DNA from: an uncultured bacterium
GTDB taxonomy: Bacteria > Omnitrophota > Omnitrophia > Omnitrophales > Aquincolibacteriaceae
NCBI GenBank assembly: GCA_964385615.1
Contig: CAYLPP010000005.1
Coordinates: forward strand, 26,130 to 90,129
Length of the DNA: 64,000 nucleotides
Direction of reading: 5' to 3'
Part shown: in pieces, positions 1 to 64,000 of the stretch
Numbering within the stretch: the first letter of the stretch is position 1
How the letters are laid out: every line of letters starts with the position of its first letter
The notes under the pieces: generated by a model
The model's input: the letters and a program-made list of their open reading frames with translations, nothing else
Told to the model about the DNA's origin: nothing
Databases searched by the model: none
Program-made: the position numbers and the translations under genes

Positions 1-222
1 CTAATTTACGCCCTGGCACTTTTACCCGTGAGCCTTCTTCCGTCAGCGCTGGGTATGCTTGGAATTTATTATTTTCTGGGAGCGCTGCTGTTTGGTTTGG
101 GGTTTATCGCGTTGAGTCTGGAAAGCCTGAAAAATCTGGATCAAAAAGCCGGACTGCTTTTCCGCGGATCCATTTTGTATTTATCAGGCCTGCTGTTTCT
201 GATGTTTCTTGATAAAGTCTAA
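1..222 (+). CDS. C-terminal fragment of a polytopic membrane protein, probably protoheme IX farnesyltransferase (heme O synthase, UbiA family); the 5' end lies outside the window
   Basis: The frame is open from nt 1 to TAA 220-222. Two hydrophobic helices are separated by a short basic loop (LKNLDQKAGLLFRGSILYLSGLLFLMFLDKV), resembling the CyoE/CtaB C-terminus. The gene lies upstream of SCO1 and a DUF420 (CtaM-like) cytochrome oxidase assembly gene. Confidence 0.4.
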   Translation, partial: LIYALALLPVSLLPSALGMLGIYYFLGALLFGLGFIALSLESLKNLDQKAGLLFRGSILYLSGLLFLMFLDKV

Positions 223-223
223 A

Positions 224-1147
224 ATGATTGAAATTAAAAATCTGTATCATTCCTACCGCGACCGAGAGGTCCTCAAAGGTCTGACGTTATCCGTTGAAAA
301 GGGCGAGATTTTCGGCCTTCTGGGTCCAAACGGAAGCGGAAAGACCACGTTGATGAGAATTTTGTGTACCGTATTTCCCGCGCTTCGCGGCGATGTTCAG
401 ATTGCCGGAATTGATTTGAAATCCCGCCCTCAGGATGTCCGTAAAAAAATTGGCGTTGTTTTTCAATCTCCAAGCCTGGACGGAAAATTGACCGTCATGG
501 AAAATCTTCTGCATCAGGGCCGCCTTTACGGGCTTTTCGGACGTGAATTAAAAAACCGCGCGGAGGATATGCTTTCACGGCTTGGGATTCTGGAGCGCGC
601 CTCTGACCGTGTTGAAAAACTTTCCGGCGGATTAAAAAGGCGCGCGGAAATTGCCAAGAGCCTTCTGCATCGACCTGAGCTTCTATTGCTGGATGAGCCG
701 TCTACGGGTCTTGATCCGGGTTCCCGCCATGATGTCTGGCGTTACCTCCAGACTTTGAGCCGTGAACAAGGAGTGACGGTACTGGTAACAACGCATTTGA
801 TGGAAGAAGCTGAACTTTGTTCGCGTGTCGCAATTTTGAATCATGGAATGATTGTGGCTTTGGGAAAGCCGGAAGAGTTAAAGCGGGCCGTCAGCGGTGA
901 CATTATTCAGATTCAGGCCCGGTCCGCTGAAAACCTTTCCATGAAACTTAAAGAACGCTTTCAGCTGACCCCTCTTTTAGAAGCCGACCGGCTTCAAATT
1001 GAACATCGCCAGGCCGCGGAGTGGATTCCGAAGCTGGCGGAAGCTTTTCCCGGTGAAATTTTGGCCATGACCTTGCGTAAACCCACTCTGGGAGATGTTT
1101 TTATGCATCAGACCGGGCGGAGTTTTGAGCAGGAGACGGAATCATGA
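224..1147 (+). CDS. ABC transporter ATP-binding protein (ABC-2 / CcmA-NosF-like)
   Basis: Walker A GPNGSGKTT, ABC signature LSGGLKRR and Walker B LLLLDEP are present. ATG 224 lies just after the TAA of the preceding gene; an alternative TTG start is at 209. Confidence 0.85.
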   Translation: MIEIKNLYHSYRDREVLKGLTLSVEKGEIFGLLGPNGSGKTTLMRILCTVFPALRGDVQIAGIDLKSRPQDVRKKIGVVFQSPSLDGKLTVMENLLHQGRLYGLFGRELKNRAEDMLSRLGILERASDRVEKLSGGLKRRAEIAKSLLHRPELLLLDEPSTGLDPGSRHDVWRYLQTLSREQGVTVLVTTHLMEEAELCSRVAILNHGMIVALGKPEELKRAVSGDIIQIQARSAENLSMKLKERFQLTPLLEADRLQIEHRQAAEWIPKLAEAFPGEILAMTLRKPTLGDVFMHQTGRSFEQETES

Positions 1148-1905
1148 TGTCTTTCTGGGCCGGTGTTTACACGCTCTGGCTTCGTGAGGTGGTTCGTTTT
1201 TACCGTCAGCCCAGCCGGGTGATGGGCGCTTTGGGGTCTCCGCTGATTTTCTGGCTTTTAATCGGGTCCGGGATTGGGTCTTCATTTAAAGGTTCTTCGG
1301 GCGGGTATCTGGTTTATTTTTTTCCGGGGACTTTGCTGATGATTCTTTTTTTTACCGCGGTTTTTTCCACGATTTCCCTGATTGAAGACCGCAAAGAAGG
1401 ATTCCTTCAGGCGGTTCTGGTCGCGCCGGTTCCGCGCTCCGGAGTCGTGCTTGGAAAAATTTTAGGCGGCTCAACGCTCGCGATGATTCAAGCCCTTCTC
1501 TTTCTTGTTTTTGCTCCCGCTATCGGAATTCATTTGCAATGGGCCGGCCTTCTGGAGACGGGAAGCGCGCTTTTCCTGGGGGCTTTTTTAATGACCACGC
1601 TTGGGTTTCTGATTGCGTGGCAGTTTGATTCGATCCAGGGGTTTCACGCCGTGATGAATTTACTTTTAATGCCGATGTGGATGCTGTCCGGAGCGCTTTT
1701 CCCCGCGCGGGGCGCTTCGGTCTGGATGCAGTGGGTCATGCGCGTCAATCCGCTCAGTTACAGCTATGGCGCGCTCCGCACAGCGCTTCTCGGCCCTCAA
1801 CCGGGAATGGAGTTCGGGTTTTCGATTCTCATTACTGCCGCGCTGGCCTCTTTGTTTTTTATTTGGGCCGTGCGCAACGCTTCCCGCGCCTCGAGGCCCG
1901 CATGA
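1144..1905 (+). CDS. ABC-2 type transporter permease
   Basis: Six predicted TM helices with ABC-2 permease architecture. ATGATG overlaps the ATPase stop (TGA 1145-1147). Confidence 0.75.
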   Translation: MMSFWAGVYTLWLREVVRFYRQPSRVMGALGSPLIFWLLIGSGIGSSFKGSSGGYLVYFFPGTLLMILFFTAVFSTISLIEDRKEGFLQAVLVAPVPRSGVVLGKILGGSTLAMIQALLFLVFAPAIGIHLQWAGLLETGSALFLGAFLMTTLGFLIAWQFDSIQGFHAVMNLLLMPMWMLSGALFPARGASVWMQWVMRVNPLSYSYGALRTALLGPQPGMEFGFSILITAALASLFFIWAVRNASRASRPA

Positions 1906-2519
1906 AGAAAAGTTTTTCACCGTCTTCCATTTTTTGGATTCTCGGAGGGCTGGTTCTCCTTCTCGCTTTCGGCCGTCTTTTTATTTCTTTCCCCGCGAAA
2001 AAACTTCCCGTGCTTGGGCAGTCCGGAGAATTTAATTTGACTGAAAGAAGCGGGAAAAAAGTCACGCTTCGGGATTTATCAGGGAAAGTCTGGATCGGTG
2101 ATTTTATTTTTACCCGCTGCGCGGGAATTTGCCCGCTTATGTCGGGGCATATGCGCCGGCTTCAGGAAGCTCTGAAAGGTTCACAGGATCTTCGTTTTGT
2201 TTCTTTCAGCGTGGATCCCGAATACGACACGCCTGAAAAATTATCGGCATACGCCCAAAAATTCGGCGCGGACCCTGAGAAATGGCTGTTTTTGACCGGG
2301 GATAAAAAAGAGCTTTTTGAACTTTCTTTGAAGCATTTTCATCTGGGCGTGGGCGACGCGCCTCCGGAAGAAAGAACCGATCCGGATCAGGTTGTGACGC
2401 ACAGCACACGGTTTGTGCTGGTCGACCGCGAAGGATTCATCCGGGGCTATTACGACAGCGCTCAGGTTAAAAATATGGATAAACTGGTGCTGGACGCCAA
2501 AAGGCTTTTGAAAGAATGA
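1902..2519 (+). CDS. SCO1/SenC family copper chaperone (thioredoxin fold)
   Basis: N-terminal TM anchor, then a CxxxC motif (FTRCAGICP). The internal ATG at 1902 overlaps the permease stop (ATGA). The longer track ORF 1677..2519 would run through the permease 3' end. Confidence 0.8.
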   Translation: MKKSFSPSSIFWILGGLVLLLAFGRLFISFPAKKLPVLGQSGEFNLTERSGKKVTLRDLSGKVWIGDFIFTRCAGICPLMSGHMRRLQEALKGSQDLRFVSFSVDPEYDTPEKLSAYAQKFGADPEKWLFLTGDKKELFELSLKHFHLGVGDAPPEERTDPDQVVTHSTRFVLVDREGFIRGYYDSAQVKNMDKLVLDAKRLLKE

Positions 2520-2926
2520 CTTTTTCACACCCGGCCCTCAATGCCTGTTTAAACGGAGCCAGCGCCCTTCTTCTCCTGGCCGGTTATTTTTTTATACGCG
2601 GGAAAAAAATTACGGCGCATCGGATCTGCATGGGGTCAGCCTTTATCACTTCCGTGATCTTTTTGATTTCTTATCTGATTTATCATTTTCATCACGGCTC
2701 CACCCGTTATTCTCACACCGGAATTATCCGGATTATTTACTTTTCAATTTTAATTTCACATACTTTATTGGCGGTTGTGATCGTTCCGCTGATTCTGGTT
2801 ACTTTCCGCCGGGCGCTCCGCGGTGATTTTCAGAAACACGCGGCGATAGCCCGGGTTACCTTTCCGCTCTGGCTTTATGTTTCGGTCACCGGCGTCGTTA
2901 TTTATTGGATGCTGTACCAGTTATGA
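2516..2926 (+). CDS. DUF420 family membrane protein (CtaM-like, cytochrome oxidase associated)
   Basis: Four TM helices with His-rich loops (HFHHGSTRYSH), typical of DUF420. ATGA overlap with SCO1. Confidence 0.6.
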   Translation: MTFSHPALNACLNGASALLLLAGYFFIRGKKITAHRICMGSAFITSVIFLISYLIYHFHHGSTRYSHTGIIRIIYFSILISHTLLAVVIVPLILVTFRRALRGDFQKHAAIARVTFPLWLYVSVTGVVIYWMLYQL

Positions 2927-3156
2927 AGAAAGCGGTTTTATTTCTAACGGGATTTTTCACGGGAATTCCTGTTCTTCGAGCCTGTCCTTTCTGCGCTGAC
3001 GTTGTCGCGCGCAGTAAAGATGCTATGCAGGCCGTGCGTTTCGGCGAGGGAATTTCCTGGAGCCTGGTGGTCATGCTCGGAATGCCTTTTCTGCTTGTGA
3101 CCGGCATTACACTTTTTCTGATGAAACAAAACTTATTTAAATCGGAGACAAAATAA
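2923..3156 (+). CDS. Small secreted/membrane-anchored CxxC protein (hypothetical; possibly Cu/heme-copper oxidase related)
   Basis: Signal peptide, a CPFC motif and a C-terminal TM helix. ATGA overlap with the DUF420 gene. Confidence 0.4.
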   Translation: MKKAVLFLTGFFTGIPVLRACPFCADVVARSKDAMQAVRFGEGISWSLVVMLGMPFLLVTGITLFLMKQNLFKSETK

Positions 3157-3158
3157 AC

Positions 3159-4655
3159 ATGAAAACACAAATTACGGTGCTAAACGCAAAAAGACAGCCC
3201 GCGGGACTTTTAGCGGCAGGGTTTTTTGAGGGTGAAAAACTTCACAAGAGCCTGGCTGAAACAGAACCCGTTTTCGCGGCGGCGGTTAAAAAGGCCCTGG
3301 AAAATGGCCGTTTCGAGGGCAAGTTCGCGCAAACGTTCGTTTCTTATCATCCGGAATATAAAGAAGCGCCTGAAATTATTCTTTTTGGGCTCGGAAAAAA
3401 GTCCAATTATAAAAACCGCTGTTTCCGGAAAGCTTTCGCGCAGATTATTCAATTAGCCAAAGCGCGGAAAACCGAAACGCTTCGTGTCTGGCTGGACAGT
3501 TTCGCGGGCGGAGAGGTTAACGCGAAGGTGATTGCCGGAGCCGCGGCGGAAATTTCGATTCTCTCGACTTATGAATTCAACCGCTACAAGAGCGTGAAAA
3601 AAGATTCTAAAACTAAAAAGCTCGAAAAAATCGACCTGGTCCAGGAAAAGAAACCGGATGCTTCGTCTTTAAAAGCTCTCGAGGAAGGAACCGCGGTCGC
3701 TGAAGGTGTTTGCTTCGCCCGCGATTTAATCAATGAGCCGGGCAATATTATGAATGCTCCGCATTTGTGCTCCGTGGCCAAGCAGTGGGCTAAAGAAAAA
3801 GGTGTTTCTTATGAGTCTCTTGAGCAGACAGAGCTTAAAAAACTGAAGATGGGCGGGATTCTGGCGGTGAATCAGGGCAGTGTCACTCCAGCTTCGCTGA
3901 TTATTCTGGAATATGGAAAACAATATCAAAAAAACGGCACGGTTTGTCTGGTCGGTAAAGGCGTTACTTTTGATACCGGCGGTATTTCAATTAAGCCTGC
4001 CAAAGATATGGAAAAAATGAAATATGATATGTCGGGCGCGGCCGCGGTAATAGCGGCCGTTGGAACGGCTGCGGCATTGGGTCTGAAGAGGCATGTGGTC
4101 GGTTTGACGCCGGCGGTGGAAAACAATGTCGCGGAAAATCCGCAGAGACCCGGTGACATTATCCGTATGTACAACGGGAAAAGCGTGGAAGTTCTCAACA
4201 CGGACGCCGAAGGCCGTCTGATTCTGGGCGACGCACTTTCTTATTCGGCTAAATATGAACCTAAAGCCATTATTGATCTCGCGACCCTGACCGGAATGTG
4301 CGCGTACACTTTCGGAACGCACGCGATCGGCCTCATGACTAATGATGAAAAGTTGGCGAAAAAAATTTCCGCCGCTGGAGAAGCGGTAGGTGAACGTTGT
4401 TGGCCGTTACCCATGTGGGAAGAGTACGGCGAGCAGATCAAAGGCCATCACTCCGATCTTTACAATATTGGAGGCCCTTACGGAGGCACGATTACTGCCG
4501 CCAAGTTTTTGCAGGAGTTTGTTCCCGAAAAAACACCCTGGGTTCATCTGGATATCGCCGGCACGGCCTGGGCGGATTCCAACCGGCCGGATTGCGTTAA
4601 AGGCGGTACGGGTGTAGGGGTGAGGCTTTTGATCGAGTTTTTACGCTCTTTCTAA
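3159..4655 (+). CDS. pepA: Leucyl aminopeptidase (M17 family)
   Basis: The M17 signature NTDAEGRL is present within LNTDAEGRLILGDAL. The protein is 498 aa. Confidence 0.9.
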   Translation: MKTQITVLNAKRQPAGLLAAGFFEGEKLHKSLAETEPVFAAAVKKALENGRFEGKFAQTFVSYHPEYKEAPEIILFGLGKKSNYKNRCFRKAFAQIIQLAKARKTETLRVWLDSFAGGEVNAKVIAGAAAEISILSTYEFNRYKSVKKDSKTKKLEKIDLVQEKKPDASSLKALEEGTAVAEGVCFARDLINEPGNIMNAPHLCSVAKQWAKEKGVSYESLEQTELKKLKMGGILAVNQGSVTPASLIILEYGKQYQKNGTVCLVGKGVTFDTGGISIKPAKDMEKMKYDMSGAAAVIAAVGTAAALGLKRHVVGLTPAVENNVAENPQRPGDIIRMYNGKSVEVLNTDAEGRLILGDALSYSAKYEPKAIIDLATLTGMCAYTFGTHAIGLMTNDEKLAKKISAAGEAVGERCWPLPMWEEYGEQIKGHHSDLYNIGGPYGGTITAAKFLQEFVPEKTPWVHLDIAGTAWADSNRPDCVKGGTGVGVRLLIEFLRSF

Positions 4656-4728
4656 GCTGGAAGCGGTCAAGCTTTAAGCGGAGAAGCCGTTATTTAAGAT
4701 GAAACCATTTTTATCTTAAGGGGGCTTT

Positions 4729-5190
4729 ATGCGCGCTTTAAATTCCAGAGTTTTTTCCGTTTTCATGCTCTTGTTCCTTTTTTCTTCTTTCATTCCTCAA
4801 GCCTCTGCTAAAGTCAAGGAAGCTGGAGCCTCTCTGATCCTGCCGACTACCGGGCAGGCCCTGAACGGTGAGCTTGGAAAAGGTAAAACCAAGTTAATGG
4901 CAGGGATTGAGGTTGTGTCGATTACGGCCATCGCGGCGATTGGTTTTGCCGGCGGAGGGCCCGCGGTTTGGTTTGGAGCCGGACCTTTAATTGCCAATCA
5001 CTTATACAGCTCGATAGACGCGTATAAAAACGCGGGGAAAAACCCGGAAACCGCTGCCAATCAGCAGATTCTGTATGACGCTCAGCGTAATATTGAATTA
5101 TCCCGGGAACGGCGTTACGGCCGTGAAGAAGCTTACCGTTCGGATATACGCGAGCGCATCCAGCGCGCGGGCGAGCAATCCGGTTATTGA
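4729..5190 (+). CDS. Hypothetical secreted protein with a Gly-rich hydrophobic segment
   Basis: N-terminal signal peptide ending AKV. No recognisable catalytic motif. Confidence 0.45.
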   Translation: MRALNSRVFSVFMLLFLFSSFIPQASAKVKEAGASLILPTTGQALNGELGKGKTKLMAGIEVVSITAIAAIGFAGGGPAVWFGAGPLIANHLYSSIDAYKNAGKNPETAANQQILYDAQRNIELSRERRYGREEAYRSDIRERIQRAGEQSGY

Positions 5191-5224
5191 TTTCCTGAAA
5201 GCCTCTCTTTAAGATAGGCACCCT

Positions 5225-6508
5225 GTGCCTCCTTCAATGTCGTCTCTGTTAGACCGCCGTCTCGAAATCACGGCTTCGATCTGGTCGGGGATTCAAAACG
5301 CGTCTACACCCGCCGACCGATGGCTGGGAAATTATTTTCACAGCCAGCGTGCCCGCTTTGGGGCCAGTGACCGCCGGTTTTATGCTGAAAACATTTACGC
5401 TCTTTTCCGCCACAAAATTTTTCTAGAAGCTTGGGTTTCGGCTATTTTTCCGGGGACGAATCCAAAATTCATGATCCTGATAGCGGCGGTTCTTGAAGAT
5501 TTGGTTCCTGAAAACGAAGCGCTAGAATTTTCACATCAGCTTCAATGGCCTTTGACCGCGGAGATTTTGAAAAGAATACGCGCGTTCGAACTTCCGCCAG
5601 GTTTTAAAACGCGGGGATTGTCTTCCGAGCTTGCTCTTAAGTATTCATTTCCGCTTTGGCTCGTTGAAAAATGGATTCACAATTTTAGCGCGGGAGAAAC
5701 TGAAGAGCTTTTAAAGCATTGCCGGATGAGGCCTCCTTTTACGGTGCGGGTCAATCCGGTCAAAATAACCCGCGAAGCATTAATTCAAAAATTTCAGGAA
5801 CAGGGCTTTGAAGTTTTTCAAACTCCGGTGTCTCCGTACGGGATTATTTTTAAAGAAAGAGCCAATCTTTTTGACAGCGAAGAGTTTCGGGAAGGGCTTT
5901 TTGAGGTTCAGGACGAGGGCAGTCAAATTCTCTGCCAAACCGTCGATGCTAAACCCGGAGAGCTGGTTTGGGATGTATGCGCCGGCGGGGGAGGAAAAAC
6001 GCTATTGATGGCGGCCATGATGCAAAATAAAGGCCGGGTCGTAGCCACGGATATCCGGGCCCGGAAACTGGACGAATTGGCGAAAAGAGCCAAACGGGCG
6101 GGGCTTTACAATATTTTCCCGGCGGACCTTCAGAGAATGAATGAAATTTCAGCCGTTAAAAAGGGGTTTGATAAAATTCTGGTGGATGCGCCTTGCTCCG
6201 GCACCGGAACCTTGAGACGTAATCCTGATGCCAAATGGAAAATTTCCGCTCAGAAGATTGAGGGCTGTGTGCGGGATCAGCTTTCGATTCTTGAAAACGC
6301 ACTGCCTTACCTGAAGAAAGGCGGGAAGCTGTACTACGCGACCTGCTCCCTGGAGCCTGAGGAAAATGAGGAAATCTTTAAAACCTTTCTGGAAAGACAT
6401 CCTGAGCTGAGCCTGTTCTCTCAGGGGGCGGGCCGGCCGTTTTTAAAGCTTTTTCCTCATCAGCATCAAACTGATGGATTTTTTCTGGCAATAGCCGAAA
6501 ATAAGTAG
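5225..6508 (+). CDS. rsmB: 16S rRNA (cytosine-C5)-methyltransferase, RsmB/Sun (NOL1/NOP2) family
   Basis: Motifs VDAPCSGTGTLRRNPD and YATCSL give the catalytic Cys pair, with GAGGGGKT SAM-binding. GTG start. Confidence 0.85.
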   Translation: MPPSMSSLLDRRLEITASIWSGIQNASTPADRWLGNYFHSQRARFGASDRRFYAENIYALFRHKIFLEAWVSAIFPGTNPKFMILIAAVLEDLVPENEALEFSHQLQWPLTAEILKRIRAFELPPGFKTRGLSSELALKYSFPLWLVEKWIHNFSAGETEELLKHCRMRPPFTVRVNPVKITREALIQKFQEQGFEVFQTPVSPYGIIFKERANLFDSEEFREGLFEVQDEGSQILCQTVDAKPGELVWDVCAGGGGKTLLMAAMMQNKGRVVATDIRARKLDELAKRAKRAGLYNIFPADLQRMNEISAVKKGFDKILVDAPCSGTGTLRRNPDAKWKISAQKIEGCVRDQLSILENALPYLKKGGKLYYATCSLEPEENEEIFKTFLERHPELSLFSQGAGRPFLKLFPHQHQTDGFFLAIAENK

Positions 6509-6541
6509 CAGAATATCACCCGTCTTTATCGAGGAGATTTT

Positions 6542-6925
6542 ATGAAAAAATTTTTAAGCCTGATTTGCCTGTTTTTTATTTTAACTGCCGCGGCGCCTGT
6601 TGAGATCACCCGCGCGGGGCGTTCCGACTTGAACGCTTTTCAGCGAAGCGGGTATGTCTTTGGGCGGGGCGTTCTGAATGCGTTGGCCAGTCCTATGGAG
6701 CTTGTGAGGACCTTTAAAATCGAAAAACGGGATCATACCAGGCTTTGGCCCATCACCATGATTCCAAAGTCATTCTATAATTTCTTCATGCGCATTTCTT
6801 CGGCTGGATACGATATTGCTATCTATCCGTTTTTTGTGGTGCCGTTCACGGATGATATCCGCCCGATGAGCCGTTATTTTGAAATGCCCGACTATCCCTG
6901 GCAGCTTGAGGTTGGAGAGGAATAA
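6542..6925 (+). CDS. Small secreted protein, paralog of 9151..9645 (GRGxxNA motif family; possibly exosortase-associated TIGR04073-like)
   Basis: Signal peptide. Shares FGRGVLNALASPMEL and SSAGYDIAIYPF blocks with the 9151..9645 protein. Confidence 0.5.
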   Translation: MKKFLSLICLFFILTAAAPVEITRAGRSDLNAFQRSGYVFGRGVLNALASPMELVRTFKIEKRDHTRLWPITMIPKSFYNFFMRISSAGYDIAIYPFFVVPFTDDIRPMSRYFEMPDYPWQLEVGEE

Positions 6926-6937
6926 AGAGAAGCAGGC

Positions 6938-7705
6938 TTAAATCTTAAATGTTTGAGCCGCAAGCGCAGGGTCGTCCGTAATCAATCCGTCCGCACCGTT
7001 TTTCGCGAGCCTCCGCATTTCTTCCGGTTTGTTAACCGTCCAAAAATAAACTTTGACGCCTTTGGCGTGCAAAAACCGGATAAATCCAGGATCGCTGAAA
7101 TCCATACCGCACTTTTTTTCAAAAGGCATTGAAGCCGTTCCGAAAGGGTCGGGTTTCGGCGCGGTGCCTTTCTTGAAATCCAGATAACTCAACACCATGT
7201 CTCTTTTTGAATAAAAGCGGGGGGTTTCAGGGTAAAAATTTTTCATGGTTTCAGAGATCTTATGGTGCTTTGAACCGATGACACAGCTTTTCAGACAACC
7301 GTATTTTTGAAGCAGTTTAACGGTTTCATGAACAAGTTCTGGGGAATTTTGCTTGATTTCCACGCACCAGAATTTTCCCGGAAAAGCTTTAAGCAGATTT
7401 TCAAAAGAGGGGATTTTCACGCCTTGTCCGCGGAACGGAAATGATTTATCCTGTCGAGGGTCAAAGCGGAACCCTGCGTCCAGCTTTTGAAGTTCCTCCA
7501 GGGTTTTCGAAATGGCAATTCCGGAGCCGTTGGTGGTCCGCTCGAGTCCCGCGTCATGAAAGACAAAAGGAATACGGTCTTTTGAGAGCCAGAGGTCAAA
7601 CTCAACGGCGTCCGTATTTTGAAATCCGGCGGTGAATGACGGAAGGGTGTTTTCAGGATAAAAGCGGGCGGCGCCGCGATGGCCGATAATTTTAGGCGAA
7701 CTCAT
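6938..7705 (-). CDS. Glycerophosphodiester phosphodiesterase (GDPD family)
   Basis: IIGHRGA and E..D..H motifs. The start is taken at the internal Met (MSSPKIIGHRGA, nt 7705). The longer ORF to 7774 would overlap the divergent trmJ start. Confidence 0.8.
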   Translation of the reverse strand: MSSPKIIGHRGAARFYPENTLPSFTAGFQNTDAVEFDLWLSKDRIPFVFHDAGLERTTNGSGIAISKTLEELQKLDAGFRFDPRQDKSFPFRGQGVKIPSFENLLKAFPGKFWCVEIKQNSPELVHETVKLLQKYGCLKSCVIGSKHHKISETMKNFYPETPRFYSKRDMVLSYLDFKKGTAPKPDPFGTASMPFEKKCGMDFSDPGFIRFLHAKGVKVYFWTVNKPEEMRRLAKNGADGLITDDPALAAQTFKI

Positions 7706-7721
7706 GAACGGATTATAATCG

Positions 7722-8483
7722 ATGAAACCTTTTCTCTCTACGATTCTTGTTGAACCTGAAAACCCTGATAACATCGGCGCGGCTGCCCGCGCGGTTAAAA
7801 ATATGGGTTTTTCGGATCTCCGGCTGGTTAACCCGCCTTCCGGGTGGCTTCGTAATTCTAAAAAAATGGCGATGTCCGCTTATGATGTAGCCCAAAAAGC
7901 GCAGGTTTTTGACTCCGTCTCTGAGGCGGTCGCGGATCTTTACGCGGTCATCGGCACCACGCGCCGATTTGGCCCTAAGAGAGGAACTTTTCTTCCTTGG
8001 GACGCGATGCTTAAAAAAGCCCCGGGACTTTCTTTGAAAGGTTCCCTGGGGGTTATGTTTGGCAAAGAATCCAAAGGGCTCGATAATGATTCCCTGGCTC
8101 TGTGTGACTGGGTTACAACTATTCCGGCTAATCCCGCTTATCCGTCCTTGAACCTTTCGCAGGCGGTGCTGATTGTGTGTTATGAATTCTCGCGGATTTT
8201 CGCGGGCGAAAAAACACAGTACGCCACGGAAATGGAATTTGTTTCAAAAGAAACGGCGGCGGAAGTTTTGGGAAGACTTCATAAAGCTTTGCTCGCGCTG
8301 GGTTATGAAAGACCTGGTTCCAAAGCCAGGATTGCGGAGCGCGTGAAATCCACTTTTCATAGGATGTGGAAACGCGGAGGTCTCCTGCAAAGTGAAGCAC
8401 AAATGTTTCGCGGACTTTCAAGGCGTATTTGCCAGCGCCTCGATCCGCATTCTAAAAAAAATTCGACGGAACCGGGAATTTAA
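7722..8483 (+). CDS. trmJ: tRNA (cytidine/uridine-2'-O)-methyltransferase, SpoU/TrmH class (TrmJ-like)
   Basis: N-terminal LVEPENPDNIGAAARAVKNMGF is typical of TrmJ/LasT. SPOUT fold size. Confidence 0.75.
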   Translation: MKPFLSTILVEPENPDNIGAAARAVKNMGFSDLRLVNPPSGWLRNSKKMAMSAYDVAQKAQVFDSVSEAVADLYAVIGTTRRFGPKRGTFLPWDAMLKKAPGLSLKGSLGVMFGKESKGLDNDSLALCDWVTTIPANPAYPSLNLSQAVLIVCYEFSRIFAGEKTQYATEMEFVSKETAAEVLGRLHKALLALGYERPGSKARIAERVKSTFHRMWKRGGLLQSEAQMFRGLSRRICQRLDPHSKKNSTEPGI

Positions 8484-8497
8484 GGTAGATTACCCCC

Positions 8498-9046
8498 ATG
8501 GACATCGCAAAATTAAAAGAAGAACTGCTTAAAACGATTAAAGAAAAAGCGTTTATGAAGGGCGAAGAACGCACGCTTGCTTCCGGAAAGAAATCTAATT
8601 TTTATATCGACGGAAAACAAGTGACGCTCGATCCTAACGGCCTTCTTCTGACCGGTAAAACGATTCTCGCGGCTTTGGCCGGTTCCAAGATTGACGCGGT
8701 TGGCGGTCCTACCCTCGGCGCGGATCCTATTGCCGCCGCAGTATCCCTCCTGAGCTCTCAGACAGGGCATCCTATCAAGGCTTTTATTGTCCGCAAGGAA
8801 GCCAAGAAGCATGGAATGCAGAAGATGATCGAGGGCCCGGCCTTACAGCCTGGGGATCATGTGGTGATGGTTGAGGATGTCATTACGACCGGCGGATCGG
8901 TTTTAACAGCGATTCAAGAAGTGGAAAAACTTAAGGCTAAGGTAGTGAGAGTTATTTGCCTGGTGGACCGCAATGAAGGGGCCGTTAATTTGTTGGCTCC
9001 CTATAATTACACGCCTCTCTTTAATCTTCAGGATCTAGGTCTCTAG
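8498..9046 (+). CDS. pyrE: Orotate phosphoribosyltransferase (type I PRTase)
   Basis: PRPP-binding motif VMVEDVITTGGS. About 180 aa. Confidence 0.75.
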   Translation: MDIAKLKEELLKTIKEKAFMKGEERTLASGKKSNFYIDGKQVTLDPNGLLLTGKTILAALAGSKIDAVGGPTLGADPIAAAVSLLSSQTGHPIKAFIVRKEAKKHGMQKMIEGPALQPGDHVVMVEDVITTGGSVLTAIQEVEKLKAKVVRVICLVDRNEGAVNLLAPYNYTPLFNLQDLGL

Positions 9047-9048
9047 CG

Positions 9049-9086
9049 AACACTGGAACCGTTGGGGTTCCAGTGTTAATTTTTTC
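9049..9086 (+). terminator. Rho-independent terminator after pyrE
   Basis: Perfect 12-bp stem AACACTGGAACC/GGTTCCAGTGTT (9049-9060 / 9066-9077) with a 5-nt loop, followed by AATTTTTT. Confidence 0.8.
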
Positions 9087-9090
9087 CAAT

Positions 9091-9130
9091 AAAAAACCGG
9101 AAGCCCGTTTTAAGCGGACTTCCGGTTTTT
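9091..9130. terminator. Bidirectional hairpin terminator (serves the minus-strand gene 9151..9645)
   Basis: Stem CCGGAAG/CTTCCGG (9097-9103 / 9119-9125), flanked by an A-run (9091-9096) and a T-run (9126-9130). Confidence 0.6.
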
Positions 9131-9150
9131 CTTTCTGAAGAATTCCTGAA

Positions 9151-9645
9151 TTACTTCTTCACATACTCCATGACATTGCGGGAAGGAGCCGGCTGTTCTT
9201 CAAGGACAGGTTGACGAACCGGAGCCGCAACAGCGGGTGCCACTTCTTCTTGCGCGGGGGCCTCTTCTTCGAATTCAAGGCAGTTATCGTAGCTTTTCGA
9301 AACGGGAATACCATTAAAGCCCGGAACCCAGGAGGTTGCGATATCCAAAACGCCGGAAGTCGCGCGAAGGGCTGTGCAGCCGAGACCGCCGCCGAGACCC
9401 GTTAAGGTACCGATGAAAGCGGGACCTTCTTTGGTTCCATTGACAGTCTGAACGACTAAATCCACGAAGCAGGTAGCGGCATTCACAAGACCGCGGCCTA
9501 ACATCCCGCCGAATTTCTTTCCGTATTGGTCAGATTGAGCCATCGTCCAGATATCTTCCTTGGACTCAGCGGCAGAGGCTTGGGGAGGCAGAGAGACAGA
9601 AGCAAACGCGAGCACAAACGCCAGAAGTAAAGCGGCCTTTTTCAT
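9151..9645 (-). CDS. Small secreted protein, paralog of 6542..6925, with an acidic Pro/Ala-rich C-terminal tail
   Basis: Signal peptide ending SAAE. Shares MLGRGLVNAATCFVDL and TSGVLDIATSW blocks with the 6542..6925 protein. Confidence 0.55.
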   Translation of the reverse strand: MKKAALLLAFVLAFASVSLPPQASAAESKEDIWTMAQSDQYGKKFGGMLGRGLVNAATCFVDLVVQTVNGTKEGPAFIGTLTGLGGGLGCTALRATSGVLDIATSWVPGFNGIPVSKSYDNCLEFEEEAPAQEEVAPAVAAPVRQPVLEEQPAPSRNVMEYVKK

Positions 9646-9804
9646 TTAAAACTCCTTTGTTTTGAACGGGTAAAATATAACAAGCATGATTGCTGTTGGT
9701 TTTTCAGAATAGTACATTTGCCCTGGATGATCAACGTTTTTCTTTAACTCCTTATTATGAAGCAACTTAGGAGCTAATACGAATATAAAAATAAATAGCA
9801 ATAC

Positions 9805-9833
9805 TTGACTTTTTATAATAATAGTATTACATT
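9805..9833 (+). promoter_or_regulatory. Candidate sigma70-like promoter in the AT-rich region upstream of the HTH gene
   Basis: TTGACT at 9805-9810 with AT-rich downstream sequence (TATAAT-like hexamers at 9814-9828, spacing not ideal). SD-like AAGGACGAGG at 9884-9893, before ATG 9895. Confidence 0.25.
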
Positions 9834-9894
9834 TCTATCCAGATATATCAGATTAACTATCAACGATATAACAAAACTAATCAAGGACGAGGCC

Positions 9895-10107
9895 ATGGAA
9901 CAGCATAAATCAGAGCAGCCCAAAAGACCTGAACGTACGCAGATCATGACTCCAAAAGAAGCGGCCAAATATCTCGGTTTTCATTTGGTCACCATCTATC
10001 GCCTGCTGAAAAAACAGGAAATTCCCGCAACCAAGATCGGCGGTCAATGGCGCTTCAAGAAAGATGTTTTGGATGCCTGGCTGATGGACCGGATGAACAA
10101 GAAGTAA
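9895..10107 (+). CDS. Excisionase-family helix-turn-helix DNA-binding protein (HTH_17/AlpA-Xis-like)
   Basis: MTPKEAAKYLGFHLVTIYRLLKKQEIPATKIGGQWRFKKDVLDAWL is a canonical excisionase-type HTH. The start is taken at the Met with a good SD; the longer track ORF from 9805 lacks an RBS. Confidence 0.7.
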   Translation: MEQHKSEQPKRPERTQIMTPKEAAKYLGFHLVTIYRLLKKQEIPATKIGGQWRFKKDVLDAWLMDRMNKK

Positions 10108-10177
10108 TTCTCCGTCAGCTTAGTCAAAAAAACAAAACATTTTTCTCGAATCCGACTCATCTCGGAAAGGTTCCTTT

Positions 10178-10726
10178 ATGGATACCAAGGCGCTAGCCGT
10201 CCGTCCGCCTTCAGGCGTCGATGAAAAAAAGTGGTGCGCGACTCGTTGGTTCGCGGTTTACACGCGTTCCCGCCATGAAAAAATTGCCCAACGGGAGTTA
10301 AATAAAAAAGGCATTGAGACTTTTTTGCCTTTGCGCAAAGTTGTACGTCAATGGTCTGACCGCAAGAAAACTATCGAAGAACCCCTGTTTAAAGGTTATT
10401 TATTCGTTCATACGGCTCTTTCAGAACGCTGGACTGTGCTGAATTCAGTCGGCGTTGTCAGGTTTGTGACACAAGGCGCTGAACCCGCGGAAATTCCCGA
10501 AAAAGAGCTTTCCGCCATTCGTCTTTTTGTGGAAGAAAACATTCAAGTTGATCCATTCCCGTATCTCAAAGAAGGGGAACGGGTGTATGTGCGCTCCGGG
10601 CCGTTTAAAGGCGCGGAAGGTTTCGTAGTGCGTAAGGACAAGCATTGCCGTCTGATTATTTCACTCGATATGCTGATGCAGTCTGTGTCGGTGCTGATTG
10701 ATCAAGCGTGCGTTGAACCGGTCTGA
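10178..10726 (+). CDS. UpxY-family NusG-like transcription antiterminator (NGN + KOW)
   Basis: WFAVYTRSRHEKIAQRELNKKGIETFLPL and PLFKGYLFV form an NGN domain, and the C-terminal GERVYVRSGPFKGAEGFV is KOW-like. It sits at the head of the long co-directional glycan locus. Confidence 0.75.
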   Translation: MDTKALAVRPPSGVDEKKWCATRWFAVYTRSRHEKIAQRELNKKGIETFLPLRKVVRQWSDRKKTIEEPLFKGYLFVHTALSERWTVLNSVGVVRFVTQGAEPAEIPEKELSAIRLFVEENIQVDPFPYLKEGERVYVRSGPFKGAEGFVVRKDKHCRLIISLDMLMQSVSVLIDQACVEPV

Positions 10727-10812
10727 GTTTATGACCGCATAATTTCTAAGACCTTCGTAAGTCACGCCCTGTGACTGAGAGGGCGAAGCTGTGAGCAAGA
10801 GACCTCATTTCC

Positions 10813-11682
10813 TTGAAAAATAAAACACAAAATAGAGAAACTGCTGAAACGGTTATTGAAAGCCCTCAGCATTTCTTTTTGATTCCCTGGAGGGAAATCC
10901 TTCACTACAGGGATCTTCTATTTTTGTTTGTGCGCCGGGATTTTGTTTCGCGGTATAAGCAGACTATTTTGGGGCCTTTATGGTTCATCATTCAGCCCCT
11001 TGTGACGACTCTTGTCTTTACGATTGTTTTCGGACGTTTCACATCTATTTCCACCGGCCGGGTTCCGCAGGTGCTTTTTTATTTAAGCGGATTACTTGCT
11101 TGGGATTATTTCACGCTTTGTCTTTCAGGTACCGCGTATTGTTTAACTTCAAACATTCATTTATTTTCAAAAGTCTATTTCCCGCGCTTGATTGTTCCAA
11201 TTTCTCTTACGCTGTCGAATCTTCCCCGGTTAGGCCTCCAGCTTGTCATTTTTTCAGGGATTTATATTTACTGCGTAAAGCTGGGTGTGGTTCCCGTGTC
11301 TGTGCGTCCGACGGCTCTGATTTTTTTGCTGCCTGGACTTGTTTTTATGACGGCTCTGGCGGGATTAGGTCCTGGGCTTTGGGTTTCAGCGATGACGGTT
11401 AAATACCGCGATCTCCATCATCTGATTGGATTCTCAATTCAGCTTTGGATGTACGCAACGCCCGTGATTTACCCGCTGGAAACAGTTCCGGATTCCTGGA
11501 AATGGGTTCTTCTGCTCAACCCCATGACAGAGATACTCGAGTTGTACCGCCAGGCCTTTTTTGGAACCGGGGATGTCAGCTCCTTGGGTCTTGCGCTTTC
11601 CGGCGCAGTGATCACCGTTACGTTTTTAAGCGGACTGTATATGTTCAACCGGGTTCAGAGTACTTTTGTTGATACGATTTGA
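10813..11682 (+). CDS. wzm: ABC-2 type polysaccharide export permease (Wzm/TagG/KpsM-like)
   Basis: FVRRDFVSRYKQTILGPLWFIIQPL signature with six TM helices. Paralog of the C-terminal half of 29287..31032. Confidence 0.8.
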   Translation: MKNKTQNRETAETVIESPQHFFLIPWREILHYRDLLFLFVRRDFVSRYKQTILGPLWFIIQPLVTTLVFTIVFGRFTSISTGRVPQVLFYLSGLLAWDYFTLCLSGTAYCLTSNIHLFSKVYFPRLIVPISLTLSNLPRLGLQLVIFSGIYIYCVKLGVVPVSVRPTALIFLLPGLVFMTALAGLGPGLWVSAMTVKYRDLHHLIGFSIQLWMYATPVIYPLETVPDSWKWVLLLNPMTEILELYRQAFFGTGDVSSLGLALSGAVITVTFLSGLYMFNRVQSTFVDTI

Positions 11683-12866
11683 TGGCGGAGCCCTTAAAAT
11701 TCGTTTCAGATAAAACTCAGAAAATAGCGGAATTCGATGGGTTGAGAGGGATGGCGCTTTTAATGGTGGTGTTTCATCACTACAACCTTCATTCAAATTA
11801 CAGTTTGCCCATAAGTCAGTTTCTTCTCTCTGTCACAAATCTTTTTTCCATTGCCGTTGATTTCTTTTTTGCTTTATCAGGCTTTCTATTAACGAGAATT
11901 CTAATCGATCACCGCGAGTCCCCGAATCTTTTGAGGGTTTTTTTCATCCGCAGATTTTGCCGGATTGTTCCCGTTTATTATTTGCTGCTGATTTCCTATG
12001 CGCTTTTAATTCACACGAGTTTGGGTCGGATGGTTTTTTATCCCTCCGAGTTTTTGAAATGGGATCATTCCGTGAAATTTTACCTGTTATTTTTACAGAA
12101 TATTCCAATGGCCCTGCAGGGGTCTTTTATGCCGCCGTATTTGACGGTGACCTGGTCGTTGGCGGTTGAGGAACAGTTTTATCTTTTTCTCCCGTTTTTT
12201 ATTTTAATCGCCGGCTCAAAGAGACTTCCTTATGCTCTCGCGGGAATAATCACGGTTTCCGTTATTGCCCGGACGGCTATGATTGCTTTTAACCCATTTC
12301 ATTTTCCTAATCTTTGGTGGGCGGTTTATATTTCCCCTTTTTTAAGGATGGACACTCTTCTTTCAGGAGCCGTGGCCGCGGTTTTTACGCGGAAAGCAGG
12401 CTCGCTATCCTTTATTAGCAGAAATCAAAATTGGTTTTACGCTTATTTAGCCGGATTTTGGGCTTTGTTTTTTTTCTGGAGCTTCCGGCAGGATCAAATG
12501 ATTCTTTCCGTTGTGTCGACGGCTGGGTACTTCATTTTTTCCATAACGTCTTTTGTGATTATTTTATTAGTCGCTTCAGGGTCTTCGCCCGTCTGCGAAT
12601 TTCTGAGATTCCCGCTGTTCACGCATTTTGGCAAGTACTCTTACTTTATTTATCTTTTTCATATTCCAGCGCTGGGATTATTGCACGGACTGATTTTTCG
12701 GGTAAAAATTCCGCTAATCCAGGATTGGCCGACGATCGCGGTGACATTCCTTTCTTTTCTTATCGTATGGGCAGCCGCTCTTGTTTCGTGGAAACTGATC
12801 GAACGGCCGGCAATCCGTTTTGGGCATCGGTTCCAGTTTGAGCTGGGGAAGGCCGGTCTTTCGTGA
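11682..12866 (+). CDS. Acyltransferase family 3 membrane O-acyltransferase (OafA/YrhL-like)
   Basis: FDGLRGMALLMVVFHH N-terminal motif and about 10 TM helices. TGATG overlap with wzm. Confidence 0.75.
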   Translation: MAEPLKFVSDKTQKIAEFDGLRGMALLMVVFHHYNLHSNYSLPISQFLLSVTNLFSIAVDFFFALSGFLLTRILIDHRESPNLLRVFFIRRFCRIVPVYYLLLISYALLIHTSLGRMVFYPSEFLKWDHSVKFYLLFLQNIPMALQGSFMPPYLTVTWSLAVEEQFYLFLPFFILIAGSKRLPYALAGIITVSVIARTAMIAFNPFHFPNLWWAVYISPFLRMDTLLSGAVAAVFTRKAGSLSFISRNQNWFYAYLAGFWALFFFWSFRQDQMILSVVSTAGYFIFSITSFVIILLVASGSSPVCEFLRFPLFTHFGKYSYFIYLFHIPALGLLHGLIFRVKIPLIQDWPTIAVTFLSFLIVWAAALVSWKLIERPAIRFGHRFQFELGKAGLS

Positions 12867-14149
12867 AGCCCGTCGTTAAAGTTCAGAATGTTTCGAAGCT
12901 TTATTCAATCAAAGGAACTCAGACTAAAACTTTATCTGAGCTTTTTGGATGGAATCGCCGGCCTAGAACTTTCGCGCCTATTCAGCGTTCCGGGCAAATT
13001 GCTGAAGTTGGGCCTGAGCCCGGAACTTTTTGGGCGCTTAAAGATATTTCTTTTGAAGTTCAGCCGGGAGAAATTTTAGGAATTTTTGGAAAAAACGGGT
13101 CCGGAAAATCCACGTTGATGAAAATTCTTTCCCGCATTACGGCGCCGACTAAGGGCCGGGCTGTTTTGAAAGGACGCTTCATGTCTCTGCTTGAAGTCGG
13201 CACGGGATTTCATCCCGATTTGACCGGCCGCGAAAATATTTATCTCAACGCGGCCATTTTGGGGATGAGAAAATCAGAAGTGGATCTTAAGCTTGATGAA
13301 ATCATTGATTTTTCCCAGATTGGGTCATTTATCGATACGCCGGTTAAATTTTATTCCAGCGGGATGTATCTGAGGCTTGCCTTCAGCGTGGCGGCGCATC
13401 TTGAAACGGAAATTCTTATATTGGATGAAGTTTTATCCATTGGCGACCTCGATTTTCAGCAGAAATGCCTTCGGAGAATCCTGGATATTTCCCGCCAGGG
13501 GAAAACGATTATTTTTGTAAGCCACAGCATGCGGCATATTACCGACATTTGTTCGCGCGCCATCTATATATCCGGCGGTAAAGCCGCTGATGAAGGTGAT
13601 CCCGAAGATCTTGTTGAAAAGTATATTAGGGCGATTCAAAAAAACTCTACCGGCTCAACAGGCCCGATGGAGCATTTCACGCAATCCTCATTTTTCAAGA
13701 TTGAGAAAGCGGTAATTAAAAATTCGGATGGGGAAAATTCCGCGAATCTTTTATTTAAAGAACCCTTTACCGTTGATGTTGAGGTCAGCGTTTCTCAAAG
13801 TTTAAAAAATGTACGCATCGGCGCGGGTTTTGCCACCCTCAGCGAGACCTGGATCGGCCGGGTGCATCATCCTTCTGCCGAAAAGGAAAAACTCGATCTT
13901 GAGCCGGGCCGTTATCTGATTTCGTTTTCATTCTCAAATTGTTTATGGCCAGGTACGTATTACTTGGGGGTGGGGGCTCATCAAGCCGCGGATAAAGCAT
14001 CTGTGAGTCAAACCCTTGATTACATTCCAAGAGCCATGCGCTTTGCGGTTGAAGACATAGCGGGCAACTCCTCAATTCCTTCTCCGGCCCCGCATAATCA
14101 TGGGCTGGTTGCTTTGGAAGCTCAGAGCGGTTTAAAAAGGCTGAAATGA
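12863..14149 (+). CDS. wzt: Polysaccharide ABC exporter ATP-binding protein with a C-terminal carbohydrate-binding domain (Wzt/TagH-like)
   Basis: Walker A GKNGSGKST, signature YSSGM, Walker B ILILDE, and a roughly 170-aa C-terminal extension (…PGTYYLGVGAHQ…). GTGA overlap with the preceding gene. Confidence 0.85.
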   Translation: MKPVVKVQNVSKLYSIKGTQTKTLSELFGWNRRPRTFAPIQRSGQIAEVGPEPGTFWALKDISFEVQPGEILGIFGKNGSGKSTLMKILSRITAPTKGRAVLKGRFMSLLEVGTGFHPDLTGRENIYLNAAILGMRKSEVDLKLDEIIDFSQIGSFIDTPVKFYSSGMYLRLAFSVAAHLETEILILDEVLSIGDLDFQQKCLRRILDISRQGKTIIFVSHSMRHITDICSRAIYISGGKAADEGDPEDLVEKYIRAIQKNSTGSTGPMEHFTQSSFFKIEKAVIKNSDGENSANLLFKEPFTVDVEVSVSQSLKNVRIGAGFATLSETWIGRVHHPSAEKEKLDLEPGRYLISFSFSNCLWPGTYYLGVGAHQAADKASVSQTLDYIPRAMRFAVEDIAGNSSIPSPAPHNHGLVALEAQSGLKRLK

Positions 14150-14886
14150 GTTTGTTTTCCTTTTTTTCAAAGCAAAAAAAAACGGGGATTCAAAACGGCC
14201 GTTTTGAAAACTGGTTCCATGGCCTTTATGATCTCCCGGTAAAACTTCAATACACCGCCTGGCGTTACGGGCATTTAACGCACGATGAAATGCTCCTGCA
14301 GGTGGCCGCGCTGACACAATATTTAAAGCCTGGAAATGTTTTTGAGTTTGGAACTTTTGACGGGCGCACGACAGTAAATATTGCCTTAAACCTGGAAAAA
14401 AGCTCGAAGATTTACTCTCTGGATCTGCCTGACGATGTCTCTAGGGAGAATTTTCTGGAAAAAGAAAAAGATTATATGCAGCCCCAAATGACGAGGGCTC
14501 TTTTTTCTGAAAAGAAAATCGAATCTGAAGTCTTGAATAAAATCGAGCTTTTGCGCGCGGATTCAAAAGCTTTTGATTTTAGCCGCTTCTATACAAATAT
14601 CGATATGGTCCTCGTTGACGGCGGACATGACCGGATCACCGTAACGTCGGATTCCCTGAACGCTTTCCGGATGCTTCGGCCCGGAGGGGTTATTTTATGG
14701 GATGATTACAATGATTATTGGCCGGATGTTTTTGAGTTTATTAATAAGCTCTCGACCTTATTGCCGTTGTTGAGGGACGAGAGAACAGGGCTTGTGGCTT
14801 ATAAAAGTTCAAACGGCAAGAATATTGACTGGCGGGAAATAAATAAAATTCTAAAACCGGATGACCGGTTTCCGGAAAAATCATGA
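14146..14886 (+). CDS. Class I SAM-dependent methyltransferase (TylF/MycF-like O-methyltransferase fold)
   Basis: FEFGTFDGRTTVNIA and VLVDGGHD motifs. ATGA overlap with wzt. Confidence 0.65.
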   Translation: MSLFSFFSKQKKTGIQNGRFENWFHGLYDLPVKLQYTAWRYGHLTHDEMLLQVAALTQYLKPGNVFEFGTFDGRTTVNIALNLEKSSKIYSLDLPDDVSRENFLEKEKDYMQPQMTRALFSEKKIESEVLNKIELLRADSKAFDFSRFYTNIDMVLVDGGHDRITVTSDSLNAFRMLRPGGVILWDDYNDYWPDVFEFINKLSTLLPLLRDERTGLVAYKSSNGKNIDWREINKILKPDDRFPEKS

Positions 14887-15974
14887 AATCATCCAAGAGA
14901 AACATTTTGATTACCGGAGGATGCGGATTTGTGGGCCGGCATCTTCTCGCGAGGCTCAGCCGGGAAGCCGCGTCAGAGTTTTGGGTTGTGGATGACTTGA
15001 GCACGGGAAAACATCCTGAAACTTGGGAGTTTTTAAAATTATCCGCGATAACTTCCAAAAATTATCCCGGCGCAGAAACGTTTGAAATTTCGGGTACAAG
15101 TCACTCCTTGGTTTTTATCCGGGCGGACTTCATGTCAGTCACTTTGTCGGAATTAGGACGCCAGCCGGGTCTTGGAATTCCGCGGCTTCCTAAATTTGAT
15201 GAAATTTATCATTTGGCTTCGGTGGTCGGCGGGCGCGCTATGATCGACGGGGATCCGCTGATGGTCGGCATCGATTTAGGAATCGACGCCTGTTTTTTTC
15301 TCTGGGCTTCGAAAGTCAATAAGCCCGGGAGAATTTTATACGCCTCTTCCAGCGCGGCTTATCCCGTTTTCAGACAGACGGCGGATAAGGCACAGCCCCT
15401 GCGGGAAAGCGAAATTGATTTTTCAAAAGGTGTTTTCCAGCCGGACTACACCTACGGCTGGAGCAAGTTGACTGGGGAATATCTTGCCGGAATCGCCGCC
15501 GGAAAATATGGTTTAAAAGTAGCGGTGGTCCGGCCTTTTTCGGGATACGGTGAAGATCAGGACCTGACCTATCCGGTTCCCGCGATCGCGCTTCGTGTGG
15601 CCGCGCGGCAAAATCCGGTAAAAATATGGGGAAGCGGTGAGCAAAGCCGGGATTTTGTTTACATTGGAGATTGCGCGGAAGCCTGTGTCCGTGCCTGCCG
15701 AGGCATTGAGGACGGATCCGCGGTTAATATCGGCTCCGGGGTTTTGACATCTTTTAATCAGCTTGCAAGGCTGATGATGAAATTAGAAGGTTACCAGGGA
15801 AATATTCTCGGGGATGAAAACAAACCTGTCGGAGTTGCCAAGCGCTGCTGCGATCCAAAGCGGGTGCGGGAAAAACTTCAATGGGAGCCGGCTGTCACCC
15901 TGGAAGAAGGGATGGCGGGAGTTTTAAAAACGGCGCATCAGAGATTAAATTCGGGAATAAAAATTCCGGAATGA
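14883..15974 (+). CDS. NAD-dependent nucleotide-sugar epimerase/dehydratase (extended SDR)
   Basis: N-terminal ILITGGCGFVGRHL Rossmann motif and a YxxxK region (YGWSK). Confidence 0.7.
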   Translation: MKSSKRNILITGGCGFVGRHLLARLSREAASEFWVVDDLSTGKHPETWEFLKLSAITSKNYPGAETFEISGTSHSLVFIRADFMSVTLSELGRQPGLGIPRLPKFDEIYHLASVVGGRAMIDGDPLMVGIDLGIDACFFLWASKVNKPGRILYASSSAAYPVFRQTADKAQPLRESEIDFSKGVFQPDYTYGWSKLTGEYLAGIAAGKYGLKVAVVRPFSGYGEDQDLTYPVPAIALRVAARQNPVKIWGSGEQSRDFVYIGDCAEACVRACRGIEDGSAVNIGSGVLTSFNQLARLMMKLEGYQGNILGDENKPVGVAKRCCDPKRVREKLQWEPAVTLEEGMAGVLKTAHQRLNSGIKIPE

Positions 15975-17080
15975 TAAAAAAAGAAAAATCTTTCGCCGTT
16001 GTCACGACAACGATCCGTATTCCGGAACTCTTGAGACGTTACGCTCAAGATGCCCGTGATTTTAAACGGAAAATCGAGCAATTTGTGATTGCCGGGGATC
16101 GAAAAACCCCCGATGGTGTCCGTGATTTTTGCGCGCGGCTTTCTGAAGAATTTCAAATTCCTTTTGTTTATCTTTCCGCGCAGGATCAAGATAATTATTT
16201 AAAAACCCGGCCGCGGCTTAAAGAATTTCTTCCCTGGAATTGCATTCAGCGCCGGAATGCCGCCGTGCTTTACGCGTATGACAAAGGTGAAGCCGACATT
16301 ATCGTGACGCTGGATGATGATAATTTTATCTCCCATTCTGATTATTTCGGATGTCACGCCCATATCGGAGACGAGGATGAGGTTGAAGCTGTGAGCTCTT
16401 CGGCTGGATGGTGGAACATTTGTGAAATGCTGGAAGAGAGTAAGGGCCGGTATTTTTATCACAGGGGATACCCGCTTTCAAAACGCTGGCCAAGGGATGA
16501 AAAAATCAAAGTTCAAAAAATCCGGGCTTGCGCGGTGGTTAACGCCGGGCTCTGGCTTGATGATCCGGACGTGGATGCTCTGACCCGCTTGTCTTTTCCC
16601 GTCCGGGCTTCGCGCAGAAGCTCCCTTTTTAGAAACCGCGTAGCCTGCGCTCCGGGAACCTGGTCTCCGTTCAATTCACAAAATACAGCATTGGCCCGCG
16701 AAGTGATTCCGGCCTACTTTTTATTTCCGTATATCGGCCGGTATGATGATATTTGGGCGAGCTATGTCGTTCGGGCGATCGCGGATTATTTGGGAGACGT
16801 AGTGACTTATGGAACTCCGGTGGTCCGTCAAAAGCGTAACCCGCATGATTATTTTAAAGATTTTGACGACGAGCGTTTCGGTTTAACGCACAACGACGTT
16901 TTTTTGAAAGCGCTGACTGCCTGCCGGTTTCAAGGGAAAACGTACCGCGATTGTTTTGCCGAAATTGCCGAGCAGTTTCCCGCCCGGATCCATGAAGCTT
17001 GCAGGTCTTTAAAAAAAGACGCGGCGATTTTCGAGAAAGTCGTTGAAGCCATGAAAATTTGGAAAGAAACGTTTCGATGA
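15971..17080 (+). CDS. Reversibly-glycosylated-polypeptide (RGP/GT75) family protein, UDP-arabinopyranose mutase-like
   Basis: Blocks match plant RGP/UAM: VVTTTIR, TLDDDNF (DDD motif), HRGYPLS, GLWLDDPDVDALTRL, IGRYDDIWASYVVRAIADYLG. ATGA overlap with the SDR gene. The longer track ORF from 15881 runs through the SDR 3' end. Confidence 0.6.
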   Translation: MIKKEKSFAVVTTTIRIPELLRRYAQDARDFKRKIEQFVIAGDRKTPDGVRDFCARLSEEFQIPFVYLSAQDQDNYLKTRPRLKEFLPWNCIQRRNAAVLYAYDKGEADIIVTLDDDNFISHSDYFGCHAHIGDEDEVEAVSSSAGWWNICEMLEESKGRYFYHRGYPLSKRWPRDEKIKVQKIRACAVVNAGLWLDDPDVDALTRLSFPVRASRRSSLFRNRVACAPGTWSPFNSQNTALAREVIPAYFLFPYIGRYDDIWASYVVRAIADYLGDVVTYGTPVVRQKRNPHDYFKDFDDERFGLTHNDVFLKALTACRFQGKTYRDCFAEIAEQFPARIHEACRSLKKDAAIFEKVVEAMKIWKETFR

Positions 17081-17101
17081 AAAACATTTCCTTTTAAAAT
17101 C

Positions 17102-17995
17102 ATGAGAGAAATGCCTTTAATTTCCTTTGTCATTCCGACGTTTAACCGGGCGCTATTTCTTGAAATCGTGCTTAAGGATCTGATCGCGGAGCGCCGTCTT
17201 TATTATCCCAATATGGAAATTATCGTGGTCGACGGAGGTTCCAAAGACGGCACGGCGGAAATGCTTAAAAATTATGAGAGTGAATTATCTTGCTGGGTTT
17301 CAGAGCCGGATAAAGGGCCTGGAGACGCTTTCAAAAAAGGGATTCAGAAAGCGAAGGGGGATTTTATCCGCTACATGTCTGATGACGACCGCATTATTCC
17401 GGGGTGCACCCGGAAAATGATGGAAATCATGTTGAGCCGTCCGGATTTCGATATCGTGGGCGGGGGAGTTAAATCGGTGTATTTGTCCAAGTCGGGCGAA
17501 TTGATTCCTTGCCTGGATTTTACTCCGGCCGGAGATGTCGCTTTATCCAAAGCGGCCGCGCCTGATTTGAACGGTTTTATCGTGCCGGAAGCTTGTTTGT
17601 TTCGGAAGAAACTTTTCAGCGAAATCGGTTACTGGAAGCCGAACATGATGGCTTGTGACGCTGAGTTTTTTCTCCGGACTTTAAAAAAAGGCCGGAAAAT
17701 TTTTATGGCGGATGAAGTTTATCTCCATAAATATTGGCACGACGATTCCACGGTTCTCAAAAGATTGGGCCGTATGCGGACAAGCATCTTTGAAGCGATT
17801 GCTCAAAACGCGGGCGTTATACCGGCCTCAGCTTATTATTACCGCGTTGTGATCGGGCCATGGCTTGAACCCAAAAGAAAATGGATGAAGGAGCATATTT
17901 ACCGCCCGCTTTTGATTTTAGCGGCAAAACCGTTTCACAAGCTGGGACTCCATCCCGTGCGCTTTCTGGAACGTATCAAGAAAAAGCGCTCATGA
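17102..17995 (+). CDS. Glycosyltransferase family 2
   Basis: SFVIPTFNRALFL … VVDGGSKDGT … DDD. GT-A fold N-terminal signature. Confidence 0.8.
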   Translation: MREMPLISFVIPTFNRALFLEIVLKDLIAERRLYYPNMEIIVVDGGSKDGTAEMLKNYESELSCWVSEPDKGPGDAFKKGIQKAKGDFIRYMSDDDRIIPGCTRKMMEIMLSRPDFDIVGGGVKSVYLSKSGELIPCLDFTPAGDVALSKAAAPDLNGFIVPEACLFRKKLFSEIGYWKPNMMACDAEFFLRTLKKGRKIFMADEVYLHKYWHDDSTVLKRLGRMRTSIFEAIAQNAGVIPASAYYYRVVIGPWLEPKRKWMKEHIYRPLLILAAKPFHKLGLHPVRFLERIKKKRS

Positions 17996-18891
17996 GTCCG
18001 GGCTCCATCAAAATTTCGGCAGTGATCTGCACCCGCAACCGGAAAGATCCGCTGTTAAAGGCATTGGAACAGCTCCGGCGTCAGACTCTGCCTGAAGAGA
18101 GTTATGAAATCCTGGTCGTTGATAACGGTTCAACGGACGGCACCGCGCAGATGATTCAAAGCCGTTTCGCGGACGCCCGCAATTTGAGAATGGTTTTTGA
18201 ACCTCAAGCCGGACTTTCCCGTGCGCGAAACAGGGGGTGGCGTAATGCCCGCGCCGGCTATGTGGCTTATCTGGATGACGACGCGGAAGTTGAGCCGGCG
18301 TGGCTCGAAAATATTCTCAAGGCTTTTGAAAACTCCGGCGCCCAAGCCTCCTGCATCGGAGGACCTGTTGAAGTTGTGCTCGAAAGCCGGCCGGATTGGT
18401 TTAGTAATGAGCTTTTGTCCTGTTACGCCTCCCTAAATTGGGGGAGCCAGTCTTTTTATCTTTCCGAAAATCAGTGGCTGGTGGGCGCGAATATGGCTTT
18501 TCGCAAAGACGCGCTGGAGCGTATCGGCGGATTTTTGGAAGACCTGCGTTATTACGGCGACGAGACGTATGTTTTCCGGAGAATTTTTCAAACAGGCGGA
18601 AAAATATTTTATGAACCGTCCATGAAAGCCCGGCACCATATTTCGAATCTCCGGATTTCCCGGAAGTGGATTTTGAAAAAATGGTTTTGGGAAGGCGCAG
18701 CGCTTGCTTTTCTGGAGATTCACTTCAATGCCATTCCCGCGCGCGCGCGGTTCGATCTTTTCATAAAGCAAGTGCCCGGAGCTCTCAAGCTTTTGTTTAA
18801 AAATTGCCGGAATACCGGAAACTTTCACGAAAAAGCTCCGCTGTTTAAACAAACGGGATTTCTGGCGGGACTTGCGGGATACCGTCAATGA
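17992..18891 (+). CDS. Glycosyltransferase family 2
   Basis: ISAVICTRNRKDPL … ILVVDNGSTDGT … YLDDDAEV. The internal ATG 17992 overlaps the upstream stop (ATGA). Confidence 0.8.
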   Translation: MSPGSIKISAVICTRNRKDPLLKALEQLRRQTLPEESYEILVVDNGSTDGTAQMIQSRFADARNLRMVFEPQAGLSRARNRGWRNARAGYVAYLDDDAEVEPAWLENILKAFENSGAQASCIGGPVEVVLESRPDWFSNELLSCYASLNWGSQSFYLSENQWLVGANMAFRKDALERIGGFLEDLRYYGDETYVFRRIFQTGGKIFYEPSMKARHHISNLRISRKWILKKWFWEGAALAFLEIHFNAIPARARFDLFIKQVPGALKLLFKNCRNTGNFHEKAPLFKQTGFLAGLAGYRQ

Positions 18892-18904
18892 TAAAGCGGT
18901 TAGA

Positions 18905-20128
18905 ATGCGGATTCTGATCGTCACGGAATTGTTTCCGCCTCATTATTTCGGCGGAGCTGAAGTCTGCTGCGGAGAGATGGCTGAAATCCTGAAATCGCAG
19001 GGCCACGATGTTCATGTTTTAACAAGCCGTCCGCCTTCGGGCTTAGCCGAGAAAAACGAAGCGGTGAACCGGGTTTTGATCCGGTCGTTTCCCTGGAGGC
19101 GTTATCCGGAAAACAGCTCACAGTTAAAAGAAATGTTTTTGAGAGAAATAACCAATCAAAGTATTTTTAAACAGGCTGTTCGCCGCCTTCGCCCGGACTG
19201 CGTTTATTTCTGGAAGCTGGACACAATATCGCTTTCCCTCCCTCAAGTTTTGGACCGCAGGGTGAAAGCCGTTCACTTTGTTTTTGACACATTCTCTTTT
19301 GAGTGGTGGCTGGATGCCTGGCGTCTTTTTTGGGCTAAAAAGCCGGTTCTCGTTCACAATCGGTTATTTAAAAAAATTTTAAAGCGGATTCTGAATCTTT
19401 TGGGTTTCGCAATTCCCGAAAACCCGTATGAATTTAGAAACGCGCATTTTGCCAGCCAGTTTTTGAGAGATGGAAACCCTACCCGGATTTTAAATCCCGA
19501 AAACACGCGCGTCATTCATTGGGGGGTAAATCTCGGCCGTTTTTATCCGGCACCCGCTTCTGGAAATGAATGCCGAATTTTATACACGGGCAGAATTATT
19601 GAGCACAAAGGGATCGATACAGCGGTCAACGCTTTCAAGAAAGTTGCCGCTGTTCATCCGGAATGCACACTCACGATTGTAGGTGCGAATGATGACCCTC
19701 CGTATGAAAAAGGCCTGCGTCAATGGGTTCAGCGGGAAGGGTTGGAAGAAAAAATCGTTTTTAAGGGTTTTATCGACCGGCGCGGGCTGGCTGAAATTTA
19801 CAGAGAGCACGGTATTTTTATTTTTCCGTCTTTGGTTGAAGAGGGGTTTGGAATGACTCTTTTGGAAGCGATGGCTTCAGGCCTCGCGGTTGTAACTAGC
19901 GCTCAGGGGGGGAGTTTGGAAATTGGGAACGGGGAAACCGACTGTCTTTTTTTTGAAAAAGCAAACGCGGATGCCTGCGCGAAGCAAGTTCTTCGCCTCC
20001 TAAATGATCGGGCATTTTGTTCCAGGGTTCGAGCGGAGGCTCGAAAGACTGTCGAAGCAAAATTTAGCAGTATCAAGCTGGAGCAAACGGTTCAGGAAGC
20101 TTTTGAAGCTTTGAGCTCACGCGGATGA
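18905..20128 (+). CDS. Glycosyltransferase family 4 (GT-B)
   Basis: MRILIVTELFPP N-terminus. The C-terminal EGFGMTLLEAMASG motif gives the E-x7-E donor-binding site. Confidence 0.8.
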   Translation: MRILIVTELFPPHYFGGAEVCCGEMAEILKSQGHDVHVLTSRPPSGLAEKNEAVNRVLIRSFPWRRYPENSSQLKEMFLREITNQSIFKQAVRRLRPDCVYFWKLDTISLSLPQVLDRRVKAVHFVFDTFSFEWWLDAWRLFWAKKPVLVHNRLFKKILKRILNLLGFAIPENPYEFRNAHFASQFLRDGNPTRILNPENTRVIHWGVNLGRFYPAPASGNECRILYTGRIIEHKGIDTAVNAFKKVAAVHPECTLTIVGANDDPPYEKGLRQWVQREGLEEKIVFKGFIDRRGLAEIYREHGIFIFPSLVEEGFGMTLLEAMASGLAVVTSAQGGSLEIGNGETDCLFFEKANADACAKQVLRLLNDRAFCSRVRAEARKTVEAKFSSIKLEQTVQEAFEALSSRG

Positions 20129-21303
20129 AAATTCTGGTAGTTACTAATTTGTATCCGCCGATTTTCCTGGGTGGTTACGAGTTAGCTTGCCAGGAGGTTT
20201 GTTCTTTTATGCGGTCAAGAGGGCATCAAGTCTCTATTTTAACCAGTTCCTGGAATGTTCCGGCCTCTTTAAAAGAAGAAGATGTCCAAAGACGGTTAAA
20301 ATTTCGGCTTTGGTTTGAGCCGTCCGCCTCAAGATTAAAAAAATGGGCCGGATATTTTTTCAACCGCCGAATCTTTCAAAAGGTTTTAAAAGAAAAAAAG
20401 CCTGATCTGATTATCGCTTTTTCTCTTTCAACCCTGGGAGGGCTGCTGATTGACGCTTTACACCGTCAGCCGGTTCCCGTGGTTCACGAGATCGGGGATA
20501 CGGCATTGGCTGATGAATACAAAATTCACCCCTGGTTTGTTCTCTGGGCCAGGTCAGAATTTTTAAGTCACGCTTTTTCAAATTTATTCGGTTTTAAAAA
20601 ACCCGAATTGAATCTTCGGCGGTCTTATTTTCGAAGCGCGTATTTAAAAAATTTTTTTTCTGAAAAAAATTTTGAAGTTTTATCCGCTCCGGTTTTTCAT
20701 CATGGAATCCGCCGTTTTGAAAAACGGCCGTTTTCTGAAAAACTTCGAGGTGTTCTGTATCTTGGGCGGATAAGCCCTGAAAAAGGCATTCATGTTTTTT
20801 TTAAAGCTCTTGAACAGGTTAAAAACGCGTCTTGCCTGAAAGGAGTGCCGATTACCATCGCGGGCGGTGCTGTTAATAAGGAATATGAAGCCGGCCTGAT
20901 GAAGCAGGCTGAAAATTTAAAAGGGCGGCTGGACATTCGTTTCACCGGACATTTAGAGAAAGATAAAGCTATTGAAGTTTTGAGGCAGCATGACATTCTT
21001 GTTTTTCCATCGACCTGGGATGAGCCTTTCGGTCTCGCACCTCTGGAAGCGGCGGCTAATGGGCTCGCTGTCATTACAACGGCTACCGGCGGAGCGGGGG
21101 AAGTGATTCAGAATGAAATTAATGGTCTGCATGTGCGGCGGGAAGATCCAGAGGCGATCGCTCAGGCGCTGATTCGTCTCGCGGAGGATGGGGATTTGCG
21201 TAACCGGTTAATGGAAGCGGCTTATCGCCGCGCGGAGAGTTTTAATTGGGAATCAAGCATGGAGAAAGTGGAAGCGCATCTTTTGAAAGCGGCTGGTTTC
21301 TAA
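20125..21303 (+). CDS. Glycosyltransferase family 4 (GT-B)
   Basis: MKILVVTNLYPP … EPFGLAPLEAAANGLAVI. ATGA overlap with the preceding gene. Confidence 0.8.
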   Translation: MKILVVTNLYPPIFLGGYELACQEVCSFMRSRGHQVSILTSSWNVPASLKEEDVQRRLKFRLWFEPSASRLKKWAGYFFNRRIFQKVLKEKKPDLIIAFSLSTLGGLLIDALHRQPVPVVHEIGDTALADEYKIHPWFVLWARSEFLSHAFSNLFGFKKPELNLRRSYFRSAYLKNFFSEKNFEVLSAPVFHHGIRRFEKRPFSEKLRGVLYLGRISPEKGIHVFFKALEQVKNASCLKGVPITIAGGAVNKEYEAGLMKQAENLKGRLDIRFTGHLEKDKAIEVLRQHDILVFPSTWDEPFGLAPLEAAANGLAVITTATGGAGEVIQNEINGLHVRREDPEAIAQALIRLAEDGDLRNRLMEAAYRRAESFNWESSMEKVEAHLLKAAGF

Positions 21304-22569
21304 ATGGCGGGAGGGAAGAAAAAGGCTGTTATATTTTTTCCTTATAATCCCCACCCTTTTGCCAGCGGAAATCAAAAGCGGGTTTTAGAGATAATTAAGG
21401 CGCTTTCTTCAAAAAGGTTTGAGGTTTATTTCCTGAGCGCGGATTTTTTTGGGCAATCCTGGAATGAAGCGGGGTGCAAAAGTCTTGAAGAAATGGGTGT
21501 GAAGGTTTCGGTTTATCCGATGTCAGCCTGGGAGAGAAAGTGGGTCCATTGGGTGCTTCAGCGTTACAACAAGGATGAAAAGCTTATTTTACGTACGTTT
21601 CATTTGAAGCCGCCTTTCATGAAACGGTGGTTTTTAAGAAAAGTTTTGGAAATTCAGCCTGAAGCCATTTGGGTGCATTACGCCTATTGGGGAGATTTCT
21701 TGAAAAAAGTTCCCGCAAGCATGGTTAGAACTATAGAAAGCAATGATCTCATTTCAACCAGCGACTGGCTTAGGCGGAGGCTGGAGGTTTTTATCCCGCC
21801 GGGCGGAAAAATCAGACGGGAAAATTTTGAAAGTATGCCCGATTTTCTCTGGGATGAAAAATATTGGGAGAGTCAGGCCGGCCGGACGGATCCCTATGAA
21901 TTTAAAATTTATGATAACGCTGACTGCACAGTGGCTATTTCTAAGGCGGAAGCAGAAATGATCCGGCGGAATACCTCCAGGACGCGGGTTGTTTATGTGC
22001 CGCATTACCAGCCCGCGGTCTCCATTGAAAACCGCTATGAAGGCCCGGCGCTTTTCCCTTCCGGAAACCATGTGTTTAATTTTCACGGCTATTTTTATTT
22101 TATTAAGAAAGTATGGCCTCTGATTCGGCAAGCTCAGCCCGATTTTAAAGTTCAAATGACCGGAAATGCCCGCGATCTGTTTTTTGACGAAGATGGAATC
22201 GAGAAGCTCGGTTTTCTCCCGGATCTTCAAAAGCTGTACGCGGAAAGCTGTTTTGCCGTTTGCCCGATTATTTCCGGAACAGGTCAATCTCTGAAGATTG
22301 TTGAAGCGATGGCGCACGGGCTTCCGGCCGTCGCGACCCGGTTTACCGCCGTGAATTCTCCGATTGTTCATGGAGAGAATGGATTTATAGCTGAGGACGC
22401 GGAAACTTTTTCAGAATATTGTGTCCGTTTATGGAAAGACCGGGATTTATGCCGGAAAATGGGAGAGGCTGCCCGCCGGACGATTCAGGATGAATATAAG
22501 AAGTGGAATTATGAAAGCAAAATCGAGGAAATTATTTCTCCTCGCGCGGGAAAGGCGGAGAGAAGTTGA
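21304..22569 (+). CDS. Glycosyltransferase, GT-B fold (GT4-like)
   Basis: The C-terminal GQSLKIVEAMAHGLPAV is a GT4-like donor-binding helix. Confidence 0.6.
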   Translation: MAGGKKKAVIFFPYNPHPFASGNQKRVLEIIKALSSKRFEVYFLSADFFGQSWNEAGCKSLEEMGVKVSVYPMSAWERKWVHWVLQRYNKDEKLILRTFHLKPPFMKRWFLRKVLEIQPEAIWVHYAYWGDFLKKVPASMVRTIESNDLISTSDWLRRRLEVFIPPGGKIRRENFESMPDFLWDEKYWESQAGRTDPYEFKIYDNADCTVAISKAEAEMIRRNTSRTRVVYVPHYQPAVSIENRYEGPALFPSGNHVFNFHGYFYFIKKVWPLIRQAQPDFKVQMTGNARDLFFDEDGIEKLGFLPDLQKLYAESCFAVCPIISGTGQSLKIVEAMAHGLPAVATRFTAVNSPIVHGENGFIAEDAETFSEYCVRLWKDRDLCRKMGEAARRTIQDEYKKWNYESKIEEIISPRAGKAERS

Positions 22570-23714
22570 TGGAAGGCATGAATTATCATCTTGCCGTGAT
22601 CGCTGAAGACGGCCGCTCTTGGGCTGGCGGAGAGGTTTACCTTCGAAATATGATAACGGCGCTGAAGGTTTCAAAAAATGGAAAAAAAGCAAAGATTACG
22701 GTTTTATATTTCCCCGGCCGGACACTCGAACAAATTCAAAGAAGTTACCCTGAGGCGGATGCTTTTATCGAAATGCCCGGCGGGCGGGGAGTTATCAATT
22801 TTTTAAGGAAAATCAAACTGAACTTCTGCAAACTTAAAACCGTGAACGCGGTCATGGGAACTTTCCGGCCGGAATTTTTTAAAAAAATTCCCTTTTTGTG
22901 CTGGATCCCAGATTTACAGTATGTCAGCATGCCTGAGCTTTTTTCGAATTCGGAACGAATCCGTCAGCATGAACTTAATCGGAGCCGGGTTCAAAGCGCC
23001 CATATGATTACGGTGACGAGCCGGACGGTTCTCGATGATATGCGGGGTTGCTTCCCGGAAGGTGTTTTGAAAACGAGACTTTTGGAGCCGGTAAATCTGG
23101 TTCCTGAAACCGTTTATGAGCAGGACCCGGCTGAAATAGCCCAAAAATACGGACTTCCTGAGAAATTTTTTCATATGCCGAACCAGTTTTGGGCGCATAA
23201 AAATCATGAAATGGTTTTGGAAGCCCTTTCTCTTCTTAAAAAAGATCATCCGGATATTTGCGTTGTCTGCACCGGCCGGCCGTACGAATTCCGGGATCCT
23301 GCTTTTTTTAACCGTCTCTTGACTCAGGTTTCGCTTAAGGGTGTAAGATCACAATTTGTGCTTTTGGGTCATATCCCGGGAAAAGATATGTTCGCGCTCA
23401 TGCGCCAGTCTATCGCTCTTCTTCAGCCGTCGCTTTTTGAAGGCTGGAGTAATTCCGTTGAAGAGGCCAGAACTTTAGGGAAAACCGCTATTGTTTCGGA
23501 TTTACCCGTGCATCGGGAGAAAAAAATTCCGGGAGCTGTTTTTTTTGATCCGAAAAACGCAAAACAGCTGGCGGATATTTTGAAAGAGCTTCATTTGAAG
23601 AAAAAATTCGGACCCGACCTAAGTATGGAAAAGCAAGCCCGCGCGGAGCTTCCGGAGCGGATTGAGGTTTTTTCGGAAAAATTTATGGGAATTTTAAATG
23701 AAATCAAAAAATAA
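22566..23714 (+). CDS. Glycosyltransferase family 4 (GT-B)
   Basis: EGWSNSVEEARTLGKTAI C-terminal motif. ATGATG overlap with the preceding gene. Confidence 0.7.
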   Translation: MMEGMNYHLAVIAEDGRSWAGGEVYLRNMITALKVSKNGKKAKITVLYFPGRTLEQIQRSYPEADAFIEMPGGRGVINFLRKIKLNFCKLKTVNAVMGTFRPEFFKKIPFLCWIPDLQYVSMPELFSNSERIRQHELNRSRVQSAHMITVTSRTVLDDMRGCFPEGVLKTRLLEPVNLVPETVYEQDPAEIAQKYGLPEKFFHMPNQFWAHKNHEMVLEALSLLKKDHPDICVVCTGRPYEFRDPAFFNRLLTQVSLKGVRSQFVLLGHIPGKDMFALMRQSIALLQPSLFEGWSNSVEEARTLGKTAIVSDLPVHREKKIPGAVFFDPKNAKQLADILKELHLKKKFGPDLSMEKQARAELPERIEVFSEKFMGILNEIKK

Positions 23715-25014
23715 AGAACGGGTCTACATTCTTGGCGGCGGAGTCACCGGTTTGGCCGCGGGGATTGCTTCCGGCGTCAAAGTTTTTGAAAAAACCGCTT
23801 CGCCGGGCGGAATCTGCTCCTCGTATTACGTAAGAAAAGGTTCAAAGAAAAGGCTTCCCGAACCGCCGAAGAACGCGGAAGCTTACCGGTTTGAAATCGG
23901 CGGAGGGCACTGGATTTTCGGCTGTGACGGTGAAACCGCGAAATTCCTTTCCCGGTTCTGCAGTTTTAAGAAATACAGCCGGCGTTCGTCGGTTTTCTTT
24001 TCCCGAAATAAAATCCGGCTTCCTTACCCGCTCCAGGAACACGCGGAGCTTCTCGGGAAACCGGTTTTCGAAAAGATTCTTCGTGAAAAGAAAAGAGGTT
24101 TTCATCGGAAAATCAGAACCATGGCGGATTGGCTGGAAGCTTCTTTCGGAAAAACTCTTTGTAAGCTTTTCTTTTTCCCTTTTCATGAAAAATACACGGA
24201 TGGGCTTTACCGGAAAATTGCTCCGCAAGACGCTTATAAGTCGCCTCGATTGGGAAGAGCTAATCAGGCAAAGAAAAAACCCGCCGGCTACAACCCCGAT
24301 TATTTTTACCCTTCCAAAGGTTTAGGGTATTTGTGCGCGGGACTGGCTTCCGGATGCCGGATTGGATACGGGAAAAAGGCGGTGCGTATTGATTCTAAGA
24401 AAAGAATCGTTTGGTTCTCAGACGGCACAAAAATTTCTTATGACAGGCTTGTTTCAACCCTGCCGTTGAACCGTATGCTGGAACTGACAGGGCTTAAAAC
24501 CGGAGAAAAACCCGCGCCTTTTACTTCTGTTCTGGTTTTAAATATTGGAGCTGAACGGGGAGTTTCCTGCCCTCCGGATCACTGGCTCTATGTGCCGGAT
24601 ACAAAGTCCGGATTCAGCCGCGTTGGTTTTTATAGTAACGTCGATACCGGGTTTTTACCGCTTTCGGCAAGAGTGAAAAAAAATCGGACCAGCATTTATG
24701 TGGAGAAAGCTTTCGCAAACGGGCGGAAACCTTCAGAAGCGGAAATAAAACGGTATTCAGCTGAAGCCGTGCGCGAACTTCAATCATGGGGCTGGATTGG
24801 TAAAACGGAAGTTGTGGATCCGACATGGATTGACGTGGCTTACACCTGGTCTTATCCGGATTCCGGCTGGACGAAAAAAGCAATTGATGTCTTGGAGCGG
24901 CGGGACATTCATCCGCTTGGCCGTTACGGCCGCTGGCATTTTCAGGGGATCGCGCAATCTATTCGGGACGGTCTTGAAGCTGGGCGTGTGTTGAAGGGAA
25001 GGAAGAATGCCTAA
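23698..25014 (+). CDS. NAD(P)/FAD-dependent oxidoreductase (amine-oxidase/UDP-galactopyranose-mutase-like fold)
   Basis: N-terminal YILGGGVTGLAAG dinucleotide-binding motif and FEKTASPGGICSSY. Function uncertain. Confidence 0.5.
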   Translation: MKSKNKERVYILGGGVTGLAAGIASGVKVFEKTASPGGICSSYYVRKGSKKRLPEPPKNAEAYRFEIGGGHWIFGCDGETAKFLSRFCSFKKYSRRSSVFFSRNKIRLPYPLQEHAELLGKPVFEKILREKKRGFHRKIRTMADWLEASFGKTLCKLFFFPFHEKYTDGLYRKIAPQDAYKSPRLGRANQAKKKPAGYNPDYFYPSKGLGYLCAGLASGCRIGYGKKAVRIDSKKRIVWFSDGTKISYDRLVSTLPLNRMLELTGLKTGEKPAPFTSVLVLNIGAERGVSCPPDHWLYVPDTKSGFSRVGFYSNVDTGFLPLSARVKKNRTSIYVEKAFANGRKPSEAEIKRYSAEAVRELQSWGWIGKTEVVDPTWIDVAYTWSYPDSGWTKKAIDVLERRDIHPLGRYGRWHFQGIAQSIRDGLEAGRVLKGRKNA

Positions 25015-25894
25015 GGTCAGCGTCGGCATTCCTGTTTATAACGCCGAAGCGTATATTGGCGCGGCGGTTCAAAGCGTTCTAAATCAGACGCTGAAAGATT
25101 TTGAATTAATTATCACGGATGATCAGTCGACTGACCGGACACCGGAAATTATTCAAAAATTTTCAGATCCCAGAATCCGCTATTACCGCAACGAGAAGCG
25201 TTTGGGACCTCCGGGTAATTTCAACCGATGCATCAAACTCGCGGACAGTGAATACATTTCTATCTTTCACGCGGACGATCTAATGGAACCTGAAAATCTG
25301 GAGAAGAAAAAAGCGTTTCTGGATTCAAATCCGGAGGCTGGATTTGTTCACAGTAATATTTTCCGGGTCGATTCCGCAGGGAAGGTGCTGGGAGAGCATT
25401 GGCATTGTCCGGCCGAAAAGGACACGTTATTTACCGGGAAAAAAGTTTTTCTGGAATTGTTTGACGGCATTAATTTTATTTGCGCGCCGTCGGTCATGAT
25501 GCGCCGTGAATGCTTCCGGCGTACCGGAAAATTTGAAGAAACCCTGCTTCACGCGTGCGATTGGGAGATGTGGATGAAGACTGCGCTTTTTTTTAAGGTG
25601 GGGTATCTGGCCGAGCCTCTCGTCCGCTACCGTGTTCATGAACAGATGCATTCCGGGACTTACTTCGGTTATTTAAAAGGCGAAGAGGAGTACCTTCAGA
25701 CAAAAGTCCTTATTTTAAAAAAATATGAAAAAGATATTCCGGAGTCTGAAAAACTCAAGAGAAAGATGCTTAAAACAGCAGCGCTTCGAGGACTTGATTT
25801 TTCTCTCGCCCGGTTCTCTGAAAAAAAATACCGGGAAGGTTTTAAGCTTTTAATGTTTTCAATTAAAAAAGCGATGAGATTTATTAATTCGTGA
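25007..25894 (+). CDS. Glycosyltransferase family 2
   Basis: VSVGIPVYNAEAYIGAAVQSVLNQT … IITDDQSTD … HADD. Confidence 0.8.
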   Translation: MPKVSVGIPVYNAEAYIGAAVQSVLNQTLKDFELIITDDQSTDRTPEIIQKFSDPRIRYYRNEKRLGPPGNFNRCIKLADSEYISIFHADDLMEPENLEKKKAFLDSNPEAGFVHSNIFRVDSAGKVLGEHWHCPAEKDTLFTGKKVFLELFDGINFICAPSVMMRRECFRRTGKFEETLLHACDWEMWMKTALFFKVGYLAEPLVRYRVHEQMHSGTYFGYLKGEEEYLQTKVLILKKYEKDIPESEKLKRKMLKTAALRGLDFSLARFSEKKYREGFKLLMFSIKKAMRFINS

Positions 25895-27018
25895 CTCCCA
25901 TGAAAATCGCATTAGTAAATGAAAAATGGACTGCCGGCGCGACCCGGTGCGCCCGGGATATGGAAAAATTTTTAATCCGCGAGGGACACGAGGTGCGTTA
26001 CTACCCTCAAAAAGCACTTGAGAGGGAAGCGGATATCCTGGCGGATCTCAAAAAGTTTTCTCCGGATGTTGTTCACGCGCATTCTTATTACGGGGATTTT
26101 TCTTACGGCTTCATCCGGGAACTGGCCTCTCGTTACCCTGCGGTATTTACGCCTCATGATCCCAGGCCGGCCGGTACGATGGAGACTGTGTGTTGGGACT
26201 GTGCCAGCTATCAAACCTGCTGGAATTGTCCGTTGGTTCCGGGGATCCTTCGCCGTTGGAATCCGCTCACCAACGGCTATTTCCGTTTGAGGCTTAAAAA
26301 GAAACTCACGCATTTCCTCCTGCCTTCCCGGTTGAAGATCGCCGTGCCGAGCGTTTGGATGCGCGAGAGACTTCAGCGGACTGAATTGAGCCGGTTTTCG
26401 ATGACGCATATTCCTTACGGAATCGACACCGAGTTTTTCCGGTTTCATCCCGGATCGAAACAGAGGCTGGGTTTCGGCGAAAATTCAAAAATAGTTTTAT
26501 TTGTATCGCATCCTTCCGGGCCGGGCATCAATAAGCGTAAAGGGCTGGATATTCTTAGTCAGGCATTTGTATCAAAAATTGTTCCGCAATTTCCGGAAGC
26601 TATGCTGGTCATCGCGGGTGAAAGTGCCGTTCCGAATCATCCCGCCATTCGAGGGGTAGGGATGATTTCTCAGGAACAGCTTCCTTTCTATTATTCAGCG
26701 GCGGATGTTTTGGCCTGCCCTTCCCGCGCGGACAATTTGCCTTATACCATTCTGGAGGCTATGGCTTGCGGAATCCCGGTTGTGGGGGCGCGTGTCGGCG
26801 GTATTCCCGAACAGATTGAAGAAGGGGTCACGGGTTTTTTGGTACCGAAGGAAAACCCGGACGCGTTGAGTGAAGCTTTGCTCCGTCTGCTTCGCGATCC
26901 CGAAGCGTCTCTTCGGATGGGCCGTGCCGGCCGGGCGAAGGCCGAAAGGTGTTTTTCCATGAAAGCGTTTACTGAAAAATACGAAACAATTTACCGGGAA
27001 GCGGCGGGGCTCGCGTGA
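25891..27018 (+). CDS. Glycosyltransferase family 4 (GT-B)
   Basis: DNLPYTILEAMACGIPVV C-terminal motif. Start is GTG 25891 or ATG 25900. Confidence 0.75.
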   Translation: MTPMKIALVNEKWTAGATRCARDMEKFLIREGHEVRYYPQKALEREADILADLKKFSPDVVHAHSYYGDFSYGFIRELASRYPAVFTPHDPRPAGTMETVCWDCASYQTCWNCPLVPGILRRWNPLTNGYFRLRLKKKLTHFLLPSRLKIAVPSVWMRERLQRTELSRFSMTHIPYGIDTEFFRFHPGSKQRLGFGENSKIVLFVSHPSGPGINKRKGLDILSQAFVSKIVPQFPEAMLVIAGESAVPNHPAIRGVGMISQEQLPFYYSAADVLACPSRADNLPYTILEAMACGIPVVGARVGGIPEQIEEGVTGFLVPKENPDALSEALLRLLRDPEASLRMGRAGRAKAERCFSMKAFTEKYETIYREAAGLA

Positions 27019-28133
27019 ACTTTCACAAAAAAATCGCTTTTATTTCCACGATGCGGGGATTTCCGTGGGGAGGCAGTGAGGAATTGTGGTCGAGAGCCGC
27101 CTTGATTCTTCAAGAGCGCGGAATTCAAACGGCGGCGTGTTTTTCTTACTCTCCGGAAGCTCCCGGAATCAGGCGCCTGATCGAGAAAGGCGGAAAAGTT
27201 TTTCCAGCGGAACAGACAAGTTTTTTCGGCCGGGCGAAAAGAAAAATCTTAGGAAAGAAGCGGTCTTATCCGATTCTCGATGAGTTTAAGCCGGACCTGG
27301 CCGTAATTTCTCAGGGAACGAATCTCGATGGAATGCTCTGGATGAAATCTTGTGAAGCGCTTCGGATTCCCTTCGTGACAGCCGCGCAGTCGGCATCCGC
27401 TTCCAAAACCTGGCAGACGGATGAAGAGCTTTCTGAAATATCAGCAAGTTACCGGAAAGCCCTGGCGTGTTATTTTGTTTCCCGTGAAAATTTGGAGTGC
27501 GCCCGGATGCAGCTCTCCGCTGAGCTTCCTCAGGCTGAAGTGGTGTGGAATCCTTTTTTAGTCAATTTTAACGAAGTCTTTTCCTGGCCGGATAAAGAAA
27601 ATCCATTCAAACTGGCTTGTGTCGGACGGTTTTTTATCCAGGATAAAGGGCAGGATATTCTTTTAAAGGTGCTCAGCCTTGAAAAATGGCGCAGCCGCCC
27701 GCTTCAAGTCACGCTGTTCGGTTCGGGTCCTCAACGGAGGATGATTGAAAATTATATTCAAAATTTAAAGCTTAAAAACGTGTCGTCGGAAAAAGAAATG
27801 CATCCCGGAAAAATCTGGGAAACACAGCATGCATTGATTTTGCCTTCGCGCTCAGAAGGTTCGCCCTTGGTTCTTATTGAGGCGATGTTAAAAGGGCGTC
27901 CGGCAATTGCTTCGGCTGTCGGCGGAGTTTCTGAAATTTTGGAGGACGGCGTCACGGGTTTTCTGGCGCATGGAGCCGAAGTGAATTGTCTGGATCAGGC
28001 GATGGAGAGAGCCTGGGAAGCGCGTAGCGAATGGCGAAAAATAGGTGAAACCGCGTATCGTAAAATCCGGCAAGCCGTTCCGGAAAGCCCTGAAAGCGTT
28101 TTTGCGGATAAATTGATGAGGCATTTAAAGTGA
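27015..28133 (+). CDS. Glycosyltransferase family 4 (GT-B)
   Basis: EGSPLVLIEAMLKGRPAI motif. GTGA overlap with the preceding gene. Confidence 0.7.
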   Translation: MNFHKKIAFISTMRGFPWGGSEELWSRAALILQERGIQTAACFSYSPEAPGIRRLIEKGGKVFPAEQTSFFGRAKRKILGKKRSYPILDEFKPDLAVISQGTNLDGMLWMKSCEALRIPFVTAAQSASASKTWQTDEELSEISASYRKALACYFVSRENLECARMQLSAELPQAEVVWNPFLVNFNEVFSWPDKENPFKLACVGRFFIQDKGQDILLKVLSLEKWRSRPLQVTLFGSGPQRRMIENYIQNLKLKNVSSEKEMHPGKIWETQHALILPSRSEGSPLVLIEAMLKGRPAIASAVGGVSEILEDGVTGFLAHGAEVNCLDQAMERAWEARSEWRKIGETAYRKIRQAVPESPESVFADKLMRHLK

Positions 28134-29290
28134 GTTCGGAAAAACTTCACATTTGCTATGTGATCGCGCCCGGCGGAGGGCCTGAAACCTACGTGCGGAA
28201 TTTGGCGCCATGGCTGACCGCGCAGGGGCACAGAGTTTCCGTAGTTACTCTTGGCAAAGAACTCCATTTTCCGCCGGAGATTAAAACGGTTTGCGCGCGG
28301 GGTGCCGTGAAACATTATTGGGTTTCGAAATTTTTCGGTAATTTCCGGCAGTGGGCCCTGCGGCTGAGAAGTTTTGAGTGGGAACAGGCGATTAAAGGGT
28401 CTTTGGAAGAGATTGAAAGAACGCGAAAAGTTGATTTGGTGGAGGTGACGGAAGGGATTTCGATTGGTCTTTTAAGAAAGCGCTGGAAGGTTGTGGTCCG
28501 GATTCACGGCTCGGACTGGAGTTTCCGGCATTTCTGCCGTGATGAAGGAAGCCGTAATGATTACGCGCTGATTCAGGCCGAAAAGAAACAGCTCGAGCAA
28601 GCGAACGGCGTTATTTCGATCAGCCGTCATTCCGCCGATCATGTTAGTAAGGCCTGCCATTTTTCAAGGAACCTCATTGAAGTTATTCCGTATCCCGTTG
28701 TACAGCATTTCAAATATAAGAGAGACGGCAATAAGCCCGAAAACCGCATCCTCAGCGTGGGGCGGCTGGAAAAAAGAAAAGGAACCCATACTCTCGTTCA
28801 GGCCATGGAAATTGTTTGGAAAAAATTTCCCGAAATAGAACTTTGTCTTTTTGGGCATGAAGCAGGATTTTCTAAAGAACAACTGCTGAGGATGGTTTCG
28901 GAAAAGAACCGTTCAAAAATCGGTTTTATGGGTTTTGTTTCCCAGGAAACGCTCGCGGATTATTATTCAAAGTCCGTTTTATACGCAGCGCCCACTCAGT
29001 ATGAAACGTTCGGCTACACCTTATTGGAGGCTATGTCCTTCGCGTTGCCTGTTGTCACCACGGCTGTCGGTGCGATTCCGGAGTTGATTGAGGATGGAGT
29101 CAACGGTAAGCTTGTTCCTTACGGCGACTTTAAAAAATTAGCCGGTGTGATCACGGAACTTATAGAAGACCCGCTTCAAAGAGAGAAGATGGGGGAGAAT
29201 GGTTTGCGGAAAGCCGGTGAATATACTTTGGAAAAAATTGCTCCCAGAACACTCGAGTTTTATTTTAAGACGCTGAAGGCGGATTCATGA
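28130..29290 (+). CDS. Glycosyltransferase family 4 (GT-B)
   Basis: ETFGYTLLEAMSFALPVV motif. GTGA overlap with the preceding gene. Confidence 0.75.
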   Translation: MSSEKLHICYVIAPGGGPETYVRNLAPWLTAQGHRVSVVTLGKELHFPPEIKTVCARGAVKHYWVSKFFGNFRQWALRLRSFEWEQAIKGSLEEIERTRKVDLVEVTEGISIGLLRKRWKVVVRIHGSDWSFRHFCRDEGSRNDYALIQAEKKQLEQANGVISISRHSADHVSKACHFSRNLIEVIPYPVVQHFKYKRDGNKPENRILSVGRLEKRKGTHTLVQAMEIVWKKFPEIELCLFGHEAGFSKEQLLRMVSEKNRSKIGFMGFVSQETLADYYSKSVLYAAPTQYETFGYTLLEAMSFALPVVTTAVGAIPELIEDGVNGKLVPYGDFKKLAGVITELIEDPLQREKMGENGLRKAGEYTLEKIAPRTLEFYFKTLKADS

Positions 29291-31032
29291 TTTCAATCGT
29301 CATACGCACTAAAAATGAGGCGAAGGCAATTGAGAAAACACTTCAGCTTTGCCTGTCCCAGAAAGAGGTTCCGGAATTTGAAATAATCGTGATTGATTCC
29401 GGATCGACGGACGGAACTCTGGATATTATCCGCCGTTACCCCGCCGTGAAAATTCTTCATTATGACCAGCCGGTTTTTAGTTTTGGACACGCTTTAAACC
29501 AGGCTTTCAAGGAAGCTAAGGGAGATATTTTGGTTGCGTTGAGCGCGCACGCTTACCCGGCAAGCGAGTATTGGCTGAAAAATCTTATCGAACCCTTTGA
29601 GGATCCACAAGTTGCCGGTGTTTATGGACGGCAGCTGCCCCATAAAGATGCCTGGCCGCCGGTTGAGCGTGAATATTGCGTGGGATATGGAGCGAATCCC
29701 TTAAAGATCATCTCGGCGGAGAAAGTTACTTTTTCAAACGCGAATTCAGCCATTCGAAAATCCTGCTGGCAGGAACGGTTTTTTGCGGAGCATTTAATGC
29801 ATACGGAAGATGTGGAATGGGCTCACGCCATGGTTCAATCCGGATACATTATTCATTATCGTCCTAAAGCTGAGGTTTATCACTCTCACAACGAGTCCTT
29901 GAAGCAGGTTTTTGACCGCTGTTATAAAGGGATGAAGGGATATCGCCTGATTAAAGGTGGAAACCGGCAAAGGGAGCTTGGGGTTTTTTGGATTTTTCCG
30001 AAATGGTACGGGGAAACCAGCCGGGATATTCGGTGGGTTCTAGAAAAAAAGACCGGGTATAAGTGGATTTTTATTGCACCGGTGTACCGGCTTTTTTATG
30101 TACTGGGGCTTATTTCAGCCGATATGCCCGGCGCTTTATGGGTGCCGTTGGAAAAAGTCTGTAATAAAATTTCAAAAAAAATGATAGGGAAAACAGAAAG
30201 CGCGCCGTGCAACGAGGCTTTTCCCGTCTTTCACTTTGAAGCGAACCGTGAATCCGGGTTAAGACTCCGTGAAATCTGGCGGTATCGGGAACTTCTGTTC
30301 TTCCTCATGTGGCGGGATATCAAAGTCCGTTACAAGCAGACCGCTCTCGGTGCCGCATGGGCCATCATTCAGCCGTTTATGACCATGGTTATTTTCAGCA
30401 TTTTCTTCGGTCATTTAGGGAAGATTCCTTCGGATGGAATTCCTTACCCGCTGTTTTCTTTTACGGCACTGGTTCCCTGGACTTTTTTTGCCAACGGCTT
30501 AACGCAATCGTCTAACAGTCTGGTGGGAAGCTCCAATTTGATTACGAAAGTTTATTTCCCGCGGCTGATTATTCCTATTGCGTCGGTTTTGACGGGTGTT
30601 ATTGACTTTCTGCTGGCGTTTCTAGTTCTGATCGGAATGATGCTTTGTTTTGGTCTTCACATTACTTCTTCGGTGATCTGGCTTCCGGTGTTTTTGTTTC
30701 TCGCCCTTGTGACCGCTCTCGGGGCGGGTTTCTGGCTTTCGGCTTTAAACGTGGAATTTAGAGACGTTCGGCATGTCATGCCGTTTTTAATTCAGTTTTG
30801 GATGTTCGCGACACCGATTGCTTACCCAAGCAGTCTTCTTCCAGAGCCCTGGAGAACTTTTTATGGGCTTAATCCGATGACCGGCGTTATCGCGGGATTT
30901 CGCTGGGTCCTTTTAGGCAATGACCCGCCCGGGCCCATCATTTTCGTGTCAGCTTTTACGGCAATTCTTATTTTAATCAGCGGGCTGAGGTATTTTAGGC
31001 GCATGGAAAAGCATTTCGCGGATGTGGTGTGA
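29287..31032 (+). CDS. Fusion protein: N-terminal glycosyltransferase family 2 domain + C-terminal ABC-2 polysaccharide export permease (Wzm)
   Basis: aa 1 to ~290 are GT-A (ISIVIRTKNE … IIVIDSGSTDGT). aa ~320-581 are a Wzm paralog (WRDIKVRYKQTALGAAWAIIQPF, six TM helices). One uninterrupted 581-codon frame. Confidence 0.7.
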   Translation: MISIVIRTKNEAKAIEKTLQLCLSQKEVPEFEIIVIDSGSTDGTLDIIRRYPAVKILHYDQPVFSFGHALNQAFKEAKGDILVALSAHAYPASEYWLKNLIEPFEDPQVAGVYGRQLPHKDAWPPVEREYCVGYGANPLKIISAEKVTFSNANSAIRKSCWQERFFAEHLMHTEDVEWAHAMVQSGYIIHYRPKAEVYHSHNESLKQVFDRCYKGMKGYRLIKGGNRQRELGVFWIFPKWYGETSRDIRWVLEKKTGYKWIFIAPVYRLFYVLGLISADMPGALWVPLEKVCNKISKKMIGKTESAPCNEAFPVFHFEANRESGLRLREIWRYRELLFFLMWRDIKVRYKQTALGAAWAIIQPFMTMVIFSIFFGHLGKIPSDGIPYPLFSFTALVPWTFFANGLTQSSNSLVGSSNLITKVYFPRLIIPIASVLTGVIDFLLAFLVLIGMMLCFGLHITSSVIWLPVFLFLALVTALGAGFWLSALNVEFRDVRHVMPFLIQFWMFATPIAYPSSLLPEPWRTFYGLNPMTGVIAGFRWVLLGNDPPGPIIFVSAFTAILILISGLRYFRRMEKHFADVV

Positions 31033-32243
31033 TGAATCAAACGGCCATTCAGATACATAATCTAAGTAAACGCTACAAAATCGGCCGGGCCGAATCATAT
31101 AAAACGCTTCGCGACGCCATCAGTTTGTGGGGCCCGAAAATTTTTTCTGGAAAAGGAAAATCGGAAGATGCCGAAGAGGGCATGATATGGGCGTTGAAGA
31201 ATATTTCTTTCGAAATTAAAAAAGGGGAAGTGGTTGGAATTATCGGCCGTAATGGTGCGGGGAAAAGCACACTGCTCAAAATTCTTTCGCAAATTACGGA
31301 TCCCTCTGAAGGATCGGTGGATATTTACGGAAAGGTCAGTTCTTTGCTTGAGGTTGGAACCGGATTTCATCCTGAGTTAACCGGCCGGGAGAACGTTTAT
31401 TTGAATGCGGCGATTTTGGGGATGAAAAAGCGCGAGATTCAAAATCGATTTGATGAAATTGTGGCTTTTGCTGAGGTTGAGAAGTTTATGGATACGCCGG
31501 TCAAACATTTCTCCAGCGGGATGTATATGCGCTTGGCTTTTTCGATCGCGGCCCATTTGAGTCCGGATATTATGATTGTGGATGAGGTTTTGGCCGTCGG
31601 CGACGCGGCGTTTCAGAAAAAGTGTCTTGATAAAATGGACGGCGCCGCCAAATCCGGACGGACGATTCTTTTTGTGAACCACAATCTCGGGCAAATCCGC
31701 AGACTTTGCACTTCAGCGCTTTGGCTGGAAAATGGACAATGCAAATCTTTCGGCCCTGTCGGCGAAGTGACGGCCGCTTATCAGGCATCACTGTCTAATG
31801 TCCATTTTGATGTGAATGAATCGATAAAGAATCAAGAAGGTTTTGTATCCTGGAGAATTGAAGGCTTGGACTCAAATGTTATTGAACGGGAAAAGCCGTT
31901 TACGCTGGAATGCCGTCTTCAGCTTAAACGGAAGGTATACAACGGTCATCACGGGCTGATTCTGAAGAATGTCGACGGCCAAAATGTCGCAGGCTGGGCG
32001 TTCAATGGGTTAAAGCTTGAACCCGGACTGCATATCCTTCGATATCAAATTCCATACCTGCCTTTGCGTCCCGGGACCTATTATCTCTACGCTTCGCTTT
32101 GGGATGGGGCTTTAAAAATTGACGCAAGCCATTTAATGCCTGAATTAATTTTTGCCACTCCTGAGTATAGCGAACTTAGCGATGAATGGGCGGGGATTTT
32201 AAATCTTCCCTGCAGCATTGATATTAAAAAGGTTTCTCAGTGA
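31029..32243 (+). CDS. wzt: Polysaccharide ABC exporter ATP-binding protein with a C-terminal carbohydrate-binding domain (Wzt paralog)
   Basis: Walker A GRNGAGKST, highly similar to the 12863 gene through the NBD (LLEVGTGFHP.LTGREN.YLNAAILGM), with a divergent C-terminal domain. GTGATG overlap with the preceding gene. Confidence 0.85.
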   Translation: MMNQTAIQIHNLSKRYKIGRAESYKTLRDAISLWGPKIFSGKGKSEDAEEGMIWALKNISFEIKKGEVVGIIGRNGAGKSTLLKILSQITDPSEGSVDIYGKVSSLLEVGTGFHPELTGRENVYLNAAILGMKKREIQNRFDEIVAFAEVEKFMDTPVKHFSSGMYMRLAFSIAAHLSPDIMIVDEVLAVGDAAFQKKCLDKMDGAAKSGRTILFVNHNLGQIRRLCTSALWLENGQCKSFGPVGEVTAAYQASLSNVHFDVNESIKNQEGFVSWRIEGLDSNVIEREKPFTLECRLQLKRKVYNGHHGLILKNVDGQNVAGWAFNGLKLEPGLHILRYQIPYLPLRPGTYYLYASLWDGALKIDASHLMPELIFATPEYSELSDEWAGILNLPCSIDIKKVSQ

Positions 32244-34183
32244 AAATTACTCTCGTCAGCCGCTGTTATCCGCCCCACTCAGGTTATGGCGGAATCGCGG
32301 TTTACAGCTATTACCTTGCCCGCGCTTTGGCAAAACAGGGACACACGATCAATGTTGTCGCCGCGAGATTTTCCCCGGAAATTCCGGAAGAGACCGTTGA
32401 TGAAGGGGTTCGTGTCATAAGAATCCTGGTTAAGCACAGGTCTTTTTTTCAGCGGGTTCCTTTTTTTGGAAAATTTTACAGGCCGGTACAGCGGTTTTTC
32501 TACAGCTTGAAAGTTTCCTCGATTTTAGCGGGCATAGATAAAAACCAGAAACAGGATATTGTGGAATTCCCTGAAATTGAGGCAGAAGGATTCTGTTATC
32601 TTTTGCGGAAAAAACGGGCCAGGGTTATTGTCCGGTGCCATACTCCCACGTTTGTTCTGAAGAAATATTACAATCAGGAAGAAGTTTTTTACGACACTTT
32701 CTTCATGGGACTGATGGAAACATTCTGTATACGGAAAGCGGATCTTCTCAGCGCGCCGTCTCATGATATGGCGGCGACGATCGCCCTTGAATGCGGGATT
32801 CCGGAAAACCAGATTCGAGTGATTCCTAACGGTTTAGGCCCTGAGTTATTTGTTGATGGCGGAAAAAACCGAGATCCGAAAGAATTGCTTGTCCTTCATG
32901 TCGGGCGTCTGGACAGACTGAAAGGCGTTGAAGTTCTGGCGCAGGCGATTCCTCTTGTTCTTAAAGAAAACCCGGAAACCCGTTTTGTTTTTATCGGTCA
33001 ATCGATTTCTGATGCAAAGGGAGTTAACTGGAAACGGCGTCTGGAAGCCTATTTGGCAGAGCGAAAAAGCATGGATAAGGTCCAGTTTTTGGAGCACCTG
33101 GATCAATCCGCGATGCTTCAGTGGTACACCCGCGCGGATATCGCGGTGGTTCCCTCAATTCTCTACGAGAGTTTTTCCTATACTTGCGCTCAGGCTATGG
33201 CCGCGGGATTGCCTTTGGTCGCGACCCGAATTGGCGGTATTCCTGAAACTCTTGGGGAAGATTCCGCCGGTATTTTAGTCAAGGCGGGAGATGCTCAGGC
33301 TCTGGCGGATGGAATTCTGAAATTCGCGAAAAATCCTGAAATGCGGCTGGAGGCAGGCAGGAAAGCCCGAAAAAGAGCTGAGGAGAAATTCAGTCAGGAA
33401 AAAATCCTTCCCGATTACCTGGCGTATTGTGCCGAAGAAGATTTTCAGAAACATCATACTTCGTCTGTTAGTAAGATATCTGAGAAGGGGAAGAAAGCCG
33501 TTATTCTTGCTTACCATGAAGTCGGAGAAGAAAAGGGAAGCCCATTCCCTTCGATTTACGTGGTTTTGGAAAATTTCAAACGGCAAATTAACGCTTTAAA
33601 ACGGCTTGGATATAAATTTATTTCCATGGACGAGTTTATTTCCGGCCTTCAGGGTAAAACAAAGCTTCCAAAATACTCAGCCGTCATTACTTTTGATGAT
33701 GGGTACGAAGGGGTTTATAAAAACGCGTTTCCGTTTCTGCGCAGTCAAAATTTACCGGCGACTGTTTACGCGATCGCGGATAAGGTTGAGACAAGGGAGA
33801 ACACAAGTTTCCCCTATCTATCCGCCGAACAGCTTAAAGAGATGGCGGGCTGTGGAATTTCGATAGGGTCTCATTCTTTTTCACACGCCGATTTAAAGCA
33901 ATGTTCAGGTGAAATCTTACGCCGCGAGATCTCAGATTCTAAAAAGAAGCTGGAAGAAATCACCGGAACCGAAGTCCGGCATTTCTGCTACCCGTTCGGG
34001 TCTTTTAACCATAAAACAGCTGATCTGGTTGCCGGAGAAGGCTACCAGAGCGCCGTTTCAACCCTGTTCGGAAGCAGGCATCGGGTCAGTGATATTTTTC
34101 ATTTAAAAAGAGTCAGCGTGGGGTACCGCTGGAGCCTTCCTTATTTTCTGTATAAAGTTCATCAGAGCAGGTCAAGGCCATAA
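32240..34183 (+). CDS. Fusion protein: glycosyltransferase family 4 (N-terminal ~400 aa) + polysaccharide deacetylase NodB/CE4 domain (C-terminal)
   Basis: The N-terminal part has MKITLVSRCYPP … ESFSYTCAQAMAAGLPLV. The C-terminal part has CE4 motifs TFDDGY and HSFSH, plus ILAYHEVGEE. Single 647-codon frame. Confidence 0.75.
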   Translation: MKITLVSRCYPPHSGYGGIAVYSYYLARALAKQGHTINVVAARFSPEIPEETVDEGVRVIRILVKHRSFFQRVPFFGKFYRPVQRFFYSLKVSSILAGIDKNQKQDIVEFPEIEAEGFCYLLRKKRARVIVRCHTPTFVLKKYYNQEEVFYDTFFMGLMETFCIRKADLLSAPSHDMAATIALECGIPENQIRVIPNGLGPELFVDGGKNRDPKELLVLHVGRLDRLKGVEVLAQAIPLVLKENPETRFVFIGQSISDAKGVNWKRRLEAYLAERKSMDKVQFLEHLDQSAMLQWYTRADIAVVPSILYESFSYTCAQAMAAGLPLVATRIGGIPETLGEDSAGILVKAGDAQALADGILKFAKNPEMRLEAGRKARKRAEEKFSQEKILPDYLAYCAEEDFQKHHTSSVSKISEKGKKAVILAYHEVGEEKGSPFPSIYVVLENFKRQINALKRLGYKFISMDEFISGLQGKTKLPKYSAVITFDDGYEGVYKNAFPFLRSQNLPATVYAIADKVETRENTSFPYLSAEQLKEMAGCGISIGSHSFSHADLKQCSGEILRREISDSKKKLEEITGTEVRHFCYPFGSFNHKTADLVAGEGYQSAVSTLFGSRHRVSDIFHLKRVSVGYRWSLPYFLYKVHQSRSRP

Positions 34184-34186
34184 CCG

Positions 34187-34948
34187 ATGCCTTTCGGCAG
34201 CGAGAGAAAAGTCCTTTTTAAAAATTCCGCGCAATATTTTTTATGGGCGGTGAGAGGCGATTCTCATTTAGGGCGGTGGGCCAGATATTTCAGATTAAAA
34301 AATATGCTGAGCCGGCTTCATTTTAAACCGGCCCGGATTTTGGATGCCGGCTGCGGTTTGGGTCAGACAGCCTTTTATTTAAGAAGAAAATTTCCGCAGG
34401 CGGAAATCGACGGCATGGATATTTCCCGGCAGGATATCGCTTCTTGCCGGCAAATTAATCAGGAGCTTGGTTCCGGAATCGAGTTTTTGGAAGAAGATCT
34501 CCAGAAAGTCCAATTTCAAAAGCAATACGATTTTATCTGTCTTACAAACGCGCTTTGTTCGATTCCTGATTACAAAGAGGCGCTGGCTCGTCTTTCCGGA
34601 AAACTTTCAAGCGGAGGGTTTTTGCTGATCCAAGACATGAATCTGGATTATATCCGGCGTCATTTTGGGGAAAAGATAGTACCCACGGATGTTGTGCGCA
34701 CGGGATTTTTAGTTGAGGATTTAAAAAAGTGTTTGGAAGCTTCCGGGTTTAAAGTGCTTCACACTGAAAAAAATATGGGGCCGTTAGGCTTAGCGGCAAA
34801 TAGAGCATTTGACGTCGTCCGGGGGAACCCCCTTTTTTTAAACCTGGTTTTTCCGGTTTTAATTTTTTTGTCGTATATAGACGCCCGCGTCAAAGTTAAT
34901 GACGGCCCAGGGCTGTTGATTCTCGCGCAGGCTCGATCTGGTGAATAA
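34187..34948 (+). CDS. Class I SAM-dependent methyltransferase
   Basis: ILDAGCGLGQTAFYL (motif I) and a D/E acidic loop. Confidence 0.7.
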   Translation: MPFGSERKVLFKNSAQYFLWAVRGDSHLGRWARYFRLKNMLSRLHFKPARILDAGCGLGQTAFYLRRKFPQAEIDGMDISRQDIASCRQINQELGSGIEFLEEDLQKVQFQKQYDFICLTNALCSIPDYKEALARLSGKLSSGGFLLIQDMNLDYIRRHFGEKIVPTDVVRTGFLVEDLKKCLEASGFKVLHTEKNMGPLGLAANRAFDVVRGNPLFLNLVFPVLIFLSYIDARVKVNDGPGLLILAQARSGE

Positions 34949-36074
34949 ACCTCAAAAAAGAATCGCGTTCATACACCCGTTTCTCTATAGGTATGCCCGC
35001 GGTATTGAGCGGTATGTGGCCGCGTTAAGCAGATCTCTTTCAGAGAAAAATGTTTCTGTTGAAATTTTAACCTGGAACCGTCCGAACCCTATCTGCTGGC
35101 CGGAACTTTCGGAACTTTCGGATATAAAAATCAAAGCTTTTCCTTTGCCCCGGTATTTTGAGGCCAAGTTTATCGTTCCTTTTTACGCGTTGGATTTAGC
35201 GGTAAACCGCTATGACGATGTCATTATTCACTTCGCGGATTACGGAGAGGCGGAAGCGCTTTATCTATTAAAACTCATAGGCCGAAAGATTCCTTACTCA
35301 ATCGTGCTTCACTACCCCTACAGCCAGGTTCCGCACCGGTACCATTCCTTTAATAAAACGCTATTGGCTCAAGGCGCCAAACGGATTATTGCGGTCAGCC
35401 GTTTTGTCGCAGAGGAAGCGGAGAAAATTCTTGGCAGGCCGTGCGAAGTCATTTCACACGGGGTCGATACGGACCTTTTTAAACCGGATCTTTCAAAACG
35501 CGCGGAAGTGAGACGGCGAATGGGGGTTCCTGAAAATGCGCGGGTTTTTTTAACGGCAGCCGCTCTTGAGGAGCGAAAAGGCGTTCAGCATTTTATCAAG
35601 ACACTCCCGCTTCTTCTTAAAAGCAGGCCGGAATCGTTTTACGCAGTGTTGGGGGACGGACCTTATCTGCAGAGTCTCAAGGACCTTGCCTGTGAGCGCG
35701 GGGTTGAATCACGTGTCCGTTTTGTTTCAGCGACATCCACGCCGTTTGAGTTTTATCAGGCGGCTGATTTATTCGTGATTTTAGCCAAGGGAGAAGCTTC
35801 ATCGCTGGTTTCTCTTGAAGCGATGGCGTGTGAAGTGCCGGTGATGGCTTCAAAGCAGAGACCTTTTGAGGAATTAATCGATCCTCGGTGGGGGATTCAG
35901 GTCCGGGAAGATCAGCCTCAGGAAATCGTCTCTCAAATCGACGCTTTATTTTCTAATTCTGAAAATTTTGAAAAAATGCGTAAGGCCGCGCGAATCGAAG
36001 TTTTAAAAAATTATCAATGGGGTCATGTGGCTGAAAGCTATCTTCAGGTTTTATCCGGTGAGGTGAAAAAATGA
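34941..36074 (+). CDS. Glycosyltransferase family 4 (GT-B)
   Basis: SSLVSLEAMACEVPVM motif. GTG start overlaps the upstream stop. Confidence 0.7.
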   Translation: MNKPQKRIAFIHPFLYRYARGIERYVAALSRSLSEKNVSVEILTWNRPNPICWPELSELSDIKIKAFPLPRYFEAKFIVPFYALDLAVNRYDDVIIHFADYGEAEALYLLKLIGRKIPYSIVLHYPYSQVPHRYHSFNKTLLAQGAKRIIAVSRFVAEEAEKILGRPCEVISHGVDTDLFKPDLSKRAEVRRRMGVPENARVFLTAAALEERKGVQHFIKTLPLLLKSRPESFYAVLGDGPYLQSLKDLACERGVESRVRFVSATSTPFEFYQAADLFVILAKGEASSLVSLEAMACEVPVMASKQRPFEELIDPRWGIQVREDQPQEIVSQIDALFSNSENFEKMRKAARIEVLKNYQWGHVAESYLQVLSGEVKK

Positions 36075-36982
36075 AATGCTCCGTGCTTTTGTGCACGTTT
36101 AACCGCCATGTCCTGCTTCAGAAAGCGCTCGCCAGTATTGTGGACGGCACGCTGGAAAAACCGGATGAAATTGTTATTGTGAATGCCGGAGACTCCCGGG
36201 CGGATGAAGTAATTAAGAAATTTCAGGGACGGCACGGGATTTCCTGGAAAGTCCTGAAGGTTATCAATAAAAATTTGGCCGCGAACCGGAATCTTGGGCT
36301 GCCTCAGTGCTCAGGCGATATTATCGCAATGACGGATGATGACGCTGAGGTTTTTCCGGACTGGATCACTCAGCTGAAACGGGTTCACCGCGAACATCCT
36401 GAGGCTGGAGCTGCGGGAGGACTGGTTTTAGGAACAAACACGGATTCTCTTGTCGGAAAAGTCGCGGATTTGATCACGTTTCCTTCCTGGTCCGCCGGGC
36501 AGTACGTGCGCACTCTGCCCGGGGTCAATGTGAGTTACAAGAAAGAAGCGGTTGAGAGAACAGGTCTTCAGGATGAAATCCTTTTTCGAGGGGAAGACGT
36601 GGACTACAACTGGAGAATTCTTGAGCTTGGTTACAAAATTTACTTTGATCCCGCGGTTAAGGTTTATCATTACCACCGTCCGACACTCAAAGGGTTTTTG
36701 AACCAGCATTATATGTATGGTAGAGCTTACTACCTGGTCCGTAAAAAATGGCCGGCCATGTATTGCGTTTATCCTCACCAGCTTAAAACCGTCCGTGATT
36801 TTCTTAAAGCAGTTAACACCGTGGTCTCTTTGTTTTATCAGCCGTTTCTTTCCGCGCGGAACCTTCCTAAATGGGGAGACCGGATACAGGCCGTTCCTCT
36901 GCTTTTTATTTCAGGGCTGGCGTGGAAAGGCGGAATGCTGGTGCAGAAACTTAAATCTTTGACGGAAAAAGGATCTTGTTGA
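36071..36982 (+). CDS. Glycosyltransferase family 2
   Basis: CSVLLCTFNRHVLL … MTDDDAEV. ATGA overlap with the preceding gene. Confidence 0.75.
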   Translation: MKCSVLLCTFNRHVLLQKALASIVDGTLEKPDEIVIVNAGDSRADEVIKKFQGRHGISWKVLKVINKNLAANRNLGLPQCSGDIIAMTDDDAEVFPDWITQLKRVHREHPEAGAAGGLVLGTNTDSLVGKVADLITFPSWSAGQYVRTLPGVNVSYKKEAVERTGLQDEILFRGEDVDYNWRILELGYKIYFDPAVKVYHYHRPTLKGFLNQHYMYGRAYYLVRKKWPAMYCVYPHQLKTVRDFLKAVNTVVSLFYQPFLSARNLPKWGDRIQAVPLLFISGLAWKGGMLVQKLKSLTEKGSC

Positions 36983-38127
36983 TGCGGATTCTGCTGATGC
37001 CAGGCAGTTACGCGCCGGTGATCGGAGGCCTTCAAACCGCGGTTGCCTCGCTTGCGGAGGGGTTGAAGAAATCCGGGCATGACGTCCGGGTCCTGACTCA
37101 GCGCTATCCCCGTGTTTTGAAGAGAAATGAACGCGTAAATGAAATTCCGGTTTACCGGGAATTCTTTTTTAAATCCGGAATTGAATATTTGAAGTCCGGA
37201 CGCCCGGATTTATTGCTCGCGTCTTTATTCCTCAATCCAAAGACGGAGGGCCGTCTGGAGCGGATGATTCAGGAGTTCAATCCGGATGTCGTGAATGTCC
37301 ACTTCGCGGGAGTGTTGATTCCGTTTGTTCTCAAGATAAGAGCGAAATTTAAATTTAGGTTTGTGCTTTCATTTCACGGTAACGATATTGAGAGGTTTTT
37401 TGACGAAAATCCCCCCGCCGTTGAAAAAGAAATGGTTATGAAGGCTTTGAAAGAAGCGGGCGCGGTTACGGTGCCTTCGAAGTATTTATTGAGCCGGGTT
37501 ATTCAATTAGACGCTTCGGCAGCCTCAAAGAGTCATGCTATTTGCAACGGAATCTCTCTGGAAAAATATTTGAATTCCAGGCCTTACCGCTATCCCCAGC
37601 CTTATATTCTGGCTTATGGAAGACTGATTCCGGTCAAGGGTTTTGACCTGCTGATCCGGGCTTTCGCGGTTATTTCAAAAAAAAATCCGCAGATGCATTT
37701 AATCCTCGCGGGAGAGGGCGGTGAAAAAGCAAACCTGGTAAAACTGGCGAATGGCCTGGGTGTCAGCGCAAAAATTTTATTTTACGGAAAAGCTTCTTCT
37801 GAAGAAATTCGAAGCCTTTTAAATGGATGCCTGTTCGCGGCGGTGCCTTCCAGACAAGAATCATTTGGTCTTTCGGCGCTTGAAGCGATGGCTGCCGGAA
37901 AGTTTGTGGTCGCGGCAAAAGTGGGCGGGCTTCCTGAGATTTTGCAGGATACAGCCAGCGCTCTGGTTCTTCCGGAGCCCGGGGCTATAGCGGAAGCGAT
38001 TGAAGCCTCTCTTCAGGATTTAGAAGGAATCAAGGCCGGAGGAGCTCGAAACCGCGCCGCTGCCGCGCGATACGGTTTAAGCGTTATGATTCAACGGTAT
38101 GAGCGTATTTATCAAAATGGTTCCTGA
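36976..38127 (+). CDS. Glycosyltransferase family 4 (GT-B)
   Basis: ESFGLSALEAMAAGKFVV motif. Confidence 0.75.
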   Translation: MLMRILLMPGSYAPVIGGLQTAVASLAEGLKKSGHDVRVLTQRYPRVLKRNERVNEIPVYREFFFKSGIEYLKSGRPDLLLASLFLNPKTEGRLERMIQEFNPDVVNVHFAGVLIPFVLKIRAKFKFRFVLSFHGNDIERFFDENPPAVEKEMVMKALKEAGAVTVPSKYLLSRVIQLDASAASKSHAICNGISLEKYLNSRPYRYPQPYILAYGRLIPVKGFDLLIRAFAVISKKNPQMHLILAGEGGEKANLVKLANGLGVSAKILFYGKASSEEIRSLLNGCLFAAVPSRQESFGLSALEAMAAGKFVVAAKVGGLPEILQDTASALVLPEPGAIAEAIEASLQDLEGIKAGGARNRAAAARYGLSVMIQRYERIYQNGS

Positions 38128-38190
38128 AAAGAAGGACTATTTGATTAGGCTTTTCGAGCCGATATACAGAGTTTACAAGGCGGATTTTTC

Positions 38191-39624
38191 ATGAAAAAAA
38201 CAATATCAAAAGCTAAGGAACGCTGGAGAACAATCCTTTCATTTTTGGGAATTCAGGCATTCTTTTCCTTAATGGTGATTAGTTTTTCATGGGGCGGGCA
38301 GAATATTTTTGCTGTCCTGATTGGAATTCCTCCGCTCGTGGCCGCCGCGTTAATGAGCCGGCGGAGCTTGTTTTTCATTTTTTACTTTATGTGCGTGCTT
38401 TTTGTTGTGGGTCAGCGCACTCTCTACTGGGGGCCTTCGCTCCGGTTCGTGCCTGGAGAAATGCTTTTATATCTTCTCGGGTTTCTTTGCCTTGGGTATA
38501 AAACACCGTCTCCGCTTCTACGGCAAGGAGGAATTCCGGCAGCTGTTTGGGTTTTATTTTTAGCGACGTTTTTCGCGGTTTATTCGACGGCCCGGTGGAC
38601 TTATTATCAGCCTGGAGATTTAAACCAAGCTTTCTTTTACGCTAAAATGATGTGGTTGAGCATTCCCGCTTTCTTTGTATGCGGCCGGCTGATTCAGCGC
38701 TTTGAGCATGTCCAGACAACGATTCTTCTAATTTCAGTAGGATGTTTCTTCCTTTCTGGGTTGGCGCTGGCTGAATATTACCATCTGCCCTTTATCCGTT
38801 ATTTCGGAGGTTTCGTGGAAGCGAAAAGCCATGATTCATTCAGCGCCGAAGGCTTTAGGCGCCTTGGCGCCAGTTTCTGGGGTGGTCCTATGCTTGCGGG
38901 TTATTTAACGGTTTCCTTTCCTGTGATCATGTCTCAGTTTTTTAATTCGAAATCCAACGTTCAAAAAATGATTACCCTGGGAACCTTAGTCATGAATTTT
39001 CTAGTGATCTATTATTCAGGACATCGCGGACTTTGGGTGACTTGTCTGATTTCAATCGCTATTTTCTTTTATTTAAAAGGGCTTAAAGGAATTTTTATCC
39101 TGCTTCTTTTAGGATCTCTGGGACTTCATTTTGTGCCGGATATCGCGAAAGAAAGAATACAATCTGTGGTAGGGTCGACGGAGGATTCCAGCGCTAAAAA
39201 ACGCAAAGAGAGAGCTGAATATGCCTGGGAGATGGTTAAGCGCGATCCTATTATCGGAAGCGGATGGGGTTCAAGCGGGCTGGTTCACAGCGATTTTCTG
39301 CAGCTTTGGGCGGATGCCGGCGGCGTCGCTTTTCTTTCACTGCTGTTTATTTTCCTGCAAATTACCAGCCGTCTTTGGATTTGGTTTCGAAAGATCAGAG
39401 ACCGAAGTTATCGGGAATATTACTTCGGGTTATTTGCTTCGGTTTCAGCCGGGTTTATCATTTTATGGCACCAAGCCTGGTTTAACCTCCCGGAACAATT
39501 TTTTCCTTTCTGGATTCTGATGGCGCTTGCTTACCATTATCCCACTATTTGTTTGAATGATACGAGAGTCGCTTTAACAACTTTAATGAATAAAGTTGAA
39601 ATGGAGAAAAAACAAAATGCCTAA
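38191..39624 (+). CDS. Wzy_C-domain membrane protein: O-antigen ligase/polymerase family (alternatively a PglL-type O-oligosaccharyltransferase)
   Basis: About 12 TM helices with a periplasmic loop carrying IIGSGWGSSGLVHSDFLQLWADAGGVAF, a Wzy_C-like motif. Preceded by the only 63-nt gap in this part of the locus. Confidence 0.6.
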   Translation: MKKTISKAKERWRTILSFLGIQAFFSLMVISFSWGGQNIFAVLIGIPPLVAAALMSRRSLFFIFYFMCVLFVVGQRTLYWGPSLRFVPGEMLLYLLGFLCLGYKTPSPLLRQGGIPAAVWVLFLATFFAVYSTARWTYYQPGDLNQAFFYAKMMWLSIPAFFVCGRLIQRFEHVQTTILLISVGCFFLSGLALAEYYHLPFIRYFGGFVEAKSHDSFSAEGFRRLGASFWGGPMLAGYLTVSFPVIMSQFFNSKSNVQKMITLGTLVMNFLVIYYSGHRGLWVTCLISIAIFFYLKGLKGIFILLLLGSLGLHFVPDIAKERIQSVVGSTEDSSAKKRKERAEYAWEMVKRDPIIGSGWGSSGLVHSDFLQLWADAGGVAFLSLLFIFLQITSRLWIWFRKIRDRSYREYYFGLFASVSAGFIILWHQAWFNLPEQFFPFWILMALAYHYPTICLNDTRVALTTLMNKVEMEKKQNA

Positions 39625-40777
39625 AAAATTCATTGTTTTCGGAAGCCCCAGAATTGAGCGTGAAGAGATTCGGGAGGTTATGGATTCGATTAAGACCGGG
39701 TGGCTTTCATCCGGCCCCAAAGTTGTCCGGTTTGAAGAGGATTTTAAAGCTTATATGCAGTCAGATTACGCCGTCGCGGTGAATTCATGCACGGCCGGAC
39801 TTTTTCTTTCTCTGGTTGCCGCAGGCATAGGGCAGGGGGACGAAGTGATCACCACTCCGCTGACTTTCGCGGCGACCGCGAATGTGATTATTCACCGCGG
39901 AGCCAAACCCGTTTTCGTGGATGTGGATCCGCAAACCATGAATATTGACGTGAATCAGATCGAGAGAAAAATCACAAAACGCACCCGCGCGATCATTCCC
40001 GTTCATTTCGCCGGCCGTGCCTGCGATATGAACGCGATCGGAACAATCGCTAAAAAACACAAGCTCTTAGTGATTCAAGACGCGGCGCACGCTCTCGAAA
40101 CGCTTTATGACGGAAGAAAAATCGGAGATTTTGGAGATTTGACGGCGTTCAGTTTTTACGCGACTAAAAATCTCACCACCGGTGAAGGCGGGATGGTGAC
40201 GACTTCCAAAAGAAAATGGGCTGAAGCGATTCAGGTTCTCGCTTCGCAGGGGATGACGCGCGGTGCCTGGCGCCGTTATTCCGATAAAGGATTTAAACAG
40301 TATCAGATTATTCTTCCCGGGTTTAAATTCAACATGATGGATATGCAGGCCGCGTTCGGGATTCACCAGCTCAGAAAAATCGAAAGTTTCCTCAAAGTCC
40401 GCGAGAAACTCTGGGCGGCTTATGATAAAGCCCTGCAAAGTCTGCCTTTGGAAATTCCCGCGGAGCCGGAGCCGGGAAGCCGCCACGCCCGCCATTTATA
40501 CACGGTGCTTTTAGACACGGACGCTCTTAAAATCAACCGTGATCAATTTCAGCACGAGCTTTTTAAAATGAAGATCGGAACCGGAGTGCACTTTATCGCT
40601 TTGCACCTCCATCCGTATTACCGCAAAACTTACGGATTCAGACCCAAGGATTTCCCCGCGGCGTCGGATATTTCCGCCCGCACCCTGTCACTTCCGATGT
40701 CGGCAAAATTGACTTCGGCGGAAACGGCTTATGTCATTGAATCTATCAGAAAAATCGTGAAGAAAAACAAACGCTGA
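39617..40777 (+). CDS. DegT/DnrJ/EryC1/StrS family PLP-dependent sugar aminotransferase (PglE/ArnB/WbpE-like)
   Basis: GWLSSGPKVVRFEEDF, and SFYATKNLTTGEGG gives the PLP lysine region. Start taken at MPKKFIVFG (39617). Confidence 0.8.
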   Translation: MPKKFIVFGSPRIEREEIREVMDSIKTGWLSSGPKVVRFEEDFKAYMQSDYAVAVNSCTAGLFLSLVAAGIGQGDEVITTPLTFAATANVIIHRGAKPVFVDVDPQTMNIDVNQIERKITKRTRAIIPVHFAGRACDMNAIGTIAKKHKLLVIQDAAHALETLYDGRKIGDFGDLTAFSFYATKNLTTGEGGMVTTSKRKWAEAIQVLASQGMTRGAWRRYSDKGFKQYQIILPGFKFNMMDMQAAFGIHQLRKIESFLKVREKLWAAYDKALQSLPLEIPAEPEPGSRHARHLYTVLLDTDALKINRDQFQHELFKMKIGTGVHFIALHLHPYYRKTYGFRPKDFPAASDISARTLSLPMSAKLTSAETAYVIESIRKIVKKNKR

Positions 40778-41325
40778 TGCTGAAAGAAACCGTGAAAACG
40801 TTATTCCGTTTCCTGATCTGGGCGGCTTATGCCTCTTACAAAATCGAAGGGGTTAACGCCCTCCTTCTATTAATGCCGGCCAAATTGATTGTTCCCACGC
40901 TTAGGAAATACGGCGCGGTGATCGGAGACGGCACCGTGATTCATTCTCCTTTAATCATTCATAATGCCGGTACTGATTACCGCAACCTTACTATTGGCAG
41001 TCATTCTTATTTCGGCCGTGCCGTGTTTCTTGACCTTAAAGACAAGATTTCGATTCAGGACAATGTGACGGTTTCGATGCGCGTGACTCTTCTGACTCAC
41101 ACCGACGCGGGTGACAGTGATGTTAAAACGGCGCTTCCTGTGTCTCAAGCGCCGGTGAGGATTGATTCCGGTTCTTATGTCGGCGCCAGTGCCACTATCC
41201 TTCAGGGAGTTCATATGCATGAGGGTTCCGCGGTCGGCGCGGGCAGTGTGGTGCTTCATGATGTGCCCGCTAAGACCATTGTCGCGGGGAATCCTGCCAA
41301 AACAATCAAAACACTTGATGCCTGA
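40777..41325 (+). CDS. Left-handed beta-helix (hexapeptide-repeat) sugar N-acetyltransferase (PglD/WbpD-like)
   Basis: Tandem hexapeptide repeats IGDGTVIHSPLII … IDSGSYVGASATI … VGAGSVV. TGATG overlap with the preceding gene. Confidence 0.7.
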   Translation: MLKETVKTLFRFLIWAAYASYKIEGVNALLLLMPAKLIVPTLRKYGAVIGDGTVIHSPLIIHNAGTDYRNLTIGSHSYFGRAVFLDLKDKISIQDNVTVSMRVTLLTHTDAGDSDVKTALPVSQAPVRIDSGSYVGASATILQGVHMHEGSAVGAGSVVLHDVPAKTIVAGNPAKTIKTLDA

Positions 41326-42076
41326 AAAAATATCAATTTTAATTCCCGCCTTTAATTCCGAAAAAACGATTCGGAACACGCTGGAGTCCGTCAAATGGGC
41401 GGATGAGATCCTGGTTTGCGATTCCTGGAGCACCGACCGCACGCTCGAAATTGCCCGAGAGTACGGTGCCCGGGTTATCCAGCATGAGTACATCAATTCC
41501 GCGCTTCAAAAAAATTGGGCTATTCCGCAATGCGCGCACGAATGGGTGCTGATTGTTGACACGGATGAAGTTGTGGAGGATGAACTTAAAAAAGAAATCC
41601 AATCCGTTCTGCGGAAACCCGACCCTGGTACGGATGGGTATTGGATTCCGCGCAAAAACTTTATCTATGGAAAATGGATGCGCCACGGCGGGATTTACCC
41701 CGATCTTCAGCTGCGGTTTTTCCGCCGCGATAAAGGCCTTTACGAGACCCGCGAAGTCCACGCTCATTTAAAAGTTTCCGGCAGAGCGGGACGGTTTAAC
41801 GGACATTTTCTTCATGAGGGATTTAAAGATTTTAAAACATGGACACTCAAGCTCGACCGGTATGTCCGTTACGAGACCGACGAATTGATTAAACAAAATA
41901 AAAAATTCCGCCTTTCCCGGGTCACGGTTTACCCGGTTCTGGTTTTTGCGCGCAGTTACTTTTGGCAGAGAGGATTCTTGGAAGGCTATCGCGGGTTTCT
42001 TTTAGCGGTTCTGGACGCTTTTTACTATTACGCGACTTACGCCCGGCTTTACGAGAGACAGAAAAAGATTGGCTGA
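41318..42076 (+). CDS. Glycosyltransferase family 2
   Basis: ISILIPAFNSEKTIRNTLESV … VCDSWSTD … VDTDE. The internal ATG 41318 gives an 8-nt overlap with the acetyltransferase. Confidence 0.75.
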   Translation: MPEKISILIPAFNSEKTIRNTLESVKWADEILVCDSWSTDRTLEIAREYGARVIQHEYINSALQKNWAIPQCAHEWVLIVDTDEVVEDELKKEIQSVLRKPDPGTDGYWIPRKNFIYGKWMRHGGIYPDLQLRFFRRDKGLYETREVHAHLKVSGRAGRFNGHFLHEGFKDFKTWTLKLDRYVRYETDELIKQNKKFRLSRVTVYPVLVFARSYFWQRGFLEGYRGFLLAVLDAFYYYATYARLYERQKKIG

Positions 42077-43262
42077 TAAAATAAAAATCGCTTTCCTGAT
42101 GCAGGAATCCCGTATGGGCGGGATCGAGTACAACTCCGTCCACCTGGCTGAAAAAATGAATCTTAAAAGATTTGATATCGTTTTTTTGTGCCCGGGAGAA
42201 GGTAAACTGCCTGAACTTCTAAGAAGTAAAAAAATCCCTTTCTTGTTTTACCGGCGGCCGGGTTTCTTTTCCACCAGTGTCCGGATCGGGGGAAACTATT
42301 TTTTCAATCCTTTCGCGACGGCCTGGAATTTCCTGTCTTTTTTTGTGATTACCTCCGGGCTCGCCGGAATTTTGAAAAGGGAAAATTTTAAAATTATTTT
42401 CACAAAAGGACTTCTGGCTAATTTTTACGGAGGTTTCGCGGCGCGCGCCGCTTCCATACCTTGCGTTTGGGATATGCAGGAGATCGTTTCAAACAGAAAA
42501 GCCTTCGGTTTATTTTCTATGATTCAGAATATTTGGGCGGTTTTAACCGTTAACCGGATTCTCGCGTCCTCCGAAGCGATTCGAAATCAATTTTGCGGAG
42601 CTGTAAGACGTAAAACCTCTGTAGTTCCAAATGGCATCGATACGGAATTTTATAAACCCGTTACGGGGGTTTCGGAAGTGAGGCGCGAGTGGAAGTTAAC
42701 CTCTGAGGAAGTGTTGATCAGTCATATTGCCAGACTGACTTACTGGAAAGGGCAAAAGGATTTTTTGAAAGCCGCGGCGGAGATCGCCAAAAAAATGCCT
42801 CGCGTAAAGTTCGCGGTTGTCGGATCTCCGGTATTTGAAAACCATGCTTATGAGCAGGAGATAAGACAGTTAGCTTCCGAGCTTGGTCTTGACGGCCGCG
42901 TGCTGTTTCCCGGGTTCCGGAACGACTTAAAAGAGGTGTTGTCGGCTTCAGATATTTTTGTTCATTCTTCGACGGAGCCGGAAGGGTGTCCGATTACCCT
43001 GATAACCGCTATGTCCATGGGCGTTCCATCGGTTATCACCGGCGTTGAGGGCAATACGGAGATTGTCTCCTCGCAAGACCAGGCTTTGGTGGTTTCTCCG
43101 GGGAAACCGGAAGAAATCGCGGCGGCGCTTTTGCGGATTCTGAACGATCCGGAACTCGCGGATAAAATGAGAAAAAGCGCTCGGAAAAGAGCGGTCGAGA
43201 GACATTCGATCGAAAGTTATGTCAGGGGCTGCGAAGGGGTGTTTGAAAATATTGCAAAATAG
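42069..43262 (+). CDS. Glycosyltransferase family 4 (GT-B)
   Basis: EGCPITLITAMSMGVPSV motif. TTG start. Confidence 0.7.
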   Translation: MADKIKIAFLMQESRMGGIEYNSVHLAEKMNLKRFDIVFLCPGEGKLPELLRSKKIPFLFYRRPGFFSTSVRIGGNYFFNPFATAWNFLSFFVITSGLAGILKRENFKIIFTKGLLANFYGGFAARAASIPCVWDMQEIVSNRKAFGLFSMIQNIWAVLTVNRILASSEAIRNQFCGAVRRKTSVVPNGIDTEFYKPVTGVSEVRREWKLTSEEVLISHIARLTYWKGQKDFLKAAAEIAKKMPRVKFAVVGSPVFENHAYEQEIRQLASELGLDGRVLFPGFRNDLKEVLSASDIFVHSSTEPEGCPITLITAMSMGVPSVITGVEGNTEIVSSQDQALVVSPGKPEEIAAALLRILNDPELADKMRKSARKRAVERHSIESYVRGCEGVFENIAK

Positions 43263-44244
43263 AAAAAAAATATTTTTTGTCTGCCAGGGAAGAAGAAGTT
43301 TTTTTGAGACGGACATTTCCATTCTTCGGGAGCATTTTCAGACGGACGTTTTTGATCTTTATCCTCCGTCAGCGGCGCATATTCCCGGAATATGGAGAGG
43401 TGTTTCCAGAGCGGACATTGTTTTTATCTGGTTTTTAGGCAGGCACGCGGTTCTTCCGCTAATTATAGCCCGGGTTTTGAATAAGAAAATCGTTCTTGTG
43501 GCCGGAGGCTGGGACGTAGCGGATTGTCCCGAAATTAATTATGGGCTGATGCGCAACGGGCCGTTTCATTTTTTGATTAAATTTCTTTTTACGCTTCCGC
43601 ATAAGGTTCTGGCGGTTTCTCAGTCCAATCTTCGGGAAATTCAAATGAACGCGGAAGTGCCGGCATCTAAAACAGAGCTGATTTATCACGGAATCGAAGA
43701 CGTGCCGGATGCCGGCGAAACGATTCAAAAAGAAAAAAAAGTTATTACGGCCGGTGAAATCACCCGGAGCAATTTACGGCGTAAGGGACTGGAGGCTTTT
43801 GTCAGGTGCGCGGCTCGTTTCACGGATGTTCCGTTTGTCCTGGCCGGAAAAGATTGCGGAGACGGCGCGTTGGAATATCTAAAGAGTATCGCGCCGGCAA
43901 ACGTGGTTTTTACCGGTTTTTTATCGCGGGAGGAACTTGACCGGCAGATGAAAAGCGCTGCCGTTTACGCGCAATTTTCTTTTCACGAAGCTTTCGGGCG
44001 TTCGGTTGCCGAAGCCATGCTTTTTGAATGCGTTCCTGTCGTCACGGACCGCGGGGCTTTGCCGGAAGTGGCCGGAGATGCGGGATATGTTGTTCCTTAT
44101 GGAGATGAAAATGCCTATGCGGACAGGATCTTGAAGGCGTTGAATGACACGCAGAAAGGCCTCGCGCCGCGAAAGCGGGTCCTAAAGCTTTTTTCTTATG
44201 AACAGCGGAATGATGCTCTAAAGAGGCTGGTTGACGGGTTATGA
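43219..44244 (+). CDS. Glycosyltransferase, GT-B fold (GT4-like)
   Basis: EAFGRSVAEAMLFECVPVV motif. Start uncertain: ATG 43219 overlaps the preceding gene by 44 nt, and an in-frame TTG lies at 43252. Confidence 0.6.
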   Translation: MSGAAKGCLKILQNRKKIFFVCQGRRSFFETDISILREHFQTDVFDLYPPSAAHIPGIWRGVSRADIVFIWFLGRHAVLPLIIARVLNKKIVLVAGGWDVADCPEINYGLMRNGPFHFLIKFLFTLPHKVLAVSQSNLREIQMNAEVPASKTELIYHGIEDVPDAGETIQKEKKVITAGEITRSNLRRKGLEAFVRCAARFTDVPFVLAGKDCGDGALEYLKSIAPANVVFTGFLSREELDRQMKSAAVYAQFSFHEAFGRSVAEAMLFECVPVVTDRGALPEVAGDAGYVVPYGDENAYADRILKALNDTQKGLAPRKRVLKLFSYEQRNDALKRLVDGL

Positions 44245-44951
44245 AAAAACAAACCATGGATGAAGTTGAGAGAATCCGCGGGGAATACGCGCGTAGAGAA
44301 AAGGAGTTTCCTCCGGGCTTTTACGCCTCCGCCGGAGATACCCTGCTTTACAGGACAAGGTGCGGAGCCGTTTTGAATTTGCTCAAATCAAACGGAATGA
44401 TCCCTTTGGCCGGAAAAAAAATACTCGAGGTCGGATGCGGCGAGGGCGCGTGGTTTTCGAGTTTTAAAGAATGGGGGGCCGAAGAATCCAGTTTATTCGG
44501 AGTCGATTTTATTCCTGAAAAAATCAGCAGTATCCGGCGGAAGTTTCCGTCCGCGAAGACTGAAATTGGTGAAGCTTCCAGTCTTAGGTGGGCGGATCAC
44601 TCCTTTGATATCGTGCTTCAATCGACGCTTTTTAGCTCTGTCCTCAGTCCGGAACTTAAGCGCAGAATCGCTGATGAAATGATTCGGGTGTTAAAACCGG
44701 GAGGAAAAATCATTTGGTATGATTTTTTTTGTAACAATCCCTGGAATCCAAATGTTAAAGGGGTTGGATTGAGCGAAATCAAAGATCTTTTTCCGGAAAG
44801 CGCGTTGAAATACAGCCGAATTACGCTTGCACCGCCTTTGGCTAGAAAGCTTGCCGGGAGTTTCCCGTCGCTTTGCGTTTTTCTGGAAAAGCTGAGCATT
44901 TTTAACACGCATTATCTGATTTTGATTCAGCCTGGAGCTCAAGTCATCTAA
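44241..44951 (+). CDS. Class I SAM-dependent methyltransferase
   Basis: ILEVGCGEGAWF motif I. ATGA overlap with the preceding gene. Confidence 0.7.
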   Translation: MKKQTMDEVERIRGEYARREKEFPPGFYASAGDTLLYRTRCGAVLNLLKSNGMIPLAGKKILEVGCGEGAWFSSFKEWGAEESSLFGVDFIPEKISSIRRKFPSAKTEIGEASSLRWADHSFDIVLQSTLFSSVLSPELKRRIADEMIRVLKPGGKIIWYDFFCNNPWNPNVKGVGLSEIKDLFPESALKYSRITLAPPLARKLAGSFPSLCVFLEKLSIFNTHYLILIQPGAQVI

Positions 44952-45958
44952 TGACGGATGAACTTCCTTTTGTATCAGTGATCATGCCTGTCCGTAACGA
45001 AGGCGCTTGTATGAAAGACGCTTTGGAAGCTGTGCTGCGGCAAGATTATCCCGCGGACCGGATGGAGGTAATAGCCGCGGATGGTATGTCGACCGATGCA
45101 ACCCGGAAGGTTATTGGAGAATTTCAAAAGAAATATACTAATTTAAAATTAATCGATAATCCCGGGAAGATTGTCAGTACCGGCTTGAACGCGGCGATTT
45201 TGAAATCCGCGGGCAGTATCATCATCCGCATGGACGGCCATACGGTCATGGCTCCTGACTATGTGCGCGCCTGTGTTTCGGCTTTAAAGCGGTCCAATGC
45301 CGATAATGTCGGCGGCAGGATGCGGGCCGAGGGGCGGGGTTTTGTCGGAAAAGCGATCGCATTGGCCACAAGCACTCCCTTCGGTGTCGGCGGAGCCCGG
45401 TTTCATTATTCCGAAAAAGAGGAGTGGGTGGATACGGTCTATCTTGGAGCCTGGAAGCGGGAAATTTTTGAAAAAATCGGACTCTTTGACGAAGAAATGA
45501 TCCGCAATCAGGATGATGAATGGAATTACAGACTGCGCAAGGCTGGCGGCCGGATCTTGATCAATCCCGGGATTCGATCGGTTTATTCGGTGAGGGAAAG
45601 TTTCACAGCGCTCTGGAAGCAGTATTTTAATTACGGCTTTTGGAAAGTCCGTGTTTTTCAAAAACATCCGGCTCAAATGCGCTTACGGCAATTCGTGCCC
45701 TCTTTATTCGTTTCGATTTTGATAGGTTCGGCTCTGATCAGTTTGATTTTAAAGAACCCCGCGTATTTTTTGACGCCGGCAACTATTTATTTGCTCGCGG
45801 ATCTTTGTGCGTCGCTTTGGATTTCAGGAAAATCCGGGACACGCTATTTGGCCGTTCTTCCCGCGGTTTTTTTGATTCTTCACGCAAGTTATGGAGCGGG
45901 GTTTCTTTGGGGAATTCTCAATGCTGCCAAGTTTAAAAAAGTCCGGGTTGAACCCTGA
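44951..45958 (+). CDS. Glycosyltransferase family 2 with C-terminal TM helices (GtrB/ArnC/DPM1-like polyprenyl-phosphate sugar synthase candidate)
   Basis: FVSVIMPVRNEGACM … VIAADGMSTD GT-A core plus two C-terminal TM helices (FVPSLFVSILIGSALISLIL…). Confidence 0.65.
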   Translation: MTDELPFVSVIMPVRNEGACMKDALEAVLRQDYPADRMEVIAADGMSTDATRKVIGEFQKKYTNLKLIDNPGKIVSTGLNAAILKSAGSIIIRMDGHTVMAPDYVRACVSALKRSNADNVGGRMRAEGRGFVGKAIALATSTPFGVGGARFHYSEKEEWVDTVYLGAWKREIFEKIGLFDEEMIRNQDDEWNYRLRKAGGRILINPGIRSVYSVRESFTALWKQYFNYGFWKVRVFQKHPAQMRLRQFVPSLFVSILIGSALISLILKNPAYFLTPATIYLLADLCASLWISGKSGTRYLAVLPAVFLILHASYGAGFLWGILNAAKFKKVRVEP

Positions 45959-45962
45959 AGAT

Positions 45963-47681
45963 ATGAATAAACTTTTTTCTGAAAATACGCGGACCGTAAA
46001 ATGGGGATTCTGGCTCATTTTAATGGCCGCGTTTTTTGTTAGGACTTGGGGGATTCATTACGGCCTTCCTTACGCTTACCACCCGGATGAACCTCTGAAC
46101 GTAAATGTCGTTTTGTCGATGGGATACCGCCACGATTTCAATCCTCATTGGTTCATTCATCCCGCATTGATGTTTTATTTCTTAGGGGTTCTCTACGGGG
46201 TTTATTTCGCGGCGGGGCTGGCCGCGGGATTTTGGAAGAACTCTCACGATTTTGGGCTGCTGATTCTTCAGGACCCTTCAAATATTTATTTAATAGGCCG
46301 AATAGCCTCCGCTCTTTTAAGCACCATAACCGTTGCCGCGGTTTACGAGGCGGGCCGGAAGCTGTTCGATAATAAAACAGGCTTAACGGCGGCCGTGATA
46401 CTTTCGTTTCTTTACCTGCCGGTTTACTTTGGGCACTTTATCAAAACAGAGTCGCTCCAAACCTTACTTACGCTTATTTCATTTCTGTTTTCGATCCGGA
46501 TTTTTGAACAAGGTAAAACGCGCGACTATTTGATTAGCGGTTTATTCGCAGGTTTGGCGGCGGCGGCTAAACAGCCGTCTCTTCTGGTGGTTCTTGCCGG
46601 TATTGCCGGGCATTTCTTCCATCAGAAAAAGACTCGCGGTTCCGAATGGGGAAAACTTCTGCTTCTTCTGACGGCGGCAGGCGCGGGTTTTTTTGCCGGC
46701 TCTCCATTCAGCGTTATTAAGTTCAGCGAAATGCTCCAAGCTTATCAGGGGATCAAATTTTACACGGTGGGAAGAGCGGGGGATTCTCTCCAGACCTGGT
46801 TTCATGATTTAATGACGGACATAGGCCCCGGCCCGCTTTTAGTTTTTTTTCTCTCATCGGTATATTTGATCATTAAGCCTTCGAAGAAAAAAAGCATGGC
46901 CGCGGTTTTCCCGTGGGCACACTTTATTCTGTTTTCTCTTCCAGCTTGGAAGAATGTACATTGGCAAGTCGTCACGATGCCTTTTTTTGCTTTATTGGCC
47001 GCTGATTTTTTGCAGGAGACAGCTTCGGCGGCCCGCCGTTTTTGGGGATGGAACCGCGGTTTAACGATGGCGCTGCTGGTTGGGGTGATGATGGCCGGCC
47101 CGTTGTTTCGGTGTCTTGCCTATGACGCTCAATTGAACCGGGTTGACACGAGAACTCAGGCTAAAGAGTGGATTGAACGGAATATTCCAGCCGGTTCAAA
47201 AATCGCGATGGAGCGCGGGCGGTTTATGAGCCGGAATGCACCGCCCATTAGAGAAAGCGCTGAAAGCATTCAGAGAAATTATATGTCTCCGCAAAGCCCT
47301 CTTTTGAAAAACGGATATCAAATGCAGGGTGTTGAAACTTATTACCGTATGCTGATTGAAGCGCAGGAGGGCAAGGGAGATGCCGCTTATGACATCATCC
47401 CTTTGTTTTATGAACCTTTTGGAGGGCGGGCTTCTTTTTGGCAAAGGCCGGCGATTCAATCTCTGGAGGAATATGAAGCCCAAAAAGTGGAGTATGTGAT
47501 TATTTCCGGCATGGCGGAGGAAAAGAGTTCGGCGGCCGGATCTTCCGAGGGGATGTGGGATCATTTTTACAAAAGTCTTCAAAATACAAATCGCGCGGTG
47601 TTGATTAAGGAATTTGTTCCGGGGAATCATCCTGGGCCGGCGATTCACATTTACCGGTTAAAAAAAGAGGAAAATACGTGA
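45963..47681 (+). CDS. GT-C fold membrane glycosyltransferase (GT39/GT83 ArnT/PMT-like)
   Basis: About 11 TM helices. First periplasmic loop YAYHPDEPLNV is a DE-type motif. C-terminal soluble domain. The track ORF begins at 45891; ATG 45963 avoids overlap with the preceding gene. Confidence 0.6.
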   Translation: MNKLFSENTRTVKWGFWLILMAAFFVRTWGIHYGLPYAYHPDEPLNVNVVLSMGYRHDFNPHWFIHPALMFYFLGVLYGVYFAAGLAAGFWKNSHDFGLLILQDPSNIYLIGRIASALLSTITVAAVYEAGRKLFDNKTGLTAAVILSFLYLPVYFGHFIKTESLQTLLTLISFLFSIRIFEQGKTRDYLISGLFAGLAAAAKQPSLLVVLAGIAGHFFHQKKTRGSEWGKLLLLLTAAGAGFFAGSPFSVIKFSEMLQAYQGIKFYTVGRAGDSLQTWFHDLMTDIGPGPLLVFFLSSVYLIIKPSKKKSMAAVFPWAHFILFSLPAWKNVHWQVVTMPFFALLAADFLQETASAARRFWGWNRGLTMALLVGVMMAGPLFRCLAYDAQLNRVDTRTQAKEWIERNIPAGSKIAMERGRFMSRNAPPIRESAESIQRNYMSPQSPLLKNGYQMQGVETYYRMLIEAQEGKGDAAYDIIPLFYEPFGGRASFWQRPAIQSLEEYEAQKVEYVIISGMAEEKSSAAGSSEGMWDHFYKSLQNTNRAVLIKEFVPGNHPGPAIHIYRLKKEENT

Positions 47682-47685
47682 GCTC

Positions 47686-48402
47686 ATGAAGTTATCTATT
47701 ATTATTCCCACCTACAATGAGTATGCCACGATTGAACAGCTGATCGAGTATGTGCAGTCAGTGCGGTATCCCGTCGAGCATGAAATTATTATTGTAGATG
47801 ACGCCTCCATTGACCGTACCTATGAGAAAGAAAAAATGCTGCGCATAAAAAGCAGAAAAGAAAAAAATAATATCAGGCTCTTTAAGAACAGAATTAACCG
47901 GGGTAAAGGGTACTCGATTAGAAAAGGGATTCGCCGGGCCTCGGGCGATATCATTATTGTTCAGGATGCTGACCATGAATATGACCCTCACGACATTCCG
48001 AAGCTTTTAGAACCCCTTTTGAAAAATGAAGCGCAGGTTGTTTACGGCAGCAGATTTCTGAACCGGCCTAAGCCGGAGAGAATGGCTTTCCCGAACTGGA
48101 TTGCCAACCGGTTTCTGACTTGGCTGACCAATCTCTTGTATGGTTTGAAGCTCACGGACATGGAGACCTGTTATAAAGCTTTTAAGGCGGACATTATTAA
48201 AGGTTTAAAGCTGAAGGCAAACCGTTTTACTTTTGAACCTGAAGTCACGGCGTTAATCGCGAAGAAAAGGATTAAAATCATTGAATTGCCAATCAGTTAC
48301 AGGGGAAGAACGGCTGAAGAAGGGAAGAAAATCAAAGCGAGAGACTTTTTTTTCGCGGTTCTTATTTTGATCCGTTACTGTTTTCCGGGAGGACGCGATT
48401 AG
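47686..48402 (+). CDS. Glycosyltransferase family 2, dolichyl/undecaprenyl-phosphate sugar synthase-like (DPM1/ArnC/GtrB class)
   Basis: LSIIIPTYNEYATIEQLI … IIIVDDAS … VQDADHEY, with a Lys/Arg-rich insertion. Confidence 0.65.
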   Translation: MKLSIIIPTYNEYATIEQLIEYVQSVRYPVEHEIIIVDDASIDRTYEKEKMLRIKSRKEKNNIRLFKNRINRGKGYSIRKGIRRASGDIIIVQDADHEYDPHDIPKLLEPLLKNEAQVVYGSRFLNRPKPERMAFPNWIANRFLTWLTNLLYGLKLTDMETCYKAFKADIIKGLKLKANRFTFEPEVTALIAKKRIKIIELPISYRGRTAEEGKKIKARDFFFAVLILIRYCFPGGRD

Positions 48403-48493
48403 AACCTTTTTAAAAATAACGTCAGCGGTCTTTATTTTTTATTCAGTTCTAGCGCTTTTTCTAGGTAAATTTCTGGAGATACCGACGGATACG

Positions 48494-49591
48494 GTGAATT
48501 ATTACTCGCCCCTGGCGGTGAATCTGCTTCACGGAAATGGATATTCTGTTTCCGGGCAGTTTGTAACGGTTTATCCGCCGGGTTTCCCTCTTTTTTTAGC
48601 GTTGATTTATAAAATAACCGGTTACGCGGGAACGGAGAATGCGGTTTATCCTTGGGCCGCGGCACTGCTTCAGGCTTTTTCCTGCGGATTTATTTATTTG
48701 TGCGCGCGGCTTTATCTTTTGGAACGGACCGCGGTTACGGCCGCTTTGCTTTTGGCTTGTTATCCCTTTTTTATGCTGTTAGGAGTAACCGAGTATGTTT
48801 GGACCGCTATGCCGCTGTTTCTTTCTCTGTTTTTTTCCGCCTCTTTTTTTTATTTAAAAACGAGATTAAAGAAAACCGGATTCCTTTTGATCTTTTCAGG
48901 CTTGTTGTTTGGGGCTGCCAGCCTGGTATGGCCTGGCGGGTCTTATCTCTGGGCTGTCATGGCAATACTCGGTTTGAGCTTTCAGTTTCAGCCTCTTAAA
49001 AAAACGCTGTGGATTGCGGTTTTCACTGGCGCCTTCTGGGTTTTACCAGCCTTCTGGCATGGGTATGTTATGAAGGCAACCGGCAAAAGCGTCTGGTTTT
49101 CTGAGAACTTGGTTGGTTCCATGAAGGACGGGTTAATCCGCCATGAGGGATCCAAATTGAGAAATTTTGAAACGGCCAAGGATGGGGAACGGCTTAACCA
49201 AGCGGGTTATTTTAAAACCTCCGGAGATTTTATAAGATTTTATTTTGAAGAATTACAGACTAAACCTAACGAAACAATACGGTTTATTCTGTTTAAGCTT
49301 TTCCGGCCCTGGTACGCCACGGATTCTGAAAAGCATGAACCGTGGATTTTTTTAATTCAGATTCCCTATTTATTTTTAGGTTTTTGGGGCGCGGTGTACG
49401 CCATCCGGCAGAGGCCCTTTTTGACGGTTTTTTCTGGGATGGTTATAGTTTATTTCTGGCTCGTTTCTTTTTCGGTTTTGTCGATACTTCGATACATGAT
49501 GCCCGCGATGGGATTTGTCATGATTTGGACCGCGGTTTCTATTGAGGCGATAGCCGGCAGCATAAGGGGGATCAAAAATGAAAAAATTTGA
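48494..49591 (+). CDS. Polytopic membrane protein, GT-C-like (PMT_2/ArnT-like) candidate; N-terminus probably incomplete as annotated
   Basis: YPPGFPLFLALIY and further TM helices. The GTG start at 48494 is preceded by 91 nt of in-frame open sequence that encodes a TM helix but has no canonical start. Confidence 0.45.
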   Translation: MNYYSPLAVNLLHGNGYSVSGQFVTVYPPGFPLFLALIYKITGYAGTENAVYPWAAALLQAFSCGFIYLCARLYLLERTAVTAALLLACYPFFMLLGVTEYVWTAMPLFLSLFFSASFFYLKTRLKKTGFLLIFSGLLFGAASLVWPGGSYLWAVMAILGLSFQFQPLKKTLWIAVFTGAFWVLPAFWHGYVMKATGKSVWFSENLVGSMKDGLIRHEGSKLRNFETAKDGERLNQAGYFKTSGDFIRFYFEELQTKPNETIRFILFKLFRPWYATDSEKHEPWIFLIQIPYLFLGFWGAVYAIRQRPFLTVFSGMVIVYFWLVSFSVLSILRYMMPAMGFVMIWTAVSIEAIAGSIRGIKNEKI

Positions 49592-50768
49592 TATTTGCGT
49601 GATCGGCGGATGCGGGCATGTCGGCCTGCCGCTAGCTCTTTGTTTCGCCCAGGAAGGAAAGCGTGTCGCTATTGTTGACGTAAACGAATCAGCGGTTCGA
49701 AAAATCCGGAGCGGAAAAATGCCGTTTAAGGATGAGGGGGGTGATGAAATTCTGCCCCGTGTTCTCCGGTCTAAAAAGTTAACTGTCGATACTGATCCCC
49801 GGCTGATTTCTGAAAGTGAAAATATTATTTTTGTGCTGGGCACTCCCGTTTCAACCCATCTTTATCCCTCTTACACGCAGTTTTACGAAACGCTTCAGCG
49901 GTACATGAAATATTTTAAAAAAGAACAGCTTATCGTTTTCCGGAGCACGCTGTTCCCGGGAAGCATGAAGACAATCCGGCAAATGTTCGCGGACGCCGGG
50001 CTTCGCGTTTCTCTGGCGTTCTGCCCTGAACGCGTGGCCGAAGGCCTTGCCATCCGTGAAATTTACGAACTCCCGCAAATCGTTTCCGCGTTTGACGCGA
50101 AAAGCCGCCGCCGCGCGAAGGCGCTCTTCTCCGTTTTTACCAAGGAACTGGTAGAGCTTGAACCTTTGGAAGCAGAGCTTGGAAAACTGTTTACTAATGT
50201 GTGGCGTTACATGAAATTCGCGATCGCCAATCAGTTTTACATGATCGCTAATGACAGCCGTCTGGACTTTTATAAGATTTACAACGCGATCGTCGGCGGG
50301 TATCCGCGGCTCAAGGATATGCCCCGCGCCGGATTTGCCGCCGGGCCCTGCCTGTTTAAAGACACCATGCAGCTGGCTTCTTTTACGGACAACAGGCTGT
50401 TTTTGGGGCACGCGGCCATGCTGATTAATGAAGGCTTGCCTAGCTATTTGATTACTCAGCTCAGAAAGCGGTTCTCTCTCGAGAAAAAGCGGGTGGGCAT
50501 TTTGGGGATGGCATTTAAAGCGGAATCAGACGACAGCCGGGAATCGCTGTCGTTCAAGCTTTTGAATATTCTCCAAAAGGACTGCCGGGCTGTTTACGTC
50601 ACGGACCCCTTCGTGAAAGATCCTAGAATTCTCCCGGTTCAAGAAGTCGTTAAGAAGAGCGACATTCTGATTATTGGCGCACCGCACCGCGAGTATAAAA
50701 AACTGAATCTTTCGAAAAAAACGGTAATTGACGTTTGGAACCTTTACGGCAAGGGAGGGCTGGTCTGA
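49578..50768 (+). CDS. Nucleotide-sugar dehydrogenase (UDP-glucose/GDP-mannose dehydrogenase family)
   Basis: N-terminal ICVIGGCGHVGLPLA Rossmann motif with the family's three-domain length (~396 aa). Confidence 0.75.
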   Translation: MKKFDICVIGGCGHVGLPLALCFAQEGKRVAIVDVNESAVRKIRSGKMPFKDEGGDEILPRVLRSKKLTVDTDPRLISESENIIFVLGTPVSTHLYPSYTQFYETLQRYMKYFKKEQLIVFRSTLFPGSMKTIRQMFADAGLRVSLAFCPERVAEGLAIREIYELPQIVSAFDAKSRRRAKALFSVFTKELVELEPLEAELGKLFTNVWRYMKFAIANQFYMIANDSRLDFYKIYNAIVGGYPRLKDMPRAGFAAGPCLFKDTMQLASFTDNRLFLGHAAMLINEGLPSYLITQLRKRFSLEKKRVGILGMAFKAESDDSRESLSFKLLNILQKDCRAVYVTDPFVKDPRILPVQEVVKKSDILIIGAPHREYKKLNLSKKTVIDVWNLYGKGGLV

Positions 50769-51793
50769 TGAAAGTTCTGGTGACCGGCGCGGCCGGATTC
50801 GTGATGGGCTATCTGACCGAAGAATTGCTTCGAGCCGGGCATGAGGTTGTCGGCGTGGATAATTTCTCAAAGTACGGGAGGGTCGCCCGAAGTTACGATC
50901 AGCATCCTAAATATCAATTTGTTCAGGGAGACTGTAAAGATGTTGAGCTGATGAAGCGTTTGGCTGAGGGGTGTGATCAGGTTGTCGCCGGAGCCGCGAT
51001 GATTGGGGGGATTTCCTATTTTCACCGCTTCGCGTATGACTTGCTGGCGGAAAACGAAAGGATTCTCGCGGCCACTTTTGACGGCGCCATCTCTGCTTTT
51101 AAAGCGGGAAAGCTTTCGAGGATTATCGTGATCTCTTCTTCAATGGTGTTTGAAAATACGCCTCACTTCCCGTCGCGCGAAGGCGATCAGCTTAAATCGC
51201 CTCCGCCTTCTTCAACTTATGGGTTTCAAAAACTCGCGAGCGAGTTTTTTGCCAAAGGGGCATGGGAGCAGTATCAGCTTCCTTACACGATTTTAAGACC
51301 GTTCAATTGTGTCGGCATCGGAGAGAAAAAAGCCGTTCAGGAAGGCGGACGGATTGAAAAAGGGAATCTGGACCTCGCGCTCAGCCATGTGGTTCCGGAT
51401 TTGATCGTGAAAGTTCTCAAAGGGCAGGACCCTCTGGAGATCTTGGGTGATGGAACCCAGGTGCGCCATTACACCTACGGAGGCGATCTTGCCCGCGGGA
51501 TCCGCCTTGCCATGGAAAGCTCAAAAGCGGTGAATGAAGATTTTAATCTTTCCACGCCGGTTTCCACCACCGTTCTTCAGCTCGCGGAAATGATTTGGAA
51601 AAAAATCAACAGCCCTGGAAAACCTTTCCGGTATGTCAGCGCGGAAAAATTCGCTTACGATGTGCAGAAAAGAGTTCCTGACACTGAAAAAGCAAAAAAA
51701 ATTCTAGGTTTCAGCACTCAGACATCGCTTGATGAAATGCTCGACATTGTCATCGCGTGGATTAAAGACCAGCTCAAGCAGGGTACTTTCTGA
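50768..51793 (+). CDS. NAD-dependent epimerase/dehydratase (extended SDR; UDP-glucuronate epimerase/decarboxylase-type candidate)
   Basis: MKVLVTGAAGFVMGYL … YGFQK (YxxxK). TGATG overlap with the dehydrogenase. The track ORF from 50735 runs through the dehydrogenase 3' end. Confidence 0.7.
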   Translation: MKVLVTGAAGFVMGYLTEELLRAGHEVVGVDNFSKYGRVARSYDQHPKYQFVQGDCKDVELMKRLAEGCDQVVAGAAMIGGISYFHRFAYDLLAENERILAATFDGAISAFKAGKLSRIIVISSSMVFENTPHFPSREGDQLKSPPPSSTYGFQKLASEFFAKGAWEQYQLPYTILRPFNCVGIGEKKAVQEGGRIEKGNLDLALSHVVPDLIVKVLKGQDPLEILGDGTQVRHYTYGGDLARGIRLAMESSKAVNEDFNLSTPVSTTVLQLAEMIWKKINSPGKPFRYVSAEKFAYDVQKRVPDTEKAKKILGFSTQTSLDEMLDIVIAWIKDQLKQGTF

Positions 51794-51816
51794 ACAGCTT
51801 CCCAAAAATATCCATC

Positions 51817-52506
51817 GTGATTCCCGTCTACAATGAAGGCGGAAATATTCCGGCTTTGTTTACGGAGCTGAAAAAAAGTATCGGAAGCGGAAGCGAAATC
51901 CTGATTTGCTATGATTTTGAAGAAGACAACACGCTTCCTGAAGCCCGGAAATACCAGGCGGATTTCCCGAAGCTCAGATTTGTTAAGAATCAATTTGGAT
52001 CAGGATGTCTGGGCGCCATTAAATCCGGGTTTAAAGAAGCTTCCGGACCGGCAGTGCTTGTCATGATGGCTGATCTCTCCGACGATTTGAGTTCCGTAAG
52101 CCCCATGATGAATCTGTTTGAAGAGGGATGCGCGGTTGTGGCCGCTTCCCGCTATACGGCCGGAGGGCGTCAAATCGGAGGACCTCCCGTTAAAAAATTC
52201 CTTTCGAAAATTGCCGGGCTCTCGCTTCATTACTTTACCGGCTTGCCTTCGGTAGACCCCACGAATAATTTCAAACTCTACGCCAAATCTTTTTTGGAAA
52301 AGACGCGGATAGAAAGTGACGGCGGTTTTGAGCTGGGCCTGGAATTGACCGTGAAAGCTTATTTAAGCGGATCGAAAGTCGGAGAATGCCCGACCGTTTG
52401 GCGTGACCGGACGGCTGGAGTATCGAGGTTTCAATTCAAGAAATGGCTTCCGAAATATCTTCGATGGTACTTGTACGCAGTGAAGGGGCGCTTTTTCAAA
52501 AAATAA
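51817..52506 (+). CDS. Glycosyltransferase family 2, polyprenyl-phosphate sugar synthase-like
   Basis: (KIS)IVIPVYNEGGNIPALF … ICYDFEEDNT. The frame is open upstream of GTG 51817, so the true start is probably a few codons earlier (non-ATG). Confidence 0.6.
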   Translation: MIPVYNEGGNIPALFTELKKSIGSGSEILICYDFEEDNTLPEARKYQADFPKLRFVKNQFGSGCLGAIKSGFKEASGPAVLVMMADLSDDLSSVSPMMNLFEEGCAVVAASRYTAGGRQIGGPPVKKFLSKIAGLSLHYFTGLPSVDPTNNFKLYAKSFLEKTRIESDGGFELGLELTVKAYLSGSKVGECPTVWRDRTAGVSRFQFKKWLPKYLRWYLYAVKGRFFKK

Positions 52507-52507
52507 A

Positions 52508-54448
52508 ATGCAATCTACAGTGCTAAAAAATGAAATGCCCACGCTTTTTCGCTGGAGCTGGTTGGCGGTTTTTGGAATAGCCGTCGGCGCCGCGGTTTTT
52601 TTCCGTGCTTTTCCTTCCTTGAGCGGCGATGAATATAACTCTCTGATCGGGGCGGGAGATCTCAGGCTGAATCTGCACGCGGTCGGTTATTTTTCGCAGC
52701 TGAAAATTTGGAGCTGGATCAGCGGGTCTGATTTATGGCTTCGCGGGTTATCTTTAATTTGGGCTGCCGCGGGGCTTTGGGCTTTTATGAAACTGGGAGA
52801 AAAAACGGAACTTCCGCGTCCGGTGATTCTTAACAGCGGTTTATTGCTGGCGGTAAACGCTTTTTTTCTCCAGTACGCTTTTCAGGTACGGTTTTACGCG
52901 TTATTCGCGGCCGCGAGCACCCTCTGGTTCGCTCTGCTGGCCGGAATCGTTGTCCGCCGTGAAAAGGTTAATTGGGTTTTGCTTTTATTTTCGGCGCTTC
53001 TTCTGGTGTCTTCTCATTTATTTGGGTGGATGGTCATCGCTATGGGAGGTATTCTGGTTTTTTGGTTCCGCTGCACCAGAACGACAAAGATAATCTTACT
53101 CGCGTCTATTTTTATTCTTCTCGCGTTATTTTACACCAAACCAGTTCAGGATATTTTGACCCGCCTGGTTTATAAAACGACACTTCCGCTTGAACAAATT
53201 CCGGCTGCGGGTCCCAGAGGGTTGACCACGGCTATGATTTTTAAATTCCCTCTGACTTTTTTCTTTTTCGCTTTAGGCGAAAGAGTTTACCCTCTTTCCT
53301 GGATTTCGGCGGCTGGGGTTCCTATTATAGGTACGGCGTTCATTTTGGGCTGTATCCGTCTGAGACATTTTCCTTTTCTGAGTTCAATCGCGGTTCTTTG
53401 CCTGGCGAGTATCGCTGCGTTATTTCTGATTTTTGATCCGCTGGCGCCGCCTTCACTTCAGGGTGCCGCGGCCCGTTACGTCATTTACGCGCTTCCTTTT
53501 TTCGTGATGATTTGCGCGCTGGGCGCGCATGAGCGCCCGGTTCTTTGTTTTTTGGTGTGGGGTATTACGCTTTTTGCTTTTGCTTCATTCACAAAACCTT
53601 TCTGGAGTTCCAGTCAGATCGATTTAATGGATTGGGAAAAACAGTTTAGGTCCGATATTGTTGACCCTGCGAAAACATGCGTGGTTTCGGATGGAAGAGC
53701 CCAAGGAGCCGTGACCCGTTATCTTCCCGCCGGCGTACGTCTTGCGGATAATCCCGAAGCTTGCCTGGGCTTTGACCGCGTTTTAATCGCTTCGGCGAAT
53801 TTTGATTTAAAAGCCATCCGGTATCTGGATTCTCAAAACGCGAAACTTGCCTCGGATTACCAACTTGTTCGAAACACCAACGCTTTTCCCAATCAATTAA
53901 CAGTTTATGAGAAAAAAGCTTCAAAAAATTTAACCTTAGATTTTGCACCGGACCGGCTGGGTCTTCCGGAACAAGACCTTCGTTTTCCTCTTGTGATTCG
54001 AAACGGCCGGTTACTGAATGGTTTTGTCCGGCTGGATGAATTCCGATCCGCGTACGAATTTCAGTCCGTTCCAAAGGGAAAATTCCGTCTTTTAATCAAT
54101 TATCGGGAACTGGGCCTCGTGACTCCGGGCGAGCCGGTCGCGGCTGTCCGGTGGCACAGCCTCGACGGAACTTTTACTGAAACCCCTCTGCGCGCCGGTA
54201 TTGAAACGGCTGCCTGGGACGGCCATTGCGGCAGCTGCGCTGAAGAAGCAGGCTGGACAAAACGGCTGCATTTACTTGGAGCCCAAAGTTACCCCGGAGC
54301 CTACCGCCAGTACCGGGCTGGAATTTGGTCTGTGGAAATGGTTTCGCCGTCTTCCGCGGTTAAAGCAGAGCTAGTGAAACTCCATCCAAATGCCGTTATT
54401 TACTTTTGGGGAAATGAACCTTCAAGCCCGGAAAAAACCAATGCTTAA
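52508..54448 (+). CDS. GT-C-like polytopic membrane protein with a C-terminal soluble domain (putative periplasmic-acting glycosyltransferase)
   Basis: About 11 TM helices in the first 380 aa. The first loop has SLSGDEYNSLIGAGDL (DE motif). C-terminal domain of about 260 aa. Confidence 0.45.
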   Translation: MQSTVLKNEMPTLFRWSWLAVFGIAVGAAVFFRAFPSLSGDEYNSLIGAGDLRLNLHAVGYFSQLKIWSWISGSDLWLRGLSLIWAAAGLWAFMKLGEKTELPRPVILNSGLLLAVNAFFLQYAFQVRFYALFAAASTLWFALLAGIVVRREKVNWVLLLFSALLLVSSHLFGWMVIAMGGILVFWFRCTRTTKIILLASIFILLALFYTKPVQDILTRLVYKTTLPLEQIPAAGPRGLTTAMIFKFPLTFFFFALGERVYPLSWISAAGVPIIGTAFILGCIRLRHFPFLSSIAVLCLASIAALFLIFDPLAPPSLQGAAARYVIYALPFFVMICALGAHERPVLCFLVWGITLFAFASFTKPFWSSSQIDLMDWEKQFRSDIVDPAKTCVVSDGRAQGAVTRYLPAGVRLADNPEACLGFDRVLIASANFDLKAIRYLDSQNAKLASDYQLVRNTNAFPNQLTVYEKKASKNLTLDFAPDRLGLPEQDLRFPLVIRNGRLLNGFVRLDEFRSAYEFQSVPKGKFRLLINYRELGLVTPGEPVAAVRWHSLDGTFTETPLRAGIETAAWDGHCGSCAEEAGWTKRLHLLGAQSYPGAYRQYRAGIWSVEMVSPSSAVKAELVKLHPNAVIYFWGNEPSSPEKTNA

Positions 54449-56882
54449 AAGACCTCTGGATATTTTATTGAGTTTGTTTTTAATTGTTCTTGTCGCGCCT
54501 CTTTTTCTGCTGATTTCCATCCTGATCCGTCTGGATTCCCCGGGGCCGGTTATTTTTAAACAGAAAAGAACCGGTTTGAACGGAACGGAATTTACCCTGT
54601 TTAAATTCCGCACAATGATTGAAGACGCTCCAAGCATGGGGCCGGTGATTACCGCTAAAAATGATCCGCGCGTGACCCAAATCGGCCGTGTTCTCCGCTG
54701 GACCAAACTGGATGAACTGCCTCAGCTGCTCAATGTGCTCAAAGGCGATATGAGCATGGTCGGCCCCAGGCCTGAAGTTCCCCAAATGACGGCGCTTTAT
54801 AAAGGCGAACAGACGAAAGTATTTTCCGTCCGGCCCGGCATTATGGGATCAAGTCAAATTAACAACCGTGATGAAGAGCAGATGCTGATAGAAGGGGATC
54901 AGGTTGAGGATTTTTACGTGCAGAAAATTCTGCCGGATAAAATTAAAAACGATCTGACCTATATTCATAATCCCGACCCTTTCAAGGATCTTAAGATTCT
55001 TTTTGGCGGAGGAGTCACGCTTTTATTCAGCTCGCTTAAACTTCCTTATATCTTCGAGAGTAAACGCCGGGTTCTTTTCCTCCTTTTCGACCTGCTGATT
55101 TCCGGCCTGTCTTTCTGGTTCGGTTTTCTTCTGCGTTTTGAAGGCCGGGTTCCGCACGCCGATGCCGTCATTTTTCAAACCCTTCTTCCCCTGATGCTGA
55201 TTGTGCGCGCTCCGTGTTTTATTTCATTCGGGCTTTATCAAACGCTTTGGCAGTATCTGGGCATTCAGGAATTGCTTTCGATTATCCGGGCCGTTATCGT
55301 CGGGTCTTTTATTTTTCCGGTTATTCCGTTTTTGTTCCAGATGGATTTCCCGCCGCGGTCGGTTTTAATCACCGACGGACTGCTTTTGATTACCTGTCTG
55401 GGCGGTTCGCGCGTTATTTTCAAGTTAACCGCTGAAAGATTGAGGCGCCCGATTCTAGGCTCCAAGAAAAACGCTTTGATTATTGGAGCGGAAGACACCG
55501 GGGAATTTCTGGTGCGTGAATTTATTAAAAACCCGGCGGCCGGTTACCGGCCTGTCGCGTTTCTGGACAATGATGCCGGTAAACTGGGAGTCCGGATTCA
55601 CGGCGTGAAAGTCATGGGAAAAATTTCCCAGCTCAGCCAGGTGGTGCGGGTCCGTAAAGTTGACGAAGTGATTATCGCGCTTTCCCAGGCTTCGGCGAAT
55701 GAAATCCGGGAAATTGTTAAGACCTGCGGAGAGCTGAAACTTCCTTCTCGAATCGTACCGCCGGCTTCGGCGCTTCTCTCACCGCAGATTTTGCCCTTGA
55801 GGCTCCGGCCGGTTGATGTTTCGGATCTTTTGGGCCGTGAATTGGTGCAGGCGGATCTTCCCGGAATTCAGAATCTCCTGAGGGGGAAGAAAGTCCTGGT
55901 CACAGGCGCGGGCGGTTCTATCGGCTCTGAGTTGAGCAAAATTATTTTTCAAAATCATCCCGAAGAGTTGATCTTGGTCGACAACTCCGAAAGCAGTTTG
56001 TATGACATTGAAATGGAGCTCAAGGCGAAACCGCTGGGCACGAATATCGTGACTTATCTGGCCAGCGTGGCTGACGGCGAAACGTTGGAAAAAATTTTCA
56101 AACGCCATAAACCGCAGATTGTTTATCACGCCGCGGCTTACAAGCATGTGCCCCTTATGGAAATTCATTTTGCGCAGGCGGTGAAGAACAATATTTGGGG
56201 GACGAAGATTGTCGCGGATCTGGCCAAGAAAAACGGGGCTGAAAGCTTTGTGCTGATTTCAACGGATAAAGCGATTAATCCGACAAGCATTATGGGCGCC
56301 ACCAAAAGAGTCTGCGAGATTTACGCCCAAAGTTTAAAGGGCGGAAAAACCCGCTTTCTCGCGGTGCGGTTCGGCAACGTTTTCAACAGCAAAGGCAGTG
56401 TGGTTCCTCTGTTTAGAAAGCAGATTGAAATGGGCGGGCCGGTCACGGTGACGGACCCCGAAGTCACGCGTTATTTCATGGATGTTTCCGAGGCTGTTTT
56501 TTTAATTCTGCAAGCCACGATTTTAGGATCCGATTCTGAAATTTTTGTTCTGGAAATGGGTCAACCGGTCAAAATTGCCGATCTCGCGCGGGATTTGATC
56601 CGTTTAATGGGGGTGCCTTCAGACCGGATGCCTGTCAGATTTACGGGTTTAAGGCCGGGTGAAAAACTTCATGAAGAACTGCAGTTGGGAAGTGAAACGG
56701 CCAGCGCGACCTCGCATCCCAAAATTAAAATCTGGAAACCCGGAAAAAATCAGGGTATTGATATTCATTCGGGAATCGAACATTTGCTCAAGCTTGTGGA
56801 GCAAGGCGCTTCCCGCGACGCGGTTATTCAGGAGTTCAAAAAGATAGTGCCTGAATACGCGCCTTGGAACCCTCAGATTTAA
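54441..56882 (+). CDS. Fusion protein: PglC-like monotopic phosphoglycosyltransferase (Bac_transf) + PglF/WbpM/CapD-like UDP-HexNAc 4,6-dehydratase
   Basis: N-terminal LDILLSLFLIVLVAPLFLLI re-entrant helix, DELPQL, and GDMSMVGPRPE PGT motifs. Then four TM helices and a CapD-type SDR domain (VLVTGAGGSIGSEL … YHAAAYKHV … STDKAINP). Start ATG 54441 (MLKRPLD). Confidence 0.8.
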   Translation: MLKRPLDILLSLFLIVLVAPLFLLISILIRLDSPGPVIFKQKRTGLNGTEFTLFKFRTMIEDAPSMGPVITAKNDPRVTQIGRVLRWTKLDELPQLLNVLKGDMSMVGPRPEVPQMTALYKGEQTKVFSVRPGIMGSSQINNRDEEQMLIEGDQVEDFYVQKILPDKIKNDLTYIHNPDPFKDLKILFGGGVTLLFSSLKLPYIFESKRRVLFLLFDLLISGLSFWFGFLLRFEGRVPHADAVIFQTLLPLMLIVRAPCFISFGLYQTLWQYLGIQELLSIIRAVIVGSFIFPVIPFLFQMDFPPRSVLITDGLLLITCLGGSRVIFKLTAERLRRPILGSKKNALIIGAEDTGEFLVREFIKNPAAGYRPVAFLDNDAGKLGVRIHGVKVMGKISQLSQVVRVRKVDEVIIALSQASANEIREIVKTCGELKLPSRIVPPASALLSPQILPLRLRPVDVSDLLGRELVQADLPGIQNLLRGKKVLVTGAGGSIGSELSKIIFQNHPEELILVDNSESSLYDIEMELKAKPLGTNIVTYLASVADGETLEKIFKRHKPQIVYHAAAYKHVPLMEIHFAQAVKNNIWGTKIVADLAKKNGAESFVLISTDKAINPTSIMGATKRVCEIYAQSLKGGKTRFLAVRFGNVFNSKGSVVPLFRKQIEMGGPVTVTDPEVTRYFMDVSEAVFLILQATILGSDSEIFVLEMGQPVKIADLARDLIRLMGVPSDRMPVRFTGLRPGEKLHEELQLGSETASATSHPKIKIWKPGKNQGIDIHSGIEHLLKLVEQGASRDAVIQEFKKIVPEYAPWNPQI

Positions 56883-57765
56883 TCCCCGCGAAAACTTCTC
56901 CGCCGTCTTTTTCAAAAAAACCTTTCGCGACGTAGCCCAGCGCGATATTTTTTCCGGTTTCCTCCGAATAGCACGCGCTTGTAATCCTGCCGATATTTTT
57001 TTCTTCCGCGCTTAAAATTTCTTCCCCGTTTTTCGGTAAATTTTTTCCGTTTAGAATCAGACGCACCATTTTTTTCTGAAGGCCTTTGTAGGTTTTGGTG
57101 CGCGCCACGACTTCCTGTCCCGGGTAACACCCCTTGGTTTCGCTTGCCGAGATTTCATCCAGTCCGGTTTCCGAAAGCGAAACCGTTTCATCCATATCAA
57201 TTCCGTAACGCAGCCAGCCCCATTCGATTCTCGCGATTTCCAGGGCTTCCGGCCCCGCGTTAACCGCGCCTGCGCAAATCAGGGCTTCTTTGACCGCGCG
57301 GGCTTCTGATTTCGGCATTATCGAATGAAAAGCTTTCGGGCCGGTCATACCCCGAAGCATGGAAAAAAAAGGAAATTTCAAATCTGCCGGAATAACCGCT
57401 TTGGGGCCTTCAACAGCCAGGTGCGCGGTTTCGGCGGTGATGTCTTTGAGAACCGCGTCTTCCGTGATTAAAAATTTATCCAGCAGAGGGAGCAGTTTTT
57501 TTTCAAGACCGGGTTCGGTGTCCAGAACCAGCTGGTTTTCAAAAACGAAAACGTTCATGTCGGCCAGCACTTTTCCGGGCGCGGAAAGAAGAGCCGCGTA
57601 AGTGCTCTGACCGGGTTGCAGGTTTTTAATGTCCTGCGTCAGAATATTATGCAGAAAAGAAACACGGTCACTGCCCGAAACCTCGATTTTCCCGCGGGCG
57701 GATAAATCCAGCAGTCCGGCGCTTTTCTTAAGAGCCGTGTATTCTGAGTCAGAAGCCGGAGTCAT
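56836..57765 (-). CDS. Folate-binding protein YgfZ / aminomethyltransferase (GcvT) family
   Basis: GLLDLSARGKIEVSGSDRVSFLHNILTQDI N-terminal GcvT-like motif. 309 aa. Confidence 0.7.
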   Translation of the reverse strand: MTPASDSEYTALKKSAGLLDLSARGKIEVSGSDRVSFLHNILTQDIKNLQPGQSTYAALLSAPGKVLADMNVFVFENQLVLDTEPGLEKKLLPLLDKFLITEDAVLKDITAETAHLAVEGPKAVIPADLKFPFFSMLRGMTGPKAFHSIMPKSEARAVKEALICAGAVNAGPEALEIARIEWGWLRYGIDMDETVSLSETGLDEISASETKGCYPGQEVVARTKTYKGLQKKMVRLILNGKNLPKNGEEILSAEEKNIGRITSACYSEETGKNIALGYVAKGFFEKDGGEVFAGIKSEGSKARIQALSF

Positions 57766-58777
57766 TGAGAACCGCCTTTGCGATTTTTTTGTGAGGGGAG
57801 GGAAAAGCCACTTGCTCCAGGTCTTTGACTTTGACCCATTTTGAGTTTGGTCCGGCCAAATTCAGAGCGGTTCCGGCCTCATAAACATCCAGCTGAACTT
57901 TATACTTCGTGAAGCCGTGAAACAAAGTCAGCTTACGGGCCGGTGTTGAATTTAATTTAAACCGGGTCAGCACGGCTTCAGCGTTCGCGCCGTGAGGAAA
58001 CATCCAGAGACCGCCCCATCTGGCTTCGGAAGGCTGTTTTTCGATTAAAACTTTTTCGTTATTTCTAAGTACCAGCGCGGCGCTTGAAATTTTTTCCAGT
58101 TTTTCCCGGTTTGTTTTAAAAGGAAGAACAGACCAGCTTTTTTTCCTGTAAGCCGCGCAGATTTTCAAAGCCGGGCATTTTCCGCAATTAGGGCTTTGGG
58201 GCGAGCAAACGGTCGCGCCTAATTCCATCATGGCCTGATTAAAATCTCCGGTATTTTTTTCCGGCAAAACGGATTCGGAGATTTTCCACAGCTTTTCAAT
58301 CGTTTTGGGTTTTGTGATGTCGTCTCCGATGCCGAAAATACGCGTCAGGATGCGGATGACATTGCCGTCCAGAATCGGCTGCTTCAGTCCGAACGCGATA
58401 CTCGAAATGGCTCCGGCGGTGTAGCGCCCAATCCCCGGCAGTTCCAGAATTTTTTCCGGCTCTGAGGGAAATTTCCCCCCGTTATTTTCCAGAATCAGCC
58501 GGGAGGCTTTATGAATCATTCTCGCCCGGCGGTAGTAGCCCAGCCCCGCCCAGTGCTTCATGACTTCAGCTTCCGGCGCTTTAGCCAGCGAAGAAATGTC
58601 AGGAAAGCGTTTCAGCCATTTTTCATAATAAGGAATAACTGTCTGCACCTGGGTCTGCTGAAGCATGATTTCAGAAATCCAGATTTTGTAGGGATCGGAA
58701 GTTTCGCGCCAGGGCAGGCTGCGGGCGTTTTTGCGGTACCAGGGAAGAAGCAGGCGGTGCAAAGCGGGCTGAGGCAT
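57749..58777 (-). CDS. mutY: A/G-specific adenine DNA glycosylase
   Basis: LLPWYRKNARSLPWRETSDPYKIWISEIMLQQTQV HhH-GPD N-terminus, Fe-S Cys cluster (CSPQSPNCGKCPALKICAAY) and NUDIX-like C-terminal domain. Confidence 0.85.
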   Translation of the reverse strand: MPQPALHRLLLPWYRKNARSLPWRETSDPYKIWISEIMLQQTQVQTVIPYYEKWLKRFPDISSLAKAPEAEVMKHWAGLGYYRRARMIHKASRLILENNGGKFPSEPEKILELPGIGRYTAGAISSIAFGLKQPILDGNVIRILTRIFGIGDDITKPKTIEKLWKISESVLPEKNTGDFNQAMMELGATVCSPQSPNCGKCPALKICAAYRKKSWSVLPFKTNREKLEKISSAALVLRNNEKVLIEKQPSEARWGGLWMFPHGANAEAVLTRFKLNSTPARKLTLFHGFTKYKVQLDVYEAGTALNLAGPNSKWVKVKDLEQVAFPSPHKKIAKAVLNDSGF

Positions 58778-58841
58778 GGCGTATCATATAAAAATAAAGG
58801 AGACGGCACAAGACAGTGTGTACGCTCCCGGCGAGTTGCGG

Positions 58842-58847
58842 TATAAT
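58842..58847 (+). promoter_or_regulatory. Perfect TATAAT -10 hexamer 8 nt upstream of the thyA ATG (near-leaderless transcript predicted)
   Basis: TATAAT at 58842-58847; thyA ATG at 58856. No convincing -35 element. Confidence 0.3.
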
Positions 58848-58855
58848 TCACCGCT

Positions 58856-59650
58856 ATGAAAGTTTATCTCGAGTTGCTCCGTCACATCCTCGAAAAAGGC
58901 GCGAAGAAGGACGACCGCACCGGCACCGGAACCATCAGCACCTTCGGGTACCAGATGCGCTTTGATCTTCAGGCCGGTTTCCCGCTGGTCACGACCAAAA
59001 AAGTTCATACCAAGTCGATCATCCACGAACTCCTCTGGTTTCTGAAAGGGGAGACCAATATTCAGTATTTAAAAGAAAACGGTGTTTCCATCTGGAATGA
59101 ATGGGCGGATGAAAACGGCGACCTGGGCCCGGTTTACGGCAAGCAGTGGCGTTCCTGGCAGGGGCCCGACGGTAAAGTGGTGGATCAGATTTCAAACGCG
59201 GTCGAAACGCTGAAAAAAAATCCCGACAGCCGGCGCATCATTGTCAGCGCCTGGAATCCGGCCGAAATTGACAAAATGGCCCTGGCGCCCTGTCATTGCT
59301 TGTTTCAGTTTTACGCGAGTGAGGGAAAGCTTTCCTGCCAACTCTATCAAAGAAGCGCGGATGTTTTTCTGGGAGTTCCTTTTAATATCGCGTCTTACGC
59401 CCTTTTGACTTTAATGATGGCTCAGGTGACCGGACTGAAGCCCGGCGAATTTGTGCACACCTTCGGCGATGTTCATATTTATTCGAATCATCTGGAACAG
59501 GTGAAACTCCAGCTGTCGCGCGAACCCAAAGCCCTCCCTCAAATTAAAATCAATCCTTCAGTTAAAAGTATTTTTGATTTTAAATATGAGGATTTTGAAT
59601 TGACCGGATACGACCCCCATCCGGCTATCAAAGCGCCTGTCGCCGTATGA
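58856..59650 (+). CDS. thyA: Thymidylate synthase
   Basis: [19 protein letters not shown], and CHCLFQFY carries the catalytic Cys. 264 aa. Confidence 0.95.
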
Positions 59651-60192
59651 AGCTTTACCACGTTGTCGCTGCCGCGGGTAAAAAGCACGTGATCGGCAAA
59701 GACAATAAACTTCCCTGGCATTTCCCCGAAGATCTGAAATTTTTTAAAAATATAACAACTAATCAAGGTGTCGGCGGGATTGTTATTATGGGGAGAAAAA
59801 CTTTTGAGAGTATTATCAATCGATTAGGAAAACCATTACCGAATCGAGAAATGATTTATCTGACAAGAAAAAACAAAGCCAACGTTCCTCTTGAGATTTT
59901 AACCAATAAAAATATTCGCCCTTGTAGTTCTATGGCGGATGTCAGGAGAGAGCTCAAGGAAGATCCTTTTTTCAATCGACACGATAGAGCCTTCATTATC
60001 GGTGGTGCTGACCTTTACAAGCAAACTATTAATGATGTGGATGGAATTTACATGACTCAAATTTACGCTGACTACGAAGGCGACGCTTTTTACCCTGAAA
60101 TCCCGGAGGATTTTGAGGAGATTGAAGTTGTGGGGCTTCGCGAAAAAGATCCCAAAATTCAGGCGGTTTATTATGAGCGTAAAGAATCCTGA
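59647..60192 (+). CDS. folA: Dihydrofolate reductase
   Basis: [38 protein letters not shown] overlap with thyA. Confidence 0.9.
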
Positions 60193-60826
60193 GCGTCTTT
60201 ATCTCCGGCAAATCGAAGCCGGACCGATGGAGAATTTTGTTTACCTCATCGGCGACCGTGAGAAAAACGAATGTGTGATGATCGATCCCGCCTGGGAAGT
60301 TGACCGCATTTTAAAAATCGCGGCCGAAGACGGTATGAAAGTCACAGCCGGGCTGGCGACGCATTATCATCATGATCACACGAACGGGATCGCGGATTTG
60401 GCTTCGCGCGCGGGTTGCCCGGTTTATGTGCATAAAGATGACGCGCCGTACCTGAAAAATTTTAAAAGCGCTCTTAAAAGCGTGGATGCCGGCGATAAAC
60501 TTGAAATTGGCGATCTTACGGTTACGTTTATTCATACTCCCGGCCACACACCCGGCTCTCAGTGTTTTTTGATCAATAACCGGCTTGTTTCCGGCGATAC
60601 GCTTTTTATCAATGCCTGCGGGCGGTGCGACCTGCCGGGCGGTAACGCGGAGCAAATGTATGAAAGCCTCCAGAAATTGGGCAAGCTGGAGGACTCCACC
60701 ATTCTTCTCCCGGGCCATAACTACGCGGAAGTCACCACTTCCACTATTGGGCGGGAAAAGCAGAACAACCCCTACTACCAGGCCCATTCGCTCCGTGATT
60801 TTTTAACCCACCGTATGGGCTATTAA
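60173..60826 (+). CDS. MBL-fold metallo-hydrolase (glyoxalase II-like)
   Basis: HYHHDHTNG (HxHxDH) and TPGHTPG motifs. Start taken at ATG 60173 ([10 protein letters not shown]), a 20-nt overlap with folA. Confidence 0.75.
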   Translation: MSVKNPERLYLRQIEAGPMENFVYLIGDREKNECVMIDPAWEVDRILKIAAEDGMKVTAGLATHYHHDHTNGIADLASRAGCPVYVHKDDAPYLKNFKSALKSVDAGDKLEIGDLTVTFIHTPGHTPGSQCFLINNRLVSGDTLFINACGRCDLPGGNAEQMYESLQKLGKLEDSTILLPGHNYAEVTTSTIGREKQNNPYYQAHSLRDFLTHRMGY

Positions 60827-60870
60827 AACCTTTTAATACGCATAAATTTTTAGCAATCCCCCTGTGAATT

Positions 60871-60879
60871 TGATATAAT
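60871..60879 (+). promoter_or_regulatory. Extended -10 promoter (TGaTATAAT) upstream of the TPR gene
   Basis: TGATATAAT at 60871-60879, 16 nt before ATG 60895, implying a very short leader. Confidence 0.35.
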
Positions 60880-60894
60880 TCGCTTTCTCTAAAA

Positions 60895-61383
60895 ATGAGC
60901 GACGACAGTTACGATCAGGAAGAAGCCCTCAAGCTTTTTCAGGACGCCTATCAGAAGCAAACAGAGGGCAGTCTCGACGAAGCGATTCAGTTGTATCATC
61001 GTTCGATCGGGCTTTGCCCCACGGCTGAAGCGCACACTTTTTTGGGATGGGCGTTGAGTTTGAAAGGTCTTTTTGACGACGCGATTGAAGAATGCCGTAA
61101 GGCCATCGAAATCGACCCTGATTTTGGAAATCCTTATAATGACATCGGCGCCTACCTGATTGAAAAAGGGAAGCACGATGAAGCGGTGGAATGGCTTGAA
61201 AAAGCCGTTTCCGCGAAACGTTACGACAGTTATTTTTACCCGCACTATAATCTGGGCCGTGTGTGGGAGAAAAAAGGGGATTGGAGCCGGGCAGTGAACA
61301 GCTACCGCAACGCTCTGATCAGCAATCCCGATTACACCCTGGCCCAAAAAGCTTTGAACCGGCTTCAAGCCATGATGAATTAA
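60895..61383 (+). CDS. Tetratricopeptide-repeat protein
   Basis: Three to four TPR-like 34-aa repeats (AIQLYHRSIGLCP, AIEECRKAIEIDPDF, AVNSYRNALISNPDY). Confidence 0.7.
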   Translation: MSDDSYDQEEALKLFQDAYQKQTEGSLDEAIQLYHRSIGLCPTAEAHTFLGWALSLKGLFDDAIEECRKAIEIDPDFGNPYNDIGAYLIEKGKHDEAVEWLEKAVSAKRYDSYFYPHYNLGRVWEKKGDWSRAVNSYRNALISNPDYTLAQKALNRLQAMMN

Positions 61384-61390
61384 GGAAAGC

Positions 61391-61747
61391 ATGCTGCACA
61401 GTCATTTCGGAATTCTGGCCATGTTTATTTTCGCGGCGGGCGTCGCTTCGCTGTTTATTATTCTTTCCCAGGCGCTGGGCCCCAAAAAACCCAATCCGGC
61501 CAAAAACCAGCCCTTCGAGTGCGGGAAACTTCCTTTTGAAACCGCTTCCGGCCGTCATTCCGTGAAATTCTATCTGGCCGGCATGCTCTTTGTGCTTTTC
61601 GATATTGAAATGATTTTCTTCTTTCCCTGGGCCGTGCTTTACCGTAAGCTCGGCTTTTTTGGATTTGGTGAAATGATGGTTTTTATGGGCCTTTTGTTCC
61701 TGGGTTTTATCTATGCCTGGAAAAAAGGCGCCCTGGAGTGGAAATAA
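61391..61747 (+). CDS. nuoA: NADH-quinone oxidoreductase subunit A
   Basis: Three TM helices with a PFECG motif. First gene of the nuo order. Confidence 0.85.
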   Translation: MLHSHFGILAMFIFAAGVASLFIILSQALGPKKPNPAKNQPFECGKLPFETASGRHSVKFYLAGMLFVLFDIEMIFFFPWAVLYRKLGFFGFGEMMVFMGLLFLGFIYAWKKGALEWK

Positions 61748-61748
61748 A

Positions 61749-62213
61749 ATGACTGAAGCCCTGGCCTCTTCCGGTTTTACCTCAAAGCTTAATGACATGA
61801 TCGGCTGGGCCCGCAAGTTTTCTATTTTTCAATATCCCTTTGTTACAGCCTGTTGCGGTATGGAATACATGGCCACGGCCTGTTCCCACTATGACGTGGA
61901 CCGCTTCGGCGCCGGTCTTCCGCGTTTTTCTCCGCGCCAGTCGGATGTGCTTTTTGTGGTCGGCACGATTTCCCATAAAATGGCTCCGGTTCTGAAACAA
62001 ATTTATGATCAGATGGCCGATCCCAAGTGGGTTGTGGCTTTCGGCGTTTGCACCTGCACGGGCGGTTTTTATGACAATTACGCGACCGTCCAGGGGATTG
62101 ATACGATTATTCCGGTGGATGTTTACATTCCCGGCTGTCCTCCGCGCCCTGAAAACGTGCTCGACGGGCTGATTAAACTGCAGGAAAAAATTCAGGCTCA
62201 GAAACAGGAATAA
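61749..62213 (+). CDS. nuoB: NADH-quinone oxidoreductase subunit B
   Basis: CCGMEY … GCPPRPE Fe-S cluster N2 ligands. The start is taken at ATG 61749, as the track ORF from 61713 overlaps nuoA. Confidence 0.9.
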   Translation: MTEALASSGFTSKLNDMIGWARKFSIFQYPFVTACCGMEYMATACSHYDVDRFGAGLPRFSPRQSDVLFVVGTISHKMAPVLKQIYDQMADPKWVVAFGVCTCTGGFYDNYATVQGIDTIIPVDVYIPGCPPRPENVLDGLIKLQEKIQAQKQE

Positions 62214-62214
62214 A

Positions 62215-62697
62215 ATGAACGGTCTTCACGAAAAAATTCAAGCCAAGTTCGGCGATAAGGTGACGGAGATTCACAATCAGCACGGCGATGAAACCGTGGT
62301 TGTGAAGCGCGAAGCCTTGATTGAAATCGCGGCCTTCCTGAAAGAGAACCGTGATTTCGATATGAATGTGCTCATGGATTTAACCGCGGTTGACGGCCTC
62401 TGGATGAAGTGGTATCCCCGGTTTGAAATGGTTTATCATTTTTACTCGCTGGCTCACAATCACCGCCTGCGCGTTAAAGTCAAAGTGGATGAAAAAGACC
62501 TGAATGTACCCACGCTTACCCAGCTCTGGCCCATCGCGGATTGGTTCGAGCGCGAAGTTTGGGATATGTTCGGCATTAAATTTCAGGGGCATCCGAATCT
62601 TAAACGCATTCTCATGTACGAAGAATTTGTCGGGCATCCGCTTCGCAAGGATTATCCGATTACCAAAAGACAGCCTTTAATAGGCCCCAGGAACTAA
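62215..62697 (+). CDS. nuoC: NADH-quinone oxidoreductase subunit C (30 kDa)
   Basis: The ERE.WDMFGI motif is typical of the 30-kDa subunit. Confidence 0.85.
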   Translation: MNGLHEKIQAKFGDKVTEIHNQHGDETVVVKREALIEIAAFLKENRDFDMNVLMDLTAVDGLWMKWYPRFEMVYHFYSLAHNHRLRVKVKVDEKDLNVPTLTQLWPIADWFEREVWDMFGIKFQGHPNLKRILMYEEFVGHPLRKDYPITKRQPLIGPRN

Positions 62698-64000
62698 TGA
62701 GCGATCCTTCACAGGTTATCCTTGATCCGCAGGCTTCGCCGATCCGCAAGACGCGCAAGGATTCCATGCTTCTCAATATCGGCCCGTCGCATCCGGCCAT
62801 GCACGGCATTGTGCGGATTGTCACCGAGCTGGACGGCGAAATTGTGGTCAATTCCGATGTTGAAATCGGCTACCTGCACCGTTGTTTTGAAAAAGACGCG
62901 GAGCAGAACGGCTATTTGCAGGTTATTCCCTACACCGACCGCCTGAATTACGTTTCTCCGCTGATCAATAACGTCGGCTACTGCATGGCGGTGGAAAAAC
63001 TTTTCGATCTTAAAGTTACGGAACGCGCGCAATACATCCGCGTTATTATGAGTGAAATTTCCCGCATCACCGACCATTTGACTTGCGTGGGCGCGGCGGC
63101 TATGGAGCTGGGCGCCTTTACCGTTTTCCTTTACATGATTAAAGCGCGCGAATGGTTTTATGAACTTGTGGAGCAGGTGACCGGCGCGCGTTTGACGATT
63201 TCTTATGTGCGCGTGGGCGGGGTGAAAGGTGATCTCCCGGATGATTTTAAGGAAAAGTGCCTAAACCACATTAAAGAAACCCGCAAAGTTCTTAAAGAAT
63301 GCGACGCGCTTTTGACCAAGAACAAAATTTTCGTGGACCGCATGAAGGACGTCGGAATTATTTCAAAAGAAGATGCGCTGTCTTACGGCATCACCGGGCC
63401 TTTCCTGCGTTCGACCGGCGTGGATTACGATGTCCGCCGCGCGGCGCCTTATTTGATTTATGACCGCGTCAATTTTGAGGTTCCGGTTGGGGAGCACGGA
63501 GACAATTTTGACCGTTATCTTTGCCGCGTGGAAGAAATGGAACAAAGTATGCGGATTATCGAGCAGTGCTTTCAGCAGATTCCCGAAGGGCACATTATGC
63601 TCGATACGGAAGGCAAAGTGATTCCTGCTGATCAGTTCCGCGATACCGGAAAATCCGGAAAAATTGAAAACCTTCAGGGGAAATGCGCGAAGTTTGATCC
63701 GACTCTCGAAGGCGCGCATGAAGCCCAATATCCGGAGCTTCAGACGGCCAACAAGCGGGTCATTCTTCCCGCCAAGGAAGACACTTACGGAAATATCGAA
63801 GGTTTAATGAACCATTTTAAAATGATCATGAACGGCCACGGCATCCGCCCGCCCAAAGGCGAAGCTTATATGGCGGTTGAAGGCGCTAACGGAGAACTTG
63901 GTTTTTATGTCGTTTCCGACGGCACCGGCCGGCCTTACCGCGTGCGCGTGCGTCCGCCCTGCTTTGTGATTGTCGCGGCCCTGCCGTTGATGCTTAACGG
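62697..64000 (+). CDS. nuoD: NADH-quinone oxidoreductase subunit D (49 kDa), 3'-truncated by the window end
   Basis: MSDPSQVILDPQ … LLNIGPSHPAMHGIVRIV … RVRVRPPCFVIVAALP. TAATG overlap with nuoC. Absent from the ORF track because no stop lies within the window. Confidence 0.9.
   Translation, partial: MSDPSQVILDPQASPIRKTRKDSMLLNIGPSHPAMHGIVRIVTELDGEIVVNSDVEIGYLHRCFEKDAEQNGYLQVIPYTDRLNYVSPLINNVGYCMAVEKLFDLKVTERAQYIRVIMSEISRITDHLTCVGAAAMELGAFTVFLYMIKAREWFYELVEQVTGARLTISYVRVGGVKGDLPDDFKEKCLNHIKETRKVLKECDALLTKNKIFVDRMKDVGIISKEDALSYGITGPFLRSTGVDYDVRRAAPYLIYDRVNFEVPVGEHGDNFDRYLCRVEEMEQSMRIIEQCFQQIPEGHIMLDTEGKVIPADQFRDTGKSGKIENLQGKCAKFDPTLEGAHEAQYPELQTANKRVILPAKEDTYGNIEGLMNHFKMIMNGHGIRPPKGEAYMAVEGANGELGFYVVSDGTGRPYRVRVRPPCFVIVAALPLMLN

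Follow-up and report, generated by a model that had tools for sequence, protein, structure and literature searches.

A GT4–CE4 fusion protein in an ABC-transporter glycan operon of an Omnitrophota bacterium: a candidate cytoplasmic de-N-acetylase of lipid-linked glycans

The analyzed window, a 64,000-nucleotide stretch of DNA from an uncultured bacterium of the Omnitrophota, contains a gene in which a GT4 glycosyltransferase is joined to a CE4 polysaccharide deacetylase. With a probability of roughly 0.6 we propose that the product is a bifunctional GT4::CE4 enzyme that acts on a lipid-linked glycan and de-N-acetylates a HexNAc residue before export. Within this reading we infer what the substrate is, in which order the reactions run, which sugar is donated and what accepts the methyl group.

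The open reading frame is intact and uninterrupted, and its start shares four nucleotides (GTGA) with the stop codon of the Wzt-like gene that precedes it (Table 1). Pfam analysis revealed Glyco_transf_4 (PF13439, residues 16-199, 77.8 bits, E 1.3e-21), Glycos_transf_1 (PF00534, residues 210-379, 122 bits, E 2.5e-35) and Polysacc_deac_1 (PF01522, residues 475-603, 99.9 bits compared to a cut-off of 23.1, E 1.3e-28). Since all three domains score far above their gathering cut-offs, the matches are not due to chance, and the 647-residue fusion described in the initial annotation was confirmed together with its TFDDGY and HSFSH motifs, located at residues 484 and 545. The maximum 19-residue Kyte-Doolittle-type hydropathy (KD19) over the 647 residues is 1.19, so that no transmembrane helix is predicted, and the hydropathy scan revealed neither a transmembrane nor a signal segment along the protein. 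This argues that both the GT4 and the CE4 domain should be cytoplasmic, in agreement with the earlier placement of the deacetylase on the side of the cytoplasmic glycosyltransferase.

Table 1. Positions of the fusion gene, its domains and key residues, and its neighbors within the window.
Feature	Coordinates	Strand	Basis or remarks
GT2::Wzm permease fusion	29287-31032	+	directly upstream context, translationally coupled; fusion junction near 30180-30240
Wzt-like ABC ATPase with weak Wzt_C domain	31029-32243	+	directly upstream of fusion gene, translationally coupled
GT4::CE4 fusion gene	32240-34183	+	647 aa; begins with a GTG that overlaps the Wzt stop codon, ends in TAA
GT4 (GT-B) glycosyltransferase domain, residues 1-400	32240-33439	+	Pfam, standalone orthologues, column counts, homologue C-termini
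Linker, residues 401-419, DFQKHHTSSVSKISEKGKK	33440-33496	+	without start codon, without hydrophobic segment
CE4/NodB-homology domain (predicted de-N-acetylase), residues 420-647, PplD/PgaB/IcaB (circularly permuted) type	33497-34180	+	Pfam, AF2, Foldseek
H426 codon, catalytic His (PplD H105 equivalent)	33515-33517	+	invariant in 73 homologues
D486 (catalytic Asp, PplD D167) and D487 (metal ligand, PplD D168) codons, TFDDG	33695-33700	+	HMMER alignment, conservation
H545-S-F-S-H549, two metal-binding His (PplD H223, H227)	33872-33886	+	HMMER alignment, conservation
R624 codon (PplD R302, holder of the catalytic Asp)	34109-34111	+	invariant; HMMER alignment
Class I SAM methyltransferase, 253 aa	34187-34948	+	Pfam; cassette partner, present or absent together with CE4 in related loci

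Both Rossmann-like halves of the glycosyltransferase exceed the GT4 profile thresholds, and the domain aligns over its full length to the structures of MshA and BshA. Its standalone orthologues (n=60, ~400 aa) show 42-56% identity. According to column counts, H134, R223, K228, E310, G332 and G333 are invariant across the GT4 family; in the combined GT4 and CE4 alignment, rows containing only CE4 (9-17% identity) were misplaced. The E-x7-E motif is a hallmark of GT4 enzymes and not a CAZy criterion. The initial annotation had assigned it to the region around ESFSY, which is indeed found at residue 310, but the second Glu is replaced and the motif reads E310-x7-Q318, not the canonical form. With Gln in this position in 58 of 61 GT4 orthologues, Q318 is a family trait and not a lesion or a sign of decay. 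The best PDB relatives of the domain mix GlcNAc transferases (MshA, BshA) with glucose or mannose transferases, and neither PDB nor profile comparison gave a decisive sequence match for the donor sugar.

The fusion gene sits in a ~46-kb ABC-transporter glycan operon that encodes a polyprenyl-phosphate phosphoglycosyltransferase, two Wzm/Wzt pairs and more than 15 glycosyltransferases. Given this lipid-carrier-dependent operon, the de-N-acetylation of a HexNAc on a lipid-linked intermediate, as suggested earlier, is a reasonable and plausible reading. The protein would be cytoplasmic, either soluble or peripheral, and serve as a bifunctional enzyme in a lipid-carrier-linked, ABC-transporter-exported envelope glycan pathway. 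Its GT4 domain would transfer a sugar from a nucleotide sugar to the growing undecaprenyl-diphosphate-linked chain, and the tethered CE4 domain would cleave the acetyl group off a HexNAc carried by that intermediate, in the simplest case the sugar that GT4 has just attached. A free amine would in this way be exposed before export.

Related loci occur in several arrangements. In two related Omnitrophota (L001, L014) the GT4, CE4 and methyltransferase are encoded by separate genes with a 4-bp ATGA overlap. Two closer relatives (L008, L009; PepA 76-80% identical, same contigs) have kept the GT4 gene and the remaining synteny, with CE4 and methyltransferase both absent. PepA homologues also gave, indirectly, the taxonomic placement. 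The split and the cassette-free state together indicate that CE4 and methyltransferase form an optional tailoring cassette. As judged from these loci, the fusion is lineage-specific; a scan of genome contigs with the whole fusion protein gave only distant GT4 or CE4 matches of 25-29% identity.

Since the GT4 orthologue stands without CE4 in L008 and L009, the two activities are separable and the CE4 domain could target another residue. Its substrate would then differ from the sugar added by the fused GT4 and could be the reducing-end primer sugar, or the deacetylation could provide a GlcN-type acceptor for the GT4, following the PIG-L logic of GPI synthesis. PplD, the closest solved structure, acts on the linkage-unit GlcNAc, and the cluster, with its dehydratase fused to the phosphoglycosyltransferase, its DegT aminotransferase and its hexapeptide acetyltransferase, produces a bacillosamine-like primer that is di-N-acetylated. 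Additionally, CE4 comes before GT4 in L011 and L012, where the adjacency has the reverse gene order, as well as in P0347; the adjacency in L011 and L012 also counts in favor of the main reading. A GT4 depending on a deacetylated acceptor would, however, leave its orthologues in L008 and L009 without substrate, and the likeness to PplD exists at the subgroup level only (27% identity). We consider such a different target or order unlikely, though by no means negligible. A further idea concerned the re-acylation of the freed amine by a FemAB-like Acetyltransf_6 protein, as for HfsH/HfsK. Such genes are located nearby in L001 and L013, and P0026 is a GT4 orthologue fused to one. As the P0026 locus contains no CE4 and the 64-kb window no Acetyltransf_6 gene, re-acylation is not supported here.

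The methyltransferase downstream of the fusion shares 39-40% full-length identity with the one that follows CE4 in L001 and L014. Under the preferred reading, this member of the same optional cassette would modify the same glycan region as the fused enzyme. For NodC-NodB-NodS of Nod-factor synthesis, a cytoplasmic series has been described in which a glycosyltransferase and then a CE4 de-N-acetylase act, before a SAM methyltransferase methylates the nitrogen of the freed amine (PMC11681206, citing Geelen 1995). This series parallels the GT4-CE4-methyltransferase cassette. The systems differ in that NodC is a GT2, NodB a canonical non-permuted CE4 and the substrate a soluble oligosaccharide. 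With the NodS profile (PF05401) the downstream methyltransferase reached 16.8 bits, below the cut-off of 24, and no NodS occurred among its PDB matches at E <= 1e-3. Its PDB and NCBIfam matches cover the SAM-binding core only and mix N- and O-methyltransferases. As a speculative and rather improbable extension, the cassette following wzm-wzt might build a non-reducing-end cap, in which a HexNAc is added, de-N-acetylated and N-methylated according to the NodB-to-NodS logic. This cap would end chain growth, and Wzt would read it for export through its carbohydrate-binding C-terminal domain, with the fusion channeling the first two steps. If true, the cap would be a terminator of a chemical type new to ABC-transporter-dependent glycan synthesis.

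A frameshift separating the two domains had been considered in the initial annotation as an objection; none was found at the GT4/CE4 junction. The linker contains no in-frame ATG, GTG or TTG, and in both other frames this region holds stops, with neither a homologous GT4 tail nor a CE4 start. At the sequence level, GT4::CE4 is a single obligatory polypeptide. Sequence comparison revealed homology of the linker to the N-terminal tail of standalone CE4 proteins, and by this measure it derives from the N-tail of a once-separate CE4. The fusion would have originated in this lineage when neighboring GT4 and CE4 genes lost the stop and start codons by which they overlapped. It is known from one MAG contig, and the exact fusion is found in only 1 sequence among 5.8 billion clusters. 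Together with a second fusion of adjacent genes (GT2::Wzm) directly upstream on the same contig, and with the ATGA overlap in the relatives that one indel could bridge, this might point towards an assembly or sequencing artefact concealing a GT4 and a CE4 gene that overlap but are separate, like those of L001 and L014. Yet the start Met and first few N-terminal residues of CE4 as well as the last residues of GT4 are absent and not just frame-shifted, a homologous tail and a start codon are missing from the other frames, and the linker has diverged while its in-frame homology to the CE4 N-tail was retained. Moreover, GT4/CE4 fusions occur naturally elsewhere: the database search proposed earlier revealed at least seven other, unrelated multidomain proteins that independently combine both domains and keep the catalytic motifs. 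An artefact is thus regarded as very unlikely.

In the CE4 domain, H426, D486, D487, H545 and R624 are conserved in each of the 73 homologues, and H549 is conserved in at least 90% of them. The Asp-His-His metal triad (D487, H545, H549) and the catalytic pair (D486, H426) are therefore intact, and the signs of a pseudo-enzyme for which the initial annotation had asked to look were not seen. In the HMMER alignment D486, D487, H545, H549 and R624 map to D167, D168, H223, H227 and R302 of PplD, while H426 was equated with PplD H105 by the position of the invariant N-terminal motif and not via this alignment. PplD D167 and H105 have been tested by mutation, and the subgroup is characterized by a catalytic His on an N-terminal strand, the lack of the MT4 Asp and a C-terminal Arg holding the catalytic Asp (described for PplD in PMC8807736). 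The assignment of the fused domain to the PplD/PgaB/IcaB subgroup rests on Y425-H426 on strand 1 and on R624 aligned with PplD R302; the arrangement of N-terminal catalytic His, DD, HxxxH and C-terminal Arg is common to all of them. The AF2 model (pLDDT 94, pTM 0.91) exhibits a distorted (beta/alpha) barrel fold, for which Foldseek gave a probability of 1.00 and TM values of 0.78-0.83 to PplD, BC0361, BA0330, PgaB and IcaB. The best structure and sequence match is PplD of S. pyogenes (PDB 6DQ3; TM 0.83/0.88, 27% identity, phmmer 1.6e-19). By these alignments and the model, the CE4 domain is a predicted metal-dependent de-N-acetylase of the PplD/PgaB/IcaB type. We give hardly any credence to an O-deacetylase or esterase acting on an O-acetylated sugar, or to a non-catalytic sugar-binding module: O-acetyl esterases do exist within the CE4 family, and proteins resembling O-acetyltransferases are encoded in the operon (Acyl_transf_3, 11679-12866; a WcaF-like hexapeptide transferase, 40777-41325), but the close structural relatives are all GlcNAc de-N-acetylases, acetylxylan esterases reach TM <0.5 to the model in Foldseek, and the conservation of catalytic and metal residues, with H426, D486, D487, H545, H549 and R624 all retained, is not expected of a pseudo-enzyme.

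ArnD and the PIG-L/LmbE enzymes remove N-acyl groups from lipid-linked amino sugars on the cytoplasmic side. The analogy drawn to them in the initial annotation is valid as logic but not structurally, since PplD, PgaB and IcaB match the CE4 model with TM ~0.8 and ArnD (8t0j) with 0.43/0.40 at 13% identity and rank 44. PIG-L/LmbE proteins (MshB, BshB) have a different fold from CE4, and no PIG-L family was among the Pfam matches at E <= 0.01. PplD and its polysaccharide belong to an ABC-transporter-dependent pathway, similar to the operon of the fusion. PplD, PgaB and IcaB are membrane-anchored or secreted, act after export and lack a GT4 fusion, whereas the fused CE4 is leaderless and tethered to a cytoplasmic GT4; the extracytoplasmic location of this subgroup is thus not shared. 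That these closest solved relatives all act outside the cytoplasm was counted against the main reading.

The initial annotation was wrong in taking CE4 enzymes that target surface glycans to be periplasmic and unfused. A leader is absent in 51 of 73 members of the CE4 clade, the nearest standalone relatives being leaderless too, and the further GT4/CE4 fusions mentioned above also speak against it, as do three described systems. The CE4 domain of the first, MatB from Streptomyces, is extracellular. In MatB (SCO2962), a NodB/CE4 deacetylase and a GT2 are naturally joined in one polypeptide (PMC4391728). It differs from GT4::CE4 in the reversed domain order and in its glycosyltransferase, a PgaC-like GT2 synthase embedded in the membrane. 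HfsH, from the holdfast pathway of Caulobacter, is a reportedly cytosolic CE4 enzyme, for which deacetylation of a lipid-linked oligosaccharide before flipping has been proposed (PMC5362036). Likened by literature description only, it shares the logic of deacetylation on the cytoplasmic side, but is a standalone protein of a Wzx/Wzy-type pathway. In Acinetobacter baumannii, A1S_2901 (Polysacc_deac_1) and the glycosyltransferase A1S_2900 are jointly needed for the GlcN branch on LOS (PMC10936431; PMC4172580). These Pda genes of the OC loci likewise pair a deacetylase with a neighboring glycosyltransferase on a glycolipid built at the cytoplasmic face; they are separate genes, however, and the acceptor is lipid A-core and not an undecaprenyl-linked polymer. 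Literature searches gave no biochemically characterized GT4-fused CE4.

The fusion is real yet fairly ordinary, as it joins enzymes already known as partners, and it leaves current concepts unchanged. One glycan locus is found in three states across related genomes: cassette-free, split and fused. This argues that leaderless PplD-like CE4 enzymes, a class common in metagenomes, cooperate with GT4 enzymes in the part of glycan assembly that takes place on the cytoplasmic side. The locus thus offers a clean natural case of a domain fusion pointing to a functional partnership, and the fused protein is a handy single-polypeptide target for studying the origin of free amino sugars in envelope glycans.

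A 647-aa ORF with both a GT4 and a CE4 domain is present as the initial annotation had described it. Pfam calls (see table) show the GT4 enzyme to be complete and followed by a CE4 domain, and the motif peptides quoted there were located in the protein sequence. Upstream, its start codon and the stop codon of the preceding gene overlap within GTGA; downstream, another gene begins 3 nt past the stop of the ORF. Standalone GT4 orthologues terminate around residue 400-405 of the fusion protein, and a 19-residue linker (DFQKHHTSSVSKISEKGKK) then leads into the first CE4 barrel strand (AVILAYHEV). No in-frame ATG, GTG or TTG was found in the linker; the other two frames at the junction contain stops, and no GT4-tail-like or CE4-start-like sequence was found in them. 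With a maximum 19-residue Kyte-Doolittle mean of only 1.19, the whole protein is predicted to lack membrane and signal segments. We conclude that GT4::CE4 is real and intact, a lineage-specific fusion that joins two enzymes which elsewhere are partners of each other.

In the GT4 domain, the proposed E-x7-E motif holds for the first Glu (E310) but not for the second, which is Q318. As Gln occupies this position in 58 of 61 GT4 orthologues and the other key residues (H134, R223, K228, E310, G332, G333) are invariant among them, Q318 is a family signature and not decay. Over this motif the family has the fixed signature YESFSYTCAQAMAAG. Best PDB relatives include the GlcNAc transferases MshA and BshA, together with sucrose-phosphate/glycogen synthases and mannosyltransferases; none of the NCBIfam models attains its own cut-off against the domain. 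FemAB-like Acetyltransf_6 domains recur close to genes of this particular GT4 family, and in P0026 (771 aa) such a domain is fused to a member of it at a locus from which CE4 is absent.

The intact CE4 domain belongs to the PplD/PgaB/IcaB type, a circularly permuted de-N-acetylase subgroup. Across 73 aligned CE4 homologues, H426, T484, F485, D486, D487, G488, H545 and R624 never vary, and Y425, H549, Y584, P585 and G587 reach a conservation of at least 90%. The HMMER alignment with PplD (6dq3, E 1.6e-19) pairs D486/D487 with D167/D168, H545/H549 with H223/H227 and R624 with R302, the catalytic and metal-binding residues of PplD (PMC8807736). This alignment begins downstream of H426, so H426 is equated with the N-terminal catalytic His of PplD, H105, from the invariant YH motif together with the fold match. 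Mutants of PplD proved H105 and D167 to be required (PMC8807736). The AlphaFold2 model of residues 406-647 (mean pLDDT 94, pTM 0.91) was compared with the PDB by Foldseek, giving query-normalised TM values of 0.83 for PplD, 0.81-0.82 for PgaB, 0.80 for BA0330 and 0.79 for both BC0361 and IcaB; values for canonical CE4 enzymes (SpPgdA, acetylxylan esterases) are below 0.5 and that for ArnD is 0.43. With metal triad and catalytic residues all there, the refutation that the initial annotation had considered, a pseudo-enzyme lacking them, fails. A hydrophobic N-terminal segment is missing in 51 of the 73 clade members; leaderless, presumably cytoplasmic enzymes are therefore common in this clade.

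Among the best 120 matches from 5.8 billion protein clusters, both domains occur together only in the fusion itself. The other 119 are GT4 proteins of ~400 aa (43-56% identity), three of them with other extra domains. For the CE4 part, standalone proteins about 225-300 aa long match best (P0121, 48%; P0122, 44%). P0121 shares a contig, locus L001, with the GT4 orthologue P0005 in the order GT4 (402 aa), CE4 (258 aa, ATGA overlap) and methyltransferase (250 aa). The contig of P0122 likewise carries GT4, CE4 and a 250-aa methyltransferase, and L014 repeats the arrangement of L001 inside a larger syntenic cluster, in the order GT4, CE4, two methyltransferases, further GTs, GT2, Wzy_C, DegT, hexapeptide transferase and GT2. 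Full-length identity of the methyltransferase directly downstream of the fusion to its L001 and L014 counterparts is 39-40%. The linker aligns to the tail at the N-terminus of standalone CE4 (KSAVKTKERGADIPIFHFH vs SSVSKISEKGKKAVILAYH); compared with the separate genes, the stop of GT4 and the initiator Met of CE4 are gone.

Window PepA is 80%, 76% and 63% identical to PepA on contigs of 57,761, 84,678 and 94,828 bp, which, going by their lengths, we take to be those of L009, L008 and L014, respectively; named matches at 55-65% identity are almost all from Candidatus Omnitrophota. Judged by these PepA matches, the window most likely derives from a bacterium of that phylum. Window, L008 and L009 have a common gene order around GT4. 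L008 reads Wzm, Wzt, 107-aa ORF, GT4, a short unrelated methyltransferase, GT4, GT2, GT4, Wzy_C, DegT, hexapeptide transferase, GT2, GT4, GT4. By tblastn, neither CE4 nor the orthologous methyltransferase was found within 20 kb in L008 and L009. Hence there are three locus states: GT4 alone (L008, L009), coupled separate GT4, CE4 and methyltransferase (L001, L014) and fused GT4::CE4 with methyltransferase (window). Joint presence or absence of CE4 and methyltransferase points to a two-enzyme tailoring cassette, either lost in L008/L009 or gained elsewhere.

The architecture is not unique to the window protein. When 1.84 billion representative proteins were scanned exhaustively with HMMER and the matches then examined with Pfam, seven others emerged that combine GT4 and CE4: P0287 (750 aa, GT4-CE4), P0347 (650 aa, CE4-GT4), P0353 (1003 aa, GT4-CE4-GT4), P0279 and P0300 (1416 and 1361 aa, both GT4-GT4-CE4-GT4), P0297 (1132 aa, GT4-GT4-CE4) and P0306 (1368 aa, MTase-CE4-GT4-GT4). 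Their CE4 domains retain the DD, HxxxH, YPxG and Arg motifs, and the N-terminal YH motif was seen in all five whose extracted segment covered the position (the segments extracted from P0287 and P0297 did not reach it). As identity to the window CE4 is only 29-38% though the motifs are kept, we regard these fusions as independent. A methyltransferase gene precedes P0287, and in L011 and L012 standalone CE4 genes of the clade adjoin GT4 genes in reverse order.

Coordinates of features in the window and in related loci
Feature	Position	Strand	Details
PepA	3159-4655
NusG paralogue	10178-10726	+	heads ~46-kb same-strand glycan gene run (about 10.8-56.9 kb)
First Wzm/Wzt set	10813-14149	+	Acyl_transf_3 membrane acyltransferase between wzm and wzt; solid Wzt_C, E 6.6e-15
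399-aa protein	15881-17080	+	RGP (reversibly glycosylated polypeptide, PF03214, E 3.7e-12); weak STELLO match
438-aa flavin amine-oxidase-like protein	23698-25014	+	PF01593, weak, E 4.9e-5
Second Wzm/Wzt set	29287-32243	+	Wzt_C sub-threshold, 25.1 bits vs cut-off 30.4
GT2::Wzm fusion	29287-31032	+	GT2 (residues 1-~297) in frame with ABC-2 permease (318-581)
GT4::CE4 fusion gene	32240..34183	+	GTG start, 647 aa, TAA stop
Glyco_transf_4	residues 16-199 of fusion protein		Pfam, E 1.3e-21
Glycos_transf_1	residues 210-379 of fusion protein		Pfam, E 2.5e-35
Polysacc_deac_1	residues 475-603 of fusion protein		Pfam, E 1.3e-28
GT4-family signature	33167-33193	+	also in orthologues
Methyltransferase	34187-34948	+	class I, SAM
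DegT	39596-40777
Hexapeptide acetyltransferase	40777-41325
PMT_2 and GT2 genes	45891-49591; 51817-52506	+	two PMT_2 (ArnT/PMT-like GT-C) interleaved with AglJ/ArnC/PgfS-like polyprenyl-phosphate GT2s
646-aa membrane protein	52508-54448	+	polytopic; hydrophobic peaks as far as about residue 345, followed by ~300 soluble residues
830-aa protein	54390-56882	+	small PglC-like phosphoglycosyltransferase (Bac_transf, 20-206), CoA_binding_3, CapD/PglF-like 4,6-dehydratase Polysacc_synt_2 (502-782)
Relatives of 646-aa protein	L001 1-1914; L014 8009-10000		directly upstream of split GT4, CE4, MTase cassette
Acetyltransf_6	L001 4698-5678; L013 2044-3201		FemAB-like
P0026	L015 8001-10316
GT2; Wzm	L009 4113-5000; 4987-5808		separate, overlapping

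Between ~10.2 and 56.9 kb almost every sizeable ORF lies on the + strand, overlaps being frequent, and the housekeeping genes pepA, rsmB and mutY border this region. It holds more than 15 GT2 and GT4 genes, a Wzy_C protein, DegT aminotransferase, hexapeptide acetyltransferase, nucleotide-sugar enzymes and PMT_2-type GT-C proteins with polyprenyl-phosphate GT2 enzymes; a GT2::Wzm + Wzt pair lies directly upstream of GT4::CE4. The region encodes an envelope glycan system, undecaprenyl-linked and exported by ABC transporter, with the chain built on the cytoplasmic face, a setting that fits a cytoplasmic deacetylase. The NusG paralogue may serve as an antiterminator dedicated to the long operon, in which two separate exporter sets occur. 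GT2::Wzm is a second fusion of adjacent genes: its halves are 56% and 70% identical to the separate GT2 and Wzm of L009, and its permease half is 74% identical to a separate Wzm in L008, where the GT2 half has no close counterpart. It keeps an in-frame internal Met (KKMIGK...), and the permease might therefore also be made alone. PMT_2 proteins and polyprenyl-phosphate GT2s suggest extra periplasmic glycan decoration from lipid-phosphate sugar donors; the 830-aa protein, DegT and the hexapeptide acetyltransferase suggest a bacillosamine-like di-N-acetylated primer sugar. The 646-aa membrane protein has no Pfam or NCBIfam match and is 35% identical over ~618 aa to products from L001 and L014. 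RGP and STELLO are mainly plant-type families, unusual in a bacterial glycan operon, and the amine-oxidase-like gene stands among glycosyltransferase genes.

In the best-supported reading, the GT4 domain would add a sugar onto a lipid-linked intermediate, the tethered CE4 would de-N-acetylate a HexNAc in this intermediate, in the simplest case the residue just added, and the methyltransferase would then modify the same region of the glycan. Functional coupling is indicated by adjacency conserved in both orders, by co-varying presence and by recurrent independent fusions; de-N-acetylation is indicated because the active site is intact and all close structural relatives are GlcNAc de-N-acetylases. 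The mechanism initially proposed, de-N-acetylation of a lipid-linked intermediate, is reasonable, but its premise that CE4 enzymes acting on exopolysaccharides are periplasmic and unfused is wrong. For Caulobacter HfsH, a cytosolic location is reported, and deacetylation of the lipid-linked holdfast precursor ahead of flipping is proposed (PMC5362036). A GlcN branch of the Acinetobacter baumannii LOS core depends on a predicted polysaccharide deacetylase as well as on the adjacent GT (PMC10936431), and Streptomyces MatB is a NodB-GT2 fusion (PMC4391728). In OC loci, Polysacc_deac_1 genes are routinely listed beside Glycos_transf_1 genes (PMC4172580). NodC, NodB and NodS form a series of GT, CE4 and N-methyltransferase (PMC11681206), but the window methyltransferase scores below the NodS profile threshold. 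Literature searches on GT/CE4 fusions and cytoplasmic CE4 enzymes brought up no GT4::CE4 fusion with biochemical characterisation.

There is a small chance that the CE4-methyltransferase cassette makes a novel amino-sugar cap for chain termination and export. The interest of the finding lies mainly in this cassette and in the natural experiment offered by the three locus states.

Follow-up and report, generated by a model that had tools for sequence, protein, structure and literature searches.

Two predicted donor synthases and three GT-C proteins, one from an undescribed family, in a probable multi-component extracytoplasmic glycosylation unit

Eight genes, g1-g8, follow one another closely on the forward strand at the 3′ end of a cluster of glycan genes that spans 47 kb, with intergenic gaps of -14 to +4 nt. 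The cluster lies within the window, that is, the whole 64-kb stretch of DNA that was analysed. All eight reading frames of the initial annotation are present on this strand, at or near the coordinates it gave. With a methyltransferase gene (MT) and g9 as context, the features are:

44241..44951, + strand: MT, SAM-dependent methyltransferase, constant neighbour of g1 (Pfam Methyltransf_25/11)
44951..45958, + strand: g1, membrane GT2 of 335 aa with ~3 C-terminal TMs (Pfam GT2 and Glyco_tranf_2_3)
45963..47681, + strand: g2, PMT_2 GT-C (572 aa) whose C-terminal domain is extracytoplasmic (Pfam PMT_2)
47686..48402, + strand: g3, TM-less DPM1/AglJ/ArnC-like GT2 of 238 aa (PDB and NCBIfam matches)
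48398..49591 (annotated as 48494-49591), + strand: g4, compact GT-C (alignment, PMT_2 family, AF2 model)
49578..50768, + strand: g5, nucleotide-sugar 6-dehydrogenase of 396 aa (TIGR03026)
50768..51793, + strand: g6, extended SDR of epimerase/dehydratase type, 341 aa (Pfam Epimerase)
51790..52506 (GTG at 51817), + strand: g7, TM-less DPM1-like GT2 (PDB match to PfDPMS)
52508..54448, + strand: g8, GT-C-fold membrane protein of 646 aa (AF2 model and Foldseek)
54390..56882, + strand: g9, small phosphoglycosyl transferase fused to a PglF-like 4,6-dehydratase (Pfam)

The three membrane proteins g2, g4 and g8 had been proposed to be GT-C glycosyltransferases, and this identity holds for g2 by its Pfam family, for g4 by its family and model, and for g8 by its fold. 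In each, TM1 is immediately followed by a conserved acidic residue. By sequence, g2 is a clear PMT_2 GT-C (63 bits, E 4.7e-17, above the gathering score), and its homologues carry the name phospholipid carrier-dependent glycosyltransferase. Its YHPDE motif directly follows TM1, with D42 at least 90% conserved and E43 invariant among 12 homologues; the HPDEPLN stretch singled out earlier is thus correctly placed and conserved across the family. The g4 protein scores 25.5 bits against PMT_2, for which the cut-off is 26.1, and PMT_2 is matched by all 19 aligned members of its family. The alignment shows invariant D40, Y45, P47, A49 and G55, of which D40 (PTDT) follows TM1. The 38 best Foldseek matches in the PDB to its AF2 model (pLDDT 93.9; TMq up to 0.61) are without exception GT-C enzymes or membrane enzymes related to GT-C, from the STT3/AglB/PglB, ArnT, Pmt4, ALG3/9, Aft and Emb families, and the lowest rmsd across full-length matches, 6.8 Å, is to ArnT.

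The g8 protein has ~10-13 TMs and a C-terminal β-rich domain with a conserved Cys pair, which is possibly carbohydrate-binding. None of the 15 members of its family matches Pfam, NCBIfam or PDB sequences; no sequence-level link of g8 to any solved or curated GT-C was found, and it is unrelated by sequence to YfhO or PMT_2 proteins. The 23 best Foldseek matches in the PDB to its AF2 model (pLDDT 81, pTM 0.74) are nevertheless all GT-C (ALG12, PglB, STT3, EmbC, ArnT, Pmt4, AftB), with low TM-scores of 0.27-0.46 to the solved enzymes. Its GDEY motif, with conserved D41 and E42, belongs to the previously noted SGDEYNS, which sits directly after TM1 and is conserved across the family. Judged by its model, g8 is a GT-C-fold protein of a rare, undescribed family (15 matches in 5.8e9 sequences; 123 clusters at E ≤ 1e-30).

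The three GT2 proteins had all been assigned to the DPM1/ArnC/GtrB clade, a placement that stands for g3 and g7 but not for g1. The top PDB match of g3 is P. furiosus Dol-P-Man synthase (PfDPMS; 8.2e-27, residues 1-223), followed by ArnC (1e-13), and its NCBIfam matches are AglJ (114 bits), ArnC (67) and PpgS (60). PfDPMS is also the top match of g7 (2.5e-17, residues 1-218), with GtrB/ArnC at ~1e-5 and uniformly weak NCBIfam matches to PgfS, a Dol-P-hexose transferase and ArnC. Both proteins are predicted to be polyprenyl-phosphate sugar synthases, that of g7 being supplied by g5 and g6. Neither has a TM segment, so that membrane association of both is assumed. For g1, in contrast, the best NCBIfam models are EpsD, PgaC and MftF, and the best PDB match is PcManGT (6yv7), its closest solved relative, which is reportedly dolichyl-phosphate-dependent. 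No DPMS, ArnC or GtrB structure is matched by g1 at E ≤ 0.01, and within the NCBIfam models of the polyprenyl-phosphate synthase clade it matches only AglJ and PgfS, at ~19-20 bits. Its motif set is DGH plus RNQDDE-NYR, the acidic RNQDDE aligning with the residue that serves as general base in hydroxyl-acceptor GT2s, D223 in PcManGT (PMC12595478). A DPM1/ArnC/GtrB-like synthase was rejected as the identity of g1.

Since g1 falls outside this clade, the three GT2/GT-C pairs of the initial annotation are better read as two donor synthases (g3, g7) serving three GT-Cs (g2, g4, g8). Strict pairing as g1-g2, g3-g4 and g7-g8, with g1 a TM-anchored GtrB/ArnC-like synthase and MT possibly modifying the lipid-linked sugar, is rather unlikely. 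It is consistent with the GtrB-like architecture of g1 (N-terminal GT2 domain, C-terminal TMs) and with the reported lipid dependence of PcManGT. In related loci compared for gene order (labelled L002 and so on), a g1-like gene lies directly beside a GT-C gene in most cases (L003/L010, L004/L005, L006, L007, L012-L014), the Chloroflexota-type loci among them have GT-Cs but no DPM1-like GT2, and L002 also has a GtrA gene. Against it, the constant partner of the g1-like gene is the methyltransferase, found beside it in every related locus (directly before or after it in L002-L004, L006-L010, L012 and L014), including loci without g2. In L008 and L009, g1-MT occurs without g2 and the GT-C pairs with a g3-like gene. 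The priming transferase is usually close to g1-MT, which fits an early step on a lipid-PP-sugar. The first claimed pair, g1-g2, is therefore not supported, and g1 probably acts early, at the cytoplasmic face, as a transferase on the lipid-linked primer.

The g5 protein matches TIGR03026 (NDP-sugar 6-dehydrogenase) with 254 bits. It had been described as Ugd-like; UDP-ManNAc dehydrogenases are closer, the best PDB matches being Cap5O (3.8e-36) and the P. horikoshii UDP-ManNAcA dehydrogenase, with Ugd entries at 1e-15 to 1e-18. The ATG of g6 at 50768 overlaps the g5 stop. The g6 protein matches Pfam Epimerase (127 bits) and PDB entries that include UDP-hexose 4-epimerase, UDP-GlcA 4-epimerase and UXS (1e-21 to 1e-25). 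Its sequence reads SSSMVFE at a position where UXS/ArnA-type decarboxylases presumably carry a Glu, and g6 is most likely a 4-epimerase. In L017 and L028, orthologues with 72-74% identity are flanked by a g5-like and a g7-like gene. Of 18 metagenome loci that carry a g7-like gene and span at least 4 kb, 17 have a g5-like dehydrogenase next to the GT2, and most have an SDR nearby. The earlier suggestion that the dehydrogenase/SDR pair supplies a sugar donor is therefore plausible, and g5-g6-g7 is a conserved donor module that follows Arn/Rgt-like logic but is not Arn.

It is very unlikely that g3 and g7 are instead ordinary cytoplasmic GT2s extending a lipid-linked oligosaccharide, like archaeal Agl GT2s, with the GT-Cs using other donors, or else polymerising lipid-diphosphate-linked glycans or transferring them en bloc. 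The lack of TMs in both proteins would agree with such a role, as would L017, the locus of the closest g7 relative, which is surrounded by GT4 genes with no multi-TM gene within 8 kb. Adjacency of g7 and g8 is seen only in the present window; relatives of g8 at other loci have no DPM1-like GT2 within 10 kb, and g4-like GT-Cs also occur elsewhere without such partners. The best Foldseek matches of g4 are the oligosaccharyltransferases STT3, AglB and PglB. However, g4 has only 397 aa, without the large extracytoplasmic domain of those enzymes, and its lowest rmsd points to ArnT. The close relatives of both GT2s whose activity has been characterised (PfDPMS, ArnC, GtrB, PpgS, AglJ) make lipid-phosphate sugars. 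The g3-g4 adjacency is kept in the close relatives L007, L008 and L009, with g3-like stop and g4-like start overlapping as TTGA in L008 and L009. Near g7-like modules lie PMT_2 GT-C genes (L027, L028, L030) and a GtrA gene (L040).

Neither g4 nor g7 has a canonical start where its homologues begin, and either gene, or both, may therefore be decaying or weakly expressed. The g4 frame was correctly located, but its annotated start, GTG 48494, would yield 365 aa and leave out TM1 and the Asp that is invariant in the family; the codons for both lie upstream in the same frame, where there is no canonical start codon, and the TTG at which relatives start is absent from the window. Likewise, g7 from GTG 51817 (229 aa) lacks most of strand β1, and the L017 relative has an ATG eight codons further upstream. 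Partial decay, in which ancestral starts were lost, g4 and/or g7 are not made full-length and there are fewer decorations than the gene count implies, is unlikely. Neither frame is interrupted by a stop or a frameshift; both run on through the N-terminal parts in question and encode the conserved residues there. ATT 48398 (397 aa), which overlaps the g3 stop and lies 5 nt after a strong Shine-Dalgarno GGGAGGA, and CTG 51790 (238 aa), which overlaps the g6 stop, are both consistent with near-cognate initiation by translational coupling. A MAG consensus error is also possible.

These genes had been regarded as modules appended to polymer assembly genes. Synteny indicates otherwise: g1, MT and the g4-like and g8-like genes form a core conserved from Chloroflexota to the present genome, and the variable additions across related loci are g2, g3 and g5-g7. 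Downstream, g9 matches Pfam Bac_transf (194 bits), CoA_binding_3 and Polysacc_synt_2 (357 bits), has fused orthologues with 61-82% identity in L007-L009, and primes synthesis of the core glycan. The distal DegT gene of the initial annotation is confirmed at 39596-40777.

Taken together, the assigned families and folds, the conserved motifs, the order of the genes and their synteny suggest, with good probability, that the region is a multi-component extracytoplasmic glycosylation unit of two donor synthases and three GT-Cs rather than three strict pairs. From them we infer the donors, their pairing with transferases, the acceptor, the flipping step and the membrane side, as follows. At the cytoplasmic face, g3 would transfer a sugar from a nucleotide sugar to polyprenyl phosphate. 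A uronic-acid-type nucleotide sugar would be made by g5 and g6, and its sugar loaded onto polyprenyl phosphate by g7, the second DPM1-like GT2. The lipid-linked monosaccharides would be flipped by a flippase encoded elsewhere, and g2, g4 and g8 would then add the sugars to a glycan that has already been exported, each by means of its conserved acidic residue in the loop that follows TM1. The most likely assignment is g3 to g4, possibly also to g2, and g7 to g8. Outside this decoration scheme, g1 and MT, as conserved core, would act on the lipid-linked primer that g9, DegT and an acetyltransferase produce, elongating or modifying it. The initial annotation saw no flippase gene, and indeed the 64-kb window encodes no GtrA- or ArnE/F-like small multi-TM protein and no GacJ-like helper; its sole two small multi-TM reading frames (2516-2926 and 61391-61747) lie outside the cluster.

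Systems that decorate surface glycans with additional sugars on the extracytoplasmic side are already known; here, one of the GT-C families is undescribed. In Gram-positive multi-component systems (CsbB/GtcA/YfhO, GtlA/GtlB, L. lactis CsdAB/CD/EF with CflA, S. pyogenes GacI/J/K/L), a GT-A (GT2) enzyme makes the C55-P-sugar and a GT-C with an outer-loop acidic motif transfers it to an exported polymer (PMC8035078). Several GT-A/GT-C pairs per genome share one unlinked flippase, CflA, in L. lactis; one synthase, GttA, serves two GT-Cs in L. monocytogenes; GacI is a TM-less synthase, acting with GacJ; and some known GT-Cs have no Pfam domain (PMC8035078). The present locus resembles these systems in its synthase and GT-C logic, its TM-less synthases and its GT-C without a Pfam domain. 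It differs in that three GT-Cs and two synthases form one operon-like block inside a glycan cluster, neither synthase has a TM segment, nor a GacJ-like helper or flippase close by, one donor comes with dehydrogenase/SDR genes for its supply, and g8 is unrelated by sequence to YfhO.

Gtr (GtrA, GtrB, GtrC) and GT136 pentofuranose systems add side chains extracytoplasmically after polymerisation, including on ABC-transporter-pathway glycans (Kelly et al. 2024, PMC11127046), and some of their GT-Cs have a C-terminal carbohydrate-binding module (PMC11127046). In contrast, the window holds no GtrA or MATE flippase, g3 and g7 lack the TM anchor of GtrB, and the donors would come from DPM1-like GT2s rather than PRPP-dependent synthases. 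The Arn pathway of lipid A aminoarabinose shares the g5-g8 order of logic (dehydrogenase, SDR, GT2 synthase, GT-C); ArnC structures are among the matches of g3 and g7, and at the level of fold ArnT is among those of g4 and g8. However, g5 is nearer to UDP-ManNAc dehydrogenases than to Ugd, g7 is without the TM anchor of ArnC, and the module has neither a formyltransferase domain nor ArnE/F, nor an ArnB or ArnD beside it. Lacking GtrA, a TM-anchored GtrB, the ArnA formyltransferase, ArnB and ArnD, the region is not by membership the triplicated Gtr/Arn system first suggested. In the rhizobial/Aquifex Rgt system, the bactoprenyl-phosphate GalA synthase RgtE serves several GT-C GalA transferases, RgtA-D/F (PMC7663294). 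The likeness lies in the logic, a putative uronic-acid donor on polyprenyl phosphate, and the acceptor here is unlikely to be the known lipid A/core sites. By analogy, Rgt would be the best functional model for g5-g6-g7 feeding g8.

The glycan cluster occupies one block of ~47 kb on the + strand (~10.2-56.9 kb) and is organized as follows.

10178-10726, +, NusG-family paralogue, first gene of the cluster
10813-14149 and 29287-32243, +, two Wzm/Wzt ABC exporter sets
Between the cluster head and the Wzy_C gene, +, about twenty GT4/GT2 genes with methyltransferases and one acyltransferase
From 38191, +, Wzy_C protein
From 39596, +, DegT, followed by a hexapeptide acetyltransferase, a GT2 and two GT4s
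44241-44951, +, SAM-dependent methyltransferase (MT), followed by g1-g8
44951-45958, +, g1, membrane GT2
45963-47681, +, g2, PMT_2 protein
47686-48402, +, g3, GT2
48398-49591, +, g4, compact membrane protein
49578-50768, +, g5, dehydrogenase
50768-51793, +, g6, SDR
51790-52506, +, g7, GT2
52508-54448, +, g8, large membrane protein
54390-56882, +, g9, 830-aa fusion of a phosphoglycosyl transferase (Bac_transf), CoA_binding_3 and a PglF-like 4,6-dehydratase
3' of g9, housekeeping genes: GcvT-like, MutY, ThyA, DHFR and Nuo

The eight ORFs g1-g8 called in the initial annotation are essentially right, as all are present and tightly packed with a spacing of -14 to +4 nt. The window contains no rRNA or tRNA genes. 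The NusG-family paralogue suggests RfaH/UpxY-type antitermination of the ~47-kb operon. A Wzt_C carbohydrate-binding domain is present in each of the two Wzt proteins, and the Wzm of the second exporter set has a GT2 domain fused to its N-terminus (581 aa). A 647-aa protein (32240-34183) combines a GT4 glycosyltransferase with a polysaccharide deacetylase domain, and a flavin amine-oxidase-like protein with a weak Pfam match (23698-25014) lies among the GT4 genes. The protein encoded at 15881-17080 resembles the plant-type Reversibly Glycosylated Polypeptide (RGP; 3.7e-12) and STELLO families, and is of a family uncommon among bacteria. The RGP family includes UDP-arabinose mutases.

The GT2 enzymes g1, g3 and g7 had been proposed as three DPM1-like synthases, each paired with the membrane protein that follows it. 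For g3 and g7 this assignment holds. The best PDB match of both is P. furiosus dolichyl-phosphate mannose synthase, aligned over the full length (8.2e-27 for g3 and 2.5e-17 for g7), with ArnC and GtrB next; GtrB (sll0501) is matched less well than the mannose synthase (7.7e-8 and 1.2e-5, respectively). Their NCBIfam matches comprise AglJ, ArnC, PpgS, PgfS and Dol-P-hexose transferase. Judged by these sequence matches, g3 and g7 appear to belong to the DPM1/GtrB/ArnC clade and are predicted polyprenyl-phosphate monosaccharide synthases. Neither contains a TM segment, and GacI is likewise a TM-less synthase partnered by a separate membrane protein (PMC8035078). The same assignment does not extend to g1. 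In Pfam it is a GT2/Glyco_tranf_2_3 protein. Among curated models (NCBIfam) it matches EpsD, PgaC and MftF best, its best structural match is PcManGT (6yv7), and a search of the PDB returned no DPMS, ArnC or GtrB entry at E<=0.01. The g1 family retains the DGH, RNQDDE.NYR and QY.QYG.WKV motifs together with three C-terminal TMs, and its acidic motif lines up with the residue that serves as general base in hydroxyl-acceptor GT2s (D223 of PcManGT; PMC12595478). The core GT2 encoded at 41321-42076, considered as the missing DPM1-like synthase, was rejected, being GmaR/TarS-like instead.

The three membrane proteins differ in their relation to the PMT_2/PMT profiles (PF13231/PF02366): g2 scores above the cut-off, g4 just below it, and g8 has no match. 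With 63.1 bits against PMT_2 (cut-off 26.1), g2 is by sequence a standard PMT_2 GT-C, and its GLP..Y.YHPDE motif comes directly after TM1; across 12 homologues E43 does not vary and D42 shows at least 90% conservation. The PMT_2 score of g4 is borderline (25.3-25.5 bits, cut-off 26.1; Pfam), and PMT_2 was found in 19/19 aligned members of the g4 family (40 matches) at E<=1e-3; D40 is invariant in the family. Searches of PDB sequences with phmmer yielded nothing meaningful for g2, g4 or g8, nor did a g8-family HMM, and fold prediction was therefore needed. The AlphaFold model of g4, built on the extended reading frame, has a pLDDT of 93.9 and a pTM of 0.93. All significant Foldseek matches of this model in the PDB are GT-C or GT-C-related membrane enzymes (STT3, AglB, PglB, ArnT, Pmt4, ALG3/9, Aft and Emb; TMq up to 0.61). 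Assignment of g4 as an oligosaccharyltransferase, considered from its best fold matches (STT3, AglB and PglB), was rejected: g4 is 397 aa long, lacks a catalytic domain outside the cytoplasm and is a PMT_2 family member.

At E<=0.1 Pfam gave no match for any of the 15 members of the g8 family, and NCBIfam gave none either. Profile-profile comparison with the g4 family (hhalign) gave a probability of only 18%. The AF2 model of g8 has a pLDDT of 81 and a pTM of 0.74. Its best 23 PDB matches in Foldseek are all GT-C (E 8e-6 to 1e-2), including ALG12, PglB, STT3, EmbC, ArnT, Pmt4, ALG9 and AftB, with low TM-scores of 0.27-0.46. Since only GT-C proteins appear among these 23, the model does not depart from the GT-C fold. 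The proposal that all three membrane proteins are GT-Cs thus stands, by Pfam for g2, by PMT_2 family membership and model for g4, and by the model for g8, which we regard as representing a putative GT-C family without earlier description. Family members keep FP.L.GDEY.S directly after TM1, with D41/E42 at least 90% conserved, and share a C-terminal β-rich domain with an LPEQDL motif and a Cys pair. Weak fold matches of this region to CBMs and β-sandwiches suggest that it may be a glycan-binding module; such C-terminal modules have been described for other GT-Cs (PMC11127046). The family is rare, with 15 matches in 5.8 billion sequences. The family HMM retrieved 123 clusters (50% identity) at E<=1e-30 and 225 at E<=1e-10 from 1.8 billion representatives; among named genomes, members occur mostly in Chloroflexota, with one Planctomycetota MAG.

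Local BLAST comparison with 15 related loci (L002-L016) revealed a conserved core in the order GT2, GT4, acetyltransferase, Wzy_C, core GT2, GT4a, GT4b, GT-C genes, g1, MT and priming transferase. The window genome shares the core block (38191-44951 in the window) with Chloroflexota MAGs and a single Planctomycetota MAG. The nearest relatives, L008 and L009, have the order GT4b-g1-MT-g3-g4-g9, lack g2 and g5-g8, and share the GcvT/MutY/ThyA flank of the window as well as a DegT that is 82-85% identical. In L007 the order is g2-g1-MT, g3 fused to an MT, g4, DegT and g9. Chloroflexota-type loci carry a g8-like gene and, in most cases, a distant g4-like GT-C after it, then g1-MT, with no DPM1-like GT2 within 10 kb; one of them, L002, also has a GtrA gene. 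The g9-type fusion is kept in L007-L009, and its parts are separate genes in Chloroflexota-type loci. Given these gene orders, g1-MT is a constant core element that occurs with or without g2, usually close to the priming transferase, and g3 and g4 form a conserved pair; the g7-g8 adjacency is specific to the window among the related loci compared.

These gene orders also bear on two other readings of g1. A strict model of three pairs (g1-g2, g3-g4 and g7-g8), as originally proposed, is unlikely given the EpsD/PgaC/MftF-type affinities of g1; it retains some probability because g1 strikingly adjoins GT-C genes in loci that have no DPM1-like genes. The GT2-MT-GT-C trio is conserved in Chloroflexota, a Planctomycetota MAG and the window genome, and g1, of a clade unrelated to DPM1/GtrB/ArnC, might be the enzyme that, together with MT, actually forms the donor for the g8-type and g4-type GT-Cs. 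We consider this quite unlikely. If true, the trio would deliver a possibly methylated lipid-linked sugar, and g1 would represent a new polyprenyl-phosphate sugar synthase class that works with a new GT-C family.

The neighbourhood of g7 was surveyed in a metagenome scan that yielded 30 loci, 18 of which, at >=4 kb, were used for counts. In 17/18 loci the g7-like gene has a g5-like dehydrogenase (38-60% identity) next to it or nearby, and an SDR is close to it in most, with g6 orthologues (72-74% identity) in L017 and L028. Other genes nearby encode PMT_2 GT-Cs (L027, L028 and L030), a protein of the GtrA family (L040) and polytopic proteins of 490-740 aa without a Pfam match. The module recurs on soil and marine metagenome contigs (L017-L041), often with a methyltransferase too. 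The g5 protein is an NDP-sugar dehydrogenase (TIGR03026, 254 bits) nearest to UDP-ManNAc dehydrogenases (Cap5O, 3.8e-36), with Ugd entries at 1e-15 to 1e-18. UDP-hexose 4-epimerases, UDP-GlcA 4-epimerases and UXS match g6, an extended SDR, about equally. UXS/ArnA-type decarboxylases use a Glu at one position of the stretch that reads SSSMVFE in g6; since g6 has no Glu at that position, it is, judged by sequence, more likely an epimerase than a decarboxylase. Together, g5, g6 and g7 are best read as a conserved module for a lipid-phosphate-linked uronic-type sugar. The logic would be analogous to that of Ugd/ArnA/ArnC and to the supply of RgtE (PMC7663294).

The starts of g4 and g7 are unusual. 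Homologues of g4 begin ~35 residues upstream of the GTG at 48494, and both TM1 and the invariant Asp lie in this additional part. Upstream, the frame stays open as far as the stop at 48368-70, and no ATG, GTG or TTG occurs in it. An ATT that overlaps the g3 stop (ATTAG) lies at 48398, at 5-nt spacing from a strong SD sequence ahead of it, GGGAGGA (48387-93); in L008 and L009 the g4-like gene starts at a TTG in a TTGA overlap with the g3-like stop. Translated from its first canonical start, GTG 51817, g7 would lack most of strand β-1, which is encoded in frame upstream (NSFPKISI). There, CTG 51790 overlaps the g6 stop (CTGA), and L017 has an ATG at this junction (TGATG). Coupled initiation at near-cognate codons, decay of the genes and an error in the assembly are all possible.

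Taken together, the locus probably encodes a multi-component transmembrane glycosylation unit. Two synthases would form the donors, namely g3 and, supplied by g5 and g6, g7; three GT-Cs (g2, g4 and g8) would use them. The flippase would be encoded outside the window, and g1 with MT would serve core assembly rather than decoration. The GT-C status and decoration logic of the initial annotation are retained, with two DPM1-like synthases (g3 and g7) in place of three and no Gtr/Arn triplication; the side of decoration should be termed "extracytoplasmic" rather than "periplasmic". The locus is a compact, well-resolved case of extracytoplasmic decoration of a glycan from beyond the usual model organisms, combining in one block three GT-Cs, two TM-less predicted synthases and a donor module of its own for a uronic-type sugar. 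Current concepts are not overturned; the more useful by-products are the rare g8 GT-C family, the widespread dehydrogenase-SDR-GT2 donor module and the cross-phylum core glycan cluster, which offer candidates for new CAZy GT-C families and glycoengineering donors.

Compared with multi-component transmembrane glycosylation systems of the Gtr, Csb-YfhO and Arn type, the window has GT2s that are of the DPM1 clade by sequence (g3 and g7) and GT-Cs with a conserved acidic residue in the predicted first extracytoplasmic loop (g2, g4 and g8), but lacks a dedicated flippase gene. As initially noted, no small multi-TM ORF of the GtrA or ArnE/F type occurs in the cluster, and Pfam scans of the window gave no GtrA, Wzx or MATE match; flippases can be unlinked, as is CflA (PMC8035078). 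An Arn assignment was rejected. In contrast to the Arn pathway, the window has no formyltransferase, deformylase or SMR genes (ArnA formyltransferase, ArnD and ArnE/F); g6, a single SDR domain, matches the ArnA C-terminal domain only weakly (42.5 bits, cut-off 777), and no ArnB lies next to the module, the only DegT gene being 9 kb upstream, in the conserved core beside the acetyltransferase. Unlike the GtrA/GtrB/GtrC system, the window has no GtrA, and g3 and g7 lack the C-terminal TM anchors of GtrB. Every unusual aspect of the unit has a precedent (PMC8035078, PMC11127046): a genome can hold several pairs, a flippase can be unlinked and shared, a single synthase can supply two GT-Cs, synthases can be TM-less, and GT-Cs can lack a Pfam domain or bear a CBM. 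The unit is classed not as a Gtr or Arn triplication but as a known kind of system, holding in g8 a putative GT-C family without earlier description.

Follow-up and report, generated by a model that had tools for sequence, protein, structure and literature searches.

Organisation of the fusion gene

The window (the whole stretch of 64,000 nucleotides that was analysed, from an uncultured bacterium of the Omnitrophales) contains one long gene that appears to join a phosphoglycosyl transferase (PGT) to a nucleotide-sugar dehydratase, and farther upstream it holds genes for a sugar aminotransferase, a hexapeptide acyltransferase and a Wzy_C-domain protein. The question raised by this locus is whether the fusion is real and, if so, which sugar it prepares and for which glycan. 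The features under study are as follows.

54441..56882 (+), bifunctional PGT-dehydratase gene, 813 aa plus stop (Pfam architecture)
54441..55010 (+), monotopic PGT catalytic core, aa 1-190 (Bac_transf; PglC and WbgY alignments)
55062..55442 (+), four transmembrane helices, aa ~208-334 (hydropathy and AF2 model)
55458..55850 (+), CoA_binding_3-type nucleotide-binding domain (Pfam PF13727; second stretch of TIGR03025)
55881..56879 (+), PglF/WbpM/WbgZ-type UDP-GlcNAc 4,6-dehydratase SDR domain (Polysacc_synt_2, 5BJU, Foldseek)
38191..39624 (+), Wzy_C-domain membrane protein of the ligase, polymerase or O-OTase superfamily (Wzy_C, 2.5e-8)
39617..40777 (+), DegT-family sugar aminotransferase, WbgX-like, co-inherited partner of the fusion (Pfam DegT_DnrJ_EryC1, 1.3e-129)
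40777..41325 (+), hexapeptide (LbH) acyltransferase (best matches WcaF family, maltose/galactoside O-acetyltransferases and DapD)

The maximal open reading frame of the fusion gene spans 54390..56882 (+), and the ATG at 54441, which overlaps the stop of the upstream gene by 8 nt, gives an 813-aa protein (MLKRPLD...) that is a 100% match to a database protein (P0001). Pfam mapping placed Bac_transf at aa 3-189 (E 1.7e-57), CoA_binding_3 (PF13727) at aa 263-440 (E 4.7e-19) and Polysacc_synt_2 at aa 485-765 (E 9.5e-107). The PGT core begins with a hydrophobic hairpin (aa ~5-30 by hydropathy) that carries the conserved P20, and its D91-E92 dyad (in KLDELPQL) and P109-R110-P111 align with C. concisus PglC (8G1N, E 8.6e-31). 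The dehydratase half matched C. jejuni PglF (5BJU) at E 3.3e-80 and, using Foldseek, with a TM-score of 0.94-0.95, an rmsd of 2.0 Å and 42% identity; its SDR domain contains TGAGGSIG, T608-D609-K610 and M618...K622. In an alignment of 50 fused homologues the DE dyad, the PRP motif and the dehydratase catalytic residues were invariant or at least 90% conserved.

Hydropathy revealed four hydrophobic segments between the two enzymes (210-233, 242-266, 276-300 and 308-327), which agree with helices H208-232, H239-262, H275-299 and H306-334 of the AF2 model. The linker and transmembrane region were modelled confidently (mean pLDDT of the whole model 86.3), while a pTM of 0.57 leaves the arrangement between domains uncertain. 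The original prediction of a single-ORF fusion with a DE dyad in DELPQL, a PRP motif, four transmembrane helices and a PglF-type dehydratase was thus borne out, and 54441..56882 is predicted to encode a genuine bifunctional inner-membrane enzyme, with the PGT core N-terminal to a complete PglF/WbpM/WbgZ-type dehydratase made up of the four transmembrane helices, the nucleotide-binding 'DUF' and the SDR domain.

Fused and split forms in relatives

Whether the fusion is conserved or split in relatives was then answered by comparison. The single-polypeptide architecture was found in about 110 of the 120 best homologue clusters (35-82% identity, many assemblies) and is widespread in environmental bacteria. 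A frameshift or misassembly that joined two separate genes is conceivable given that adjacent split genes are known in many genomes, but it is extremely unlikely: a single ORF of 811-819 aa, 57-82% identical, is present in dozens of assemblies that are independent of one another, GcvT and MutY genes are kept as flanks of the fusion gene, and the linker is among the confidently modelled parts. Conservation across so many independent assemblies excludes both assembly error and chance.

The split form, in which a small PGT gene is followed directly by a PglF-like dehydratase gene, occurs in many phyla and includes the cultured Propionivibrio limicola. One further locus (L007) has a contiguous DegT-PGT-PglF operon, and the PglF-like, PGT and DegT genes are also contiguous in F. 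vincentii. The fusion is the joined form of this widespread adjacent pair, which is usually accompanied by a single DegT aminotransferase. The same dehydratase scaffold was also found fused to a polytopic PGT (P0040), and coupling of a PGT to a dehydratase therefore arose twice.

The aminotransferase and the hexapeptide enzyme

Pfam confirmed the DegT-family gene, which lies 14 kb upstream of the fusion gene in the window and 7 kb away in the closest relative (L001). In seven other loci (L002, L004, L005, L085, L086, L087 and L088) the gene immediately before the fusion is an orthologue of this DegT (41-49% identity), and in four of them it overlaps the fusion start. A functional link between the distant DegT and the fusion enzyme is for this reason supported. 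The window DegT was expected to be PglE-like, but turned out to be WbgX/ArnB-like: it shares 48% identity and the PLP-lysine motif SFYATK with S. sonnei WbgX, scored 265 bits against ArnB versus 122 bits against PglE, and had ArnB enzymes as best PDB matches.

The hexapeptide gene, too, was confirmed by Pfam at its stated coordinates, but its protein likewise did not fit the proposed role of a PglD-like N-acetyltransferase. It scored 58 bits against the NeuD/PglD model (cut-off 160.8) and only 22.7 bits against the acetyltransferase domain of Neisseria PglB, and C. jejuni PglD was absent among the PDB matches listed. Its homologues at 52-53% identity are found within glycosyltransferase blocks, their 5-kb flanks contain no DegT, and the enzyme therefore travels with glycosyltransferases and not with the aminotransferase. 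No acetyltransferase was found near the fusion gene in L002, L004 and L085-L088, and a Ralstonia homologue of the hexapeptide protein is distinct from the PerB/PglD-type enzyme. Judged from its sequence, the hexapeptide protein belongs with the LbH enzymes of MAT/WcaF type; O-acetylation of a glycan is its more likely role, and its place in the priming-sugar pathway is doubtful. 4-N-acetylation to diNAcBac by this enzyme is possible because its start overlaps the DegT stop codon in the window and in L001, though the comparative data do not favour it.

Substrate of the PGT domain

The published diNAcBac fingerprint was sought in the PGT domain and was not there: the GxLLP loop is missing, M stands in place of Y118, and the C-terminal aromatic-box region could not be aligned. 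Together with the WbgX/ArnB-like DegT and the MAT/WcaF-type hexapeptide protein, this leaves without support the earlier view that the locus encodes exactly the four Campylobacter activities PglF, PglE, PglD and PglC. Identity to PGTs of FucNAc4N-type contexts was only 40-44%, and homology does not fix the substrate because this is below the level where published networks separate isofunctional clusters. The gene wbgX has been described as a UDP-D-FucNAc4N synthetase gene (PMC6124807), and small PGTs that use FucNAc4N have been shown experimentally (PMC11626204). A 4-amino-4,6-dideoxy-HexNAc is the probable priming sugar.

The Wzy_C protein and export genes

The Wzy_C-domain gene was also confirmed by Pfam, and its orthologues in relatives (57% identity in L001, 41% in L002) occupy the same block. 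The Wzy_C family includes both WaaL and PglL, and Schulz et al. took a location inside a glycan locus as an indicator of WaaL (PMC3643930). The gene in the window lies inside such a locus, with two Wzm/Wzt ABC transporters and many glycosyltransferases; the genes scanned, at 10-57 kb of the window, included no Wzx, Wzc or Wza. The AF2 model (pLDDT 83.8) had WaaL (7TPG) as its sole significant fold match, and PglL_A (PF15864) gave no match at E<=10. The protein is most simply read as a WaaL-type ligase, with the final acceptor suggested by gene content. The proposal that it is a PglL-type O-oligosaccharyltransferase is improbable and has no specific support, and a general protein O-glycosylation system likewise finds none in the locus.

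Some loci with a Chloroflexi-annotated acetyltransferase also hold weak homologues of the Wzy_C protein (25-28%). Chloroflexi generally lack lipid A.

Proposed pathway and alternatives

The best explanation of the whole, which I consider probable, is that the fused PGT-dehydratase and the WbgX-like DegT supply a sugar with which the PGT primes an exported glycan. The SDR domain, given its fold and conserved catalytic residues, would convert UDP-GlcNAc to UDP-4-keto-6-deoxy-GlcNAc at the cytoplasmic membrane face, and orthology and gene neighbourhood suggest that DegT would aminate C4 to yield UDP-2-acetamido-4-amino-2,4,6-trideoxyhexose, for which similarity to WbgX favours the galacto (FucNAc4N) configuration. 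The PGT domain would then move the sugar-1-phosphate to undecaprenyl phosphate, and the primed glycan may be extended by the many glycosyltransferases of the locus. From gene content, one of the two Wzm/Wzt transporters would probably export it, and the Wzy_C protein would then pass it on. Coupling of the first and last steps of priming-sugar synthesis, as originally suggested, is one option for what the fusion achieves.

Alternatively, the two domains may catalyse consecutive steps, with the PGT taking UDP-4-keto-6-deoxy-GlcNAc (UDP-KdgNAc) from the fused dehydratase to form Und-PP-KdgNAc, and amination by DegT and any acylation following on the lipid-linked sugar. Successive reactions are the easiest explanation of a two-domain fusion, many split operons have the PGT and dehydratase genes side by side, the same dehydratase scaffold also occurs fused to a polytopic PGT, and UDP-KdgNAc is the substrate of small PGTs that form a large cluster (WreU, Cps9F, WbfU), the Und-PP-sugar being tailored afterwards (PMC11626204). 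This order of events is nevertheless unlikely: the literature surveyed yielded no aminotransferase that works on a lipid-linked keto sugar, and DegT belongs to the typical soluble aminotransferases of nucleotide sugars, nearest to WbgX and ArnB. The original scheme, in which the fusion, DegT and the hexapeptide protein would make Und-PP-diNAcBac for a PglL-type general O-glycosylation system, appears more improbable still. The PglF-type dehydratase, the conserved DegT partner, the DegT-acetyltransferase overlap, the shared Wzy_C family of WaaL and PglL, and the weak Wzy_C homologues in loci with a Chloroflexi-annotated acetyltransferase are compatible with it; the PGT without the fingerprint, a DegT far from PglE, an acetyltransferase below the NeuD/PglD cut-off and separated from DegT or fusion genes in several other loci, and the WaaL-like signs of the Wzy_C protein all stand against it.

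A reduction route, modelled on S. aureus CapD/CapN/CapM and P. aeruginosa WbpM/WbpV/WbpL, seems very unlikely. Here, another SDR of the locus would reduce the keto sugar to QuiNAc or FucNAc, and DegT would serve another sugar, for example an Ara4N-like pentose made via the nearby NDP-sugar dehydrogenase. Two more SDR genes (14883..15974 and 50735..51793), a dehydrogenase gene at 49578..50768 and the ArnB enzymes heading the PDB matches of DegT suit this route. However, the SDRs fit no specific reductase family, the seven loci in which a DegT orthologue adjoins the fusion gene have no dehydrogenase/SDR cassette, and L001 keeps DegT and the fusion but not the cassette at 49.6-54.4 kb.

Comparison with known systems

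The closest counterpart of the favoured pathway, PGT priming with an aminated sugar, is WbgX-WbgY-WbgZ of Shigella sonnei and Plesiomonas shigelloides O17 (form I O-antigen with FucNAc4N), where the same three activities are encoded in the same order by three separate genes; on the S. sonnei plasmid these are a DegT, a 196-aa PGT and a 639-aa PglF-like protein. The window DegT, PGT and dehydratase share 48%, 40% and 38% identity with WbgX, WbgY and WbgZ over essentially their full length, and WbgY is collinear with the window PGT, including a C-terminal PGT insertion. In contrast, the window has PGT and dehydratase in one polypeptide and DegT moved 14 kb upstream, and it carries Wzm/Wzt transporters where S. 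sonnei uses Wzx/Wzy. The substrate of WbgY itself is not known to have been determined biochemically.

C. jejuni PglF is closely related to the dehydratase half in structure and sequence, with the 4TM-DUF N-terminus and the T-D-K/Met catalytic set in common, and PglF/PglE/PglD/PglC follow an analogous chemistry from keto sugar to amino sugar to PGT transfer. The four Campylobacter activities are separate proteins, whereas the window joins two and has neither a PglE-like aminotransferase, nor a PglD/NeuD-type acetyltransferase, nor a PGT with the diNAcBac fingerprint.

The fusion is a real bifunctional PGT of an already known class. In bifunctional monotopic PGTs (Bi-PGTs) such as Neisseria PglB (acetyltransferase-PGT), a monoPGT core is likewise joined to a catalytic domain of the same pathway, and sugar-modifying and receiver-domain fusions are reported from network analysis (PMC11626204; PMC10942596; PMC12802240). 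The fusion partner here differs in being an entire dehydratase that is anchored in the membrane and brings four transmembrane helices of its own, an architecture found neither explicitly described nor assayed in the literature surveyed. Large monotopic PGTs (WbaP, WcaJ, CpsE) share the 4TM bundle, the CoA_binding_3 'DUF' and the PGT core with the fusion, and this 'DUF' is common to PglF-like dehydratases and large PGTs (PMC10942596). The order is permuted, from 4TM-DUF-PGT in the large PGTs to PGT-4TM-DUF in the fusion, where the SDR dehydratase then follows the DUF. Two separate stretches of the fusion together pass TIGR03025, the large-PGT model, with 230.6 bits from the PGT domain alone and 314.6 bits once the second matched stretch is added.

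By description only, the system can also be likened to Rhizobium etli WreV/WreU/WreQ, in which a small PGT draws its substrate from a PglF-like dehydratase, a precedent for a direct dehydratase product as PGT substrate (PMC11626204). The tailoring enzyme of R. etli is a reductase that acts on the lipid-linked sugar after the PGT step, whereas the conserved partner in the window is an aminotransferase.

A fusion of a small phosphoglycosyl transferase and a PglF-like dehydratase

The fusion gene lies in an uninterrupted ORF (54390..56882, +) that encodes, from an ATG at 54441, an 813-aa protein starting MLKRPLD and 100% identical to the database protein P0001; this ATG and the stop codon of the upstream gene overlap by 8 nt. 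Pfam searches found three domains:

aa 3-189, Bac_transf (PF02397), the phosphoglycosyl transferase (PGT) domain; E 1.7e-57, 194.3 bits (cut-off 27)
aa 263-440, CoA_binding_3, the 'DUF' domain; E 4.7e-19
aa 485-765, Polysacc_synt_2, the dehydratase (SDR) domain; E 9.5e-107, 357 bits

By hydropathy, a single hydrophobic hairpin region lies at the N-terminus and four more hydrophobic segments lie within aa 210-327, and an AlphaFold2 model with 50 homologues as input (mean pLDDT 86.3; pTM 0.57) placed helices at 208-232, 239-262, 275-299, and 306-334. Alignment of 50 fused proteins revealed residues that were invariant or at least 90% conserved in both the PGT domain (K3, R4, P20, D91, E92, P109-R110-P111, and E112) and the dehydratase (G489..G492-S-I-G495, T608-D609-K610, M618, and K622). 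The D91-E92 dyad, whose absence would have spoken against a PGT, and P109-R110-P111 aligned with C. concisus PglC, while the N-terminal helix with its conserved K3-R4 and P20 was one unbroken helix (aa 3-32) by DSSP of the predicted model. The anatomy given in the original prediction, a PGT followed by four TM helices and a dehydratase, was thus borne out by Pfam, hydropathy, the AlphaFold2 model, and the motif alignment, and the protein may in effect be described as a small PGT ahead of a complete PglF. The whole protein also passed the large-PGT model TIGR03025 in two separate stretches (314.6 bits, cut-off 295.55), with 230.6 bits for the PGT domain on its own. No PglC-, PglF-, PglE- or PglD-specific NCBIfam equivalog matched the proteins analysed here, the specific models all scoring below cut-off.

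The best PDB sequence match of the dehydratase half was C. jejuni PglF (5BJU, E 3.3e-80), and the catalytic stretch reads STDKA...IMGATKR in the window and STDKA...IMGCTKR in PglF. The modelled dehydratase superimposed on solved PglF with a target-normalised TM-score of 0.94-0.95 and an rmsd of 2.0-2.1 A at 42-43% identity, and the PglF sites represented by variants in the PDB (T395, D396/K397, and M405) correspond with identical spacing to T608, D609/K610, and M618. The SDR signature is present, namely TGxxGxxG, the Thr-Asp-Lys set, and a Met replacing the SDR Tyr (M618...K622). Also present is the PglF-type N-terminal module of a four-helix TM bundle and a CoA_binding_3 domain, which full-length PglF is described as having in common with large PGTs, WbaP among them (PMC10942596). 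Domain, catalytic residues, and fold all agree with the assignment to PglF/WbpM-type UDP-GlcNAc 4,6-dehydratases, the activity itself being predicted.

A single ~790-975-aa protein united Bac_transf and Polysacc_synt_2 in about 110 of the 120 best-matching homologue clusters, whose identity was 35-82%. These clusters represented many independent assemblies, Omnitrophica, KSB1, and Nitrospirales being among the names, and many of the homologues carry the JGI annotation of a COG1086-type epimerase/dehydratase plus sugar transferase. GcvT-like and MutY genes downstream of the fusion gene were common to the closest relatives. By 62% identity and a common gene order, the source organism is related to an Omnitrophica MAG. 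Conservation in many assemblies with common flanking genes excludes a frameshift or chimera for practical purposes, and an artefact joining two genes was considered extremely unlikely.

Adjacent split genes also occur. In a separate scan of one genome per GTDB species, which returned 80 loci (the fused loci L001-L004 were fetched apart from it, and the fused metagenomic clusters came from the homologue-cluster search), many loci matched residues 1-808, and ORF analysis showed that most were two adjacent genes. The usual split layout was a small PGT gene directly 5' of a ~610-660-aa PglF-like gene, as in the cultured Propionivibrio limicola, where the PGT ORF runs to 10561 and is followed from 10630 by the dehydratase ORF, and in L007 DegT, PGT, and PglF-like genes were contiguous. 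Single-ORF fusions were limited to L005 (Myxococcales) and L006 (Flavobacteriales) among the 80 scanned loci. P0040, a 1013-aa protein from a JGI metagenome, has a WecA/WbpL-type polytopic PGT (Glycos_transf_4) fused N-terminally to CoA_binding_3 and Polysacc_synt_2; in this convergent fusion a member of the second PGT superfamily has been joined to the dehydratase. Its occurrence beside the monotopic fusions indicates that PGT-dehydratase coupling arose in both unrelated PGT superfamilies.

Bifunctional monoPGTs are a recognised class, and network analysis has revealed fusions to sugar-modifying and receiver domains (PMC11626204, PMC10942596, PMC12802240). This class and the split operon of S. 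sonnei are already known; no explicit description or assay of a PGT-PglF fusion was found in the literature searched, a coverage that lay outside the primary PGT-fusion network survey.

An aminotransferase partner of the WbgX type

The neighbourhoods of eight fused homologues (L001-L004 and L085-L088) were compared. Six of these loci (L002, L004, L085, L086, L087, and L088) had a DegT aminotransferase gene directly 5' of the fusion gene, with an overlap of the fusion start in L004, L086, L087, and L088, and in L005 the two genes were 220 nt apart. The fusion-adjoining DegTs of these seven loci were 41-49% identical to the window DegT (39617..40777), while the unrelated DegTs of L003 reached only 32-34%. 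In the closest relative, L001, whose fusion protein is 82% identical, a 12-kb block runs Wzy_C, DegT, hexapeptide, GT2, GT4, GT4, GT2, MT, GT2, PMT_2, fusion, and in the window this block is enlarged by a further PMT_2 gene, of 596 aa (45891..47681), and by a cassette of four genes (49578..54448). The orthology of the window DegT to those adjoining the fusion gene elsewhere supports a functional link despite the distance of 14 kb, so that the proposed tie between the two enzymes stands. The PDB matches of the DegT were led by ArnB (265 bits) and perosamine synthase (231), followed by PseC (167), with C. jejuni PglE (1o61, 4ztc) far down the ranking at 119-122 bits. An Ara4N-like role was considered on account of the ArnB-like score and the nearby NDP-sugar dehydrogenase, SDR, GT2, and GT-C genes; it was rejected because the DegT accompanies the fusion gene in loci without that cassette.

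The nearest known counterpart of the module was found on the S. sonnei invasion plasmid, which was matched by the PGT domain in a translated search of annotated plasmids. The O-antigen cluster there encodes, in this order, a DegT aminotransferase, a 196-aa sugar transferase, and a 639-aa NDP-sugar epimerase/dehydratase, namely wbgX-wbgY-wbgZ (gene names as in PMC9723277 and PMC6124807). The three window components compare with them as follows:

DegT against WbgX: 48% identity, essentially full length, with the PLP-Lys motif kept
PGT domain against WbgY: 40% identity, essentially full length, with collinearity extending over the C-terminal 'ILPxK' region, which is absent from PglC
TM-DUF-SDR against WbgZ: 38% identity, essentially full length

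The S. sonnei genes are therefore a split form of the DegT and PGT-dehydratase module in the window, and the DegT, which had been called PglE-like, is better described as WbgX-like. The C4 amine is equatorial in bacillosamine and axial in FucNAc4N. D-FucNAc4N is present in the O17/sonnei O-antigen, and wbgX is described as a UDP-D-FucNAc4N synthetase gene (PMC6124807). Similar arrangements were found in Fusobacterium vincentii, where PglF-like, PGT (44% identity), and DegT (36%) genes are contiguous, and in Parabacteroides distasonis, where a DegT-PGT pair (PGT 43%) ends a capsule locus; use of UDP-FucNAc4N has been shown experimentally for PGTs of F. nucleatum and B. fragilis (WcfS) (PMC11626204).

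The substrate of the PGT domain

PGTs specific for UDP-diNAcBac form a cluster (PglC, WeeH, EpsL, and Neisseria PglB) with published signatures comprising a GLLLP loop, an aromatic box (Y118, Y122, W150, F154, and F197 in C. concisus PglC numbering), and an extended C-terminus, and these are degenerate in PGTs of other substrates (Anderson et al., PMC10186338). When aligned to PglC, the window PGT has GPVITAKNDP in place of the GLLLP mobile loop; two residues are inserted there, and the KNDPR is WbaP-like. Of the aromatic box, Y122 is retained and a Met stands at the Y118 position; the alignment ends at aa 145, so that the region of W150, F154, and F197 is not alignable, and the window PGT domain continues into TM helices where PglC has its C-terminus. 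The best profile match of the PGT domain was, over its full length, the catalytic domain of generic EPS/WcaJ-type PGTs. Because the diNAcBac signature is a sufficient and not a necessary criterion, its absence only makes diNAcBac a less likely substrate, and a diNAcBac-type PGT, as originally proposed, was not supported by loop or aromatic box.

The hexapeptide acetyltransferase of the glycan-assembly block

The best profile for the 182-aa hexapeptide (LbH) protein (40777..41325), which had been read as PglD-like, was the WcaF family at 78.7 bits, under the cut-off of 192. Against the NeuD/PglB/VioB model TIGR03570 it scored 58.2 bits (cut-off 160.8), and this match was confined to the LbH part (model positions 87-202), leaving out the N-terminal nucleotide-sugar-binding domain. 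Its PDB matches were DapD, maltose and galactoside O-acetyltransferases, QdtC, and VioB; the acetyltransferase domain of Neisseria PglB (4m98) reached 22.7 bits, and C. jejuni PglD was absent among the best 60 of 65 matches.

An orthologue adjoining the DegT gene was found in L001 only, and in L002, L004, and L085-L088 no hexapeptide gene was present within 8-10 kb of the fusion gene. Homologues with 52-53% identity instead occur within GT blocks of L093-L095, where the acetyltransferase cluster is annotated as Chloroflexi and the order is GT4, GT4, PMT_2, acetyltransferase, Wzy_C-like, GT2, GT4. Each gene of these blocks has a homologue in the window at 36976..49591 (25-53% identity), and no DegT or PGT-dehydratase was found in the 5-kb flanks of the L093-L095 acetyltransferases. 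This gene context assigns the acetyltransferase to a glycan-assembly block and makes participation in the amino-sugar pathway less likely, and it implies that the block conserved between L093-L095 and the window would predate the tie to the DegT/PGT-dehydratase module. A further homologue, 'maa' of Ralstonia EPS I (33%), is distinct from the PerB/PglD-type enzyme located there between PGT and DegT. The overlap of the DegT stop with the acetyltransferase start was first counted as evidence for pairing and then discounted, because many neighbouring operon genes overlap and acetyltransferase homologues occur without a nearby DegT. Three of the four Campylobacter-type activities that had been predicted (dehydratase, DegT aminotransferase, and PGT) are consequently supported as a module, while the fourth, the acetyltransferase, is not.

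The Wzy_C protein and its glycan locus

All genes from 10.2 to 56.9 kb lie on one strand and include about 25 glycosyltransferases, three methyltransferases, and PMT_2 GT-C proteins; no Wzx, Wzc, or Wza was detected among the genes scanned in the locus. The following features were identified:

10178..10726 (+), UpxY-family NusG-like antiterminator heading the ~47-kb same-strand glycan run; 153.9 bits, cut-off 100
10813..14149 and 29287..32243 (+), two Wzm/Wzt ABC-transporter sets, both Wzt with a Wzt_C domain
32240..34183 (+), fusion of a GT4 and a Polysacc_deac_1 (PgaB/IcaB-like) deacetylase, 647 aa
45891..49591 (+), two PMT_2 (GT-C) proteins (596 and 365 aa) around a small GT2
49578..54448 (+), four-gene cassette of NDP-sugar dehydrogenase, SDR, small GT2, and a 646-aa polytopic membrane protein

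UpxY-type regulators are best known from Bacteroides capsule loci. The three methyltransferases could supply a chain-terminating cap recognised by the Wzt_C domains. The small GT2 between the PMT_2 genes is AglJ/ArnC/PpgS-like, i.e. like polyprenyl-phosphate sugar synthases, and together with the 365-aa PMT_2 it is conserved in L001; the PMT_2-GT2-PMT_2 set suggests periplasmic glycosylation using a lipid-phosphate sugar donor. The four-gene cassette is absent from L001, and its gene content recalls Arn-like modification via a polyprenyl-phosphate sugar with no specific match, the 646-aa protein having none in Pfam or NCBIfam.

The Wzy_C protein (38191..39624) is embedded among GT and Wzm/Wzt genes, and its L002 orthologue lies in the same block as a GT9 heptosyltransferase-family gene. 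It matched only the generic Wzy_C model (34.3 bits, cut-off 31.7), while PglL_A (PF15864) gave no match at E<=10 in this protein or two orthologues. PglL_A is a discriminator of PglL, and a position inside LPS loci points to WaaL over PglL (Schulz et al., PMC3643930). Only 19 relatives of the protein were detectable, and weak homologues occur in L093-L095, the loci with the Chloroflexi-annotated acetyltransferase. A sequence search of the PDB gave no match at E<=10, and the structural model (pLDDT 83.8, pTM 0.87) had one significant fold match, the WaaL ligase 7TPG (E 5.4e-6, TM 0.51/0.58); no O-OTase structure was among the fold matches, so that fold cannot separate ligase from O-OTase. R224, R279, R322, and H366 were invariant in the 19 homologues and are candidate counterparts of the conserved periplasmic Arg/Arg/His of E. 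coli WaaL (R215, R288, and H338), residues common to WaaL and PglL (PMC3643930). Most simply, the protein would be a ligase that acts once an ABC transporter has exported the glycan, with a polymerase or an O-OTase as possible alternatives; the PglL-type O-oligosaccharyltransferase of the original prediction found no specific backing, given the missing PglL_A, the position inside a glycan locus, and WaaL as the only fold match.

A proposed model for priming with a 4-amino sugar

Taken from homology and context at every catalytic step, the pathway probably runs from the SDR domain through the WbgX-like DegT to the PGT. The SDR domain would make UDP-4-keto-6-deoxy-GlcNAc, the DegT would aminate it at C4, and the PGT domain would move 2-acetamido-4-amino-2,4,6-trideoxyhexose-1-phosphate onto Und-P, after which the glycan would be extended, exported, and ligated. 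An exact diNAcBac module with a PglL shares with this pathway the three supported activities, and it is improbable in view of the PGT signature, the acetyltransferase context, and the Wzy_C protein; a reduction route was considered very unlikely.

In the main rival model, which is rather unlikely, the keto sugar itself would be the PGT substrate and tailoring would follow once the sugar is lipid-linked; the fusion would then couple consecutive steps. WreU, Cps9F, and WbfU provide precedent for direct keto-sugar use (PMC11626204). A bolder and rather doubtful version holds that the PglF-type 4TM-DUF might be a dedicated docking and regulatory platform for the priming PGT, from which the keto sugar would be handed straight to the PGT, leaving the DegT to aminate the Und-PP-sugar. 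This idea stems from large PGTs carrying the 4TM-DUF in cis, and from its being preceded by a monotopic PGT here and a polytopic one in P0040; amination on the Und-PP carrier was not found described in the literature searched. If true, it would account for the homology of large-PGT N-termini to PglF-like dehydratases, which has been called 'puzzling' (PMC10942596).

As a naturally occurring 'Rosetta stone', the fused protein is evidence of physical cooperation between the first membrane-committed enzyme in glycan assembly and the membrane-anchored dehydratase with which rare-sugar synthesis begins. A single polypeptide lets one ask whether the keto sugar is channelled to the PGT, what the 4TM-DUF common to PglF-like dehydratases and large PGTs does, and at which point of the pathway amination happens. 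For annotation, the conserved unit is DegT, PGT, and PglF-like protein, of the WbgXYZ type and without an acetyltransferase, and it should not be taken automatically for a Campylobacter-style bacillosamine or protein-glycosylation system.

Variants of the module and of its neighbours

Several fusion proteins carried an extra C-terminal response-regulator receiver domain (P0116 from the Nitrospirales locus L004, P0051, P0091, and P0098), P0116 being present on many contigs, and these variants suggest that glycan priming may be under phosphorylation control. Near the DegT-fusion pair, CapK-like AMP-ligase, ATP-grasp-like or asparagine-synthase-like genes, differing by locus, were found instead of an acetyltransferase, and are possible alternative modifiers of the 4-amino group:

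L085, 3510..4922
L086, 2571..3983
L087, 10980..12041
L088, 10474..12486

In the window itself, the second Wzm/Wzt set has its permease joined to a GT2 glycosyltransferase at the N-terminus (581 aa), and a GT2-ABC2_membrane fusion of this kind is unusual.
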